DNA of 61,087 bases, the filler included. It is 3 parts of 3 records of this genome, joined end to end, with 100 filler letters (N's around TTAATTAATTAA, not from the genome) between each part and the next. Parts side by side here need not be neighbours in the genome. Positions count along the whole stretch, not along the records: positions 5,401 to 30,702 come from SRR20825006_2459; 2 more parts are not named here. One strand, given 5' to 3'. The notes beneath the pieces were generated by a model, which saw nothing but the letters and a program-made list of their open reading frames with translations, had not been told where the DNA came from and did not search any database. The position numbers and the translations under genes were made by a program. Every line of letters begins with the position of its first letter. Position 1 is the first letter of the stretch. This document shows, piece by piece, positions 1-61,087 of the stretch.

Positions 1-878
1 TTCTGATCCAATTCAACCACTTCATTTGGATGGTTGATCCTGCTCCAAGAAAGGTCGGTAATGTGAACCAATCCATCTACTCCACCAAGATCAATAAAGA
101 CACCGTAAGAAGTAATGTTTTTAACAACACCTTCCAATACTTGTCCTTTTTCCAATTGACCGATGATCTCTTTTTTCTGTTCTTCGATATCAGCCTCGAT
201 CAACGCCTTATGGGAAACTACTACGTTTTTGAATTCATGGTTTATCTTAACCACTTTGAATTCCATAGTTTTGTTTACATACTGGTCGTAATCACGGATT
301 GGCTTAACATCAATTTGTGAACCTGGTAAGAAAGCTTCGATACCGAAAACATCTACGATCATACCACCTTTTGTGCGGCATTTTACGTAACCATTTACGA
401 TTGTAGCTTCGTCATGAGCTGCATTTACGCGATCCCAAGCCTTAATAGTTCTAGCTTTACGGTGGCTAAGAATTAATTGACCTGTACTGTCCTCACGAAC
501 ATCGATCAATACTTCTACTTTGTCACCAACTTTTAAATCTGGATTGTAGCGGAATTCGTTTAATGAAACAACACCTTCACTTTTTGCGTTGATGTCGATA
601 ATTGCATCACGATCTGTGATGTAAACCACTTTTCCTTCAACAACTTCGTCATCTAAAGTGTCTACGAAATTCGCAGCTACTAATTTTTCAAATTCTTCTA
701 ACTTTCCATCATCGATTGGGTCAATACCTTCTTCGTAATTGTGCCAGTTAAAATCTGCAAGAAATTTTTCAGGATTGCTTTCTTTAAGAGAAACTTCCTT
801 TTGGGGTTTTGTAGCTTCCCCGTTTTGAGTTGCAGTATCTTCTACCTGCACTTCTTCTTTGTTTGCTTTATCAGCCAT
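1..878 (-). CDS. rpsA: 30S ribosomal protein S1 (partial, 3' part runs off the window)
   Basis: Manual translation from ATG at 878: MADKANKEE...FNWHNYEEG...DAIIDINAKSEG...KCRTKGGMIVDVFGIEAFLPGSQIDVKP, matching S1 repeats. It is absent from the ORF track, probably because there is no stop in the window. Confidence 0.97.
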   Translation of the reverse strand, partial: MADKANKEEVQVEDTATQNGEATKPQKEVSLKESNPEKFLADFNWHNYEEGIDPIDDGKLEEFEKLVAANFVDTLDDEVVEGKVVYITDRDAIIDINAKSEGVVSLNEFRYNPDLKVGDKVEVLIDVREDSTGQLILSHRKARTIKAWDRVNAAHDEATIVNGYVKCRTKGGMIVDVFGIEAFLPGSQIDVKPIRDYDQYVNKTMEFKVVKINHEFKNVVVSHKALIEADIEEQKKEIIGQLEKGQVLEGVVKNITSYGVFIDLGGVDGLVHITDLSWSRINHPNEVVELDQ

Positions 879-1039
879 TTGTTTGTAAAAATTAATTTTT
901 AGACTCCAATTAATTGGAAGCTTAAAAATCAATACTTTGTATTCTGTGTTATTAAAAGAATTTTAAGCGACTATCCCACAGAAGGGTTTGTTTTTGTTTT
1001 TTAATTCCTCTTATTCTTGACTCGTCGCTAAGAGGGGCG

Positions 1040-1070
1040 CAAAAATAAGGTTTTTCTTTTGAAAATCAAA
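1040..1070 (-). promoter_or_regulatory. Bacteroidota primary-sigma promoter for rpsA
   Basis: Minus strand TTTG (1070-1067), 19-nt spacer, TATTTTTG (1047-1040), fitting the TTTG-N19-21-TAnnTTTG consensus. Confidence 0.75.
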
Positions 1071-1146
1071 AGGTTTGGAAATGGAAAGTAAAAAATTTTA
1101 GTTTTTCTGAAGAAATAATTTTACAATAGGTTTTATTCAAACTATT

Positions 1147-3819
1147 TTAAAACAAAAGACCTTGCCCACCATCATCTGTTTTAGCATCATCTTCGGGGTT
1201 TTCTTGATTCGTATTTTCTTCGTTTGAAGCAACATCTTCCTCATCAACTACATCCATTTCTTCTGCTTCAATTGCAGCTGGGGGTTCGTACGGCAAGGGT
1301 TCCATTGTGTTTATTTCTAAAACTTTTTCTTTGGTAAGCTGGTTCCCCATTGCAGAAGCACCTTTTATAGCAATGAATTCTTCTAAATTCAGTTCCATAT
1401 TTTCATCCCGATCCTGCCCTCTTTTCTTTGCAAAAACTACTTCTGCCATTGGGCGATACTCCGTAAATATTTTCTCTAAGTACGAATTTGGGTGTTCGGT
1501 TATAATGGTTTCTTCCCTATCTGGATGTTCAATCAAGAAGCGTTTTACATAAAACAATTCTTTTTCACCTTCCCAATATATAGCGCTTAATGGTTTTTTA
1601 GGATCCCACTTTTCCAAAATAATCATATCGTCATCAAAACGAAGTGCTAAATCTGGAATTACTGTTTTCACGACTCCTTTTTGGTTTACAATAAGCAATC
1701 GATCTTCTTTTCTAAATTCGCCCAAAAGCTCGCCTCTATCATCAACATTAAGGCGTTGCACAGAATCGTCGAACCAAATTTTCCGTGGCTTTAAAGTGGA
1801 AAGCCCCTTCTCTTTTAATTCAATTTTTTTAATAGTATATTTAGTTACGATATTTCCTTTAGAATTACGACCTTTCACCAATTGATCTGCAAAATCAAGG
1901 TCGAATTTTAGCTTTTTAATGCTACCACTTTGACGTAAATATATAGTAACAACTTCTGCTTCCCCATTCTGGTTAGCAGTAAAATACAATACTTTAGAGC
2001 CTTTTGTTCCAGCAGACATATCATATTCCCGATCGCGGGTGGTTGATGTTACTGCAAAACGTTTTACATAATTTGCTCCACGAGCACCATCGCGATAAAT
2101 CATATTATAAATGGTGCGTTTATCCTTTTTCTTAAAAACAGCTACGTGAATAATATTTTTACCAATAAAAGTCTTGGCATCTACTTTTGTAACCATCATT
2201 ACTCCGTCTGCCGTGAAAACGATAATATCGTCAATATCACTACAATCAGTAACGTATTCGTCGCGTTTTAAGCTTGTACCCACAAAGCCTTCCTCGCGGT
2301 TTACATATAGTTTTGTGTTACGGATTACAACTTTTGTGGCTTCAATATCATCAAAAGTTCGTATTTCAGTTTTGCGTTCTTTTCCTGCTCCATAATCTTT
2401 TTTCAGCCTTTTAAAATAGTTGATTGCATATTCAATAAGATTTGCTAGATAATGTTTTATTTCAGCAATACTTTCTTCAAGTGAATCAATTTTTTGTTGC
2501 GCCTTATCAATATCAAATTTTGAAATACGTTTGATTCTAATTTCTGTTAACCGAACAATATCATCTTCAGTAACGGCGCGTTTAAGATGTTTTATATGCG
2601 GTTGCAACCCTTTATCGATTGCCGCAATTACACCTTCCCACGTTTCTTGTTCTTCAATATCGCGGTAAATTCTATTTTCAATAAAAATGCGTTCTAAGGA
2701 AGCAAAATGCCATTGTTCTTCCAGTTCATCTAATTGAATTTGAAGTTCATTTTTTAATAACTCAACCGTGCGATCGGTACTTCTACGAAGCATTTCAGAA
2801 ACACCAATAAATAGTGGTCTGTTATTTTCAATTACACAACCTAGCGGCGAAATGGAAGATTCGCATGCCGTAAAAGCATACAACGCATCAATGGTTTTAT
2901 CTGGTGAAATACCGCTTGGCAAATGGATTTGAATTTCCACTTCGGCAGCTGTATTATCCTCAATTTTTTTAATTTTTATCTTTCCCTTGTCATTGGCTTT
3001 AAGAATACTATCAATTAAGGAAGATGTATTTGTTCCGAAAGGGATTTCAGTAATTACAAGTGTATTTTTGTCTAATTGATTAATGCGAGCGCGACTGCGT
3101 ATTTTTCCACCACGAAGACCATCATTATAATTGGCAATATCCATGATGCCACCCGTTGGGAAATCTGGATAGATTTCAAATTTTTTGCCTTGTAAATGCT
3201 TTACAGAAGCATCAAGTAATTCTATAAAATTATGCGGAAGAATTTTTGTTGAAAGTCCAACGGCAATTCCTTCACCACCTTGATTTAAAAGTAATGGAAA
3301 CTTTACAGGTAAATTAATGGGTTCTTTTCTACGTCCATCATACGAAGCCTGCCACGTAGTAACTTTGGGGTTGTAAACAACATCCAAAGCAAATTTAGAA
3401 AGTCGTGCTTCAATATATCTTGAAGCTGCAGCGCTATCGCCAGTAAGTATATTTCCCCAGTTTCCTTGGGTATCTATCAACAAATCTTTTTGACCAATCT
3501 GTACCATTGCGTCAGCGATACTCGCATCACCGTGTGGATGATACTGCATGGTATGACCAACAATATTTGCAACTTTATTGTAACGCCCATCATCCAAATC
3601 TTTTATAGACTGCATGATACGACGTTGCACAGGTTTAAAACCATCCTCTATTGCAGGAACGGCACGCTCTAGAATTACATAACTGGCGTAATCTAAAAAC
3701 CAGTCGCGATACATTCCAGTTACTTTTTTTATAGTATCTCCTGAAGTATCGTCGTTAACGCCTAGATAATCTGGGCCAATATTTTCTTGTTCTTCGTTTG
3801 TAGAGAGATCGTCACTCAT
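1147..3819 (-). CDS. parC: DNA topoisomerase IV subunit A (Bacteroidota type)
   Basis: 890 aa; DGFKPVQRR, YHPHGDASI and AAASRYIEAR (catalytic Tyr) motifs; downstream of a subunit-B gene. Confidence 0.9.
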   Translation of the reverse strand: MSDDLSTNEEQENIGPDYLGVNDDTSGDTIKKVTGMYRDWFLDYASYVILERAVPAIEDGFKPVQRRIMQSIKDLDDGRYNKVANIVGHTMQYHPHGDASIADAMVQIGQKDLLIDTQGNWGNILTGDSAAASRYIEARLSKFALDVVYNPKVTTWQASYDGRRKEPINLPVKFPLLLNQGGEGIAVGLSTKILPHNFIELLDASVKHLQGKKFEIYPDFPTGGIMDIANYNDGLRGGKIRSRARINQLDKNTLVITEIPFGTNTSSLIDSILKANDKGKIKIKKIEDNTAAEVEIQIHLPSGISPDKTIDALYAFTACESSISPLGCVIENNRPLFIGVSEMLRRSTDRTVELLKNELQIQLDELEEQWHFASLERIFIENRIYRDIEEQETWEGVIAAIDKGLQPHIKHLKRAVTEDDIVRLTEIRIKRISKFDIDKAQQKIDSLEESIAEIKHYLANLIEYAINYFKRLKKDYGAGKERKTEIRTFDDIEATKVVIRNTKLYVNREEGFVGTSLKRDEYVTDCSDIDDIIVFTADGVMMVTKVDAKTFIGKNIIHVAVFKKKDKRTIYNMIYRDGARGANYVKRFAVTSTTRDREYDMSAGTKGSKVLYFTANQNGEAEVVTIYLRQSGSIKKLKFDLDFADQLVKGRNSKGNIVTKYTIKKIELKEKGLSTLKPRKIWFDDSVQRLNVDDRGELLGEFRKEDRLLIVNQKGVVKTVIPDLALRFDDDMIILEKWDPKKPLSAIYWEGEKELFYVKRFLIEHPDREETIITEHPNSYLEKIFTEYRPMAEVVFAKKRGQDRDENMELNLEEFIAIKGASAMGNQLTKEKVLEINTMEPLPYEPPAAIEAEEMDVVDEEDVASNEENTNQENPEDDAKTDDGGQGLLF

Positions 3820-4028
3820 AGTAGTTTAACTAGTCTGCAGAAATCGTTTTTGAATGATTTTAAAATTAAATAAAAAGTTGCTTAAGAAGCCTAAACACTT
3901 TATTTAACCTTAATCTTTGATAGCGATACTGACTTTGATGTTTAATAGAATTTTTAAAGTGTAAATATAATAGCTATTCACTTTTAAAAAAAGTTTAGCT
4001 ATAACACTTTAATGTAAATATAGAGATA

Positions 4029-4724
4029 TTATTCACTTTTCTTTGTAATGGTAATGGCTGCATTTTCAATACTGAAACTAATAACTCCACAATTAATACA
4101 TGTTTGAAAAGTTGCTTTAATTTCATCATTTACATTCATATACCTTGTAGCATAAAGAGATTTTGTTGTAGTTGATTCGTTTTGAGAAACATAATTTATT
4201 GATGCAGGCCCCAACTTTAAAGTGCCAATATGAGCATTAAGATTAAGAGTTGGAGTAACAGTTAATATCACTGAAACCTCATAATAACCAGCTTTTTTTA
4301 CGGTATATTTATTTGAAGCGAAATTACCATCGGATATATCAACAGTGCCAAAAGCAAGGTCTGAAACACCTCCATTACCAGGGAGTGTTTGTGTACTTGC
4401 ACTTCTTGCAGCTACTATTACCTGAGGTACATACTTATCATTTGTGATTAATTTTTGCCAAAAACGTCCAGTATTAACATAGATACCTGGAACAACATCA
4501 GCTGTAGTCGCTAGATTGTAAACCACCATTCCTTGTACGTGCGATGAAAGTGGGGAAGCACTAACAGTTGCGGATAAATTAACTCGAGGCGGTAAAAAGC
4601 CTTTATTAGCAGAATTAATATCTAAAATTGAGTTCGTATTTGGATCAGTCGTGCCGATTCCAACTTGCCCTAATAGTTTAAAACTTGTAATAAGCAAAAC
4701 AATTACGATCGTTATTTTTCTCAT
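4029..4724 (-). CDS. Secreted hypothetical protein with QVGIGTTxP N-terminal module and beta-rich (possibly C1q-like) C-terminus
   Basis: Signal peptide, then QVGIGTTDPNTNSILDINSANKGFLPPRV...GMVVYN...PGIY, a recurrent flavobacterial module. Confidence 0.65.
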   Translation of the reverse strand: MRKITIVIVLLITSFKLLGQVGIGTTDPNTNSILDINSANKGFLPPRVNLSATVSASPLSSHVQGMVVYNLATTADVVPGIYVNTGRFWQKLITNDKYVPQVIVAARSASTQTLPGNGGVSDLAFGTVDISDGNFASNKYTVKKAGYYEVSVILTVTPTLNLNAHIGTLKLGPASINYVSQNESTTTKSLYATRYMNVNDEIKATFQTCINCGVISFSIENAAITITKKSE

Positions 4725-4895
4725 CTGACAAAAGTGTGATATTCAAAATATTTTAGCAATAAATATAGTGATTTATCAACAAAAAGATTGATTTTTAGTG
4801 AATATCTAAATTAAACTATCTAGCCAAAAAAAAACAGCAATCTCAATAAAAACATTACTAATAATTGCACTTACCAACTATTAACAATCAAGTAG

Positions 4896-5300
4896 TTACC
4901 CTTCAACCCTATCCATTTCAACCTTTAAATTATCAATAATAAATTCTTGTCTGTCAGGTGTATTTTTTCCCATATAAAAAGAAAGAAGCTCCTCAATACT
5001 CATTGATTTATCGAGCATTACAGGATCTAAACGAATATCATTACCAATAAAATGCACAAATTCATCAGGCGAAATTTCACCCAAACCTTTAAATCGGGTT
5101 ATTTCAGGTTTTGGTTTTAGTTTTTCTATCGCACTTTTACGTTCTTCTTCGGAATAGCAATAAATAGTTTCCTTTTTATTCCGAACACGAAACAAAGGTG
5201 TTTGTAAGATGTATAAATGTCCTTCTTTAATCAATTCAGGGAAAAACTGAAGAAAAAATGTGATTAAAAGTAAGCGAATGTGCATTCCATCCACATCGGC
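4896..5300 (-). CDS. parE: DNA topoisomerase IV subunit B (C-terminal part, cut by the contig end)
   Basis: [18 protein letters not shown] motif, [15 protein letters not shown] and [12 protein letters not shown]. Confidence 0.9.
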
Positions 5301-5400
5301 NNNNNNNNNNNNNNNNNNNNNNNNNNNNNNNNNNNNNNNNNNNNTTAATTAATTAANNNNNNNNNNNNNNNNNNNNNNNNNNNNNNNNNNNNNNNNNNNN
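5301..5400. other. Artificial contig linker
   Basis: N44 + TTAATTAATTAA (stops in all six frames) + N44. Confidence 0.99.
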
Positions 5401-5401
5401 C

Positions 5402-5926
5402 GGCCGTGCTACGGCCCAGGGGATGCCGGTATATGACAACACCAATTTTTTGTCCTTGGGCAAACAGTTGATCGAATCGGCCAAGCAGACCGCAGAACTC
5501 TTAAAGATGGCGGAAGAACTCAATGCCGTTAGGGAAAAGATAGAAAAGGTAAACAATGCCGTTAGGCAATACCAAGCGGTCAGGGACATTACCAAAAACA
5601 ATGAAGAGCTTTTCGAAATGGTCGGGGACGACCTAAGGGAAGTATTGAACTCTCCCTATATCCATGGGGATGAAGTGGAGGTCATCACCAATGCCTTTAA
5701 TGGCATCATGGAACATTCCCTAAATCAGCTGGAATTTATGGAACAAGTACTCAGCAATGATTTTTTGAACATGAGCGATGCGGAGCGCTTGGAGATTTTG
5801 GAGGGCCAGCGAGAGGCATCCCAAAGGATGTTGGCGGATATCAAACTCAAAAAAAGGAGATATGATATGGTGATCTCCTTTCGGAAAATGCAGACCCTTA
5901 TCAAGGACAGAAAATTGAACTATTAA
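5402..5926 (+). CDS. Conjugative transposon TraI-like / DUF4141-type protein (5' truncated)
   Basis: The frame is open from the contig start (GRATAQGMPVYDNTNF), helical, with LNMSDAERL; it lies immediately upstream of traJ-K-M-N. Confidence 0.65.
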   Translation, partial: GRATAQGMPVYDNTNFLSLGKQLIESAKQTAELLKMAEELNAVREKIEKVNNAVRQYQAVRDITKNNEELFEMVGDDLREVLNSPYIHGDEVEVITNAFNGIMEHSLNQLEFMEQVLSNDFLNMSDAERLEILEGQREASQRMLADIKLKKRRYDMVISFRKMQTLIKDRKLNY

Positions 5927-5937
5927 AGAACATCGTT

Positions 5938-6762
5938 ATGGGACTTGAATATGTGGATGCGGTCTTCCAGACCATTATGGACAGCAGTTTTGCCTCCTAT
6001 ACCATTGGAGGGATGAAGGCCTTGGCCGTGCTGTTCTTTTTGATCAACATCATCAAAAAATACTATGAGGGCGGAACGACCCGGACAGGATTGACCTGGG
6101 GGCTGACCCCGACCGATCTGATCCGGAACTTTGCGGTAGTGCTCGTAGTACTGTTCTCCACAGAAGTATTGGGCACTTTTGATACCATACTGGTGGCCAT
6201 CGAGGGACAGTATAGGGAAACGGCACCGGAACTTATACCACTTGGCCTACAAGAGGTCGAAGTAACGGAAGAACCGGGATTGTTGGATGCAGCGTCCAAA
6301 GCTATGGGGTTGCTATATGAATGGCTGTCCACTCCTTTTTTGGGACTCCGGACCCTTGCTTGGATGGGGAGTGTGGTCCTTTGGATAATGGACCTGTTCA
6401 TTTACCCGCTTTTTTTGGCCGAACGCTATTTTATCCTTGGGGTAATGCAGGCCTTTTTTCCTTTGGTCATCAGTATGGCGGTCTTTGAGAAATTCCGTGA
6501 AATGGGGTACCGCTTCTTCAGGCTCTATGCCGCGGTATATATGATCGTCCCTGCCTTCTTTTTGGTCAATGTTTTTGTCAATACCCTCTATCAGGAAGTA
6601 GTGGAGAGTTTCTGGCCCAACCTTTTTGGGACGGATTTTGGTAGCGAGCTGTTCGCTCCTGTAATCGAACTGGCAGGTATCGGCTTTATCGTGTTATTGA
6701 AATTCAAACTCTACAAACGGGCCACGACCTTCACCTTCCGGCTATTTTCAGGAGGTGCCTAA
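5938..6762 (+). CDS. traJ: Conjugative transposon TraJ-like membrane protein (VirB6-like)
   Basis: 274 aa with multiple hydrophobic segments, directly upstream of traK. Confidence 0.7.
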   Translation: MGLEYVDAVFQTIMDSSFASYTIGGMKALAVLFFLINIIKKYYEGGTTRTGLTWGLTPTDLIRNFAVVLVVLFSTEVLGTFDTILVAIEGQYRETAPELIPLGLQEVEVTEEPGLLDAASKAMGLLYEWLSTPFLGLRTLAWMGSVVLWIMDLFIYPLFLAERYFILGVMQAFFPLVISMAVFEKFREMGYRFFRLYAAVYMIVPAFFLVNVFVNTLYQEVVESFWPNLFGTDFGSELFAPVIELAGIGFIVLLKFKLYKRATTFTFRLFSGGA

Positions 6763-6789
6763 CATAACTCAATCTTTAACATAAAAGCT

Positions 6790-7407
6790 ATGAAAAAAAT
6801 ATACAGGAACATCACCGACATCCTTCGCCTAAACCGTTTTATCGTTTTGGCCGTGGTCATACTCTGTCTATTGACCAGTGGACTTTCCTTGGGCCTGCTG
6901 CACCATTATCAGGAGAAACTATTGAATTCCGCCTTTGCGATAGGTGCGAACGGTACAGTTGTACCGTTGAAACTGGTCGATCAAAAGGACAAACGGGAAG
7001 TGGAGGCCCTGGCCCACATCGACCGGTTCCATCGGCTGTTCTATGGGATTGACGGTACCGATTACCGAAGCCATCTGGAAAAGGCGCTCTGGTTGGGGGA
7101 TGCTTCTGTAGATGCCATTTATCGACAGAAAAAGTTGGATGGGGTATACAACCGTTTGGTACAGTTCTCCCTGCGCCAACAGATCGATCAGGTGGACATT
7201 GAACTGGACCTAAACTCGGAACCCTATGGTTTTCGGGCAAGGACCTTATTTGAGGTCCATAGGGGCACGATCACCGACTGCTACCAATTGGAAACATCGG
7301 GGAAACTCATTACTGTGGATCGGAACTTCCCGCACAATCCACATGGATTGCTGATCATCGATTTCTATGAGGATTCCCTCCGAAAACTGGAACCACAAAC
7401 CAAATAA
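6790..7407 (+). CDS. traK: Conjugative transposon TraK (VirB8-like)
   Basis: Single N-terminal TM; VEALAHIDRFHRLF, KALWLGD, GVYNRL and C-terminal RNFPHNPHGLLI motifs. Confidence 0.88.
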   Translation: MKKIYRNITDILRLNRFIVLAVVILCLLTSGLSLGLLHHYQEKLLNSAFAIGANGTVVPLKLVDQKDKREVEALAHIDRFHRLFYGIDGTDYRSHLEKALWLGDASVDAIYRQKKLDGVYNRLVQFSLRQQIDQVDIELDLNSEPYGFRARTLFEVHRGTITDCYQLETSGKLITVDRNFPHNPHGLLIIDFYEDSLRKLEPQTK

Positions 7408-7413
7408 AGACTT

Positions 7414-8319
7414 ATGAAACTGGAAAGAAACAAACTGTTATTCATAGGGCTGTTGGTCTGCTTACTCGGGTTTATAGTACTCTACGCCCTTTCAATGGAT
7501 AAGGAATCGGGAGATGGGGAGCTAAAACAGCCGAAGGTGCCCACATTGACGGAAGAACCTGAGGAGTACCGCTCCAAATTGGAAGCCGTGGATGCCATCA
7601 AGGAGGAACGGGAAAGGCCAAAACCAAGCCTCTACGGAGAACAGTATATCGACTCCACGGGGGGCTATGACACTACACTGGAGGATAAGGAACGTCAGCG
7701 TATCGTTGACAGTATCTACAGGGAGGGACGTATCGACTATGGAGAAGGGATGTACAGAAAGCCTAAACCAGGGACCCAAAAGGATAGTGAAATAAAATCT
7801 GAAACGCATAACCCTCACATAATATCAGAACAAGAACGTATTGATTTTTCAACGGCCCATAGCGCTTTTTTTACCACCAAGGCAATTAAGCGTGATAGTG
7901 TTCATCCACCCGTTGCAATCCAGGCCATGGTCAATGGAGAACAACGGGTGCGGGCCAAAAACCGTCTCGAACTTCGGTTAAGGGAGAATATTAAGCTCGA
8001 TGGTAAAGTTTTTAAGCGTAATGCCTTGCTCTATGGCTTTATCTCCTTTAGGACCCATCGGGTCTTTGTATCCATTGACCATATTGGTCAGCACCCGGTC
8101 CACTTGAAAGCCTATGATACGATGGATGGACGGGAAGGCATTTATATCGAGAACAGCTATAGGGAAGAAGCTGTACGGGAAGTGATGGACGATGCCGTCC
8201 AGGATATCAACCTTCCGGGGATGCCCCAGTTGGGCGGTATCAAACAAGTCTTCAGGCGTTCCAACCGAACCGTTCAGGTAACTATCCTTGACGGCTATCA
8301 ACTTTTACTTAAACCTTAA
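7414..8319 (+). CDS. traM: Conjugative transposon TraM (short form)
   Basis: N-terminal TM; C-terminal IQAMVNGEQRV...RLELRL...AYDTMDGREGIYI...VTILDGYQLLL, typical of TraM. Confidence 0.85.
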   Translation: MKLERNKLLFIGLLVCLLGFIVLYALSMDKESGDGELKQPKVPTLTEEPEEYRSKLEAVDAIKEERERPKPSLYGEQYIDSTGGYDTTLEDKERQRIVDSIYREGRIDYGEGMYRKPKPGTQKDSEIKSETHNPHIISEQERIDFSTAHSAFFTTKAIKRDSVHPPVAIQAMVNGEQRVRAKNRLELRLRENIKLDGKVFKRNALLYGFISFRTHRVFVSIDHIGQHPVHLKAYDTMDGREGIYIENSYREEAVREVMDDAVQDINLPGMPQLGGIKQVFRRSNRTVQVTILDGYQLLLKP

Positions 8320-8329
8320 ATCAAACCTT

Positions 8330-9136
8330 ATGAAAACACTTCAACGTATATCCATTTTTGTATGGTCCATTACAGCACTTCAGGCCCAGACCGACACCTT
8401 AATTGTTAATGAAACCCATCTTGTTTCCTTACTGTTTGCTGAGCCAATTACCAATGCGGTCACGGGGCATTCGAACTACACGTTTGGTTACAACACGGAT
8501 ACACCGGAAAGACTGGGGCTTTTACAAGGGCATCCTGGTGCGGACAGCAACCTTCTGGTGTTGACCAGTGACGGTCTGGCCTATTCTTTTTACCTGGCCT
8601 ATGGAAAACAGCTTAGGAAGAGCCATCGATTTATCGATAAGAAGGATGCTATTGGAAATGTGCTGATCAAAAAACGTTTGGATTCCTTGGGCCAACAGGA
8701 AAAAAGTAGGTTACAAGCCATTGTGCAATCTGACACCGTTCAGTACCGAAAGGCAAGCCATTATTTTTTGGAACGAAGTTCCAAGGTGCTCAAGTCTAAA
8801 CGTAAGAACGGAATTATTCTTCGGCTGTGCGAAGTGGGCTATTGTGGAAAGGAAACGTACCTGGTCCTAGAAATCGAAAACAAATCCAAGATTGATTTTG
8901 ATGTTGATTATATACAGATCTTTAAAGAGCAGGGGAGTGGAAGTAAAAAGTCTTCCTATCAGAAATTATTGTTGGATACCCTCTACAGGTACCGTATGCC
9001 CTCTAGGGTTCCAACAGCATACAAACAAAGGTTTGTTTGTGTAATTCCCAAAGTTACCTTGGGCAGCCGTGAAAATTTATTAGTGGAGCTTCGAGAAAAA
9101 CAAGGGAATAGACAAGTTGTTATACGTTCAAAGTAG
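8330..9136 (+). CDS. traN: Conjugative transposon TraN (DUF4138)
   Basis: Signal peptide from ATG 8330; SNLLVLTSDGLAYSF, LEIENKSKIDFDVD and LLVELREKQGNR motifs. Confidence 0.85.
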   Translation: MKTLQRISIFVWSITALQAQTDTLIVNETHLVSLLFAEPITNAVTGHSNYTFGYNTDTPERLGLLQGHPGADSNLLVLTSDGLAYSFYLAYGKQLRKSHRFIDKKDAIGNVLIKKRLDSLGQQEKSRLQAIVQSDTVQYRKASHYFLERSSKVLKSKRKNGIILRLCEVGYCGKETYLVLEIENKSKIDFDVDYIQIFKEQGSGSKKSSYQKLLLDTLYRYRMPSRVPTAYKQRFVCVIPKVTLGSRENLLVELREKQGNRQVVIRSK

Positions 9137-9183
9137 TATGTCTTTATTCTAGCATGAGGATTTTAAGCATTTTGCGATGTCCT

Positions 9184-9219
9184 AAAAGGGGGAAGGCTAC
9201 AAAAAGGGGTAAGGCTACA
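9184..9219 (+). repeat. 18-bp tandem direct repeat AAAAGGGG(G/T)AAGGCTACA x2
   Basis: 9184-9201 aaaagggggaaggctaca and 9202-9219 aaaaggggtaaggctaca, one mismatch. Confidence 0.95.
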
Positions 9220-9422
9220 GACCAATCGATACGTCCACAAAATGTAGCAATAAATAATTCTGGATTTCCTGAATTTTGAGATTAAATCTAATTCTCTGAC
9301 TTATCGTACCTACCGACTTTATAGGGTATTAACCTTTACTTAATTCACACTTTTCGTTTTGATGACATTCTGATCTAGGGGTAATTCTACCTTTCAACCC
9401 TCCTATTGCTAAAAGACAAAGT

Positions 9423-10409
9423 ATGGACATATCCAAAGAGGATATCAAATGCGTTCGAAAGCTTTCGGGGGAATTGGATACGGATCAGGACAGATCCATG
9501 TTTGAAGTGAACCTACTGCTGGATGATGATTTACACGAACGTTTTCAAGATTATGAGTTATTGTGGGACTGCTATCCAAAACCTTCCCTTCCGCTTAGAA
9601 AAGAGCACTTCGCTAAACGCGTCATGGAAGAAATTTCAGAAGCCCCAAAACCTAAACTCATTTTTCTGTCCACTAAACTTAAAGCGGTGATTGCGGTCGC
9701 AGCTGCTGTTCTGGTTGCTTTTGGAGTGTATTTGTTTACACAGGATAATGAACCTAGGTACACCAATCATATCATAGCTCTTGAAGGAGAAAGGAAACAC
9801 GTTACCCTCCCAGACGGATCGTCGGTCACAGTAAATGCCAATTCAGAACTTAAATACCCCGAGGTTTTCACGGATGATAAGCGGGATGTTTGGATGTCCG
9901 GGGAGGTGTATTTTAATATTGTGGAGGATGCTGATCGGCCTTTTAGTGTAGGTGCAAGCGGATTTGAAGTGAAGGTATTGGGAACCAAGTTCAATGTAAA
10001 TACCAAAGGAATGTCAAAAATAGTGTCTCTGGAAAGTGGCAAGGTACAGGTGACATTGGAAAATTCCGGTGATAAAATCCAATTAAGGCCAAACGAAGAA
10101 CTTTCTTGGAGTATGGAAAGTGGAGAAGTGGTAAAGCGCAATTTTGATGTATCCAAGACCACGGCGTGGAAAGACAATATTCTTTTACTGCATGATCTCA
10201 CTTTGGAAGAAGCGTTACTTCCCATCAATGAATTTTACGGTACAACATTTACTGTTTCCGATAGTGTTGTAGCGAACAAGAGGATCAATGCAGCCTTTGA
10301 GGACCAGGATTTAGATCAGTTCGTTCAAACTTTGGAATTTATTGCTGACGTGAAGATTTCGAAGCAGTCATCAAAAAAATTTACAATAGCCCCCAGTGAT
10401 GAAAAGTAA
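9423..10409 (+). CDS. FecR-family anti-sigma factor
   Basis: TM segment, then TLPDGSSVTVNANSELKYP, GEVYF, VKVLGTKFNV and AWKD. Confidence 0.93.
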   Translation: MDISKEDIKCVRKLSGELDTDQDRSMFEVNLLLDDDLHERFQDYELLWDCYPKPSLPLRKEHFAKRVMEEISEAPKPKLIFLSTKLKAVIAVAAAVLVAFGVYLFTQDNEPRYTNHIIALEGERKHVTLPDGSSVTVNANSELKYPEVFTDDKRDVWMSGEVYFNIVEDADRPFSVGASGFEVKVLGTKFNVNTKGMSKIVSLESGKVQVTLENSGDKIQLRPNEELSWSMESGEVVKRNFDVSKTTAWKDNILLLHDLTLEEALLPINEFYGTTFTVSDSVVANKRINAAFEDQDLDQFVQTLEFIADVKISKQSSKKFTIAPSDEK

Positions 10410-10989
10410 AGCTTCCACATACAAGGAATTGAACCAAAAATCAGATTTGGAACTCTTTCAGTTAATCAAACAAAGGGAAAAAGGGGCCTTGGAGGCTGTT
10501 TTTAATAGGTACTATGAAAGCCTATGTCGTTTTGGAATCGCTTATGAAAATGATTTGGATGTGGTCCAGGAAAAGGTTTCCGATGTATTTATCCAATTGT
10601 GGAATTCCCATGATCGCATCCATGAGATCCAAAAGCCAAAACCCTATCTCTATGTAGTGGTCAAAAACAAACTTATGGAGCCGGTTTCGTACCAAAAACT
10701 CAAGCAAACCTTGGATAAGGGAGTAGAGGATGAATATTCCACTAGCCCAAGTATCGAACAAGAAATTATAGATCAAGAACAAAGGGAAATGTACGTTCGG
10801 AAGATACAGGAAATCTTGGACCAGATTCCCAAAAAGTCCCGCCAAATCTTTGAAATGAGCAGGTTGGATGAACTAAAGTACAAGGAAATCTCAGAGATTC
10901 TGGGAGTGTCCATTAAGACTGTAGAGAGCCATATGGCCATAGCCCTCAGGACCATTAGAAATATGGTAGTGAAGAACAAACAATTTTAA
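10399..10989 (+). CDS. ECF RNA polymerase sigma-70 factor
   Basis: VSDVFIQLW (region 2); LKYKEISEILGVSIKTVESHMAIAL (region 4). Confidence 0.95.
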   Translation: MKSKASTYKELNQKSDLELFQLIKQREKGALEAVFNRYYESLCRFGIAYENDLDVVQEKVSDVFIQLWNSHDRIHEIQKPKPYLYVVVKNKLMEPVSYQKLKQTLDKGVEDEYSTSPSIEQEIIDQEQREMYVRKIQEILDQIPKKSRQIFEMSRLDELKYKEISEILGVSIKTVESHMAIALRTIRNMVVKNKQF

Positions 10990-11085
10990 CCCCGTAAAAA
11001 AGTGTATGACAAAACTGAGCTTCTAAACCTTCATCAAAAAACTAAAAAAATTAGTGAGAACCAATATTAAACTACTCTTTCAAAA

Positions 11086-14000
11086 ATGAAAAAATTAAAC
11101 CTCTTAGCATTGCTATTGTGTTTGCCTTTGTTAGGTCGAGCGGCTGTCGTTCCCATATCGGCGAACGTTATGGTAAACACCCAAAATTTTAAGATCATTA
11201 ACCTAAACCTTAAAAGTGTTGCTCTGGAAAAGGTGTTCGACCTTATTGAAAAGCAAACAGGTAAAAGATTTATTTATGCGGCCGATGCACAATATCTGCA
11301 ACAGCGCATTAGTATCGATGCCAACAAAGTAAACTTGGAATCTGTGTTGGAAGACCTTAAAAGTAAGGCCAATGTAGACTTTAAAGTGACCGAGCAAGGT
11401 GTTCTTGTAAAATTTATCCAAGAACAACGTAGTATTTCCGGTAAAGTTATCGATGAGGCCGGAGCACCCATACCAGGTGCCAACGTTTTTGTTGATGGTA
11501 CGGATTATGGTACGGTTTCAGATTTTGACGGAAACTTTAGCTTCGATATTCCATCCAACTTTAAACTATTGTCCGTTACCTATATTGGCTATCAAAGACA
11601 GGATGTAGACATTGAACAACTGAACAATGTTACCGTTACGCTGCTTGAAAGTGCCTCCCAATTGGATGAAATTGTAGTGGTCGGATACGGTACCGAGGCC
11701 AGAAGAAATATTACAGGTGCCATTGCATCTGTTGCGCCGGAAGAAATTGTGACCCAGCCAAAAGCCAACGTTGTTGAAATGTTGGATGGTCGCTTGCCCG
11801 GGGTTCAAGTGATGAGTGATAATTCTCCAGGAGGTGGAACTTCGATTCGAGTTCGTGGTTTTAGTACCATCAACAGTAATGATCCATTGGTGATCATTGA
11901 TGGTATCCCAGCTTCCAATGGACTTAATGGTATCAACCCTTCCGATATCGAGACCATCCAAGTATTGAAAGATGCTGCCTCTGCTTCTATTTATGGATCT
12001 CGAGCAGCGAACGGGGTGGTGATCATTACCACTAAGAGTGGCTCGGATACCGGTGGGGAATATGTGGTTTCCTTTGATGGCTACGCGGGTCTCCAGTCGA
12101 CCTATAATTTGCCTAGAATGTTGAATGCCCAACAATATGGTGACCTATTGTGGGAGGCAACGATCAACGATGGTGGTACCCCTTCCCATGATATTTATGG
12201 GAACGATCCAACTCAGGCGGTAATTCCACAATGGTTGGATGCGGACCAAACCATTCCCAGTGACGATGTGGATTGGGTGAATGAAATCATGCAAACTGCC
12301 CAAATTCAATCGTACAATGTGTCTTTGGCCAAAGGAGATTCCAAAAGTCAAAACATGTTCTCATTGGGGTATTTCAACCAAGAAGGTTTGATCAAATACA
12401 CTGGTTTTGAAAGATACTCGGCAAGATTCAACTCTTCTTATAATATTGGTGATTTCCTTACCATTGGTGAAAATTTTACGGCCAACTATAAGGAGCAGGT
12501 TTCCGTTGGGACCAACGCCGCTTTGGGTAGTGTGATTCTTACCGCCATGCAATTTCCATCAATCGTCCCAGTAAAGGATATCAACGGGGCATATGCAGGG
12601 AACCCGATCAACGATAGTAACAACCCTATGGGACAGTTGTCCAGAAACAAGGACAACAAACAAAAAAGGGTTCAAGCTTTGGGTAATGTGTTTGCAAATC
12701 TATATGTAGGCGATTTTACCTTTAAAACTTCCTTTGGATTGGATTACCAAAACTATAATATCAGAAGTTTTTCACCTACTTACGACGAGATATTGTCTAC
12801 CAACAATACCAACTCCTTATCAACGTCCAACAGCTTCAACTATCAGTTCTCATTTACCAATACATTGAACTATAAAAAGCAATTTGGGAAACATCATCTG
12901 GATGCCATCGTAGGTCAGGAATCCATAGAGTACAATTACGAAGGTTTTAGTGCATCTGTAAGTGAATTTTTGTACGAGGATTTAAACTTCAGATACCTAA
13001 GCTTTGGTACCGAGAACATGTTGAATTCGGGGAGTGCCAATGGATGGTCTTTGAACTCTTACTTTGGAAGGGTGAACTATAACTTTGACGAAAAATACCT
13101 TTTTACCGCTACGGTAAGACGTGACGGTAGTTCCAGGTTCAGTGAGGATAACAGGTGGGGTACGTTCCCAGCATTTTCATTGGGATGGAGATTAAATCGC
13201 GAGGATTTCTTTAATCCTGATGGAGCCATTTCTTCCTTGATGCTGCGTGGTAGCTGGGGTCAAACCGGTAACCAAGAGATTTCCAATTATGCTACAGTGG
13301 ATAGTTACCGGAACAACAACGCCAACTCCAACTATGCCATCGATGGTGCACAAGAAGCAGTTTATATCGGATTGACCCAATCCCGAATTCCAAATGCAGA
13401 TTTGAAATGGGAAACTACCACCCAAACCTCTTTTGGTGTGGATATGGGACTTTGGGATGATCGTTTGAACATTACCGCCGATTATTACATTAAAAATACG
13501 GACGATATCTTGGTATACAACACCGTTCCATTGACGTACGGTGGTACCAATGACGGACAGTGGGTGAACGATGGTAAAATGAAAAACACGGGTTTTGAAT
13601 TGGACATCAACTATAACGATAGGGTAGGTGATTTTGGCTATAGTATTGGATTGAACCTAACAGGGTCTAAAAACGAGCTTACCGAGTTGACGACCTCTGA
13701 TTACTTGGGTATTCCGAGTTCATCATTGCACAGCGTAAACTTTGATCAAGAAATTTCAAGAAGTGCAGTAGGTCAGCCCATAGCTTCTTTCTATGGTTAT
13801 GTTGCGGATGGTTTGTTCCAAAGTCAAGCAGAAGTGGATAGCTATGGCATGCAACCCAATGCACAACCTGGAGACATTCGATTTAAAGATGTTGATGGTG
13901 ATGGTGATGTAGATGCGGATGATAGAACTTTTATCGGTTCGCCACACCCCGATGTAATGTTGGGTCTTAACCTGCAATTCAACTATAAAGCTTTCGATCT

Positions 14001-14454
14001 AGGGATTTTGTTCAATGGTAGTTTTGGGAATGATACCTATAACTTCACCAAATACAAAAACCATTTCTTTAACCAAGCTGCATACAACAAAGAAAATGTA
14101 TTGTTGAACGCTTGGTCAGAAAGTAATACAGGTAGCAGTATCCCAAGATTGTCCTTGGATGATCCAAACAACAACATTCGTCCTTCAACTTACTACGTTG
14201 AAAACGGATCTTATGTTCGTTTGACAAACCTACAGCTGGGATATTCCATCGATCCAGAACTTATGGGCGGAATGAACCTTAGGATTTACGTTCAGGCAAG
14301 TAACCTTTTCACTATAACCGATTACAGTGGAATGAACCCACAAGTCGGACTTCAGAACTATGGCGGTAGTAACCGAAACCTCGATATCGGTATCGACCGA
14401 GGATTGTATCCCCCGAGCAGGACTTTTGTGATCGGATGTAACTTAAAACTTTAA
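11086..14454 (+). CDS. susC: SusC/RagA TonB-dependent transporter with N-terminal STN signalling domain
   Basis: N-terminal extension before the CarboxypepD-like domain; DIETIQVLKDAASASIYGSRAANGVVIITTK; LKWETT; C-terminal YPPSRTF. Confidence 0.97.
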   Translation: MKKLNLLALLLCLPLLGRAAVVPISANVMVNTQNFKIINLNLKSVALEKVFDLIEKQTGKRFIYAADAQYLQQRISIDANKVNLESVLEDLKSKANVDFKVTEQGVLVKFIQEQRSISGKVIDEAGAPIPGANVFVDGTDYGTVSDFDGNFSFDIPSNFKLLSVTYIGYQRQDVDIEQLNNVTVTLLESASQLDEIVVVGYGTEARRNITGAIASVAPEEIVTQPKANVVEMLDGRLPGVQVMSDNSPGGGTSIRVRGFSTINSNDPLVIIDGIPASNGLNGINPSDIETIQVLKDAASASIYGSRAANGVVIITTKSGSDTGGEYVVSFDGYAGLQSTYNLPRMLNAQQYGDLLWEATINDGGTPSHDIYGNDPTQAVIPQWLDADQTIPSDDVDWVNEIMQTAQIQSYNVSLAKGDSKSQNMFSLGYFNQEGLIKYTGFERYSARFNSSYNIGDFLTIGENFTANYKEQVSVGTNAALGSVILTAMQFPSIVPVKDINGAYAGNPINDSNNPMGQLSRNKDNKQKRVQALGNVFANLYVGDFTFKTSFGLDYQNYNIRSFSPTYDEILSTNNTNSLSTSNSFNYQFSFTNTLNYKKQFGKHHLDAIVGQESIEYNYEGFSASVSEFLYEDLNFRYLSFGTENMLNSGSANGWSLNSYFGRVNYNFDEKYLFTATVRRDGSSRFSEDNRWGTFPAFSLGWRLNREDFFNPDGAISSLMLRGSWGQTGNQEISNYATVDSYRNNNANSNYAIDGAQEAVYIGLTQSRIPNADLKWETTTQTSFGVDMGLWDDRLNITADYYIKNTDDILVYNTVPLTYGGTNDGQWVNDGKMKNTGFELDINYNDRVGDFGYSIGLNLTGSKNELTELTTSDYLGIPSSSLHSVNFDQEISRSAVGQPIASFYGYVADGLFQSQAEVDSYGMQPNAQPGDIRFKDVDGDGDVDADDRTFIGSPHPDVMLGLNLQFNYKAFDLGILFNGSFGNDTYNFTKYKNHFFNQAAYNKENVLLNAWSESNTGSSIPRLSLDDPNNNIRPSTYYVENGSYVRLTNLQLGYSIDPELMGGMNLRIYVQASNLFTITDYSGMNPQVGLQNYGGSNRNLDIGIDRGLYPPSRTFVIGCNLKL

Positions 14455-14461
14455 AAAAACC

Positions 14462-16138
14462 ATGAAAAACATATTGAAAATAAATTCAAAATATATAATG
14501 GTAGGTGCTGCGATGGCACTTACGGTCTTGGGTTCTTGTTCCAAGGACTTTCTAGAGGAAGTTACCTATGGAGAAGTTGCCCCTGATGAAATGACAAAAG
14601 CAGAGAATGTGGAAAAAGCCATTATTTCTGCATATAGTGTGTTGAACGGTCAGATAGATGGTGCTAGTAATGCTTACAATTCCCCGGCTTCCAATTGGAG
14701 TTTTGGAGACGTAGTATCGGATGACTGTTACAAAGGAGGTGGAGGTACCGGTGACCAAAGCCAAATCCATCAAATGGAACTGTACAACACTACACCTACC
14801 ACCTATGATGTAGAACGAAAATGGATGGCGTTGTACGAAGGGGTAAAGCGTACCAATGAGGCCATGAAATTGTTGAACGCCTCAGAGGATTTCGATGCAA
14901 CCTTAAAAACTCAACGAACTGCTGAACTTAGATTCATACGAGGTCACTATTATTTTGAGCTTAAAAAAATCTATGATCAAATTCCATATATCGATGAAAC
15001 TGCGGAAACTGTTTCTGATTATGCGCGTTCCAATACCGAATTTACTTCTGCAGAGATTTGGGCCAAAATAGAGGCTGATTTTCAAGCCGCTTACGATGCT
15101 TTGCCAAGCAGTCAAGAAGAGATAGGTAGACCTACCAATCTTGCGGCAATGGCATATTTGGCCAAGACGTATCTTTTTCAAGAAAAATGGCAAGCCGCTT
15201 TCGATGCTACAACTGTTGTAATGGGGGGTAGCTACGAATTGATGGATGATTTCCAATCGGTTTTCTTACCAGAAAATGACAATGGTTCAGAAGTGCTTTT
15301 TGCCGTGCAGTATTCGGTGAATGATGGGCAAGGAAGTAACTACAACGGTAGTATTGGTGACCGTTTGACCGCTCCCGGAGGGCCTTATTACTCTCAATAT
15401 GGTTTCCACCGTCCATCACAGAACTTGGTAAATGCTTTTAAAACAGATGCCTCTGGGCTTCCGGTTAACGACAATGTTGATGTGACCGAAACTGATTTTG
15501 TAGATCCCCGTTTGGATATTACCATTGGTAGACCAGGTATTCCTTACAAAGACCTAAACGTTATTTATGAGGCCAGCTGGGCAAGGGATTTGGCGACCTA
15601 TGGTCCTTTTGGACCTAAAAAGCGAATCCTCTCAGCAAATTCCCCTTACCACGTAACTGTTTGGCCGTATGTCGATGCGTTGAACTATTACATCATCCGT
15701 TATGCTGAGGTATTATTGTGGAGAGCGGAAGCCGCCGTTGAATTGGGTAATTTGGAGGAAGCTAGGTCTTTAGTGAACCAAATTCGTGAGCGTGCAGCCA
15801 ATTCCCAATATGTACAAACATTGGATGGGTCAAGTGATGCTGCCAACTACAACATCGGAACTTACGATACGGCTTGGACCGATGCCACTGATGCAATGGA
15901 GAAAGTCCGTATGGAGTCACGCTTGGAACTTGCCATGGAAGGACACCGTTTCTTCAATTTGGTGCGTTGGGGCATCGCCAAAGAGGTGATTGATGATTAT
16001 TTAGAGGTGGAAAGAACCAGAAGAACCCACTTGACCAATGCAGTCTTTACCCTAGGTAAAAATGAGTACTGGCCAATTCCACAAGAATATATTGACAGTG
16101 TTGACGAGGGTCTGGTAACCCAGAACAACGGATACTAA
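14462..16138 (+). CDS. susD: SusD/RagB lipoprotein
   Basis: Lipobox LGSC; AELRFIRGHYYF, IIRYAEVLL, RLELAMEGHRFFNLVRWG, WPIPQ and QNNGY. Confidence 0.96.
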   Translation: MKNILKINSKYIMVGAAMALTVLGSCSKDFLEEVTYGEVAPDEMTKAENVEKAIISAYSVLNGQIDGASNAYNSPASNWSFGDVVSDDCYKGGGGTGDQSQIHQMELYNTTPTTYDVERKWMALYEGVKRTNEAMKLLNASEDFDATLKTQRTAELRFIRGHYYFELKKIYDQIPYIDETAETVSDYARSNTEFTSAEIWAKIEADFQAAYDALPSSQEEIGRPTNLAAMAYLAKTYLFQEKWQAAFDATTVVMGGSYELMDDFQSVFLPENDNGSEVLFAVQYSVNDGQGSNYNGSIGDRLTAPGGPYYSQYGFHRPSQNLVNAFKTDASGLPVNDNVDVTETDFVDPRLDITIGRPGIPYKDLNVIYEASWARDLATYGPFGPKKRILSANSPYHVTVWPYVDALNYYIIRYAEVLLWRAEAAVELGNLEEARSLVNQIRERAANSQYVQTLDGSSDAANYNIGTYDTAWTDATDAMEKVRMESRLELAMEGHRFFNLVRWGIAKEVIDDYLEVERTRRTHLTNAVFTLGKNEYWPIPQEYIDSVDEGLVTQNNGY

Positions 16139-16154
16139 CTAAAATTTTAATCAT

Positions 16155-16182
16155 AAGGGCGGCTTCAATAGCCGCCCTTTTT
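16155..16182 (+). terminator. Hairpin after susD (partial terminator or mRNA-stabilising stem)
   Basis: AAGGGCGGCT-tcaat-AGCCGCCCTT followed by Ts. Confidence 0.7.
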
Positions 16183-16194
16183 AAAATCAACAGC

Positions 16195-17430
16195 ATGAAA
16201 AAACTACTTCTTTTTTCATGGGTTATGGGTTGTGCTTTTATTTCTCGAGCTCAAACTATAACTCAAGATCATCCCAACATAACCCAAGAGGGGCTACAAG
16301 CAAAAAATTTCTATTTGTTTTCGGTATTGGAAAACAATGCGGGGATCATGAATCTTCTAAAAACGGATAAGCAATTGAAATCCTACTGGGATAAAATGAC
16401 AATTCCCATGGAAACCTTGCCCCAAAATGGTAAGGAAATCATAACTCCATTTTTATGGTCGGAAAGTGATATCCAAACCATTGGAAACCGATTGGTGGAT
16501 TTGTCCAAGGGCAATGCTGACTTTAAGGGCCTTATCAAAAAGCTAAGGGATTCCAACCAATATGCAAATTTTGAACGGGCTTCTGATGATGAATATCTCT
16601 ATGACATATGGGAACAATGTGCCAAAGGATTGGATACGGTGTTGGAAGTTTACGGGGCAGGGAAAATGCCATTTTATAAAAATATTGATTCGGTTTCTTT
16701 TGATGCCAAATCGAAAAGATACCTCTATGCGGTTGCTACATTAAAGACACTGGCCATTGATGATGCCCAAGAGGAACAATTGTTCTTTCAACCAAGCTTA
16801 TATCTTGCCTTAAACTTGTTGTATGCCAACCATAAGGACGAAGCTGTTCGTTATGATCCATTGGACAAAAAAGAGAATGTCAAAGCTGTTCAAACCATAA
16901 AAAACACAGATTTTAAGTCTTATCCCTATGCATCCATTGTGGTTTTGGGAGGCGGTCCCGAAAATTATCGGGATAAACTTTCCATTGCGGGAAAGGTGAA
17001 CCTTCAATTGGCCATGAAAGAATACCGAGCCAAAAAAGCACCTTTTATAATTGTTTCAGGAGGTCATGTACATCCGTATATGACGCCTTACTGTGAGGCC
17101 GTGGAAATGAAACAAGCACTTATGGAGGAATATGGAGTTCCCGAAGAGTACATCATCATCGAACCTTATGCAAGACACACTACGACCAATATGCGAAATG
17201 CAACCCGATTAATGGTGGAATACGGGATTCCATTGGAACAAAAGAGCTTGGTGGTGACGAATCCTTCACATAGTGATTACACGGGGAGTGAAACGTTTAA
17301 AAGACGTTGTCAGGAAGAATTGGGCTATCAACCTGTAAATTTCCATGAGAGACTATCCCCAACTACCCTTGAATTTACAGGAAACAAAGTTTCATTCCAC
17401 CAAAATCCAAACCAACCCTTAGACCCATAA
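16195..17430 (+). CDS. Secreted YdcF/ElyC/SanA (DUF218) family protein with long N-terminal extension
   Basis: Signal peptide; C-terminal SIVVLGGG, IIVSGGHVHP...EA and EPYARHTTTN motifs. Confidence 0.85.
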   Translation: MKKLLLFSWVMGCAFISRAQTITQDHPNITQEGLQAKNFYLFSVLENNAGIMNLLKTDKQLKSYWDKMTIPMETLPQNGKEIITPFLWSESDIQTIGNRLVDLSKGNADFKGLIKKLRDSNQYANFERASDDEYLYDIWEQCAKGLDTVLEVYGAGKMPFYKNIDSVSFDAKSKRYLYAVATLKTLAIDDAQEEQLFFQPSLYLALNLLYANHKDEAVRYDPLDKKENVKAVQTIKNTDFKSYPYASIVVLGGGPENYRDKLSIAGKVNLQLAMKEYRAKKAPFIIVSGGHVHPYMTPYCEAVEMKQALMEEYGVPEEYIIIEPYARHTTTNMRNATRLMVEYGIPLEQKSLVVTNPSHSDYTGSETFKRRCQEELGYQPVNFHERLSPTTLEFTGNKVSFHQNPNQPLDP

Positions 17431-17434
17431 TGGT

Positions 17435-19522
17435 ATGAAAAAGTATGGTTTGTGTATTCCAATGGTGCTGCTGTTTTTCGCTTGTCAACAAAGGAAGGCT
17501 AAAAATGAGGTTGACTTAGTCAAATCCCCAAGTGAACAAGTGAACGGTTTTCTGGGCACCTCCGGAGATCATGGGCAAATGTCCCCGGCAGCGGCTTCTC
17601 CATTTAATATGATATCCATTGGCCCCGTGACCCATCCTGGCACACATACAGGCTATGATTACTATGCAAAGGAATTTTTAGGTTTTGTCCATACCCATAT
17701 TGAAGGTGTTGGTTGTAGAGGCGGGGGAGGTAACATTTTGGTAAAGCCTATTGGAAATGAAGAAGTGGATGAAAAATTGCTGAAGAAGCATGAGTCCGCC
17801 AAACCCGGTTATTACAAAGCCACCTTTGAAAATGGAATAAGTGCCGAAATGGCTACCGACCATAATTATGGGGTGCATCAATATCATTTTCCGGAATCGG
17901 GAAAAATGTTGAAAGTAGATTTGGCCTATGCCTTTTTAAATCGGTTCGAAGAAGCACAACACACTGCTGTTGGGAATACGATAAAAGGTTGGGTAGATAC
18001 CAAAACAGTTTGTGATAGGGGTAGGTACAGACTCTATTTTTATATGGAGTTTGACCATGTTTCCACTATTTCAAAATCACAAAAGGACAGCTATGTAATT
18101 TATGGCACAGGCAATCCAACAATAGGGTTGAAAATTGGTTTCTCTTCTGTAAATGAGGAGTTCGCCAAAACTAGGGTGGTCAATGGGGGTAGTTTGTCCA
18201 AAACCATTGAAAAGAGCACATTGGCTTGGAATGCCCTTTTGGGGCATGCAAAAGTGGAAGGAGAAGCAGATAGGGTAGCACTTTTTTATTCGTTGTTGTA
18301 TCGAGGCCTTCAATCTCCTTATGTAGTCTCGGAACCGGATGGAAGTTATAAGGCGATTGATGGAACAATTCAAAAATCCAAGGATTCTGTCTACCATGGA
18401 TGGGCTATTTGGGACAATTACAGGGAACAAATGCCTTTATTGTCGCTGCTGTATCCCCAAAAATATGGCGACATCGCAAGATCAATTGCCAATTTATATC
18501 TCTATGGTAAAAATGATTGGTCCACCCAATTTGAGCCCTCCAATTCAGTTCGCACGGAACATGCACAAGTGGTGCTTTTGGATGCTTTGGAGAAGGGGCA
18601 CGAGCTTCCTTTGATAAAAATAAAGGACTCTTTGATCAAGGAAATCGAAAAGTTGGATTTTGGTTCGCCCGACAAAGCTTTGGAATCTTCCTATGATCTA
18701 TGGGCAAGTTCCAAATTGATGTTGTCAATAGGGGATACCATGCTGGCCAACGAGTACCTAAATAAGGCTTTGGACTACAAAACTTATTGGGAAAAGGACT
18801 TTTCCGATATGGCTTGGCCCGATGTGGACCGCATGGGTGCCAGAGGATTGTATCAAGGTACGCTTTGGCAATACCGTTGGTTTGTACCTTTTGATATTGA
18901 GGGACTCCAGAGTTTGGCCGGTGGCGAGAGTGCTTTCAGGGAACAATTGGACCAATTTTTTGAAGAGAACAACTATAATCACGCCAACCAGCCCGATCTT
19001 CAGGTACCTGGACTTTACAACGCCACCAAAGAACCTTGGAAATCCCAACAACTCTATCGAGAACTTATGCTGGATACTGTGGTTCAAGCGTATTTCAATA
19101 ATAACAGCAAAGGTATCGACCCCTATATAGGTCGCATTTATAACAATAGCCCTCGGGCGTATTTAAAAACCATGGATGATGATATGGGCACCATGTCGTC
19201 TTGGTTTGTGCTAAGGGCCATGGGATTCTCTGCGGTGAATGTTGGGGAACCTGTATACTATGTAACAGCTCCCATTTTTAAGGAGGTGGAATTGAACTGG
19301 TCTTCACAAAAATCATTCAAAATTCAGGTTTCTAATTACCACAAGGATCATTTTTATATCAAATCTGTTCAGTTGAATGGAAAACCCTTACTGCGAAATT
19401 GGTTGACCCACCAGGAGATAATGAATGGTGGGGAATTGATTGTGGAAACTGATAGTGTTCCAAATCTGAATTGGGGAACAGAAAATCAATTTTTGACCAA
19501 AGTTAGCATAGAAAAAGATTGA
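17435..19522 (+). CDS. GH92 alpha-mannosidase lipoprotein, Gln-type (probable mannose-1-phosphodiester mannosidase)
   Basis: Lipobox FFAC; GWAIWDNYR, VRTE, LYQGTLWQYRWFVPFD, NHANQPD and MDDDMGTMSSWFV. Confidence 0.88.
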   Translation: MKKYGLCIPMVLLFFACQQRKAKNEVDLVKSPSEQVNGFLGTSGDHGQMSPAAASPFNMISIGPVTHPGTHTGYDYYAKEFLGFVHTHIEGVGCRGGGGNILVKPIGNEEVDEKLLKKHESAKPGYYKATFENGISAEMATDHNYGVHQYHFPESGKMLKVDLAYAFLNRFEEAQHTAVGNTIKGWVDTKTVCDRGRYRLYFYMEFDHVSTISKSQKDSYVIYGTGNPTIGLKIGFSSVNEEFAKTRVVNGGSLSKTIEKSTLAWNALLGHAKVEGEADRVALFYSLLYRGLQSPYVVSEPDGSYKAIDGTIQKSKDSVYHGWAIWDNYREQMPLLSLLYPQKYGDIARSIANLYLYGKNDWSTQFEPSNSVRTEHAQVVLLDALEKGHELPLIKIKDSLIKEIEKLDFGSPDKALESSYDLWASSKLMLSIGDTMLANEYLNKALDYKTYWEKDFSDMAWPDVDRMGARGLYQGTLWQYRWFVPFDIEGLQSLAGGESAFREQLDQFFEENNYNHANQPDLQVPGLYNATKEPWKSQQLYRELMLDTVVQAYFNNNSKGIDPYIGRIYNNSPRAYLKTMDDDMGTMSSWFVLRAMGFSAVNVGEPVYYVTAPIFKEVELNWSSQKSFKIQVSNYHKDHFYIKSVQLNGKPLLRNWLTHQEIMNGGELIVETDSVPNLNWGTENQFLTKVSIEKD

Positions 19523-19586
19523 CCATAACTTAACATATAAAAGATAAACAGTTCAATTCAGTTTGTTTATTTTTTTGATTGTGAGT

Positions 19587-19620
19587 AAGGTGCAGCCATA
19601 TTTGGGCTGCACCTTGTTTT
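19587..19620 (+). terminator. Intrinsic terminator-like hairpin
   Basis: AAGGTGCAGCC-atatttg-GGCTGCACCTT-gtttt. Confidence 0.7.
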
Positions 19621-19651
19621 AATTTAAAATAGATTTTTAAAAAACTTAAAG

Positions 19652-21205
19652 ATGTCAGCGAAACTTAAAATTGGAATGTTTTTTTTCGGGTTATTGGTAG
19701 TGGGTAAGACTGTAGGGCAGGAACCCCGTACCTATAAAGCGCCGGAATTTGATGTGGAATGGCGCAAACCCACAAATCACCCGGATAGAATTGTACTTTC
19801 CTATGGGGAGGATCCATCAACAACCGCCAGTGTTACGTGGCGAACAACTTCTGAAATAGATACTGCCTACGCAGAAATAGCCATTGCAACCGCAGCCCCT
19901 AAATTTTGGCGTAATGCAAAGACCATAAAAGCAGTGACCACAACTTTTGATGCTATAGAGATCAATGAGGCTGAAATACTGGCGAATTACCATTCAGTGT
20001 GGTTTACAGATTTAAAGAGTGATACAACTTATGCATATCGGGTAGGGGATGGCAAACGATGGAGCGAGTGGATTCAATTTAAAACCGCACCAAAAGAAAG
20101 TAAGGACAAGTTCTCATTTTTATACGTAGGGGACACCCAAAATTTTATATTGGAATTATGGTCACGTCTGATCAGGGAGAGCTATAAAAAAGCCCCTGAT
20201 GCAAAATTTATTGTGCATGCAGGTGATTTGGTAAACAACGCCCACAACGAACAACAATGGCAAGAATGGTTTGACGCTGGTGGTTGGATTCATAGTTCCA
20301 TTGGTGCTTTTCCGATTCCGGGAAACCATGAGTATCGAAATTTGAGCCCTGAAGCTTCTGAAAGAAGTTTGTCCGTACAATGGAAACATCAATTTACCTT
20401 ACCGGAAAATGGACCTGAGGGATTGGAAGAAACCGCTTATTACATGGACTATGGGAATATGCGGATTATTGGATTGAACAGTAATGTTGACCATGAGAAA
20501 CAAGCCGAGTGGGTAGATCATATACTATCGAAAACGGATAGTGATTGGGTCATCGTAACATTTCACCATCCTTTGTTTTCCGCTTCCGAGGGTAGGGACA
20601 ATAAAGAATGGAGGGAGTTAATGAAGCCTATTTTTGATCAATATGGGGTTGACCTAGTACTGCAGGGACATGATCATAGTTATGCCCGTGGCAGGGTATC
20701 TCCCAAAGAAAATGTATTGGATGGGGTCAATATGAGAGATAAAACTGGAACTGTATATGTAGTTTCGGTAAGTGGTGGAAAAATGTATGGCTTACGAAAA
20801 AACGCATGGGAAGGTTATGATGCCGAAAGAGATAGGGCGGCTGAAAACACACAGTTGTTCCAAGTAATCACCATCGAGGATAATAAATTGTCCTTTGAAT
20901 CCTACACGGCCGTTGGAGCGCTTTATGATGCGTTTGACTTAATTAAAAGGGCAGATCTTCCCAATGAATTTGTCGAAAGGGATACTGAAGCCATTGTGGA
21001 GCGTAGATTTTCCAATACCATTCCTTATCAAGATCCACTGCCTGAAGGAGCAGAAGAGTCATTATTGTCAAAATACCCTGGATTTGAAATAACCGGAGTA
21101 CATTTTGTAAACGATACCAATTTTATAGGATATAAGGTTCGATTGGAAAGAGGAGAAGACAGGGAGGAAATTTCTTTGGATGTGAATGGAAAATTTTTGG
21201 ATTAA
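19652..21205 (+). CDS. Secreted metallophosphoesterase (purple-acid-phosphatase-like N-terminal domain plus calcineurin-like catalytic domain)
   Basis: YAYRVGDG; metal-binding motifs GDTQ, GDLVN, GNHE, FHHP and GHDH. GDLVN lacks the Tyr ligand of true purple enzymes. Confidence 0.9.
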   Translation: MSAKLKIGMFFFGLLVVGKTVGQEPRTYKAPEFDVEWRKPTNHPDRIVLSYGEDPSTTASVTWRTTSEIDTAYAEIAIATAAPKFWRNAKTIKAVTTTFDAIEINEAEILANYHSVWFTDLKSDTTYAYRVGDGKRWSEWIQFKTAPKESKDKFSFLYVGDTQNFILELWSRLIRESYKKAPDAKFIVHAGDLVNNAHNEQQWQEWFDAGGWIHSSIGAFPIPGNHEYRNLSPEASERSLSVQWKHQFTLPENGPEGLEETAYYMDYGNMRIIGLNSNVDHEKQAEWVDHILSKTDSDWVIVTFHHPLFSASEGRDNKEWRELMKPIFDQYGVDLVLQGHDHSYARGRVSPKENVLDGVNMRDKTGTVYVVSVSGGKMYGLRKNAWEGYDAERDRAAENTQLFQVITIEDNKLSFESYTAVGALYDAFDLIKRADLPNEFVERDTEAIVERRFSNTIPYQDPLPEGAEESLLSKYPGFEITGVHFVNDTNFIGYKVRLERGEDREEISLDVNGKFLD

Positions 21206-21651
21206 TCCAATTTTTTCACCAATCAAAGCGATTGATAGAACATTGATATGTTTTGAAAGTAAGGTGAACAGAGGTTCAGGGGTTTTTTTATCCTCTTGGA
21301 CCTTTCCTGTTCCTAGATTCACAATAAGTACTATCGAATCCAAATCATCAAGTAAAGTCTCATTCTCTCGAATAAAGAAGAGTCTTGTTTGCACTTGGAG
21401 TGCCTATTCCAAATTCACTCGAGTAATTCCTTTAGCGAACTACTATTTTTCTTGGTGGCCAAATAATAGTCACAAGATTCTTTTTGGAGCTAAAAGACTT
21501 AAAATAAATCGTTTTTCCAAACTATTGCTCTGGAGGCTTAATTAGATAAAAACGTTAAAACAATAAAAGGAATTAGAAGCGAACATAGTTCCTAAGCAAT
21601 AAAATTGCTCCATATTTTTGAACTAACAAAAATATTGGGCGGTATCATTAA

Positions 21652-23058
21652 TTAATTTATTTCTAAGCTATCATCGGAAACGGTTTGGTTTCCTATTGCC
21701 TTAGTATTCATAAACCTGCTTACAACTTTTTCAAATGCACTTGGTGCAAAAAGTGCAATAAAATGCGGAGCGTTCTTAACTCTGATAAAGGATATTGAAC
21801 TGCTGTTTTGGGCAAGACGCTTGTAATGTCGCACGGCTCCCTTAATATGTGTTTTGGAATCGAGCGTACCATTGATAATCAAAGTTGGGGGTATGTGTTG
21901 TGGTGTTTTCCCAAAGTGTTCATCCCTAGAGTAGGTTGGCATCGAATTTTCAGCAATTAAACTGGGGAGTGGACTTTTAAACAATAAATCTTTTGACTCA
22001 TCAATAACTTCGGTTTTTGTCATTTCAGGTCTCAGATTATTTTCAGAAGCAGTAATGACCTGGGTTAATGGAATGGAATTGGTTGAGGATTGATACGCCG
22101 CGCCATAGTCATTATAAAACGCTGTGATCTGTGTGATGGCCTTTTGGAGTGGTTCATAGTCGTTGCTATTAAGCCCCTTTATGATTTCTGGTATTGAATT
22201 CCGTACATATGGTATGTCCAACATCATACCAAAAAGGATGGCCAGATCCTGTTTTGGTAAATTAGCAGCAAACTCAGTATCCGTTTTAGTGCGCTCTATG
22301 ATGCTGTTCAATTGCTCTTCCAAGGTTATGTCGTTAGGTGCCCTATGATCAACTTGTTCAAGGAAAGATTTTCCAACATCATCCGTGACCAATGATCTGT
22401 GGCTTAGATCAAATTCATCATCGTCTTGAAGGGGAACCAGAGAATCCAAGATGACGGCATCCAGATCTACTGTCCCTAATTGTAACAAACGTAATACCAA
22501 TTGTGTTCCATAGGAAACACCGTAGATGTAGCGCTCTTCCGTTCCACTAAATTCATTGATCAAGAAGCTAAGGTCCCTAGCGGCATTGGTAATAGTAAAT
22601 GCCTTTACGTACTCCAAATTACTGTACATGTAGTTAAAGCAGGGACCCCATTCATCATTGGCCAGAGCCATCCCATCTGGAGAATCAACTATTTCTTCTT
22701 TGGGACATATTTTACTGGAATATCCAGTGCCCCTATGATCAGGAACAAAAATATCCAGATTAGGAAATAGGTTAGAGAACTGATTGATCAGAGGATATAG
22801 ACTTGCACCGGATTCACCAGGTCCTCCAGGTATTAACCAGATAGATCCCTTTCTATCTTTTTTTGCAGGAAACTTTCTAACGAACAAGTTTATAGTATTT
22901 TCATCACCTTCTTGATAATTCAGGGGGGCTTTGGTAGTAATGCAAACGGAGCCATCAAGTTCAGGGACATTATCGGAATTAGGACAAGATTGGGATTGAG
23001 CGGTCCAAAATGCAAAGAAGCATAGAAAATGAACAGCTGATTGGATGATTTTCTTCAA
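21652..23058 (-). CDS. Secreted alpha/beta hydrolase (TAP / peptidase S33-like)
   Basis: Signal peptide; PGGPG oxyanion loop, DHRGTG, GVSYG nucleophile, NGTLD and APH. Confidence 0.88.
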   Translation of the reverse strand: MKKIIQSAVHFLCFFAFWTAQSQSCPNSDNVPELDGSVCITTKAPLNYQEGDENTINLFVRKFPAKKDRKGSIWLIPGGPGESGASLYPLINQFSNLFPNLDIFVPDHRGTGYSSKICPKEEIVDSPDGMALANDEWGPCFNYMYSNLEYVKAFTITNAARDLSFLINEFSGTEERYIYGVSYGTQLVLRLLQLGTVDLDAVILDSLVPLQDDDEFDLSHRSLVTDDVGKSFLEQVDHRAPNDITLEEQLNSIIERTKTDTEFAANLPKQDLAILFGMMLDIPYVRNSIPEIIKGLNSNDYEPLQKAITQITAFYNDYGAAYQSSTNSIPLTQVITASENNLRPEMTKTEVIDESKDLLFKSPLPSLIAENSMPTYSRDEHFGKTPQHIPPTLIINGTLDSKTHIKGAVRHYKRLAQNSSSISFIRVKNAPHFIALFAPSAFEKVVSRFMNTKAIGNQTVSDDSLEIN

Positions 23059-23132
23059 AATGTAATGGTTTTATAGAGTAAAATTTCAGCCTCTATAAGT
23101 AGAGACGCAAATTTACAATGAATGGTTGCCCG

Positions 23133-23149
23133 TCGTTTATTTAAACTTT
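23133..23149 (+). repeat. 17-bp module-boundary repeat, copy 1
   Basis: TCGTTTATTTAAACTTT (16/17 to consensus TCGTTTATTTGAACTTT). Confidence 0.85.
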
Positions 23150-23346
23150 AAAGATGCCAATAAGAGTCCGTTTCCTCTCCGCCATCAACCATTCTAATTT
23201 GGATATTGAACAATTCGGTCAGAATTTTATCTTTAGTTGAGTTATCAAATTCCTCAAATTTTATTTCCTCAATATGTTCCGAAATTTTGTCTCCGGTGTG
23301 CCATTTTTCCGCCACAATTTTATCAATCAAAATGTTCAATTCGGGT
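23148..23346 (-). pseudogene. Probable 5'-truncated gene fragment
   Basis: Protein-like acidic tail (ELNILIDKIVAEKW...MVDGGEETDSYWHL). Its only start lies inside the AraC gene, and it begins at an inverted copy of the 9206-9219 repeat. Confidence 0.5.
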
Positions 23347-23360
23347 TGTAGCCTTACCCC
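23347..23360 (-). repeat. Inverted copy of the post-traN repeat
   Basis: TGTAGCCTTACCCC is the exact reverse complement of 9206-9219 GGGGTAAGGCTACA. Confidence 0.9.
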
Positions 23361-23379
23361 ATTTTGGATTTTATGTGTT

Positions 23380-24180
23380 TTACAAATATTTGTGAAGGTG
23401 GCTTGCATCGGAAAATCCCCAGTTAAGTGCTACGGTCTCTTGGGTCAGATTAGAATTTTTTAGCTGAAAAGAGGCTCCCTTCACTCGATATTGTAATGCA
23501 AAATCAGAAAAGGTTGAACCCATTAGATCTTTGAACAAGGCCGTGAATTTAGTTACGGACATGTGGCACGCCAAAGCTGCCTCTTTAGTGGTTATGAGCC
23601 TTTTTTCTTCAAAAATCAAGCGTAAGGCTCCTTGAATGGAGGTTCTATGCCCATGATTTGATTCTTGTAAGGGAACTTTCCATTCTTCCATAAGGAAAAG
23701 CAACAATTCAAATAAATATATTTTAGCCCAGTCCGCATCATATTTTTTGGAAAACCTTTGTTGGACTTTTTTTGCCAGATTCTTTATTTCGCCCTTCAAA
23801 TTTACTGCTGTCCTAGGTCTATCCATTGGTGGAACCATAAATGTTGAAGTCATATCCCTATCTAAGAAAAGTGTGGTTGCCAAATATCTTGGGTCGATAA
23901 CAAATACAGCCACCTCACAGGGGGCCTCCAGTATTTCAAAACCATGTGGTTCCCACATATTGCAAAACCAAACCTCCCCTGGCCCTATTTCTATATCGTA
24001 TCCTAGGTACGAGCGTTTCATTTTACCTTTCAATACTACTCCCAGTTCGAATTCATAATGCATGTCAAACCAACCTTCTTCTCTGTTTTCATGCCTGTTC
24101 AATAAGATTTGGATGGGCTTGTTATCGTCAAGTTCAAAATAAAAGCGTTTAAAATCATCTATCTGTGCTCCATTTATCAT
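23380..24180 (-). CDS. AraC-family transcriptional regulator (cupin + HTH; C-terminus appears clipped)
   Basis: MHYEFELG...WEPHG cupin; HTH ends at WGFSDASHLHKYL; divergent from the GMC operon. Confidence 0.9.
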   Translation of the reverse strand: MINGAQIDDFKRFYFELDDNKPIQILLNRHENREEGWFDMHYEFELGVVLKGKMKRSYLGYDIEIGPGEVWFCNMWEPHGFEILEAPCEVAVFVIDPRYLATTLFLDRDMTSTFMVPPMDRPRTAVNLKGEIKNLAKKVQQRFSKKYDADWAKIYLFELLLFLMEEWKVPLQESNHGHRTSIQGALRLIFEEKRLITTKEAALACHMSVTKFTALFKDLMGSTFSDFALQYRVKGASFQLKNSNLTQETVALNWGFSDASHLHKYL

Positions 24181-24431
24181 ATTCTTTCATGATTTTACAA
24201 AAAATATGGAGTAATTTACAAAAAGACACATATAAGAATTGACCATATTTGAAATTAAACTTTAATCAAGGCAATTACAATTTGTTCTTGGGAATGAGTT
24301 TATCACTACTGATAAGAAACTCGGACACACAGTAAACCGGAAAATCGAGGTTGTTTTTTGAACGGATTTATTAGTTAGGCACATCTGGTTTATTAACAAT
24401 CAAATGGAACATTTCTTAATTATGAATTTTT

Positions 24432-26120
24432 ATGGAACATTTTGATGCCATCGTTATAGGATCGGGAATATCTGGAGGCTGGGCTGCCAAAGAACTTTGT
24501 GAACAAGGCTTAAAAACGCTCGTACTGGAAAGGGGAAGGGATGTAGAGCACATCAAAGATTATCCCACCATGACCATGGATCCGTGGGATTTTGAACACC
24601 GGGGCCGAATGACCAAAAAGTTCTATGAAGAAAACCCACTGATTACCAGGGCATCCGGATTTGGGGAGGATACGGCCCATTTTTTTATAAAGGATACTGA
24701 TCATCCCTATGTACAGGATAAACCTTTCGATTGGATACGAGGATATCAAGTAGGTGGTAAATCCCTGATTTGGGGAAGGGCCTGTCAACGTTGGAGCGAT
24801 TACGAGTTCAAAGCACCTGAAAAGTACAATTATGGGATAGGTTGGCCCATTGATTATAATGATATTGCCCCATGGTACTCCCATGTGGAGAAATTCATTG
24901 GCGTATGTGGTAATAAGGATGGTATTGAGGCTATGCCCGATGGGGAGTTTTTGCCCCCTTTCGAATTGAACTGCGTGGAGGAACACATGAAAAGCACGCT
25001 CGAAGAACATTTCTCTGGAAGATATTTGGCTCAGGGAAGATGGGCGCACCTCAGCGAACCAGAGCAAACCCATTTGGACCAAGGTAGGGGCAAGTGCCTT
25101 TGTCGCAATAAGTGTATGAGAGGATGTCCATTCGGAGGGTACTTCAGTTCTAACACCTCCACATTGCCTTGGGCCGAGAAAACAGGTAACCTAACGATTA
25201 GACCGTTTTCGGTAGTGCATTCAATTGTTTACGATGAGGATTCGGGAAAAGCTTCCGGTGTCAAGGTCATTGATTCCAATACAAAAGAGGAGTTCATCTT
25301 CAGCGCCAGAATTATTTTTGTGAATGCATCGGCACTCAATTCCAATTTGATTTTACTCAATTCAAAATCCGATCGTTTTCCCAATGGTCTGGGCAACGAT
25401 TATGACTTATTGGGAAGGTATATCGGTTTTCATATATACAGGGCCCGAGCAGGTGCCAAAATCAGTGGATATGAGGACAAATATTATTATGGTTCAAGGC
25501 CATCGGAATGTATTATAGCCAATTACCGGAATTTAAAGGAACAGGATACCGATTTTCTTGGCGGATATACTATTTTTACCGGAGCCTATCGAAACAGAGC
25601 CGAAGAAATCCCTGACGAGAAACCACACCTTGGGGCAGACTTTAAACACAAACTAAGTAAACCCGGGAATTGGCAAATCTATATGTACATGCAGGGAGAA
25701 ACTATCCCAAAAGCATCGAACAGGGTTTATTTGAGCCAGGATAAGACAGATGATTGGGGCATTCCCTTACTTGTCACAGATGTTGGTTATGATGAAAATG
25801 ACGAAAAAATGATTAAAGATTTTCTTGTGGAAAGTCGTCGCATGCTCGAAAAAATGGGCTGTACGGATATAGACACACAGGACAACAACCAAGCACCTGG
25901 ATTGGATATCCACGAAATGGGTGGTGTAAGAATGGGGAAAGACCCTGAGACTTCCCTTCTGAACAAATACAACCAAATGCATGAATGCAAAAATGTATTT
26001 GTGACCGATGGCGCCTGTATGACCAGTACGGGCAATCAAAGTCCATCCATTCTGTATATGGCACTTACAGCACGGGCAGCCACATATGCTGCGGCCCAGT
26101 TTAAAAAAGGATTGTTATAA
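24432..26120 (+). CDS. GMC-family FAD oxidoreductase (glycoside 3-dehydrogenase-like large subunit)
   Basis: DAIVIGSGISGGWAAKEL, GYQVGGKS, CLCRNKCMRGC Cys cluster, IHEMGGVRMG and QSPSILYMALTARAA. Confidence 0.92.
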   Translation: MEHFDAIVIGSGISGGWAAKELCEQGLKTLVLERGRDVEHIKDYPTMTMDPWDFEHRGRMTKKFYEENPLITRASGFGEDTAHFFIKDTDHPYVQDKPFDWIRGYQVGGKSLIWGRACQRWSDYEFKAPEKYNYGIGWPIDYNDIAPWYSHVEKFIGVCGNKDGIEAMPDGEFLPPFELNCVEEHMKSTLEEHFSGRYLAQGRWAHLSEPEQTHLDQGRGKCLCRNKCMRGCPFGGYFSSNTSTLPWAEKTGNLTIRPFSVVHSIVYDEDSGKASGVKVIDSNTKEEFIFSARIIFVNASALNSNLILLNSKSDRFPNGLGNDYDLLGRYIGFHIYRARAGAKISGYEDKYYYGSRPSECIIANYRNLKEQDTDFLGGYTIFTGAYRNRAEEIPDEKPHLGADFKHKLSKPGNWQIYMYMQGETIPKASNRVYLSQDKTDDWGIPLLVTDVGYDENDEKMIKDFLVESRRMLEKMGCTDIDTQDNNQAPGLDIHEMGGVRMGKDPETSLLNKYNQMHECKNVFVTDGACMTSTGNQSPSILYMALTARAATYAAAQFKKGLL

Positions 26121-26132
26121 TAAATTAAGATT

Positions 26133-27215
26133 ATGGACAAAAAAGTCGGAGTCGGACTCGTCGGTTCTCAATTCATATCAAGTATACATGCCGATGCATT
26201 GAGCAGGGTATCGGATGCGGAGATTTTAGCGGTAATGTCTCCTACAAAAGGGCATGCCGAAAACTTTGCAGAAAAGTTCAACATTCCCAATCATTTTACG
26301 GATCTGGACAAAATGTTGGCAATGCCGCAAATTGATATGGTGGTCATTGGCGCACCCAACTATCTACACTGTGAGATTACTTTAAAGATAGCAAAGGCAG
26401 GCAAACATGTAGTGGTTGAAAAACCTTTGTGCATGAACTTAAAGGAAGCGGATTTAATGATCGATGCCTGTAAAAAAGCCAATGTAAAGCTCATGTATGC
26501 CGAAGAACTTTGTTTCGCCCCTAAATATGTGCGTTTGAAGGCTTTATTGGACGAAGGAGCCCTTGGAGAGCCTGTGCTCTTCAAACAATCGGAAAAACAC
26601 GATGGCCCTCACGCCGACCACTTTTGGGATATTGAACGCTCTGGAGGTGGGGTAACTATGGATATGGGCTGCCATGCCATCCAATTTTTTAGATGGCTAC
26701 ATCCTAAAAAAAACATTAAATCGGTATATGCCCAAATGATGACCAGTGTGCACGGCGATAAAACCGAAGGTGATGACAACTCCATTATTATTCTGGAATT
26801 CGAAGATGGTGTAACGGCCGTAATGGAAGAAAGCTGGACCAAACTCGGGGGCATGGACGATAAAGCCGAAATACATGGTTCTGAAGGAGTGGCCTACGCA
26901 GATATACTCCAAGGCAACTCAATCCAAACATACAGTAGCAAGGGAGTGGGCTATGCTGTGGAAAAGGCAGGAAACACCATTGGGTGGAGCTATACCATGT
27001 TTGAAGAGAGCTGGAACTATGGCTTCCCACAGGAATTTGAACATTTTGTGGATTGTGTCAAAAATGACAAACAGCCCTTGGTGACAGGGGAAGATGGAAA
27101 GGCTGTACTGGAAGTGATTCTTGCGGCCTATGAATCAGCGGGCACTGGAAAAAAAGTGCCACTTCCTTTCAAATCGGATGTGGACAAGCCCTATAAATTA
27201 TGGAAGAAAGTATAG
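26133..27215 (+). CDS. Gfo/Idh/MocA NAD(P)-dependent oxidoreductase
   Basis: GKHVVVEKPL and GGGVTMDMGCH motifs. Confidence 0.93.
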   Translation: MDKKVGVGLVGSQFISSIHADALSRVSDAEILAVMSPTKGHAENFAEKFNIPNHFTDLDKMLAMPQIDMVVIGAPNYLHCEITLKIAKAGKHVVVEKPLCMNLKEADLMIDACKKANVKLMYAEELCFAPKYVRLKALLDEGALGEPVLFKQSEKHDGPHADHFWDIERSGGGVTMDMGCHAIQFFRWLHPKKNIKSVYAQMMTSVHGDKTEGDDNSIIILEFEDGVTAVMEESWTKLGGMDDKAEIHGSEGVAYADILQGNSIQTYSSKGVGYAVEKAGNTIGWSYTMFEESWNYGFPQEFEHFVDCVKNDKQPLVTGEDGKAVLEVILAAYESAGTGKKVPLPFKSDVDKPYKLWKKV

Positions 27216-27250
27216 TGGTCATGTTCCCACTATTCCAAACAGATTAAAAC

Positions 27251-27805
27251 ATGGAAAGAAGAGATGCTTTAAAACTTACAGCCACCATTTTGGGAGGAAG
27301 TGTCATAGGAGCCCAATTCTTTTTGTCGGGCTGTGTTGTGCCCCCCAAGAAAAGGTCTGAAATTGTAACCAATGACGATGTTCACTTTCTTGATGAAATA
27401 GGCGAAACCATTCTTCCTGACACAGACGAGTCCCCTGGGGCAAAGGCAGCTCATATTGGAGCATTTATGAAAACAATCGTAAATGACTGTTATAGCAAAG
27501 ATGAAGCCTTAATCTTTATCAGTGGTTTGGATAAAATCGAGGAAAGATCCATAGATGTATTTCGAGAATCATTTCTCTCTTTATCGAAAGAAAAAAAACT
27601 AAATCTACTTACCCAATTTGATGAGGAGGCCAAAAAAGCCACATCTTTGGAGAAGCCCCATTTTTTCACCATGCTCAAAGAGCTTACCGTTTGGGGTTAT
27701 TTTACTTCTGAGATTGGTGCGACCCAAGCCCTTCGTTACAATCCAGTTCCCGGTAGATTTGAAGGCTGCATTCCCTATACAGGTGAAAGCGTTTGGATAT
27801 CATGA
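27251..27805 (+). CDS. Gluconate 2-dehydrogenase subunit 3 family protein (Tat-exported small subunit)
   Basis: MERRDALK twin-arginine signal; ETILPDTDESPGAKAA; KELTVWGYFTSEIG; VPGRFEGC. Confidence 0.9.
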   Translation: MERRDALKLTATILGGSVIGAQFFLSGCVVPPKKRSEIVTNDDVHFLDEIGETILPDTDESPGAKAAHIGAFMKTIVNDCYSKDEALIFISGLDKIEERSIDVFRESFLSLSKEKKLNLLTQFDEEAKKATSLEKPHFFTMLKELTVWGYFTSEIGATQALRYNPVPGRFEGCIPYTGESVWIS

Positions 27806-28509
27806 ACAACCAATTCTTTGAAGACTATGAAGCGATGAGCGCACATGCGGGCCATATTGTACTCTCAGAACTTAAAAGGAAAAAAAACCTTCGTATTTGT
27901 GCAGCTACCGGAAACTCCCCGACAGGAACCTACGAGTTTTTGGCAAGGCAATATTTGAATCGGCCAGAGCTTTTCGAAAAGCTCCATATTGTAAAATTGG
28001 ATGAATGGGGCGGGCTACCCGATACAAACCCAGGTTCTTGTGAGTATTATTTGCAGGAACACCTTCTAAGTCCCTTGCATATTCCCAATGATCGATACAC
28101 TGGTTTTATCACCAACCCACAAAATGCTTCGAAAGAGTGTAATAGGATTCAACAAAAGATTGAAAATGATGGTTTAATCGATTTGTGTATTTTGGGATTG
28201 GGGAAGAACGGACATATTGGCTTTAATGAGCCTGATTACCACTTGCAGCCATTTTGCCATGTGGCTCAACTTTCGGAGGCATCACAAAAGCATGGTATGG
28301 TTAAGGATTTGGATATAAAACCATCGTTCGGAATGACGCTGGGTATGCAAAACATCCTCTCTGCCAAAAGAATAATCCTCTTGATTTATGGAACGGGCAA
28401 AGAAGAAGTACGCTCCAAATTGAAGAAAAAAATCATAACTACCCAATTGCCTGCTACTTTCTTATGGCTTCACCCCAAGGTTGATTGTTTGCAAGTAAAA
28501 AGTACCTAG
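27802..28509 (+). CDS. Glucosamine/galactosamine-6-phosphate isomerase (NagB/AgaI-like)
   Basis: ATGNSPTGTY, KLDEWGG, LGLGKNGHIGFNEP and LPATFLWLHP; ATGA overlap with the upstream gene. Confidence 0.88.
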   Translation: MNNQFFEDYEAMSAHAGHIVLSELKRKKNLRICAATGNSPTGTYEFLARQYLNRPELFEKLHIVKLDEWGGLPDTNPGSCEYYLQEHLLSPLHIPNDRYTGFITNPQNASKECNRIQQKIENDGLIDLCILGLGKNGHIGFNEPDYHLQPFCHVAQLSEASQKHGMVKDLDIKPSFGMTLGMQNILSAKRIILLIYGTGKEEVRSKLKKKIITTQLPATFLWLHPKVDCLQVKST

Positions 28510-28534
28510 TGGCCCCTTAAGGGTTTGGATTGAA

Positions 28535-28551
28535 TCGTTTATTTGAACTTT
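28535..28551 (+). repeat. 17-bp module-boundary repeat, copy 2
   Basis: TCGTTTATTTGAACTTT (consensus). Confidence 0.9.
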
Positions 28552-28560
28552 GTTGACAGG

Positions 28561-28953
28561 TTAGGCTGTCGGTACAATCTCTATTAGAATCTCATTTCCA
28601 ACTTTATCGTAATATATACAGGTCATTCTACCAAGATTCACTTTCCATTTTTCGATTCCTGTTTCAGCACAATGTTGACAAAAGGTAAGATAATCCGTTT
28701 CTCCCTTTTGATGAATTCTTAAATACTTTTCAAATCCTTCCTTATCACAAAAATCAGCAATGATCAGCATATCATATTTTGCTTCAGATTTGGTTTGAAA
28801 TCCATCTTTTCCAAAATATTGGGTATGACTATCAGTTACCCATGTTTCAAATGCGGTTACACCAATGTCTTTGATTTCTTGAATGTATTTTGGAAAATCA
28901 GCACCAGATTTAACCTTCTCATGTGCGGTTTCGATTTGCTCTATGGTAAACAT
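28561..28953 (-). CDS. DUF1398 family protein
   Basis: MFTIEQIETAHEKVKSGADFPKYIQEIK...HQKGETDYLTFC...GIEKW...CIYYD. Confidence 0.85.
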   Translation of the reverse strand: MFTIEQIETAHEKVKSGADFPKYIQEIKDIGVTAFETWVTDSHTQYFGKDGFQTKSEAKYDMLIIADFCDKEGFEKYLRIHQKGETDYLTFCQHCAETGIEKWKVNLGRMTCIYYDKVGNEILIEIVPTA

Positions 28954-29016
28954 TGTTTAAATTTTAGTTGTAAATGAATATCCGAGTTATTTTTACATAA
29001 ACCGTAAACCTGTTCA

Positions 29017-29033
29017 TCGTTTTTTTGAACTTT
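29017..29033 (+). repeat. 17-bp module-boundary repeat, copy 3
   Basis: TCGTTTTTTTGAACTTT (16/17). Confidence 0.88.
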
Positions 29034-29048
29034 AGTTTTCCTTTTTAA

Positions 29049-29507
29049 TTAATTTAGTAGTATCAACTTCCTTTTTACAACTTCAAAATCATCTAATAGG
29101 AACACCCTTGTTGCACTTATGTGTGTGCTTTGGGATTTCATATACAGATGAATTTGTTCGCTTGAATCATCAATCTTGAACGAAATCTTAAAAATATCCT
29201 TGAAGATCTGATTCTCGGTGTTAAACTTGATTTTAATTTCATTTTTTTCTTCTATTGGCTTCCAATCATATTTATCTCTTTTGCCAACTTTACTTGAAAT
29301 TATGGGTGGTTTGAATTTGAAATCATTAAATGAAAGGATTGCCGCAATAACCTCAGGAGTAATATCAGTACCTTTATGTTCAATTTTATTTAAAACATAG
29401 CCGCCATCTAGTGTCTCCGCAATTTTCGCATCTTTTGATTTGCATCCTAGAAGACAAATTACAACAGTTAGTAGGACGGTATGGTTTAATTTTAGATGAT
29501 TCTTCAT
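29049..29507 (-). CDS. Hypothetical lipoprotein
   Basis: Lipobox LLGC after a hydrophobic stretch; AT-rich; the ATG overlaps repeat copy 4. Confidence 0.7.
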   Translation of the reverse strand: MKNHLKLNHTVLLTVVICLLGCKSKDAKIAETLDGGYVLNKIEHKGTDITPEVIAAILSFNDFKFKPPIISSKVGKRDKYDWKPIEEKNEIKIKFNTENQIFKDIFKISFKIDDSSEQIHLYMKSQSTHISATRVFLLDDFEVVKRKLILLN

Positions 29508-29523
29508 CGTTTACTTGAACTTT
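29507..29523 (+). repeat. 17-bp module-boundary repeat, copy 4
   Basis: TCGTTTACTTGAACTTT (16/17). Confidence 0.88.
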
Positions 29524-29527
29524 AAAC

Positions 29528-29995
29528 TTAATATTGTTCGTGCAGAAAGTTTATAAATTCATCCTTATCTTCATCTTCTTCACGACCAAGAAAATGGATA
29601 ACGGCCAACCTTTCATTGCTGACATAGTATTGATGGCACTCCAACCGGTACTGAATATCATCCTCACCATCCGAGAACCATATCTCTATTTCAATCGGAG
29701 TACTGTAATCTACGCCTAGTTTCTCCAGTTCTCGAAGATTTTCATAAATACCGCTCGGAGTTTGATCATTGAGAAGGTTTCCGTCATCATCAAAAAGGTC
29801 TTCCTGCTCCCGCCGCCGCATGACCAAGTAAACCGTTTTATGATTTTCAACAAAATAAGCTCCGTCAATGGTTGCTTCCACCGTCTCTTCCCCATTGACA
29901 ATCCTGGCAGTAATACGATTGGCAATCAAATCATTCCTTATCCAGTCCTCGACAATTTCCAATAGTATGCCAAAATTTACGCTTATTTTCTGCAT
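29528..29995 (-). CDS. Hypothetical acidic protein
   Basis: 155-aa ORF rich in D/E; fills the gap between repeat copy 4 and the ParE-family toxin gene; no family recognised. Confidence 0.65.
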   Translation of the reverse strand: MQKISVNFGILLEIVEDWIRNDLIANRITARIVNGEETVEATIDGAYFVENHKTVYLVMRRREQEDLFDDDGNLLNDQTPSGIYENLRELEKLGVDYSTPIEIEIWFSDGEDDIQYRLECHQYYVSNERLAVIHFLGREEDEDKDEFINFLHEQY

Positions 29996-30029
29996 GTATA
30001 TTTGTACTTTTTAATCAGATAAATATCTG

Positions 30030-30320
30030 CTAAAGATGTCTTTTGAAATCTCTTACTTGTCCTAAAATGCGAACGACGAATATGCCCTTTTCAGTTGGTT
30101 CGTAAAAAATTGTGTGTGCCTTATAGTTGTATCTTCTAAGTAGAGCCGCAAATTCTGAAGCACTTCGGCCAAGATCGGGATTATCTGCCAGAGTTTGTAA
30201 AAATTGGTATAATTCGGTAACATAGATATGCGTCTGTGATTCACCCCAAGTTTCCAAGGTATAATCCACTATATCATCGATATCGTCATCCGCTTTGGAC
30301 GATAAATAATATCTAGGCAT
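30030..30320 (-). CDS. Type II toxin, RelE/ParE family (ParE1-like)
   Basis: YYLSSKADDDIDDIVDYTLETWGESQ...NPDLGR...HTIFY...IFVVRIL. Confidence 0.9.
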   Translation of the reverse strand: MPRYYLSSKADDDIDDIVDYTLETWGESQTHIYVTELYQFLQTLADNPDLGRSASEFAALLRRYNYKAHTIFYEPTEKGIFVVRILGQVRDFKRHL

Positions 30321-30573
30321 TTCTGTTCTTTTTACGAACTATCGCAGCTTCAATAATTTCATCAACAGACCTGATTTTAGAATTTACGCCACTATCATAA
30401 CCATCCTGTATGGCCGCCTTAGTGATTAGAAACTCCCTATTGCGCTCCTCATCCAATCGTATTAGATGTCGCATGTATTCACTATCGTTTGCGAAGCCAC
30501 CATTCTTGATTTGTAATTTTATCCACTCTTCCTGGGCAGCAGTTATAGTTAATGATTTTCTTATTGTTGCCAT
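30313..30573 (-). CDS. Type II antitoxin, ParD (CC2985-like RHH)
   Basis: MATIRKSLTIT...QIKNGGFANDSEYMRHLIR...AIQDGYDSG; overlaps the toxin start. Confidence 0.9.
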   Translation of the reverse strand: MATIRKSLTITAAQEEWIKLQIKNGGFANDSEYMRHLIRLDEERNREFLITKAAIQDGYDSGVNSKIRSVDEIIEAAIVRKKNRNA

Positions 30574-30673
30574 AATAATAGTATTTACATACAATATACA
30601 CATTATAACATATTATTGATGCAAATTTATTGAATATTTGTCAAACGGAATTATATCAGGAATGTTTTAGGAA

Positions 30674-30690
30674 TCGTTTGTTTGAACTTT
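30674..30690 (+). repeat. 17-bp module-boundary repeat, copy 5 (12 bp from the contig end)
   Basis: TCGTTTGTTTGAACTTT (16/17). Confidence 0.88.
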
Positions 30691-30702
30691 TCTTTGATTA
30701 TA

Positions 30703-30802
30703 NNNNNNNNNNNNNNNNNNNNNNNNNNNNNNNNNNNNNNNNNNNNTTAATTAATTAANNNNNNNNNNNNNNNNNNNNNNNNNNNNNNNNNNNNNNNNNN
30801 NN
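30703..30802. other. Artificial contig linker
   Basis: N44 + TTAATTAATTAA + N44. Confidence 0.99.
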
Positions 30803-31726
<924 letters not shown>

Positions 31727-31769
31727 TTATAATTGAATACGCGGAAAATGACCGCTATTTTTTCGGCTG

Positions 31770-31777
31770 CAAAGATA
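31770..31777 (-). promoter_or_regulatory. -7 promoter element (TATCTTTG) upstream of atpD
   Basis: Matches TAnnTTTG about 55 nt upstream of the ATG. Confidence 0.6.
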
Positions 31778-31824
31778 TGCTTTTACATTTTTATTCAGAA
31801 ACCGATTTCAGCTTTTTTTTAAAG

Positions 31825-31854
31825 AAAAAAGGCGCTGGATTTCCCAACGCCTTT
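31825..31854 (-). terminator. Intrinsic terminator of the TonB receptor gene
   Basis: Minus strand AAAGGCGTTGG-loop-CCAGCGCCTTTTTT. Confidence 0.75.
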
Positions 31855-31876
31855 AGTTCTGCTTGTTTCCTGTCAA

Positions 31877-34636
31877 TTAAGGATTTATGGTCCAAGACAA
31901 ATAGTAAATGGAACCTATGAATCCTGTACCGATGGCAGTGTAGTACTCATCACCCAACAGGTTAGATCCTCCCAGTTTGAAAATAGACTTGATGGATGGT
32001 ACGGAGTAATTGACCTGAGCATCCAAAACGGTATATGCCGGAATATCTCCATCTGCGAAGGAAGCTTCCCAATAGTAGCTGTCGCTCCATCTGTAGTTCA
32101 CGTTAAAACCAAAGCTCTTAAATAGCGCCGCATTACCAAAGGATGCTTTTACCTTATGCTTTGGTGTGTTAAAGTTGGTTCTAAGGTCAGGGTATCTTCC
32201 TTCATCAATATCCAATTCGGCAAAGGTATAGTTCACTCCTAAATCAAAATTTCCAAGTTTTGTATCCACTCCAAGAGTAGCTCCGTAGGAATTGATATCC
32301 GCTTCTGAGTTGGTATAGGTTTGATAAACTTGAAAATCCCCATTCTGTAGGGCTAACAACGAAAGACCACCATCTCCTGCTTCACCGTAGAAAGGAACAG
32401 CCGTGGTTGTATTGGCCAAAAAGTTGGAGTAACTGTTATAATATCCACTCAAATCGATAGTGAATTTACCCACTTGACCTCTATATCCAGCCTCAAAAGC
32501 TGTAATTTCTTCAGGTTGAACCAATGGCGTGTTGACCGCTTCCGGTGCTCCTGCCTGTAAGGAAGCTGTTGAGTATGCATTCTCGTAAGCATCCCTACCT
32601 ACAAGTTGTACCGTGGACTGACCAATAAGGGCCTGACCAGATGCACTTACCTCAAAAGTACGTACATCCCTATCCAGGTTGGCCGGTGCGGACCCTACCA
32701 AGATAGCGCGTCCAGCATTTAAACCGATGAACAAATCCTGGGTAGTCGGGTTTCTAAAACCTTGTTGCACGGAAACCCTTAGGTTATGATTCCTTTCCTC
32801 GCCCAAAGTATACGCGAACGAAACTCTTGGTGAAAGGAACCCATCAAAAAATTCGTTTTTATCGTAACGGGCAGAACCGGTAAACTTTAAACGGTCATCC
32901 AAAAACTTTTTCTGTACTTGAAGGTAGGCACCGTATTCGTTGTATTTGATAGGACCGTCAATATCCGTAAAAATGGTTCCTTGGGAATTCAATTCATATT
33001 CCCTGAACGATCCACCGATTTGTATATCTGCCCAGTCATCAATCAAGTGGGCAATGTTATAATTACCGTTTACGTGACGGAACTTGGTTTTATCAATAAA
33101 TTTGGCTCCTGTTGTTAAATCCCCATTGTTGATCACACTGTTAAACGCACTTTCAAACGCTGGGGTTCCAGGAATTAACCGTCCTTGGTCAGCTGCTTGT
33201 CTACCTGCTATATGTGCTTGGGCAGAGGCCTCCTCCGGGGTCAATCCCGCTCCTTGAATACCTCCTAAATATGTGGGGATATAGGCCCCAGCATAATCCG
33301 TAAACCATTGGGTATCCGATTTCCATGCCCTGTTTACGTTGATGCCTGCGAAACGGGTATCGTAAGCGTCTCCTGAATTTTCGGAAACGATATAACCTCT
33401 AATAAAGAAATTGTCGTTTTTGATTTCCAGTCTATGCTGCTGCATCGTAAATCCTGCTACGGCATAGCGGTTGGCTCCTTGATAAATAGTGGTACCTCTA
33501 CCTATTCTACTGTTCAGAATCACTTCCAAATCATTGGCAAAAGGTCTGTAGTGCAATGCAAAATCAGCTTTAACACTTTCAGCGTTGTAATTGGCTAAAT
33601 CGGCTTCATCATAACCTGTCCTTGAAATTGTGGCCGAGCCTACGGTTCCAGATGGGAATCCTGCTGCAGCATCGAAGTCCAATGTTGTGGAAACCTCATC
33701 CCCATACACATTCAATCCATCGTAAGCCGGATTGGAGCGGTCGGCTCCTGGATTGTTCAAATCCACTCGGCTGTTGGCATGCCAATCTTCACCATTTAAA
33801 ACGGAAAGGTTGGCCTTTACAGCCACTTTATCACTAAAGGCGTGGGCCGCGCGTACACCAAAATCTTTATAGAAATTGCTCCCGGCAGCATCTTGGGTGG
33901 TTACACCTCCTTTGGCATATGCACTTATCCCTTGAAAATCGAATGGGTTTTTACTAGTCATGAAAAGAATACCGTTAAACGCGCCTGCACCATATAAGGC
34001 AGAAGACGCTCCCGGCAATATCTCTACGCTCTGTACATCCAGTTCGGACATCCCCACAAGGTTACCCAATACAAAGTTAAGACCAGGCGCGGTATTGTCC
34101 ATACCATCTACCAATTGCAGGAACCTATTGTTGGCAAATGTGGCAAAACCTCTAGTGTTTATGGATTGGAAAGTTAAACTGTTTGTGTTTATATCCACTC
34201 CCTTCAAATTTTGAAGCCCCCCATAAAAGGATTCTGCAGTGGTATTCTTGATTTCCTTGAGTCCAAAACGCTCCACCGATACGGGAGATTCAAAGATACG
34301 TTCGGGCGTTCGCGATGCAGAAATTACGATTTCGTCGAGCATCGTATTGGCCTCAGAAAGCGTTATGGTAAGCGTTTGATTGTTCGACGTAACATTTGCT
34401 GTAAAATCCGAGAAGCCAATACTTGAAAATTGGAGTCGAAATGGAGGGACTGCATCCGTATTAAAGGTAAAATTTCCATCAAAGTCCGTAGTGGTTCCTT
34501 CTGCCTTCCCTACCAAAACCACGTTGGCTCCCGGTATGGGCTCATTGTTTTCATCAACTACCTTTCCCTGTACCGTGGTTTGACCATAGGACGCCAAACC
34601 CAACAACATTAGGGAAACAAACATAAGTTTTTTCAT
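31877..34636 (-). CDS. TonB-dependent receptor
   Basis: Signal peptide, CarboxypepD-like domain, plug (DEIVISASR...VEILPGASSALYGAGAFNG) and beta-barrel C-terminus. Confidence 0.93.
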   Translation of the reverse strand: MKKLMFVSLMLLGLASYGQTTVQGKVVDENNEPIPGANVVLVGKAEGTTTDFDGNFTFNTDAVPPFRLQFSSIGFSDFTANVTSNNQTLTITLSEANTMLDEIVISASRTPERIFESPVSVERFGLKEIKNTTAESFYGGLQNLKGVDINTNSLTFQSINTRGFATFANNRFLQLVDGMDNTAPGLNFVLGNLVGMSELDVQSVEILPGASSALYGAGAFNGILFMTSKNPFDFQGISAYAKGGVTTQDAAGSNFYKDFGVRAAHAFSDKVAVKANLSVLNGEDWHANSRVDLNNPGADRSNPAYDGLNVYGDEVSTTLDFDAAAGFPSGTVGSATISRTGYDEADLANYNAESVKADFALHYRPFANDLEVILNSRIGRGTTIYQGANRYAVAGFTMQQHRLEIKNDNFFIRGYIVSENSGDAYDTRFAGINVNRAWKSDTQWFTDYAGAYIPTYLGGIQGAGLTPEEASAQAHIAGRQAADQGRLIPGTPAFESAFNSVINNGDLTTGAKFIDKTKFRHVNGNYNIAHLIDDWADIQIGGSFREYELNSQGTIFTDIDGPIKYNEYGAYLQVQKKFLDDRLKFTGSARYDKNEFFDGFLSPRVSFAYTLGEERNHNLRVSVQQGFRNPTTQDLFIGLNAGRAILVGSAPANLDRDVRTFEVSASGQALIGQSTVQLVGRDAYENAYSTASLQAGAPEAVNTPLVQPEEITAFEAGYRGQVGKFTIDLSGYYNSYSNFLANTTTAVPFYGEAGDGGLSLLALQNGDFQVYQTYTNSEADINSYGATLGVDTKLGNFDLGVNYTFAELDIDEGRYPDLRTNFNTPKHKVKASFGNAALFKSFGFNVNYRWSDSYYWEASFADGDIPAYTVLDAQVNYSVPSIKSIFKLGGSNLLGDEYYTAIGTGFIGSIYYLSWTINP

Positions 34637-34790
34637 TTGCTATGGATTAGAGTTAATTTAGTTTTTGTGCATGTTAAGTATCAATCGGGAAGATACATTT
34701 TTTTTTATTCCGATTATACAAATTTGAAAAAAATTATGCATGCATAATACTTTTTTGACAAAAAATCCTGTTCAAATATACGTTTTCAAC

Positions 34791-34818
34791 AAAAAAGGCG
34801 CTGTTTCCAGCACCTTTT
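34791..34818 (-). terminator. Intrinsic terminator of glmS
   Basis: Minus strand AAAAGGTGCTG-loop-CAGCGCCTTTTTT. Confidence 0.75.
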
Positions 34819-34846
34819 CAATCCAAAAGATATGTTTTTTTAGGTA

Positions 34847-36694
34847 TTATTCGACAGTCACCGATTTTGCCAAGTTTCTTGGCTGGTCCACATTGCACCC
34901 CCTCATTACCGCTATGTGGTATGATAGTAATTGCAGTGGTATGGTGGTCAGTAGCGGCGACAAACTTTCCGAAGTCTCTGGGACTTCGATTACGTGGTCT
35001 GCCAATTCTTTTACAGTTTGATCGCCTTCTGTAACAATAGCAATAATCTTACCTTTTCTAGATTTGATTTCTTGAATGTTACTGACAACTTTTTCGTAGT
35101 GTCCTTTCTTTGTGGCAATAACCACAACGGGCATTTGCTCATCGATAAGAGCGATTGGACCATGCTTCATTTCTGCCGCAGGATACCCTTCGGCGTGGAT
35201 ATAGCTAATTTCCTTCAACTTTAAAGCTCCTTCAAGTGCAACAGGGAAATTATATCCTCTACCCAAATACAAACAGTTCGATGAATCTTTATAGGTTGCG
35301 GATATTTCCTCCACCAAGGGATTGGACAAAAGTGCCTTTTCAACTTTTGCCGGAATAGCCTCAAGTTCCGCCAAATATTCGTGGTATTTGGATTGAGATA
35401 ATGTTCCCTTTTCTTGCGCCAATTTCAAGGCAATCAAGGTCAATACGGTAATCTGAGTAGTAAATGCCTTTGTGGAAGCTACGCCAATTTCGGGTCCTGC
35501 ATGGGTGTAGGCTCCTGCATGGGTCTCCCTTGCTATGGATGAGCCCACCACATTACAGACTCCAAAAACAAACGCTCCTTTTTCCTTGGCCAATTTAATC
35601 GCTGCCAATGTATCGGCAGTTTCACCGGATTGGGAAATGGCTATCAAGACATCCTTTTCGGTTATCACTGGGTTACGGTACCTGAACTCCGAGGCATATT
35701 CTACCTCTACTGGTATCCGTGCCATGTCCTCAAAAATATACTCGGCAACCAAACCTGCATGCCAAGAGGTACCACAAGCAACTATTATAATCCTATTGGC
35801 ATTTAGGAATTTTTCCAAATTTTGGTCTATCCCTGCCATTTTAACGATTCCCTTGTCTGCCAAAAGACGTCCTCTGTACGTATCTTGTATGGCCTTGGGC
35901 TGCTCGTAGATTTCCTTGAGCATAAAGTGGTCGTAACCGCCCTTTTCTATCTCTTCTAAATTAAGTTGAAGTTCCAAAATGTTCGGATAGGCGATGGCAT
36001 CGTCCTTGATCTTACGCATTTTGATTTCCTTGCCTATCCTTATAATGGCCATCTCCTCATCTTCGAGATAAACGGCATTGTTGGTAAACTCTATAAATGG
36101 AGAAGCATCAGAGGCAATAAAATATTCATTTTCCCCGATTCCGATCGCGAGTGGGCTACCCAATTTGGCAACTACGATTTCATCCGGTTTATTTTTATCA
36201 AAAACTGCAATGGCATATGCCCCGACCACTTGGTTCAATGCAATTTGTACGGCTTTTCCAAGTTTTACCCCTTCTTTGTTCTTAACTTCCTCTATCAAGT
36301 TGACAAGCACCTCGGTATCGGTATCCGACTCAAAAGTGTATCCTCTTTTTTTCAATGCTTGCTTTATGGATTCATAATTTTCGATGATTCCATTGTGAAT
36401 AATCACCAAGTCACCTGAATTTGAGTAATGCGGGTGGGAGTTTACATCGTTTGGCACACCATGTGTTGCCCATCTTGTATGGCCAAGCCCCAATTTCCCA
36501 CTGGTAGGGATAGTGGCTTCGGCCTTGGTTTTTAAATCCTCGACCTTGCCTTTTGTTTTGGCCAAATGAATGTTTTTTCCATCGAACAAGGTCACCCCTG
36601 CACTATCGTACCCTCTATATTCGAGTCTTTGCAAGCCTTTAATGATGACCGGATAGGCGTCTCTATGCCCGATATAACCAACTATTCCACACAT
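34847..36694 (-). CDS. glmS: Glutamine--fructose-6-phosphate transaminase (isomerizing)
   Basis: MCGIVG, GHTRWATHG, SQSGETADT and PRNLAKSVTVE. Confidence 0.99.
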   Translation of the reverse strand: MCGIVGYIGHRDAYPVIIKGLQRLEYRGYDSAGVTLFDGKNIHLAKTKGKVEDLKTKAEATIPTSGKLGLGHTRWATHGVPNDVNSHPHYSNSGDLVIIHNGIIENYESIKQALKKRGYTFESDTDTEVLVNLIEEVKNKEGVKLGKAVQIALNQVVGAYAIAVFDKNKPDEIVVAKLGSPLAIGIGENEYFIASDASPFIEFTNNAVYLEDEEMAIIRIGKEIKMRKIKDDAIAYPNILELQLNLEEIEKGGYDHFMLKEIYEQPKAIQDTYRGRLLADKGIVKMAGIDQNLEKFLNANRIIIVACGTSWHAGLVAEYIFEDMARIPVEVEYASEFRYRNPVITEKDVLIAISQSGETADTLAAIKLAKEKGAFVFGVCNVVGSSIARETHAGAYTHAGPEIGVASTKAFTTQITVLTLIALKLAQEKGTLSQSKYHEYLAELEAIPAKVEKALLSNPLVEEISATYKDSSNCLYLGRGYNFPVALEGALKLKEISYIHAEGYPAAEMKHGPIALIDEQMPVVVIATKKGHYEKVVSNIQEIKSRKGKIIAIVTEGDQTVKELADHVIEVPETSESLSPLLTTIPLQLLSYHIAVMRGCNVDQPRNLAKSVTVE

Positions 36695-36820
36695 AAGATT
36701 TTTTTTAAGTTAATAACCATTGGGGGTTAGTCATCAAAATTAAAAGGTTTGATTTAAATTATTTGGTTATGATGGCTTAAAACGATGAACGCCCAAAAAA
36801 CCACGATAAATCAATCCCAA

Positions 36821-38629
36821 TTAGTTGGCCTGGGTGTAGAAGATTTCCAATTTTAGTTTTTTATCCTCAAACTCGTTGGACACATTGCTTCCGTAAAGAA
36901 CAGTGCCCAAAGGACTAACCGTTCCGGCAATGGGATAATCGACTCCTTGCATGTCAGTGCCAATCGCTTCCCGAAGTCCAAGCAAAGCCATATTAGGCGT
37001 TAATGTCAACCCTAATCTTGCATTCGTGGAGTCACGAACTATAATATTGTTGATATGCTCTGTAATGCGTATTTTATATTTTACTCCCCTATTATTTTCT
37101 TGCTCCAATATACCACCATGATTCAGATAATATTGTAACGGGTTTGTTCCTCCATTTATATCAGGATCTTCGTTCGAAGCATCGAAAATGGGTCTGTTTG
37201 TTTCTGCATTGTAAATGTAAAGCCTTGGTGGTTCGACTACCGAAGCATCTACAGCCTCTTGATCTACATAGAATACAAGATTGGCCTCGTTGATTATCCA
37301 ACTGTTCTGTTTAATCTGATTGATTATATCTTCCCCACCGTTGATTACCTCGTCAAACAAACGTACCTCTGTAACGGCAGCACCTCCCTTTACATAAATT
37401 CTAGAAGCGTTTTCTCCATTGTCCATTGCGCTTACCACCTCTGGGGGCAACATTTCATTCTCAAAAACATTTACTGCATTACCGGTAACCCCTGTTTGTT
37501 GAGAACTAATCAAAAAGTTCAAGACGAAGTCTTTTTCCGCCGTAACGGTCTCTTCGGCCTCGGCATCATAGTCATCGTAGGTATAGGTTATGGTAATGTT
37601 TGCGCGGGTGAGATCCAACAAAAACATTAATTCTTCCATATCTGTTCCCGTCAAATGCACTCCCCGAAGGAAATTTTTAAAGTTTGAATTGTTCAACAGC
37701 TCAGACTGACCTTCTTTATCCAAGATATTCTGTTGGAAAAAATCGGGATTCAAAGGAATATGAATCCCCGGAGGTATTCTATCATCTACAACAGTTTTCG
37801 ATTCGTCCACATCGGTATCGGGATCATCCTCAGCCATTACAACTGTCTCAATATCATCAATTATCACGGTGTTTTTACCTGTAATGGTAAGCTCTTCGCC
37901 GATAAAGCTGGAGAAATCCTGGTTGGAGTAATATTCTTGTGCCTGCTGAAAGTTTGAATTGGGGTCCAAATCCCTAAGAAAGTAGTTAGACCTTGAGACT
38001 ACGATGTCAAATGTTTGGTTTCTGTCTCCGTAAATACTATCCAAATCAAATCTGTTGGGATATACATTGGGCGTAAAATTGTCTCCGGTTCCATCTTCAT
38101 CGGGATTATACGGATCAGAACCGATTATTCTTTCTTGATTGTCGCTAACCCCATCACCATCCCAATCAGAGTTTGGGTCATCGGCATCGTCACCATTCTC
38201 AAGGTCATCGGGAACTCCGTCACCATCCCTATCAGGTGAGGGGGCCGTTAAAAAAGGAATGTTTAAATATACCTCGGTTACGGTCTCATTCTCTTGGTCG
38301 TTATCGGGGTCATCCTCACTAGCTTGTGACAAATCCCCAAATGTTGGTGAACCTGTGGTCAATTGAAGTTGTGAAATAATGCTCGCCTTTCTTTGACCAT
38401 ATATAGGGTCGTTGAAGGTACCAAGTTGATATACGGGCAGCCTATTGGTCTGAACAGCGGTTATGCCCTTGTTGTAGGCAAACACGTCATACTCAACTTT
38501 ACCTGTTGTAAAAGGCTCACCATCAATAACGCCTTCACCTATGGTATCCAACTCCTCTTCACAAGAGACAATTAGTAAAAACAAAGTTCCAAACAGTGCC
38601 GAAACCTTGAAAATATTGGAAAATCTCAT
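36821..38629 (-). CDS. DUF4270 family lipoprotein
   Basis: Lipobox IVSC; position between glycogen synthase-like gene and glmS; C-terminal KKLKLEIFYT. Confidence 0.85.
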   Translation of the reverse strand: MRFSNIFKVSALFGTLFLLIVSCEEELDTIGEGVIDGEPFTTGKVEYDVFAYNKGITAVQTNRLPVYQLGTFNDPIYGQRKASIISQLQLTTGSPTFGDLSQASEDDPDNDQENETVTEVYLNIPFLTAPSPDRDGDGVPDDLENGDDADDPNSDWDGDGVSDNQERIIGSDPYNPDEDGTGDNFTPNVYPNRFDLDSIYGDRNQTFDIVVSRSNYFLRDLDPNSNFQQAQEYYSNQDFSSFIGEELTITGKNTVIIDDIETVVMAEDDPDTDVDESKTVVDDRIPPGIHIPLNPDFFQQNILDKEGQSELLNNSNFKNFLRGVHLTGTDMEELMFLLDLTRANITITYTYDDYDAEAEETVTAEKDFVLNFLISSQQTGVTGNAVNVFENEMLPPEVVSAMDNGENASRIYVKGGAAVTEVRLFDEVINGGEDIINQIKQNSWIINEANLVFYVDQEAVDASVVEPPRLYIYNAETNRPIFDASNEDPDINGGTNPLQYYLNHGGILEQENNRGVKYKIRITEHINNIIVRDSTNARLGLTLTPNMALLGLREAIGTDMQGVDYPIAGTVSPLGTVLYGSNVSNEFEDKKLKLEIFYTQAN

Positions 38630-38634
38630 TCAAT

Positions 38635-39444
38635 CTATTTTAAAACCTCTGTATTGTAGAAATTCGTGTATGCCTCTTCCGCTTCTTGAAGTGGAACGTA
38701 TGGCAAAACTGGTACGGAAAGATTGTCAATATGGCTTTTTAGGTCATCGGACAAATCATCCGCGGCTAAAATAACGGCATCGGAATGATCTACGGCAACC
38801 TTTAACAAATTATTATACTCGGGCTTGGACAGTACCGAAACCTCCTCTTTGTCAATACCATCAAAAGCAATTTTATCGATCATTGTAGCATCCAGCTCTC
38901 CTTCAAAATCTTTACCATAGACAGAAGTAACTATCCTACTTTCGGAGAACAATGGCTCATCTGCATAATACTTTCTTAGGTAAAGAGGCACCATGGAAGC
39001 CATCCAGCCATGCACATGGATAATATCCGGGGACCAGTTCAATTTTTTCACTGTCTCCACAACTCCCTTAGCAAAGAAAATGGCGCGTTCGTCATTATCA
39101 GGGAACAAATTCCCGTCAGAATCGGTAAAAGTGGCCTTTCTTTTAAAATATTCATCATTATCTATAAAGTAGACTTGTATTCTTTCCTTAGGTATGGAAG
39201 CTACCTTTATGATCAAGGGCATATCCATATCATTGATCACCAGGTTCATCCCCGATAAACGTATGACCTCATGTAATTGATGCCTCCTTTCGTTGATGTT
39301 TCCGTACCTTGGCATAAAAATGCGGATCTGGCCACCATTGCTGTTAACCATTCTTGGTGCTTCATACGACATTAAGGAAACAGGATTCTCTGGGAGGTAG
39401 GGAACTAATTCAGAAGATACAAACAATACCTTTTTACCATTCAT
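38635..39444 (-). CDS. Glycogen/starch synthase catalytic-domain protein (GT5 N-terminal)
   Basis: KKVLFVSSELVPYL, RIFMPRYGNINERRHQLHEVIRLSG and PDIIHVHGW. The start is placed at ATG 39444, downstream of the promoter motif. Confidence 0.88.
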   Translation of the reverse strand: MNGKKVLFVSSELVPYLPENPVSLMSYEAPRMVNSNGGQIRIFMPRYGNINERRHQLHEVIRLSGMNLVINDMDMPLIIKVASIPKERIQVYFIDNDEYFKRKATFTDSDGNLFPDNDERAIFFAKGVVETVKKLNWSPDIIHVHGWMASMVPLYLRKYYADEPLFSESRIVTSVYGKDFEGELDATMIDKIAFDGIDKEEVSVLSKPEYNNLLKVAVDHSDAVILAADDLSDDLKSHIDNLSVPVLPYVPLQEAEEAYTNFYNTEVLK

Positions 39445-39480
39445 AAACGCTTTCTTTTGTTTATCCGAAAAACATAGCTG

Positions 39481-39527
39481 CAAAAGTACAAAAATTATGC
39501 TGATTAGCTGTATTTATAGTATTTTTG
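39481..39527. promoter_or_regulatory. Divergent -7 promoter elements
   Basis: Minus TACTTTTG (39488-39481) and plus TATTTTTG (39520-39527) between divergent genes. Confidence 0.65.
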
Positions 39528-39546
39528 CACCCTTTTGTACCTGTAT

Positions 39547-40395
39547 ATGAAGATATTCGACCTTAAAAAAGAACTGAACGCCTTTACCAATGAGCAGCGA
39601 AAAAAAGACCGCACCATTGGTCTCGTACCCACCATGGGCGCGCTTCACACAGGTCATATCTCCTTGGTAAAAAAAGCACTTTTGGAAAATGATTTGGTCA
39701 TTGTCAGCATTTTTGTGAACCCCACCCAATTCGACAAAAAAGATGATCTAGATAAATATCCAAGAACATTCGAGAAAGATATTGAGCTTTTGAAGCATGT
39801 TTCGGACCAAATTGTGGTATTTGCCCCTACCGTGGAGGAAATTTATGGAGGTAATGTTACATCCGAATCCTATGAGTTCGATGGTTTGGACAAAGTAATG
39901 GAAGGTGAGTTCAGAACAGGCCATTTTGATGGTGTCGGCACTATCGTGGAGCTTTTGCTCAGGACCGTAGCTCCCGATAAAGCTTATTTTGGCGAAAAAG
40001 ATTTTCAGCAGTTGCAGATTATCCGAAAAATGTCCGAGATCAAGAATTTACCCTACACAATTGTTGGATGCCCCATTGAACGGGAACCGAATGGCTTGGC
40101 CATGAGCTCCCGCAACGAAAGACTATCAAAAAAAACCCGCGAAGAGGCTGGTTTTATTTATAGTATGCTACAATCTGCCAAAACAAAATTTGGCACGGAA
40201 AGTGCACTAGATATTGCAGATTGGGTAAAGTCAGAATTTGAACAACACCCTTTGTTTGACCTCGAATATTTTGAAATCGCTGACGAGAACACATTGACCC
40301 CAGCTTTAAAAATTCAGGACAACCAAAAATATAGGGCATTTATCGCCGTTTATGCAGACGGTGTTCGCTTAATTGATAATCTAAGATTGAATTGA
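39547..40395 (+). CDS. panC: Pantoate--beta-alanine ligase
   Basis: VPTMGALHTGH, SIFVNPTQF, FGEKDFQQ, GLAMSSRN and RLIDN. Confidence 0.98.
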   Translation: MKIFDLKKELNAFTNEQRKKDRTIGLVPTMGALHTGHISLVKKALLENDLVIVSIFVNPTQFDKKDDLDKYPRTFEKDIELLKHVSDQIVVFAPTVEEIYGGNVTSESYEFDGLDKVMEGEFRTGHFDGVGTIVELLLRTVAPDKAYFGEKDFQQLQIIRKMSEIKNLPYTIVGCPIEREPNGLAMSSRNERLSKKTREEAGFIYSMLQSAKTKFGTESALDIADWVKSEFEQHPLFDLEYFEIADENTLTPALKIQDNQKYRAFIAVYADGVRLIDNLRLN

Positions 40396-40407
40396 TAATT
40401 TTGCACC

Positions 40408-40758
40408 ATGCAAGTAGAAGTCGTAAAATCGAAAATACACCGAGTAAAAGTTACCGGGGCAGACCTTAACTATATAGGTAGCATCACCATAGACGAAGAT
40501 CTTATGGATGCCGCCAATATAATTAGGGGCGAAAAAGTGCAGATCGTAAACAACAACAACGGTGAGCGATTGGAAACTTATGCCATTCCAGGCCCTAGAA
40601 ATTCGGGGGAGCTGACCCTGAACGGTGCCGCTGCCAGAAAAGTGGCCGTGGGAGACGTGTTGATTCTGATCACCTACGCTTGGATGGATATCGAAGAGGC
40701 AAAAACATTTAATCCAGCATTGGTGTTCCCCAACGAGGAAACCAATCTACTAAAATAA
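40408..40758 (+). CDS. panD: Aspartate 1-decarboxylase
   Basis: [14 protein letters not shown] and LNGAAAR. Confidence 0.98.
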
Positions 40759-40761
40759 ATT

Positions 40762-41727
40762 TTGGGCAAATCCCTAAAAAAATTCCTTAAGATATTTGTG
40801 CCCATTGCCGTTGGGCTATTTTTGGTTTGGTACTCCTACAACTCCACCACGCCAGAAGAACGGAAACAAATCATCCACTATATTTCCAATGCCAGCCCAT
40901 TATGGGTCACGATTTCCATTTTAATTGGAATATTGAGCCACATTTCAAGGGCCATTCGTTGGAAATACCTTTTGGAACCTCTGGGATATCGTCCAAAAAC
41001 TGTCAACACCATATTTATTGTCCTCATTTCCTATTTTGCCAACTTGGGAATACCCCGTTCTGGCGAAATATTAAGGGCCACCGCACTCACCACCTATGAA
41101 AAGGTCCCTTTTGAAAAAGGTTTTGGAACCATTGTCACTGAAAGGGTGATAGACCTTTTGATGCTTCTGGCCATCATCACGATTACCTTGGTGCTTCAAA
41201 CCGATTTTATTCTAGGTTTTCTGGAAGAAAGAGGTGTGAATATCATAGGTGCCATCGGCATATTACTCGTTGGTATTGTCGGACTCTTTTTGGGGTCGTA
41301 CATCATCCGAAAATCCAAATCACCTTTGGCCATCAAACTCAAAGGATTTCTGAATGGTTTACAGGACGGCGTACTCAGCCTCTTCAAAATGAAGAACAAG
41401 TGGCCATTTATCTTCCACACTTTGTTTATCTGGGCCGCCTATTTTGGTATGTTCTGGGTCATAAAATACACCGTGGAAGAAACCATTCCCTTATCCCTTG
41501 GCGAATTGTTGGTCGCCTTTGTGGCCGGAGCCTTCGCCATGTCCACAACCAATGGCGGAATAGGTCTTTATCCTATTGCAGTAAGTGCTGCACTGGGCAT
41601 TTATGGCATCAGCTCCGTTTCCGGGGACGCTTTTGGGTGGATCATGTGGATCGCCCAGACGTTTATGGTCGTAGTTTTTGGTACAATATCCTTCCTAGTA
41701 TTACCGTTATTGAATAGAAATCGGTAA
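40762..41727 (+). CDS. Lysylphosphatidylglycerol synthase TM / flippase-like protein
   Basis: Multi-TM; RAIRW, NLGIPRSGEILR, GTIVTERVIDL and GGIG. Confidence 0.88.
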   Translation: MGKSLKKFLKIFVPIAVGLFLVWYSYNSTTPEERKQIIHYISNASPLWVTISILIGILSHISRAIRWKYLLEPLGYRPKTVNTIFIVLISYFANLGIPRSGEILRATALTTYEKVPFEKGFGTIVTERVIDLLMLLAIITITLVLQTDFILGFLEERGVNIIGAIGILLVGIVGLFLGSYIIRKSKSPLAIKLKGFLNGLQDGVLSLFKMKNKWPFIFHTLFIWAAYFGMFWVIKYTVEETIPLSLGELLVAFVAGAFAMSTTNGGIGLYPIAVSAALGIYGISSVSGDAFGWIMWIAQTFMVVVFGTISFLVLPLLNRNR

Positions 41728-41753
41728 GCCCCGACCGCCTAAATCTTAACCTA

Positions 41754-42896
41754 ATGAAAAAATGTCTATTTCTACTGATAGGCTTTACTTGCTTGAACCT
41801 GAGCGCTCAAGTAAAAAAGGAAATCTTTGAATCCTTTAAACTGCAGGAACGCCGGGATGTTTCCTACTATTTTCCTGAAGACTATTCCGATGAAAAAACA
41901 TATCCATTGATAGTTGTGTTGGACGCGGAATATTTGTTCGACCTTGTTGTGGCCAATGTAAAATTCCAAAGCAAGTTCGACCGCATGCCCGAAGCTATTG
42001 TAGTGGGCGTTGATCAACTAAAAAACGATTTGCGCTGGGAAGATTGTGACTATGACGAAGTATCCGGGCTACCCACCGAAAAAGGTAAAATGTTCTACGA
42101 ATTTTTGGGAACCGAACTTATTCCCTACTTAGCCACCACTTACAACATTGCACCTTTCAAAATGTTTGTCGGGTACGATATTACAGCCAATTTTGGCAAC
42201 TACTTTTTGTTCAAGGACCAATCCTTCTTTAACTCCTATATCAGCATTTCGCCTGTACTTGCCACCGAAATGGAAAGCAGGGTTCCCGCTCGTTTATCCG
42301 AGCTGGACCAAACCATTTTTTATAATTTGATTGTGGAAAAACAACCTACTGACGATAGACAACGTATCCTCCAAATGAACGCAAGCATCAAATCCATAAC
42401 CAAAGAATCCCTGCATTACTTTTTTGATGAATATGAAAATGCAGACCACACCTCCATTGCAGCCTATGGCATAAGCAAAGCATTTGACAATGTATTCAGT
42501 ATATACAGACCAATTACCCCTGCCGAATACAAATCCGATATATTGACATCGGAAGAACCAGTTTACAATTATTTAGAGAATCGTTACGAAACCATTGAAA
42601 ATCTGTTCGGTTTTGAAAAGCCGGTAGAGCTTAATGATATCATGGCCATTTATGCCGCCTGTCTGAAAAAACAGGACTATGAATCCCTAAAACCATTGGC
42701 AGAACTCTGCAAAAAACAATTCCCCGAAACCATGATGGGATTTTACTTTGAAGCAGAATATTACGAGTTTATCGGAGAACCCAAAAAAGCGTTCAAAACC
42801 TTTGAAAAAGCCTTCCAATTGGCAGAAATCGACTTTTTGACCAAGGATTTGGCCCTCGAAAAAATTGATGCGCTCAAGGCAGATTTCGGATACTAG
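41754..42896 (+). CDS. Putative esterase (alpha/beta hydrolase fold) with TPR-like C-terminus
   Basis: YPLIVVLDAE, MPEAIVVGV and ELIPYL. The nucleophile elbow reads GYDITA (no Ser), so it may be non-catalytic. Confidence 0.75.
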   Translation: MKKCLFLLIGFTCLNLSAQVKKEIFESFKLQERRDVSYYFPEDYSDEKTYPLIVVLDAEYLFDLVVANVKFQSKFDRMPEAIVVGVDQLKNDLRWEDCDYDEVSGLPTEKGKMFYEFLGTELIPYLATTYNIAPFKMFVGYDITANFGNYFLFKDQSFFNSYISISPVLATEMESRVPARLSELDQTIFYNLIVEKQPTDDRQRILQMNASIKSITKESLHYFFDEYENADHTSIAAYGISKAFDNVFSIYRPITPAEYKSDILTSEEPVYNYLENRYETIENLFGFEKPVELNDIMAIYAACLKKQDYESLKPLAELCKKQFPETMMGFYFEAEYYEFIGEPKKAFKTFEKAFQLAEIDFLTKDLALEKIDALKADFGY

Positions 42897-43030
42897 AACC
42901 TTGGATTGTTGGATTGATTCCATGTTTGGATTGACTTGACTAAAATCTATCGGTCCAAAAATCCAACAATCTAAAAAACCATGCAATCCACCATCTAAAT
43001 CCATATCTTTAGGCCCCTCATTTAGTTTGA

Positions 43031-44389
43031 ATGGCCAAGACCAAAACAGCATTTTTTTGTCAAAACTGTGGAACCCAATTCCCCAAGTGGATAGGGCAAT
43101 GTTCCTCCTGCAAGGAATGGAATACCATTGTGGAAGAAGTCGTCCAAAAAGAGGATAAAAAAAGTTGGAAAACCGATAAGGTTGCAAAACAAGCCAACAA
43201 ACCACTACGTGTTTCCGAGATTACCCAAGAAAAGGAACTCCGATTGGACACCATCGACCAAGAATTCAATCGGGTACTGGGCGGTGGGCTGGTGCCAGGG
43301 TCATTGACCTTGTTGGGCGGAGAACCAGGCATCGGAAAAAGTACGCTGTTGCTCCAGATTGCTTTGAAATTGCCCTATAAAATCCTGTATGTATCAGGAG
43401 AGGAAAGTCAACGGCAGATTAAAATGCGTGCGGACCGTATTCAACCCAACAGCGAAAACTGTTACATCCTAACCGAGACAAAAACACAAAATATTTTTCA
43501 GCAGGTTTCGACCATTGAGCCCGATTTGGTGGTCATTGACTCTATTCAGACCCTTCACACCGATTATATCGAATCAGCTGCCGGTAGCATTTCCCAAATT
43601 CGCGAATGCGCGGCGGAACTCATCAAATTTGCAAAAGAAAGTCACACACCTGTAATTCTGGTGGGACACATCACTAAAGATGGCACCATTGCTGGCCCCA
43701 AGATTTTGGAGCATATGGTGGACACCGTTCTTCAATTTGAAGGAGATCGCAACTATGTGTATCGTATTCTACGTTCTCTCAAAAACCGATTTGGTTCCAC
43801 TGCTGAACTGGGCATTTACGAAATGCAGGGAAGCGGGCTTCGCGAGGTGAACAACCCCTCCGAAGTACTGATTTCCAAAAACGATGAGGACCTCAGCGGT
43901 ACCGCGATTGCAGCCACCGTAGAAGGTATGCGTCCTTTGTTGATTGAGATTCAAGCTTTGGTAAGCACCGCCGTTTACGGCACGCCACAGCGTTCCGCCA
44001 CAGGATTCAATGCCAAAAGATTGAACATGCTCTTGGCCGTTCTGGAAAAACGCGCAGGTTTCAAGTTGGGTGCCAAGGATGTCTTCCTAAACATCACCGG
44101 CGGGATTTCCGTGGATGACCCCGCCATTGATTTGGCGGTTATGGCGGCCATTCTATCCAGCAACTCGGATATTGCCATAGAAAAAGGCATTTGTTTTGCC
44201 GCAGAAGTCGGCCTGGCAGGAGAAATCAGGCCTGTGCAACGTGTGGACCAACGTATCCTCGAAGCCGAAAAACTGGGCTTCTCCAAAATCTTCGTCTCCA
44301 AAAACAACAAAATCGGGTTAAAACAGTCTGGCATCCAGATTCAGAAGGTCTCCAAGATTGAAGATGTTGTAGCCCTTCTATTCGGATAA
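43031..44389 (+). CDS. radA: DNA repair protein RadA/Sms
   Basis: CQNC...CSSC zinc finger, GEPGIGKST and KNRFG. Confidence 0.98.
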   Translation: MAKTKTAFFCQNCGTQFPKWIGQCSSCKEWNTIVEEVVQKEDKKSWKTDKVAKQANKPLRVSEITQEKELRLDTIDQEFNRVLGGGLVPGSLTLLGGEPGIGKSTLLLQIALKLPYKILYVSGEESQRQIKMRADRIQPNSENCYILTETKTQNIFQQVSTIEPDLVVIDSIQTLHTDYIESAAGSISQIRECAAELIKFAKESHTPVILVGHITKDGTIAGPKILEHMVDTVLQFEGDRNYVYRILRSLKNRFGSTAELGIYEMQGSGLREVNNPSEVLISKNDEDLSGTAIAATVEGMRPLLIEIQALVSTAVYGTPQRSATGFNAKRLNMLLAVLEKRAGFKLGAKDVFLNITGGISVDDPAIDLAVMAAILSSNSDIAIEKGICFAAEVGLAGEIRPVQRVDQRILEAEKLGFSKIFVSKNNKIGLKQSGIQIQKVSKIEDVVALLFG

Positions 44390-44396
44390 TTGTTCT

Positions 44397-45437
44397 TTAA
44401 GGAGCTGGATTGGGTATGGCATTGTGGATTTCCTCAATACCTTCCAAAACTTCATCGGAAAGGTCTACATCTATACTTCCAATATTTTCCTTGAGTTGCT
44501 CCATACTGGTCGCCCCGATGATATTACTGGTCAAAAAAGGACGGGTATTCACAAAGGCCAAGGCCATTTGTGCCATGCTCAAACCATGCTCTTTTGCCAA
44601 TTGGGCGTACTGTTCGGTTGCTGCCACGGCGTTATCGTTGCTATACCGATTATAATTTGGGAACAAGGTCACCCTGGCCTTTCTCGGGGGAATCTCGGTA
44701 AGATATTTTCCACTCAATGTTCCGAATCCAAGGGGAGAATACGCCAAAAGCCCAATCTGTTCCCGCATGGAAATTTCGGAAAGTCCTACCTCGAACAAAC
44801 GGTTCAAGAGGTTATATGGATTTTGAATGGTCATCATTCTGGGCAAAGATTGATGGACCTTACTTTCTTCAAGATAACGCATGGTTCCCCAAGGGGTCTC
44901 ATTGGACAGTCCTACATGACGGATTTTGCCTTCGGCAATTAAATCGCGGAGTGTTTCCAAAACTTGGTGGATATTATCATCCCAAACATCGACCGCATGG
45001 GCATTGTATCCCCGCTGTCCAAAATAATTCGTGTTCCGCTCCGGCCAATGTAGCTGGTATAGATCAATATAATCCGTTTGCAAGCGCTTTAAACTGCCCT
45101 CAACCGCACTGATAATGGATTCCTTGCTAAAACCTGTACTGCGTATATGGTTTGCAGCATGTCCTGGTCCAGCAATTTTGGATGCCAACACTACTTTATC
45201 CCTGTTTCCTGTTTTTTTGAACCAGTTCCCGATAAGTTCCTCGGTTACCGCATACAGCTCCTTTTTTGCGGGAACTGGATAGAGTTCTGCGGTATCGAAA
45301 AAATTCACTCCTTCATCCAAGGCATAATCCATCTGTTCGTGAGCATCATCTTCATTGTTCTGACGTCCCCAGGTCATGGTGCCCAAGCAAATCTTGGATA
45401 TGCGGATATCGGTATGCGGAATTCTGGTATATTTCAT
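44397..45437 (-). CDS. NADP(H)-dependent aldo-keto reductase (Tas-like)
   Basis: CLGTMTWG, FDTAELYPVP, DLYQLHWPER and IQNPYNLLNR. Confidence 0.93.
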   Translation of the reverse strand: MKYTRIPHTDIRISKICLGTMTWGRQNNEDDAHEQMDYALDEGVNFFDTAELYPVPAKKELYAVTEELIGNWFKKTGNRDKVVLASKIAGPGHAANHIRSTGFSKESIISAVEGSLKRLQTDYIDLYQLHWPERNTNYFGQRGYNAHAVDVWDDNIHQVLETLRDLIAEGKIRHVGLSNETPWGTMRYLEESKVHQSLPRMMTIQNPYNLLNRLFEVGLSEISMREQIGLLAYSPLGFGTLSGKYLTEIPPRKARVTLFPNYNRYSNDNAVAATEQYAQLAKEHGLSMAQMALAFVNTRPFLTSNIIGATSMEQLKENIGSIDVDLSDEVLEGIEEIHNAIPNPAP

Positions 45438-45501
45438 TTTTTACAAGTTTAGGACGCTTAAAGATAGTCAAACGGAAATATCGGACATTATGCCATTGTT
45501 A

Positions 45502-46263
45502 TTAATCCACCTCCAACAAAATAGGGCAATGGTCACTATGTTTGGCTTCCGACAAGATCACGGACCGTTTCAACCTATCTGCCAGAGCTTCTGCCACCAT
45601 CCCATAATCCAAACGCCATCCCTTGTTATTGGCCCTTGCATTGGCCCTATAGCTCCACCAAGTATAGTTGTCCGGCTCTTTGTTGAAGTGTCTGAAGCTA
45701 TCAATAAAACCACTATCGATAAAACTTCCTATCCATTCCCGTTCCACAGGTAAAAATCCTGAAACGTTTTTATTTCGGACAGGGTCATGAATATCTATGG
45801 CTTCATGACAGATATTGTAATCTCCCAAAACAATCAAATTTGGACGCTCCTTTCTTAGCTGATCCGCATATTTCTGAAAATCCGCCATATACATCAACTT
45901 ATGGTCCAAACGCGCCAAATTGGTTCCGGAAGGCAAATACATGCTCATGATGGAAAGATCCCCATAATCGGCGCGAATGTTCCTTCCCTCAAAATCCATA
46001 TAATCGATTCCCGTTCCAAACTCCACATGGTCCGGCTGTTGCTTGCATAATAGGGCAACACCGCTGTATCCCTTTTTTTGGGCACTGAACCAATAGTGAT
46101 AGGGATAGCCCGCTTCTTCAAAAAGATGGGTGTCCACCTGTTCTTCCATGGCCTTTGTTTCCTGAAGACAAATAATATCCGGTGAAACTGTTTGTAACCA
46201 ATCCACGAAACCCTTGTTCATTGCGGCACGGATTCCATTAACATTGTATGATGCAATCTTCAT
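45502..46263 (-). CDS. xth: Exodeoxyribonuclease III
   Basis: SYNVNGIRA, CLQETK, GDYNICH, GWRLDY and SDHCP. Confidence 0.96.
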   Translation of the reverse strand: MKIASYNVNGIRAAMNKGFVDWLQTVSPDIICLQETKAMEEQVDTHLFEEAGYPYHYWFSAQKKGYSGVALLCKQQPDHVEFGTGIDYMDFEGRNIRADYGDLSIMSMYLPSGTNLARLDHKLMYMADFQKYADQLRKERPNLIVLGDYNICHEAIDIHDPVRNKNVSGFLPVEREWIGSFIDSGFIDSFRHFNKEPDNYTWWSYRANARANNKGWRLDYGMVAEALADRLKRSVILSEAKHSDHCPILLEVD

Positions 46264-46397
46264 TTGATTCAATTTGTTCAAAAATAGCTATTGTAGACGG
46301 CTCCCAAAAATTGATTTTTGCAATGGTATCATCAATCTAAAGAATCGCGGGCTCCATTCTTAAAGATTTCCCTTAATTTTAGGCAAAATTCATCCTC

Positions 46398-46958
46398 ATG
46401 ACCGCATTGGTATTAATCGATGTCCAAAAAGGGCTTCAAGAAACCTCCTTTTACGGCACGGAGCGAAACAATTTGGATGCTGAAAAAAATTGTGGGAAGT
46501 TATTGCGGTTTTTCAGAACAAAAAGTTTGCCCGTTTTTCATGTAAAGCATAATTCATCCAATATTGATTCACCCCTATATCCCAACAAAATAGGTAACGA
46601 TTTCCATCCCGAGGCACGCCCGTTGATCAGTGAACCGGTTTTTGAAAAAAATGTGAACAGCGCATTCATTGGAACAAATTTGGAAGTAAGTCTAAAAGCA
46701 AAGAACATAACAGATGTGGTAATTGCAGGACTGACTATTGAGCATTGTATTTCAACTTCGGTTCGAATGGCCTCCAACTTGGGTTTTAATGTAATTTTGG
46801 TCTCGGATGCGACCGCTGCTTTTGATAAAATAGGATATGATGGTAATGCCTATAGTGCCGAGGTAATTTTTCATTCGGAACTCGCCAACTTAAAAGATGA
46901 ATTCGCAACCATCATGGATACCGATACCTTGTTGGGCAAAATTGAACTTAACATTTAG
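46398..46958 (+). CDS. Isochorismatase-family cysteine hydrolase
   Basis: LIDVQ, KNVNSAF and EHCISTSVR. Confidence 0.92.
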   Translation: MTALVLIDVQKGLQETSFYGTERNNLDAEKNCGKLLRFFRTKSLPVFHVKHNSSNIDSPLYPNKIGNDFHPEARPLISEPVFEKNVNSAFIGTNLEVSLKAKNITDVVIAGLTIEHCISTSVRMASNLGFNVILVSDATAAFDKIGYDGNAYSAEVIFHSELANLKDEFATIMDTDTLLGKIELNI

Positions 46959-46996
46959 TCTCTATTTTTATAGCATTAAAAATCCCAGTAATCCAT

Positions 46997-48103
46997 ATGG
47001 CACGATCAGTCTTTTTCTTTTTGTCTTGTTTGTTTTTTGCAAGCACAGCCCTATTTGGCCAATCAGACCCTCTTAAAATTGGTATTGCGGGACTCACGCA
47101 CACCCACGTACATTCTATTTTAGGACGTAAAAATATTGGAGATATAAAAATTGTTGGCATTGCCGAGCCCAATCACGAGCTTGCCCAAAAATATATTGAT
47201 CAATATGGGCTTTCCATGGATCTGGTCTACAACAGTTTGGAAGAAATGATCTCTGCCACCCAGCCAGAGGCGGTGACCGCTTTTGGCAACATATATGATC
47301 ATCTGGAAGTAGTTCAAATCTGCGCACCAAAAGGAATACACGTAATGGTGGAAAAGCCTTTGGCCGTTAGTATGGAACATGCCAAAAAAATGAAAGACCT
47401 GGCCGAGGCACACAACATATATTTACTCACCAATTACGAAACCACATGGTACGCTACCAATCACAGGGCAAAAGACCTTTTGGACAATGGAAAAATTGGA
47501 GCACTACGAAAAGTGATTGTTCGTGATGGTCATCGAGGGCCAGTTAAAATTGGTGTGAACGAAGAGTTTCTGGAGTGGCTCCAAGATCCTATTCTGAATG
47601 GAGGAGGTGCCATAACGGACTTTGGTTGTTACGGAGCCAATTTGGTGACATGGCTCAAAAAAGGTGAAAGACCCAATACCGTTACCGCTGTGACACAACA
47701 AATGCAATCAGAAAATAATCCAAAAGTTGATGATGATGCGACCATCATCCTTACCTACGATGATTCACAAGCCATTTTGGAGCCTTCTTGGAACTGGCCC
47801 ATAGGAAGAAAAGATATGGAACTGTACGGGCTAACCGGAGCCATCTATGCGGACAACGACAAAGAACTAAGAATTCGTATGGCCGAAGGGTATGATGGTT
47901 TTCAAGAAGAGAAAATGACCCTTCCCAAAAGACCTGCTCCTTATACCGATGGATTCTCATTTTTGGCAGGCGTAGTGAACGGCTCTATCAATATGGCCCC
48001 ATTTGACCTTTCTTCTTTAGAAAACAATATGCTGGTTATTGAAATTTTGGATGCCGCTCGTGAAAGTGCTGAAAAAGGAGTTACCATCTTACTCGAAAAA
48101 TAA
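46997..48103 (+). CDS. Secreted Gfo/Idh/MocA oxidoreductase
   Basis: Signal peptide; HVMVEKPLA and GGGAITDFGCYG. Confidence 0.9.
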   Translation: MARSVFFFLSCLFFASTALFGQSDPLKIGIAGLTHTHVHSILGRKNIGDIKIVGIAEPNHELAQKYIDQYGLSMDLVYNSLEEMISATQPEAVTAFGNIYDHLEVVQICAPKGIHVMVEKPLAVSMEHAKKMKDLAEAHNIYLLTNYETTWYATNHRAKDLLDNGKIGALRKVIVRDGHRGPVKIGVNEEFLEWLQDPILNGGGAITDFGCYGANLVTWLKKGERPNTVTAVTQQMQSENNPKVDDDATIILTYDDSQAILEPSWNWPIGRKDMELYGLTGAIYADNDKELRIRMAEGYDGFQEEKMTLPKRPAPYTDGFSFLAGVVNGSINMAPFDLSSLENNMLVIEILDAARESAEKGVTILLEK

Positions 48104-48133
48104 TCTATTTTGCTAACGATTCCACTAAATTCT

Positions 48134-50194
48134 ATGAAATATTTTCCCTGTGTATTATTTCTGCTCATCATGGTAGACATGATAGCACAAGATACCCAGA
48201 ACGATTCCATTACCCGTTTGGACGAGGTGGTGCTGACCCAGGATGCCATCCCCAAAAAAGCTACAGGCATAACGGTCTCCTCCAAAATAGCGGGGCAAAC
48301 TTTTGAACGGTTCAACCCTATCGATATTCCATCGGCCATCAACCAGATTTCCGGGGTCTACATTCTTTCCGGAGCCATCAACACCAACCGTATTACCGTA
48401 AGGGGCATGGGGGCGAGAACCCCTTATGGCACCAACAAGTTGCGAATGTATTTTAACAGCATCCCTGTGACCAATGGAACGGGTTCCTCGACCATCGAGG
48501 CCTACGATTTTGAGAATCTAGGCGCGGTAGAGGTAATTAAAGGTCCAAAAGCTTCAGCATTCGGGGCCAATCTGGGTGGTGCCATTTTACTGGATACCAA
48601 GGCATCTGTCCAAGATAGGACTCATCTCATCAATTCGTTCACGATAGGATCTTACAACATGCTCAAGGACAACCTGACCTTCTCCCATTCGGAGGATGGC
48701 CTTGATATGTCCCTTAGCTATAACCATTTGGAAACCGATGGCTACCGCCAGAACAGCCAGTTCCAACGTGATGGGCTACTCCTGAACACCAAATTGCGGA
48801 CCGGACAAAAAAGCAGTCTTGCCCTTTTGGTGAACTATATCGACAACACAGCGCATATCCCGAGTTCCATCAATCTTACCGATTTTGAGGAAGATCCTAC
48901 GCGGGCACCTTCAAACTGGTTGGAATCGCAGGGTTACGAAGCCAACAAGTATATTTTGACAGGTCTATCGCATACCTATCAATTTTCGGAACAGTTACAG
49001 AATACTACCAGTGTCTTCTACACCTATTTGGACCATTACGAACCCAGACCATTTGACATTTTGGACGAATTCACCAATGGTTATGGTTTCCGAAGCCGTT
49101 TTGCGGGCAATTGGGGAAAGGCGGATATCAGTTTTGGGGGCGAGTTCTACAGGGACGAGTACCATTGGGGCACTTTTGAGAATCTTTATGAGAAAAACAA
49201 TGGCAATGGAAGTCTGCAAGGCTCACAACTTAGCGACAATTCTGAATTTAGGAGACAGTTTAACCTGTTTGGAACCTTCACCTATCCTATCACTGAAAGA
49301 TTCTCCGGCCAAGTAGGCCTTAACTGGAACAAGACCCATTATGATTTTAGGGACCTCTTCGGCGATGGATCGGACAACGCCTCGGCCAAGCGTGATTTTG
49401 ATGCCATACTACTTCCGAACGTAGGGCTCTCCTATCAAATCAGAAATGGAAGCATCTATGCCAATGTCAGTAGGGGATTTTCCAACCCAAGTTTAGAAGA
49501 GACATTGACCCCTGGAGGTGTCATCAACCCGAATATTGCCCAAGAAACAGGAACGAACTATGAGCTTGGCACTGAATGGATGCTACTTCATAAAAAACTT
49601 GGGGTCAACCTTACGGCATACCGAATGGACGTGAAAAACCTTTTGGTGGCCCAGCGGGTCGGTGAGGACCAATACATAGGAAGAAATGCGGGAAAAACAC
49701 GCCACCAAGGTGTGGAAATCGACTTGCAGTACAGAGGAAAACTATCTTCATCCGTAACTTTTTCACCCTATCTCAGCTACACTCTTAACGACCACAATTT
49801 TGTGGATTTTGTGGACGGTGACAACAATTACTCGGGCAATCCGCTCACAGGAGTGCCGAAGAACCGATTGAGCTCTGGAATAGATTTTAGGCATTCCAAT
49901 GGTCTGAGATTGAACCTGACCCATCAGTTCGTGGACGACATTCCCATGACGGATTCCAATTCTATCAGCAGTGATTCCTTTAACGTGTTCCATACCAAGT
50001 TGGGGTTCCGAACATCGCTTTTATCCCATATCAGTCTAGGAATAAATGCCGGGGTCAACAATATTTTTGATACCAACTATGCCCAGTCCGTATTGATCAA
50101 CGCTGTTGGATTTGGTGGGGCACAACCTAGATATTATTATCCGGGCAATGGACGCAATTATTTTGGAGGGCTGCAATTAAACTATGTCTTCTAA
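48134..50194 (+). CDS. TonB-dependent receptor
   Basis: LDEVV TonB box, VEVIKGP...GANLGG plug and C-terminal YVF. Confidence 0.92.
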   Translation: MKYFPCVLFLLIMVDMIAQDTQNDSITRLDEVVLTQDAIPKKATGITVSSKIAGQTFERFNPIDIPSAINQISGVYILSGAINTNRITVRGMGARTPYGTNKLRMYFNSIPVTNGTGSSTIEAYDFENLGAVEVIKGPKASAFGANLGGAILLDTKASVQDRTHLINSFTIGSYNMLKDNLTFSHSEDGLDMSLSYNHLETDGYRQNSQFQRDGLLLNTKLRTGQKSSLALLVNYIDNTAHIPSSINLTDFEEDPTRAPSNWLESQGYEANKYILTGLSHTYQFSEQLQNTTSVFYTYLDHYEPRPFDILDEFTNGYGFRSRFAGNWGKADISFGGEFYRDEYHWGTFENLYEKNNGNGSLQGSQLSDNSEFRRQFNLFGTFTYPITERFSGQVGLNWNKTHYDFRDLFGDGSDNASAKRDFDAILLPNVGLSYQIRNGSIYANVSRGFSNPSLEETLTPGGVINPNIAQETGTNYELGTEWMLLHKKLGVNLTAYRMDVKNLLVAQRVGEDQYIGRNAGKTRHQGVEIDLQYRGKLSSSVTFSPYLSYTLNDHNFVDFVDGDNNYSGNPLTGVPKNRLSSGIDFRHSNGLRLNLTHQFVDDIPMTDSNSISSDSFNVFHTKLGFRTSLLSHISLGINAGVNNIFDTNYAQSVLINAVGFGGAQPRYYYPGNGRNYFGGLQLNYVF

Positions 50195-50677
50195 ATGAAT
50201 CCAAGAATACAAACTTTGCCGGTCACCATATTGGTCGGGAAAAAATCAATCACCTCCTTTGCCAACAATAACATCTTTGAACTATGGCAGGGCTTTTCTC
50301 CCCGTAAAAAAGAAATAAACCATGTTGTCAACAATGATAGCTATGCCATAGAAATCTATCCCACCACCACATTTTTTCAAAGTTTTGACCCAACCCTTCA
50401 GTTTGAAAGATGGGCGGCCATTGCAGTTTCGAAAATTGAAGAAATACCCGAGGGCATGGAAAGTTTGACCATTCCCGAAGGATTGTATGCCGTTTTTCCG
50501 TACAAAGGCAAGCCAAGTGAAGCGATAAGGGCCTTCAAATACATGTATGGCGATTGGCTGCCAAATTCCGAATACGAAATGGATAGCAGACCCTATTTTG
50601 CACTAATGGGTGACAAATACAAAGGGGAACATCCAGAATCTGAGGAGGAGTTTTGGGTCCCTATCAAGAAAAAATAA
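50195..50677 (+). CDS. GyrI-like small-molecule-binding protein
   Basis: IPEGMESLTIPEGLYAVF...WLPNSEY...RP...EEFWVPI. Confidence 0.88.
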   Translation: MNPRIQTLPVTILVGKKSITSFANNNIFELWQGFSPRKKEINHVVNNDSYAIEIYPTTTFFQSFDPTLQFERWAAIAVSKIEEIPEGMESLTIPEGLYAVFPYKGKPSEAIRAFKYMYGDWLPNSEYEMDSRPYFALMGDKYKGEHPESEEEFWVPIKKK

Positions 50678-50791
50678 AAAATCTTTTTGTCCATTTCAAA
50701 GTGTTAGGGTAAGTCGTTTACCAAAACAATGACCATACGTTACAAGGCATTTGTCCGTAATCCGTATCTTAGTTATACTTTTGCCAAGTAT

Positions 50792-51307
50792 ATGATTAGA
50801 AATTTTGTCTCTCTTGTAGTTTTACTATTGATTTTTTCCTGCACCGAAAAAGTACAGAAAGAGGTCAGCTCTATTGACCCAGTGAACTGGAGCAATAGAA
50901 CTGCTGCCATTTCAGTTCAAGACTCATTGATGAGCGGAACATCGTACCTATCCGTATACTCCGAAATTTATAGTGAAACGGAACACCGCACCCACAACCT
51001 TACGAGCACCATAAGCATGCGCAACACCAATCTAAGGGACACGATTTATATCAATAAGGCAGAGTATTTTGATACCAAGGGCAACCCTATCAGGACATAT
51101 TTTGATGAAACCATCTATATTAAACCGATGGAAACGGTAGAAATTGTGATTGATGAAAAGGACCGTTCCGGAGGAACAGGAGCCAACTTTCTGTTCCAAT
51201 GGTCCATTAAGCCCTCTTCCCACGAACCCTATTTTGAAGGTGTCATGATCTCCACCTCTGGCCAACAAGGACTCTCCTTTACCACAGAGGGCAAACGTGT
51301 GGAATAG
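50792..51307 (+). CDS. DUF3124 family lipoprotein
   Basis: Lipobox IFSC from ATG 50792; YLSVYSEIY, SMRNT, GGTGANF and GLSFTT. Confidence 0.85.
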   Translation: MIRNFVSLVVLLLIFSCTEKVQKEVSSIDPVNWSNRTAAISVQDSLMSGTSYLSVYSEIYSETEHRTHNLTSTISMRNTNLRDTIYINKAEYFDTKGNPIRTYFDETIYIKPMETVEIVIDEKDRSGGTGANFLFQWSIKPSSHEPYFEGVMISTSGQQGLSFTTEGKRVE

Positions 51308-51407
51308 CTGCTCCACACTTACAAATATCATAGTTTTACTCAACCGATTATAGTATCTTGTAGATACATTTTGGAAATTCCTTTCCATGTACACATAAGA
51401 ATTTACT

Positions 51408-53075
51408 ATGACAGATTTACAAATCGCCAAAGGTGTTTCGCTGCAACATATTTCCTCCATTGCTGAAAAATTTGGTATCGACCCTGACAATATAGAATTG
51501 TATGGAAAATACAAGGCCAAACTTCCCCTGAATGCCATAAATCGGGAAAAAGCACAGAACAGCAACCTTATTTTGGTATCGGCCATTTCCCCGACCCCTG
51601 CCGGTGAGGGCAAAACCACTATGTCCATCGGTCTTTCCGAAGGTTTGAACCGATTGGGGAAAAAATCTACCGTAGTATTGCGAGAGCCTTCGTTGGGCCC
51701 TGTGTTCGGAATCAAAGGAGGGGCCACGGGAGGCGGTTATTCCCAAGTGTTGCCCATGGAAGACATCAACCTGCACTTTACGGGCGATTTTGCTGCTATT
51801 GAAAAGGCGCATAACCTATTATCTGCCATAATCGACAATAACATTCAAAGCAAGACCAATTCATTGCTCCTGGACCCCAGAACCATAGGTTGGAAACGCG
51901 TTATGGATATGAACGACCGTTCGTTACGACACATCATCGTAGGTCTGGGCGGCACTAATTCGGGTGTACCCAGAGAGACCGGTTTTGACATAACCGCAGC
52001 ATCTGAAATTATGGCAATTTTATGTTTGGCGGAAAGTTTGAGCGATTTAAAAAAGCGATTAGGAAATATTTTTGTCGGCTATACCTACGATAAAAAACCT
52101 ATCTACGCAAAAGATTTGAAAGCCGAGGGTGCCATGACCGCTTTGTTGAAAGATGCCATAAAACCCAATTTGGTGCAGACCATTGAGGGAAACCCGGCCA
52201 TTATTCACGGTGGACCATTTGCCAACATTGCTCAGGGAACTAATTCCGTGATTGCCACCTTAATGGGAATGACGCATTCCGAGTACACGGTTACCGAAGC
52301 TGGATTTGGTTTTGACCTCGGAGCCGAGAAATTTTTCGATATCAAATGTCAAAGTGCCGGCCTAACCCCAAAAGCAGTGGTGCTTACCACTACAATTCGA
52401 GCCCTAAAATATCACGGAGGAGCTGATTTGAAATCGTTGACGGAACCCAACGTAGCCGCTTTGAAGAAGGGACTTCCAAATTTGGAAAAGCATTTGGAAA
52501 ACATCGGTAAGTTTAAAATGGTGCCTGTAATCGCCATCAACAAATTTGTATCGGACACGGAGGAAGAGATTGCCATAGTCAAAGAATTGGCGGCATCCAA
52601 AGGAATTCGGGTAGCCGTGGCCAATGTTTGGGCCCAAGGAGGTGAAGGAGCCGAGGAGCTGGCCAAAGCGGTCATTGAAATTGTGGAATCGGAAGCTTCG
52701 GCATTTAAACCACTTTACGATTGGAAATCCAGTGTAAAGGACAAAATAGCCACCATTGCTACCGAAATTTATGGCGCGGAATATGTGGACTATACCGCAA
52801 AGGCCAACAGCAATTTGCGTAAAATAACAGATTTAGGGCTAGATCATCTACCGGTTTGTATTGCCAAAACACAAAAATCGTTATCCGATAATCCAAAACT
52901 TCTGGGCAGGCCCAAGGATTTTATCATTACCGTACGGGAAATTGAAATTGCAGTGGGTGCAGGCTTCCTAATCCCTATCACAGGAGACATTATGCGAATG
53001 CCAGGATTACCAACACGCCCCTCATCTGAAGGTATCGACATTAATGATGACGGAGAGATTACCGGCTTGTTCTAG
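51408..53075 (+). CDS. fhs: Formate--tetrahydrofolate ligase
   Basis: TPAGEGKTT, KGGATGGGY, HGGPFANIA and IMRMPGLP. Confidence 0.98.
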   Translation: MTDLQIAKGVSLQHISSIAEKFGIDPDNIELYGKYKAKLPLNAINREKAQNSNLILVSAISPTPAGEGKTTMSIGLSEGLNRLGKKSTVVLREPSLGPVFGIKGGATGGGYSQVLPMEDINLHFTGDFAAIEKAHNLLSAIIDNNIQSKTNSLLLDPRTIGWKRVMDMNDRSLRHIIVGLGGTNSGVPRETGFDITAASEIMAILCLAESLSDLKKRLGNIFVGYTYDKKPIYAKDLKAEGAMTALLKDAIKPNLVQTIEGNPAIIHGGPFANIAQGTNSVIATLMGMTHSEYTVTEAGFGFDLGAEKFFDIKCQSAGLTPKAVVLTTTIRALKYHGGADLKSLTEPNVAALKKGLPNLEKHLENIGKFKMVPVIAINKFVSDTEEEIAIVKELAASKGIRVAVANVWAQGGEGAEELAKAVIEIVESEASAFKPLYDWKSSVKDKIATIATEIYGAEYVDYTAKANSNLRKITDLGLDHLPVCIAKTQKSLSDNPKLLGRPKDFIITVREIEIAVGAGFLIPITGDIMRMPGLPTRPSSEGIDINDDGEITGLF

Positions 53076-54613
53076 ATTTTCTGCAACCAATATCGCATAT
53101 CTACTTCTTTGGAGATAATGTCCTTCACTTCCGAAAGTTTCACGCGTTTTTGGTCCATGGTATCCCTGTGGCGAATGGTTACGGTATCGTCTTCCAAGGT
53201 TTGATGGTCCACGGTCACACAGAAAGGTGTTCCTACCGCATCTTGACGACGGTAACGACGCCCTACGGCATCCTTTTCATCATAATCCACATTGAAATCC
53301 CATTTTAACTCATCTACCAATTTTTGGGCAACTTCTGGTAATCCGTCACGTTTTAACAATGGTAGAACAGCAACCTTGTTCGGTGCCAGCACAGCTGGAA
53401 TTTTAAGTACGGTACGTGTGGAACCATTTTCCAGTTCCTCTTCTTGTAACGAATTGGAGAACACGGCCAAGAACATACGGTCCAATCCTATGGATGTTTC
53501 CAAGACATAAGGGGTGTAGCTCTGGTTTTCTTCGTGGTCGAAATACTGGAGTTTCTTTCCCGAGTATTCCTCATGCTTGCCCAAATCGAAATCGGTACGG
53601 GAGTGGATTCCTTCCAATTCCTTGAATCCGAATGGGAACTTAAATTCGATATCGGCCGCGGCATCGGCGTAGTGGGCCAATTTTTCGTGGTCATGGAAAC
53701 GATAATTGTCTGCTCCCATGCCCAAAGAAAGGTGCCATTTCATTCGTTTTTCTTTCCAGGCTTCGTACCACTCCATTTGAGTACCCGGTTTTATGAAGAA
53801 TTGCATCTCCATCTGTTCAAACTCCCGCATACGGAAGATAAACTGACGGGCAACAATCTCATTACGGAAGGCTTTACCTGTTTGGGCAATCCCGAACGGA
53901 ATCTTCATCCTTCCGGTTTTTTGTACGTTCAAAAAGTTGACAAATATACCTTGAGCAGTTTCCGGACGAAGGTAAAGGTTCATCGCACTATCTGCAGAAG
54001 CTCCCAACTTGGTGCCGAACATCAGGTTGAATTGCTTTACGTCGGTCCAGTTCTTTGATCCTGAAAGTGGACAGGCAATCTCCAATTCTTCAATCAGTGC
54101 CTTTACATCTGCCAAATCTTCATTGGCAAGGGATTTACCCATACGTTTTAAGATGGTATCAGCCTTTTCTTGGTAGTCCATCACCCTTTGGTTGGTGGCC
54201 AAGAACTGTTCCTTATCAAAGCTATCACCAAAACGTTTTTCTGCCTTGGCAACCTCCTTATCGATTTTAGCTTCAATTTTGGCAACATAGTCCTCGATAA
54301 GGACATCGGCACGGTATCTTTTTTTGGAATCTTTGTTGTCTATCAAAGGGTCGTTGAAGGCATCCACGTGGCCAGAGGCCTTCCAAGTGGTGGGATGCAT
54401 AAATATGGCAGCATCAATACCCACGATGTTCTCATTGAGCTGCACCATGGCCTTCCACCAATATTCACGAATATTCTTTTTTAGCTCGGCGCCGTTCTGA
54501 CCGTAGTCGTAAACTGCGCTAAGTCCATCATAGATCTCACTGGATTGAAATACATAACCGTACTCCTTCGCATGGGAGATAACCTTCTTAAAAATGTCTT
54601 CCTGATTTGCCAT
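53072..54613 (-). CDS. glyQS: Glycine--tRNA ligase (alpha2 type)
   Basis: YLRPETAQGIF, FRNEI, REFEQME, ELEGIHSR and ETSIGLDR. Confidence 0.97.
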   Translation of the reverse strand: MANQEDIFKKVISHAKEYGYVFQSSEIYDGLSAVYDYGQNGAELKKNIREYWWKAMVQLNENIVGIDAAIFMHPTTWKASGHVDAFNDPLIDNKDSKKRYRADVLIEDYVAKIEAKIDKEVAKAEKRFGDSFDKEQFLATNQRVMDYQEKADTILKRMGKSLANEDLADVKALIEELEIACPLSGSKNWTDVKQFNLMFGTKLGASADSAMNLYLRPETAQGIFVNFLNVQKTGRMKIPFGIAQTGKAFRNEIVARQFIFRMREFEQMEMQFFIKPGTQMEWYEAWKEKRMKWHLSLGMGADNYRFHDHEKLAHYADAAADIEFKFPFGFKELEGIHSRTDFDLGKHEEYSGKKLQYFDHEENQSYTPYVLETSIGLDRMFLAVFSNSLQEEELENGSTRTVLKIPAVLAPNKVAVLPLLKRDGLPEVAQKLVDELKWDFNVDYDEKDAVGRRYRRQDAVGTPFCVTVDHQTLEDDTVTIRHRDTMDQKRVKLSEVKDIISKEVDMRYWLQKI

Positions 54614-54649
54614 TGGGCAAAAATAGAATTTTACCCAAAAAGAAGTATG

Positions 54650-55546
54650 CTATTTCAGCTGAAATTCCGTCGAAGCCAGCAATCTTTCGTCCTCAAATAC
54701 ATTTAGGGTGTAAATTCCTTCTACCAATGAGCCTTCTGGCACCGTAATGGCATCACAAATACTGATTTCCTTTCCTGTGTAGACAATCTCCACTTTTTTG
54801 CTGTAAGTGTTCCCACTTACGGAAATAGTATTGGCGTTGTCCTCGATAATGGCCATATTGGGATCCAAAAACTGTAAATAGAGCACCTTGATGTCCCCTC
54901 TGGAGTCGGGATCGCTTAAAATGGTGACGCACCCTCTTAACTTTTCGATCACTGAAGCCTTGTTCGTTTTGATGGGCCTGCCCGCCCTTAACCTGAATCC
55001 ACTGCCCTCAGCATCTTGCAATTTGAGGTAACTTTTGATTCGGAGTTCCCGGGAGAGCTCTTTGTTGGTCTCCCTCAGCAAAGATTCCGTCCGCTGCATA
55101 TTGTTCGCCTTACCACGGAGCTCATCCAACTGCTTTATGGTTTCATCGTACTTGCTTGCCAACAAACTATTATTATAGCGTAAAAAGTTGTTCTTGAGCT
55201 TAAGACTGTCAAAACGCAGTTCCAATTTTCGGAGTTCTTTTCGAGTGTCCTTCAGCTTGGTAATGCTAAAGTTTAACCTTCCTACCGAGTCCAGAAGTTG
55301 CTGTACCCGAAAACGTGAGGTCTGTAGTTCAATTTCATTCACCTCGTTCAATCCCGATAACCGGTCGACCTCGGCCCGCATCAATGTCAAATCTTTTACC
55401 AAAAGTCCCTTTTCCTCTTCTAGATAGATCATTTGGTTTTTGGACTGTGCATAGCTGTAATAAAAGGCTATAAGTATACCCACGATGACCGCTGCCATTG
55501 CGGCAAAGATAATTTTGTAGTTGAAATTATTATCTTGGGAGTTCAT
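54650..55546 (-). CDS. Membrane-anchored coiled-coil hypothetical protein
   Basis: N-terminal TM, long heptad-rich segment and beta-rich C-terminal domain. Confidence 0.75.
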   Translation of the reverse strand: MNSQDNNFNYKIIFAAMAAVIVGILIAFYYSYAQSKNQMIYLEEEKGLLVKDLTLMRAEVDRLSGLNEVNEIELQTSRFRVQQLLDSVGRLNFSITKLKDTRKELRKLELRFDSLKLKNNFLRYNNSLLASKYDETIKQLDELRGKANNMQRTESLLRETNKELSRELRIKSYLKLQDAEGSGFRLRAGRPIKTNKASVIEKLRGCVTILSDPDSRGDIKVLYLQFLDPNMAIIEDNANTISVSGNTYSKKVEIVYTGKEISICDAITVPEGSLVEGIYTLNVFEDERLLASTEFQLK

Positions 55547-55579
55547 GGGGTTGACAGACTACTCTAAATTGTATAAGAT

Positions 55580-56290
55580 TTGATACCAAAAAGGTTGGCT
55601 AAGATAATAAACGAGATTAACAACATCCTATTGCCAAGGGTATGTTTTGGATGTAATGCCCAATTATTTAGTGGAGAACGTATTTTGTGTGCCGTTTGTC
55701 GACATGATGTGCCACTCACCGATCATAACTATCTGGAAGAAAATGCAGTGGACCGTAGATTTTATGGTAGAATTCCGATAAAAAAGGCTGCTTCTTTTGT
55801 TTTTTTTACAAAAAATGGCCTTGTTAAAAATTTATTGCACTGGTTAAAATACAAAAATCAGGAACAGATCGGAGGTTTTTTTGGGGAATGGTGCGGTGCT
55901 CTTTTAATGGAAAATGGGCAACTAAAAAACGTTGATGCCGTAGTACCTGTACCACTTCATCCAAAAAAACTAAAAAAACGCGGGTACAACCAAGTGGCCC
56001 TGTTTGCCAAAACCATTGCAGAGCAAATTGGCGCGACCTATTGCGATGATTGGCTGATCAAAACAAAAAACATAAAGACTCTTACCAAAAAGAATAGGCA
56101 AAGCCGTTGGGAAAGCTCAAAGGATGCTTTTACTCTGAATGCATCAAACCACCGGAAATATAAACATGTGCTCTTGGTGGACGATGTGATTACCACGGGA
56201 GCCACCATTGAATCTTGTACCAAAACACTTCTACAACAAAAGGGCGTATCGGTTTCGGTATTGACCATGGCCGTTGTGCCAGAGGGTTAA
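55580..56290 (+). CDS. ComF family phosphoribosyltransferase-domain protein
   Basis: CxxC pairs, VPVPLH...RGYNQ and LLVDDVITTGAT. Confidence 0.93.
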   Translation: MIPKRLAKIINEINNILLPRVCFGCNAQLFSGERILCAVCRHDVPLTDHNYLEENAVDRRFYGRIPIKKAASFVFFTKNGLVKNLLHWLKYKNQEQIGGFFGEWCGALLMENGQLKNVDAVVPVPLHPKKLKKRGYNQVALFAKTIAEQIGATYCDDWLIKTKNIKTLTKKNRQSRWESSKDAFTLNASNHRKYKHVLLVDDVITTGATIESCTKTLLQQKGVSVSVLTMAVVPEG

Positions 56291-56355
56291 AATTTATTAA
56301 TGCGATGCCCAAGTTTTCAAATTAGTTGTTTCTTTGTTCCACATTATTTTTAGGC

Positions 56356-57975
56356 ATGGTGTACTTAAAAAAACTGTTGGGACTTCTTTTTGTCACCTTT
56401 ATGGTGCTTGCCCTTTGGCAATGTGCCAAACGAGGTTCCCCAAGCGGTGGCCCCAAAGATATTACACCTCCTAAATTGGTGCGGGCGGAACCTGAGAACT
56501 TCAGTACGAATTTTAAGGCAACAAAAATACGCCTCTATTTTGATGAACTCATCAAACTGGAAGATGTGCAAAACCAATTGGTAGTTTCACCTCCATTTAA
56601 AAACCCGGCCACTATATCTCCCATGGGAGGGCCAAGTAGGTATATTGAAGTGATAATTAAGGATACGCTCCGCGAAAACACGACTTACACCATTAATTTT
56701 GGACAAAGTATTGTGGACAACAACGAAGGCAATCCCAATAGTTTTTTGAGCTATGTGTTCTCTACCGGGGATTATTTGGATTCCCTCACATTGAGCGGCG
56801 CGGTAAAAGATGCGATAAACAGAAAAGCAGATGAGTTTATCAGTGTAATGCTGTATGAAATTGACAGTGCTTACACAGATTCCACTATTTACAAACAACC
56901 ACCCTTATACATCACCAACACGGGTGATAGTCTTCCATTTTTTGAGCTCAGGAATTTAAAGGCAGGAAAGTATGCCCTGTTCGGATTGAAGGATGTGAAC
57001 AAAAACAATATGTTCGACCAAGGGCAGGATAAAATTGGTTTTATTGAGGATACCATCACGCTACCGACCGATTCGATTTATGGACTAAACCTGTTCCGTG
57101 AGCAATTGAACTACAAACCTTCTGTGCCCAGTTTGGCAGCGAACAACAAAATCATATTTGGCTATCAAGGCGATTATAGGGACATGGTTATTGAAACCCT
57201 AACAACATTGCCCGACTCGGTGAGTACGACCATCTTAAAGGAAAGGGACAAGGACACCTTAAATTATTGGTTTACCCCAACGGATTTGGATTCCATTATT
57301 TTTATGGTAAGAAATGATAAGGTTCAGGTGTTGGATACGTTCACGGTAAAGATGCGAAACTTGCCCATGGATTCATTAAAACTATCGGCTTCGGTGAACG
57401 GAAAATTCAATTTTGAGGATACCTTCAGCATTTTGGCCAATACACCGATTGCAGCTATGGACACCAGCAATATATCCCTCATGGTGAGCGATTCCATTCC
57501 TGCGACCTATACTTACGAACTGGATACCATCAGCAATAAGATAGATTTTGATTTTGAAACTGAGCCCAACCAAAAATATTCCTTTTCGTTGTTACCGGGC
57601 GCGATAACTGACTTCTTTGGCATCCAAAACGATTCTTTGGCCTATAACCTATCTACTAGTAGCTTTGCAGATTATGGTAATTTAACAATGATTTTGAGCG
57701 GAAACGTTACTTTCCCTGTAATTGTTCAGCTAACCAATGAAAAGGGTGAGGTACAACGGGAGATTTTTGCCACCGAACCCCAAGCTTTCGAGTTTAACAA
57801 TTTGAATCCGGGGAATTATGTGGCCCGTGTTATTTTTGATGAAAACGGTAACGGGAAATTGGATACGGGAAATTATCTTGAAAAAAGGCAGCCTGAAGAA
57901 ATCAGTTACTATCCCGGAACCATAGAAATAAGGGCGAACTGGGAAAAGGAGGAAACCTTTATCCTATCAAACTAA
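56356..57975 (+). CDS. Ig-like (Big_5) domain lipoprotein
   Basis: WQCAKRGSPSGGPKDITPP, IRLYFDE and TTYTINFGQSIVDNNEGN. Confidence 0.85.
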   Translation: MVYLKKLLGLLFVTFMVLALWQCAKRGSPSGGPKDITPPKLVRAEPENFSTNFKATKIRLYFDELIKLEDVQNQLVVSPPFKNPATISPMGGPSRYIEVIIKDTLRENTTYTINFGQSIVDNNEGNPNSFLSYVFSTGDYLDSLTLSGAVKDAINRKADEFISVMLYEIDSAYTDSTIYKQPPLYITNTGDSLPFFELRNLKAGKYALFGLKDVNKNNMFDQGQDKIGFIEDTITLPTDSIYGLNLFREQLNYKPSVPSLAANNKIIFGYQGDYRDMVIETLTTLPDSVSTTILKERDKDTLNYWFTPTDLDSIIFMVRNDKVQVLDTFTVKMRNLPMDSLKLSASVNGKFNFEDTFSILANTPIAAMDTSNISLMVSDSIPATYTYELDTISNKIDFDFETEPNQKYSFSLLPGAITDFFGIQNDSLAYNLSTSSFADYGNLTMILSGNVTFPVIVQLTNEKGEVQREIFATEPQAFEFNNLNPGNYVARVIFDENGNGKLDTGNYLEKRQPEEISYYPGTIEIRANWEKEETFILSN

Positions 57976-58735
57976 AGTTATCGCGGTCTTCTAAAAATCG
58001 TAGTTGCTTTCTGGTAGATGTAACATGCTCTTTGTTCAAGGTAGCATACAGGACTTCTTCATCCTGCGAAAAGGCCAACGGTTCTCCAAGTACATCGTAA
58101 ATCGCGGAATGTCCTGGATATTCATAATCCAATCCGTCGGTTCCTGTTCGGTTTACCCCAACACAGTATGCCATATTCTCGATGGCCCTTGCCTTAAGCA
58201 GTGTATCCCAGGCATTAATTCTCTTACTTGGCCAATTGGCCACATAGATCAGTACATCGTAGTCTTCCACATTTCTGGACCAAACCGGGAACCGAAGATC
58301 ATAACAGATCATTGGACAAATTTTGAATCCTTTGTATTCAAAAATGAGTTTTTCGTTGCCTGCTTCGTATACCTCATCTTCACCTGCCAATGTGAACGTA
58401 TGCCTTTTATCGTAGGCCTCAACTTTTCCGTCCGGTGACACAAAAAACAGCCTATTATAAAACTTTCCGTTTTCTTGAAAAACAATGCTTCCCATAAGCG
58501 CCGTGTTGCTTTGTTGGGCGATTTTTTTCATCCAATCGAGTGTTCCCTTGCTTTCGGACAATAATATCTTCTCGGGCTTCATGGTAAACCCTGTGGTGAA
58601 CATTTCGGGAAGTATAATCAAATCCACATCGTCTGAAATGCCCTCAATCTTTTCTTCAAACATTTTTCGGTTGCTCACTGGGTCCTCCCAGTACAAATCG
58701 GTCTGAATCAAAGCAAGGTTCAAAGTGGTGGACAT
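57959..58735 (-). CDS. Nitrilase-family amidohydrolase (omega-amidase YafV-like)
   Basis: LPEMFTTGF, YDKRH and ICYDLRFPVWSRN triad motifs. Confidence 0.93.
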   Translation of the reverse strand: MSTTLNLALIQTDLYWEDPVSNRKMFEEKIEGISDDVDLIILPEMFTTGFTMKPEKILLSESKGTLDWMKKIAQQSNTALMGSIVFQENGKFYNRLFFVSPDGKVEAYDKRHTFTLAGEDEVYEAGNEKLIFEYKGFKICPMICYDLRFPVWSRNVEDYDVLIYVANWPSKRINAWDTLLKARAIENMAYCVGVNRTGTDGLDYEYPGHSAIYDVLGEPLAFSQDEEVLYATLNKEHVTSTRKQLRFLEDRDNFSLIG

Positions 58736-59212
58736 CTAATATTTTTTTAAAAGTTCTTCCAACTCGGTGTTCCCTTGTTCCAAAACAAGGTCCATGGCGG
58801 TCTTTCCCCTATTGTCTTTTATGGAAGCATCCGCACCATGTTCTAAAAGCATTTCGGCGATATCCTTTCGGTTGAAGGTTACGGCATAGATAAGACAAGT
58901 GGCTCCCATTGCATTTTTTTGACTCACATTGGCTCCGGCATCTATCAATTTCTTGGCTATATCGGTGTAACCTTTAAAGCAAACTCCCATTAAGGCCGTG
59001 TTTCCAGAGCCATCCAAAGCATCGACTGTGGCCCCTTTTTCCAACAGAAACTCTACCACATTCTCATGTCCATAGTAAGCGGCCAACAGTAGTGGAGTAG
59101 AGCCTCTTTGGTCTTTGCTTTCCAAAAGTTTGGGGTTGCTTTCCAATAGGTTCTCAACAGCTTCTGAGTTCCCAAGTCGTATATTATCGAAGAGTTCTTC
59201 TTTATTGCTCAT
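58736..59212 (-). CDS. Ankyrin repeat protein
   Basis: GSTPLLLAAYYGH, GNTALMGV, GATCLIYA and GKTAMDL repeats. Confidence 0.93.
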   Translation of the reverse strand: MSNKEELFDNIRLGNSEAVENLLESNPKLLESKDQRGSTPLLLAAYYGHENVVEFLLEKGATVDALDGSGNTALMGVCFKGYTDIAKKLIDAGANVSQKNAMGATCLIYAVTFNRKDIAEMLLEHGADASIKDNRGKTAMDLVLEQGNTELEELLKKY

Positions 59213-59307
59213 AGGTGATTGAAAGTTATAAAAAAACTGCCATAACCGAGTGGGCCATGGCAGCATTTGCAATTAATTTTCTTTTTCTATCTTTTGCTTC
59301 GAACGGA

Positions 59308-61087
<1,780 letters not shown>

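Follow-up and report, generated by a model that had tools for sequence, protein, structure and literature searches.

An 18-bp repeated site at the junctions of small gene units and its polar linkage to a small serine recombinase gene in marine Flavobacteriaceae

A repeated site and the genes between its copies

The window, the whole stretch of DNA that was analysed (61,087 nucleotides), consists of three parts of one genome joined by N spacers. TraM (PF12508) and a TraN-like DUF4138 protein are encoded on the plus strand at 7414-9136, in agreement with the conjugative-element context given in a preliminary description of this DNA. Further along, a 17-bp motif recurs on the plus strand at 23133, 28535, 29017, 29507 and 30674, each copy with at most one mismatch, and our count of exactly five copies matches the one reported earlier. 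The number expected from shuffles is 0.06, and five or more copies were reached in 0 of 100 shuffles. One base beyond the 17-mer is also conserved. The full site is 18 nt long, reads AAAGTTCAAATAAA[C/G]GAT on the gene (minus) strand and starts at 23132, 28534, 29016, 29506 and 30673. The flanks are unconserved and appear random, so conservation is confined to 18 nt; this agrees with the earlier remark that an attC-type hairpin is absent. A scan of the whole 61-kb window with the 18-mer, allowing up to three mismatches, returned the same five copies only, and parts 1 and 3 therefore hold none, in line with the preliminary description, which had noticed no near-perfect copy there. The site, GTTCA-AA-TAAAC, can be read as two GTTYA half-sites inverted around a central AA, with 5 of 9 positions symmetric.

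Site 1 (23132-23149, minus strand) lies furthest from the array head. It has two mismatches to the 18-mer and is overlapped by the stop codon of an ORF at 23148-23408. The 5.4-kb unit between sites 1 and 2 (23150-28533) carries genes on both strands: an 86-aa ORF and an AraC regulator on the minus strand, and GMC oxidoreductase, GFO/IDH/MocA, gluconate-2-DH subunit 3 and 6PGL-like genes on the plus strand. Its GC content of 41% is backbone-like, and it is therefore not a typical cassette. All remaining sites and ORFs are on the minus strand. Site 2 (28534-28551) is an exact 18-mer and site 3 (29016-29033) has one mismatch; between them lies a cassette with a 130-aa DUF1398 ORF (28561-28953; PF07166, E 2.6e-38). 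A 152-aa ORF with a lipobox and without a Pfam match (29049-29507) reaches into site 4 (29506-29523, one mismatch), and its ATG is made of the last two bases of that site plus a G. Beyond site 4 are a 155-aa ORF without a Pfam match (29528-29995) and a cassette (30030-30603) assigned by Pfam domains to a ParE toxin (30030-30320) and a ParD antitoxin (30313-30603). Site 5 (30673-30690) has one mismatch. The contig breaks 12 nt later, as first noted, with the N spacer beginning at 30703.

These block contents are those described earlier, and re-measurement of the distances from the minus-strand stops to the motif gave the same values (overlap, 9, 15 and 4 nt). The last block, previously taken as a single unit, is split in two by a decayed sixth site (29994-30011, minus strand, five mismatches), which has the ParDE unit on one side and the 155-aa unit on the other and is abutted by the ATG of the 155-aa ORF. 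A free-standing 662-bp ParDE unit of locus L131 has 97% homology to the window, and this homology stops exactly at the decayed site. The A-rich 3' end of the site often provides the AT of the ATG of the following ORF, and the site may also act as a translation leader.

The site as a junction between unrelated units

It had been proposed that the motif is the junction of a site-specific, integron-like cassette system and that related arrays should show modules shuffled exactly at it. Homology was indeed found to break at the motif edge in both directions, with units shuffled. Among 455 distinct copies of the site, no pair shared both flanks, and 63 pairs shared a single flank (41 upstream only, 22 downstream only). 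Of the 41 upstream-only pairs, 38 lose their homology at position 17 or 18 of the motif; of the 22 downstream-only pairs, 16 have homology that starts at position -1 or 0. The 523 inter-site units fall into 426 families, and the neighbour differs in 42 of 42 comparisons of homologous, non-identical units.

The same pattern is found around the window itself. Based on a comparison of contigs, sequences from four metagenome runs (four studies) part from the window at the edges of each of the five sites. Loose ends lie at 23128-23133 for site 1 (contigs of runs X5, X10 and X12), 28532 and 28551/28552 for site 2, 29013/29016 and 29033 for site 3, 29516 for site 4 (X5 and X10, with one X12 contig beginning there), and 30673 and 30690 for site 5. 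These comparisons show the motif to be a real junction at which small unrelated gene cassettes appear to be swapped. A scan of Flavobacteriaceae genomes bears on the alternative that the motif is a core regulator site: most genomes have no copy or one and a few have clusters, and it is therefore not such a site.

The units are integron-like. The median length of 204 units is 639 bp, and 138 of them have one ORF. Orientation is largely uniform (287 co-oriented ORFs against 22 that are not), array GC is below that of the upstream flank in 36 of 37 loci, and about 70% of the sampled unit ORFs (77 of 110) lack a Pfam family. ParE and ParD are the commonest ORF clusters near arrays, and one ORF of the 110 sampled matches an Imm family.

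Linkage of the arrays to a small serine recombinase gene

Across marine Flavobacteriaceae, a gene for a small resolvase-type recombinase immediately precedes such arrays, and this linkage is polar. In 80 loci retrieved with the approximately 223-aa Gin/gamma-delta-like serine recombinase, where flanks of 667 and 668 kb were compared, the downstream side has 263 sites on the same strand and 0 on the opposite strand, and the upstream side has 0 and 11, respectively. Ten of these 11 upstream sites are at -104 to -110, about 105 nt before the recombinase ATG. At least one downstream site is present in 56, and at least two in 50, of the 70 loci with at least 3 kb of sequence downstream of the gene. 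In loci ascertained by the motif instead, 10 of 10 resolvase genes are upstream of the array and co-oriented with it. The inverted upstream site, present in 49 of 60 loci examined, forms the left edge of the conserved platform and is a slight variant that differs from the cassette sites at central positions. Repeated boxes resembling the GTTYA half-site form a res-like stretch upstream of the recombinase gene.

The recombinase is of the serine type (PF00239). Of 76 ORFs examined, 71 are full length with an N-terminal GYxR(V/I)S(T/S) motif, and the invariant residues are the resolvase catalytic set (serine nucleophile, conserved Arg/Asp/Glu); judged by these features the enzyme looks active. 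Among proteins of solved structure it is closest to Gin invertase (E 1.7e-36) and to gamma-delta/Tn3 resolvase, and no NCBIfam model reaches its cut-off. The C-terminal DNA-binding domain matches HTH_7 in the short type of the protein. In the long type, the structure model has a three-helix bundle at 148-189 and its fold aligns to full-length Tn3/gamma-delta resolvase. Most members bear an extra C-terminal CxxC...CxxH tail.

We propose, with a probability of roughly 0.7, that this small serine recombinase of the resolvase/invertase family operates a gene-cassette system in which the 18-bp motif serves as crossover site. Several observations count against this reading. Crossover sites of characterised resolvases and invertases are 26-30 bp, longer than the 18-bp site, and to our knowledge small resolvases are normally limited to resolution or inversion and do not integrate. 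In 14 of the 70 loci with at least 3 kb downstream there is no downstream site. The site does not vary with recombinase clade and thus gives no signal of co-evolution. Many arrays lie in genomes without such a recombinase, among them G001, G043 and G106, in which none was found, and in four of six family genomes with a recombinase match that match contains stop codons.

The same recombinase-less arrays in G001, G043 and G106 favour a different enzyme acting in trans on true recombination sites, with the small resolvase only resolving multimers of the element at its own upstream res-like site; the central differences between the upstream and cassette sites point the same way. We consider this quite improbable given the polar 263:0:0 association with the resolvase, whose own upstream site contains the same 18-mer core. 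Furthermore, no other recombinase recurs near the arrays, where 1049 of 1209 neighbouring ORF clusters are singletons.

The preliminary description had assigned gene capture to the tyrosine integrase of the conjugative element. Site-specific capture junctions were borne out; the enzyme was not. A CTnDOT-like tyrosine integrase of about 410-430 aa does lie beside the array in six motif-ascertained loci (convergent in five), the motif abuts its stop codon in L057 and L032, and in 11 of 80 loci the integrase precedes the resolvase. However, only 8 of 80 integrase-anchored loci have sites within 10 kb, and the 22 sites concerned are of mixed orientation (13 same strand, 9 opposite). G043 holds about 30 sites and just two tyrosine recombinases, and over 100 kb separates both of these from the arrays. 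The partner enzyme of the site is probably not this integrase, and capture by it at the motif seems very unlikely.

The inverted upstream site also recalls a Hin-like switch, in which the recombinase gene between inverted sites would be an invertible segment toggling array expression and the array sites would be by-products. In three loci (L153-L155) the inverted site precedes the gene by about 105 nt and a direct site follows 79 nt downstream, resembling the hixL-hin-hixR layout. Yet the flipped arrangement occurs in 0 of 80 loci (no downstream opposite-strand site and one distant upstream opposite-strand site), the gap to the first direct site varies widely, and unit shuffling is left unexplained, so that we give this explanation very little credence.

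Finally, the 18-mer could be a translation leader associated with stops and starts, or an operator bound by the recombinase as a regulator, with units exchanged by rare homologous or illegitimate recombination at the shared short sequence, as proposed for conserved linkers of phage genes. Bacteroidota lack Shine-Dalgarno sites and prefer A-rich leaders, which speaks for this idea, as do arrays that persist where the genome has no such recombinase. Of 229 copies located downstream of recombinase genes, 78 directly adjoin an ATG. In a set of 73 copies, 13 adjoin the ATG of an ORF that is 40 aa or longer, and 26 are overlapped by the preceding stop or have it at most 20 nt away. Two thirds of the copies, however, are not next to a start codon. 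The motif is sharply bounded and a junction on both sides, and an inverted copy lies in the res-like region ahead of a catalytically intact recombinase gene. Moreover, no junctions are conserved between species, although a stretch of 18 bp gives homologous exchange very little to act on. We therefore regard an expression role of this kind as an unlikely explanation of the arrays.

A candidate cassette platform among known systems

Under the serine-recombinase reading, the platform would run from the inverted variant site about 105 nt before the ATG through the res-like GTTYA boxes and the recombinase gene to the array of direct sites. Recombinase dimers would bind the 18-bp site at its two inverted GTTYA half-sites, and two sites would synapse and be cut and rejoined. 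Recombination between two direct sites would release the intervening unit together with a single site; units would be inserted or swapped when this reaction ran backwards or when two arrays present in the same cell underwent exchange. The asymmetric site centre would keep sites and ORFs in a single orientation, and the conjugative element would move the array from cell to cell. We infer the catalysis, the circular intermediates and the crossover point. With respect to the last, variants at positions 5-6 go with the upstream flank and positions 9, 10 and 14 vary in both flank classes, a linkage that does not place the crossover cleanly.

We also lean towards a broader view in which this is a 'serine integron', an independently evolved capture and shuffling platform. 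Here a Gin/resolvase-like enzyme would insert, excise and reorder single-gene cassettes at a plain 18-bp duplex site and the platform would ride conjugative elements across many marine Flavobacteriaceae genera. Its non-autonomous derivatives would be mini-platforms that lack the recombinase and orphan arrays, both of which could be served in trans. A literature search for a description of such a system found none.

Integrons are the textbook device to stockpile and shuffle single genes, and need a specialised tyrosine recombinase and folded single-stranded sites. The present arrays resemble integrons in several respects: a recombinase gene stands at the head, the cassettes are short, low in GC, co-oriented and mostly of one ORF, their functions are for the most part unknown, toxin-antitoxin pairs are common among them, the same cassettes turn up beside different neighbours and in different orders, and some arrays lack a recombinase (as do CALINs, the integron arrays without integrase). 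In contrast to integrons, the array-adjacent enzyme is a serine recombinase (PF00239) and not the IntI tyrosine recombinase, and its gene is read in the same direction as the cassettes, unlike the divergent intI. The 18-bp site is of duplex type without an attC-like hairpin, whereas attC sites, tens of bp long, are imperfect palindromes with a hairpin fold.

With the Gin/Hin invertases and Tn3/gamma-delta resolvases the enzyme shares fold and catalytic residues, and a site and half-site-like boxes precede its gene, as in res. Those systems use two sites for resolution or inversion, whereas in the present arrays unrelated single genes are set apart by as many as about ten minimal sites, all direct and lacking accessory DNA. 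Module exchange at res is known between Tn3-family transposons. In SCC elements, the serine recombinase Ccr directs site-specific capture, and short direct repeats lie between tandem elements, features that the present arrays would share. Ccr enzymes (CcrA/B/C families), however, are large serine recombinases (>440 aa) encoded inside multi-kb elements, whereas the enzyme of about 223 aa sits outside the cassettes; Ccr models score the 224-aa protein at 47-50 bits against cut-offs of 700-900.

The same phylum has the rAID-1 loci, recombinase-associated arrays of immunity genes in gut Bacteroidales. In these, low-GC genes that all point one way follow a 5' recombinase gene, and the repetitive DNA between them is called 'reminiscent of integrons' (bioRxiv 10.1101/471110). 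Their definition there rests on interbacterial immunity-gene content and on a tyrosine recombinase of XerD type with 44% or more identity to its B. fragilis counterpart (bioRxiv 10.1101/471110). The two layouts are alike in having a 5' recombinase, co-directional low-GC downstream genes and repeated intergenic sequence. They differ in that the 5' gene here encodes a serine recombinase, and they may differ in gene content, given the single Imm match and the 77 ORFs without a Pfam family among the 110 sampled.

If the proposal is right, cassette platforms evolved convergently, with a second, unrelated solution. A large pool of unknown marine Flavobacteriaceae genes would be opened to study, and a resolvase-type enzyme would have an unusual natural role, that of integration. 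Paired with a site so short and simple, an enzyme of this kind could serve as a useful DNA-assembly tool. For the window, the proposal would account for unrelated small genes between identical short repeats, and under it the array should stay frozen until another element brings in a recombinase.

The nearest genome, G001, suggests why. At the array head there the recombinase ORF has been deleted from the platform, and a search of G001 for a second copy of the same recombinase found none. The window array is therefore probably the distal part of an orphan array, inert unless the recombinase arrives in trans. On the near-identical G001 contig (C64) the array extends about 2.5 kb past site 5 to the recombinase-less platform, which adjoins a T4CP gene.

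Sites as module junctions

The preliminary description listed five copies of a 17-mer in the window, at 23133, 28535, 29017, 29507 and 30674. All five were recovered on the plus strand with at most one mismatch; shuffled sequences predict 0.06 such matches, and none of 100 shuffles reached five. A search of the whole 61 kb with an 18-mer that includes one further conserved base, tolerating three mismatches, returned just the same five sites (N spacers joining the three contigs lie at 5301-5400 and 30703-30802). The surrounding layout was likewise reproduced. The genes are on the minus strand; one stop overlaps the motif and the others are 9, 15 and 4 nt away. The last copy is 12 nt from the contig end, and conjugation genes are present as TraM and a TraN-like gene at 7414-9136.

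Read on the gene strand, the motif is AAAGTTCAAATAAA[C/G]GAT. Across 73 copies from related loci it has abrupt conservation edges and unconserved flanks, and position 17 is T in 68 of them though it was absent from the search pattern. Positions 6, 9, 10 and 14 are variable. An inverted pair of GTTYA boxes flanking a central AA can be read directly within the motif. About one third of copies (78 of 229) end in ATG, and in 13 of 73 copies this is the start codon of an ORF of 40 aa or longer. In 26 of 73, the preceding stop is separated from the motif by no more than 20 nt or overlaps it. The site may thus double as an A-rich translation leader. Reading it as a promoter was rejected, the motif being unlike the Bacteroidota -33/-7 consensus on either strand.

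The site marks a junction between modules. In pairwise comparisons of 455 distinct copies, none was alike in both 40-nt flanks; 41 pairs are alike upstream only, 22 downstream only, and 2 are intermediate. Homology in the upstream-only pairs crosses the motif and stops at position 17 (27 of 41) or 18 (11 of 41), and in the downstream-only pairs it starts at position 0 (12 of 22) or -1 (4 of 22). Enlarging the set to 642 copies gave 57 and 30 one-sided pairs, respectively, and again no two-sided pair. The 523 units delimited by successive sites fall into 426 families, and where homologous but non-identical units were compared the neighbouring family differed every time (42 of 42). As a guide to the crossover point, linkage between site variants and flanks assigns only positions 5-6 clearly to the upstream side. 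Within the window, the block holding a 155-aa ORF and ParDE consists of two units divided by a decayed site at 29994-30011; its ParDE half is 97% identical to a free-standing 662-bp unit at another locus (L131), and the match stops at the decayed site.

Environmental contigs were also compared with this part of the window. Positions 22900-30702 are present at no less than half of the sampled words in 18 runs from 12 studies, of which four runs, as a possible source of the window DNA, were excluded from support. Logan contigs from four metagenome runs, each of a different study, were aligned to the stretch. Contigs sharing one unit pass into unrelated sequence at 23128/23130/23133, 28532, 28551/28552, 29013/29016, 29033, 29516, 30673 and 30690, which are the edges of all five site copies. 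For example, a 3310-nt contig matches 29516-30690 only, and a 7369-nt contig follows the window over 23001-29033 before diverging. Further loose contig ends at 25768-26396 fall within the conserved GMC gene and bear no relation to the motif. Being contigs, they reveal alternative neighbours of units rather than products of recombination. The lipoprotein unit at 29164-29424 has zero depth in two runs (X10 and X12), and no contig spans the gap. Separately, contigs from X5 and X12 omit 130 nt at 24280-24411, between the AraC and GMC oxidoreductase genes; the difference is an indel polymorphism or reflects a small element inserted in the window.

A regulator site common in core intergenic DNA had been named as the alternative to a recombination site. 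We scanned 201 genomes of Flavobacteriaceae, each from a different genus, tolerating one mismatch. At least one match occurs in 42 genomes, mostly as a single match, and at least three copies in eight (20 in G043, 17 in G001, 9 in G107, 5 in G025, 4 in G194, and 3 each in G106, G047 and G035), in same-strand clusters where listed. G001 has 12 matches to a degenerate pattern and none to the reversed control. A scan for exact matches in one genome per species found at least 120 stretches. Among the 80 exact matches listed, nearly all are from Flavobacteriaceae, including Flagellimonas/Allomuricauda, Maribacter, Aquimarina, Croceitalea, Pricia and Spongiimicrobium, and those elsewhere are isolated single ones, consistent with chance. 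Because the motif is patchy and clustered across genomes, it is not a core regulatory site.

A small serine recombinase at the head of the arrays

Most ORF clusters neighbouring the arrays are singletons (1049 of 1209). The recurrent ones encode ParE and ParD (14 loci each), a beta-lactamase-fold protein (13), a small serine recombinase (PF00239; 10) and a CTnDOT-like tyrosine integrase (6). In these motif-ascertained loci, the serine recombinase gene lies upstream of the array and co-oriented with it in 10 of 10 cases. A second set of 80 loci was ascertained by the recombinase protein, with 10-kb flanks (667 and 668 kb compared). Here the linkage of sites to the recombinase gene is polar: downstream there are 263 same-strand and 0 opposite-strand sites, and upstream 0 same-strand and 11 opposite-strand sites, 10 of the latter at -104 to -110 from the ATG. 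In the 70 loci with at least 3 kb available downstream, 56 have at least one downstream site and 50 at least two. A Hin-like inversion was rejected, as no flipped arrangement was seen among the 80 loci.

The preliminary description had viewed the repeats as scars of a gene-capture system probably run by the tyrosine integrase of the ICE. The scar reading is supported; the choice of the integrase is not. Control loci anchored on tyrosine integrases have sites in 8 of 80 cases, and the 22 sites involved are divided between strands (13 same-strand, 9 opposite-strand). In G043, which has about 30 sites in three arrays, the only two tyrosine recombinases are each separated from the arrays by more than 100 kb. 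We consider the small serine recombinase the best candidate enzyme, with a probability of roughly 70%.

The protein is about 223 aa long, with a shorter form of about 200 aa, and has a GYxRVST motif at its N-terminus, together with the Arg, Asp and Glu residues that are invariant in resolvases. A full-length ORF with the GYxRVST-type motif was found in 71 of the 76 examined (4 of 80 were omitted, their match not beginning at residue 1), and the enzyme is, judging from these residues, apparently active. Its closest solved relatives by sequence are the Gin invertase (E 1.7e-36) and the gamma-delta/Tn3 resolvase, and an AlphaFold model (pLDDT 81.6) aligns with full-length Tn3 and gamma-delta resolvases over about 187 columns. 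Past the helix-turn-helix domain, 57 of 76 proteins (L153:10001-10675 and relatives) have an extra C-terminal CxxC...CxxH tail, modelled as a small beta-hairpin and helix, which to our knowledge is unusual among small resolvases and invertases. No NCBIfam model matched the protein at its cut-off, and a search of a plasmid collection returned only generic resolvases at <60% identity. Site and recombinase clade do not co-vary; the identical site, with the same variability, lies downstream of three clades of 55-100% identity.

The recombinase gene is part of a conserved platform. Of 60 loci examined, 49 have an inverted site (consensus ACCGTTTTATTGAACTTT) about 105 nt before the ATG. In 79 pairs of inverted sites the inner flanks match at 75% or more, and only 1 of these pairs has matching outer flanks as well; since the likeness stops at the inverted site, this site is the left boundary of the platform. 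Between it and the ATG are repeated GTTTAC/GTTCAT-like boxes and an inverted TAAAC box, an arrangement that appears reminiscent of a multi-part res site. In 14 of the 70 loci with sufficient downstream sequence (L186, L188, L190-L192, L195, L197, L198 and others) the upstream inverted site is present without a downstream array, that is, as a platform lacking cassettes. The context upstream of the platform is not conserved, apart from a tyrosine integrase in 11 loci; type IV coupling protein and relaxase genes adjoin the platform in 3 loci.

Directly upstream of the first site is a conserved sequence of about 60 nt with an 8-bp inverted repeat (TATAAATG...CATTTATA). It occurs in G001 on contig C64 at about 10235-10297 and before the sites at 11006 (L013), C46:1515 (L016) and C20:829 (L032), and also at L155:10676-10740. 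It reappears within arrays as ORF-less units, and might serve as a promoter or in protein binding. The spacer that follows the recombinase gene and precedes the first site gave no notable RNA fold (z = -0.68).

On the most economical reading, the small serine recombinase would recombine the 18-bp sites and so excise, insert or swap units, with the asymmetric centre of the site imposing a single orientation. Three points count against it: an 18-bp site is short for the resolvase/invertase family, characterised small resolvases are not known to integrate DNA, and many arrays are without the enzyme. The comparisons demonstrate that the site is a junction and that its linkage to the recombinase gene is polar; catalysis by the recombinase at these sites is inferred. 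The system resembles integrons in its workings, but IntI and attC, which define integrons, are both absent. The rAID-1 arrays of gut Bacteroidales are defined by a XerD-like tyrosine recombinase, whereas the enzyme here is a member of the resolvase/invertase family. We know of no characterised member of that family with such an array architecture. A full-text search, with subscription journals and supplements outside its coverage, returned no account of arrays that have a serine recombinase at their head.

Cassette content

The 204 units downstream of recombinase genes have a median length of 639 bp (range 186-7046 bp), and 138 contain a single ORF. ORFs are mostly co-oriented with the site (287, against 22 that are not; 240 against 7 in units <2 kb). 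No Pfam family was assigned to 77 of 110 sampled cassette ORFs. The remainder include ParE or ParD (6), Abi_alpha, glyoxalase, DinB, methyltransferase and outer-membrane beta-barrel families (2 each), and singletons such as APH, Imm11 and GIY-YIG. Median GC is 32.4% in arrays compared with 37.6% in the upstream 10 kb, with the array the poorer of the two in 36 of 37 loci. GC within the window is 34.6% across the small units (28534-30690) and a backbone-like 41.4% in the 5.4-kb unit, which may therefore represent backbone, or else a large insertion, instead of a cassette.

Arrays without a recombinase

The recombinase occurs in six of the 201 family genomes, and four of the six matches contain stops. 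Arrays occur in its absence in five genomes (G001, G043, G194, G106 and G035), making orphan arrays common, much like the CALINs of integrons. The fraction of exact sites is 0.31 in recombinase-less genomes and 0.22 downstream of recombinase genes, but the two sets were ascertained differently and the fractions are uninformative on site decay. G001 lacks this recombinase family altogether, its sole PF00239 match being a 545-aa protein. It is the genome nearest to the window, and its contig C64 has 99.86% identity to window positions 14930-30702 over 15,774 bases. The array in the window is probably an inactive, recombinase-less copy. C64 continues past 30702, where the contig in the window stops, and carries four or five further sites within about 2.5 kb (two have 2 mismatches). 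Next come genes for a type IV coupling protein, a DUF5712 relaxase-like protein, RadC and SSB.

C64 also has a platform, at 10099-10315, in which all that is left of the recombinase ORF is a fusion of a few codons from either end. Such mini-platforms of about 215 bp comprise the inverted site, the res-like boxes, the ORF stump and the first direct site. We found them with an identical deletion junction at eight loci: that on C64 (L013), G001:C46 1535-1731 (L016), L069, L111, L129, L086, L070 and L033, which include several Flagellimonas records besides the two G001 contigs. Given this recurrent junction, the mini-platform looks like a non-autonomous derivative of single origin that spread among genomes.

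Past the mobilisation genes, C64 has a further exact site at 314-330, followed by genes for a porin, a PepSY-like protein and a two-component system on the opposite strand. Sites therefore also flank larger blocks, core genes of the element included. Between the tra genes and the array, window positions 9423-21205 encode a FecR anti-sigma factor, an ECF sigma factor, SusC/SusD, a DUF218 protein, a GH92 enzyme and a purple acid phosphatase, a polysaccharide-utilisation-like block that is apparently cargo of the same element.
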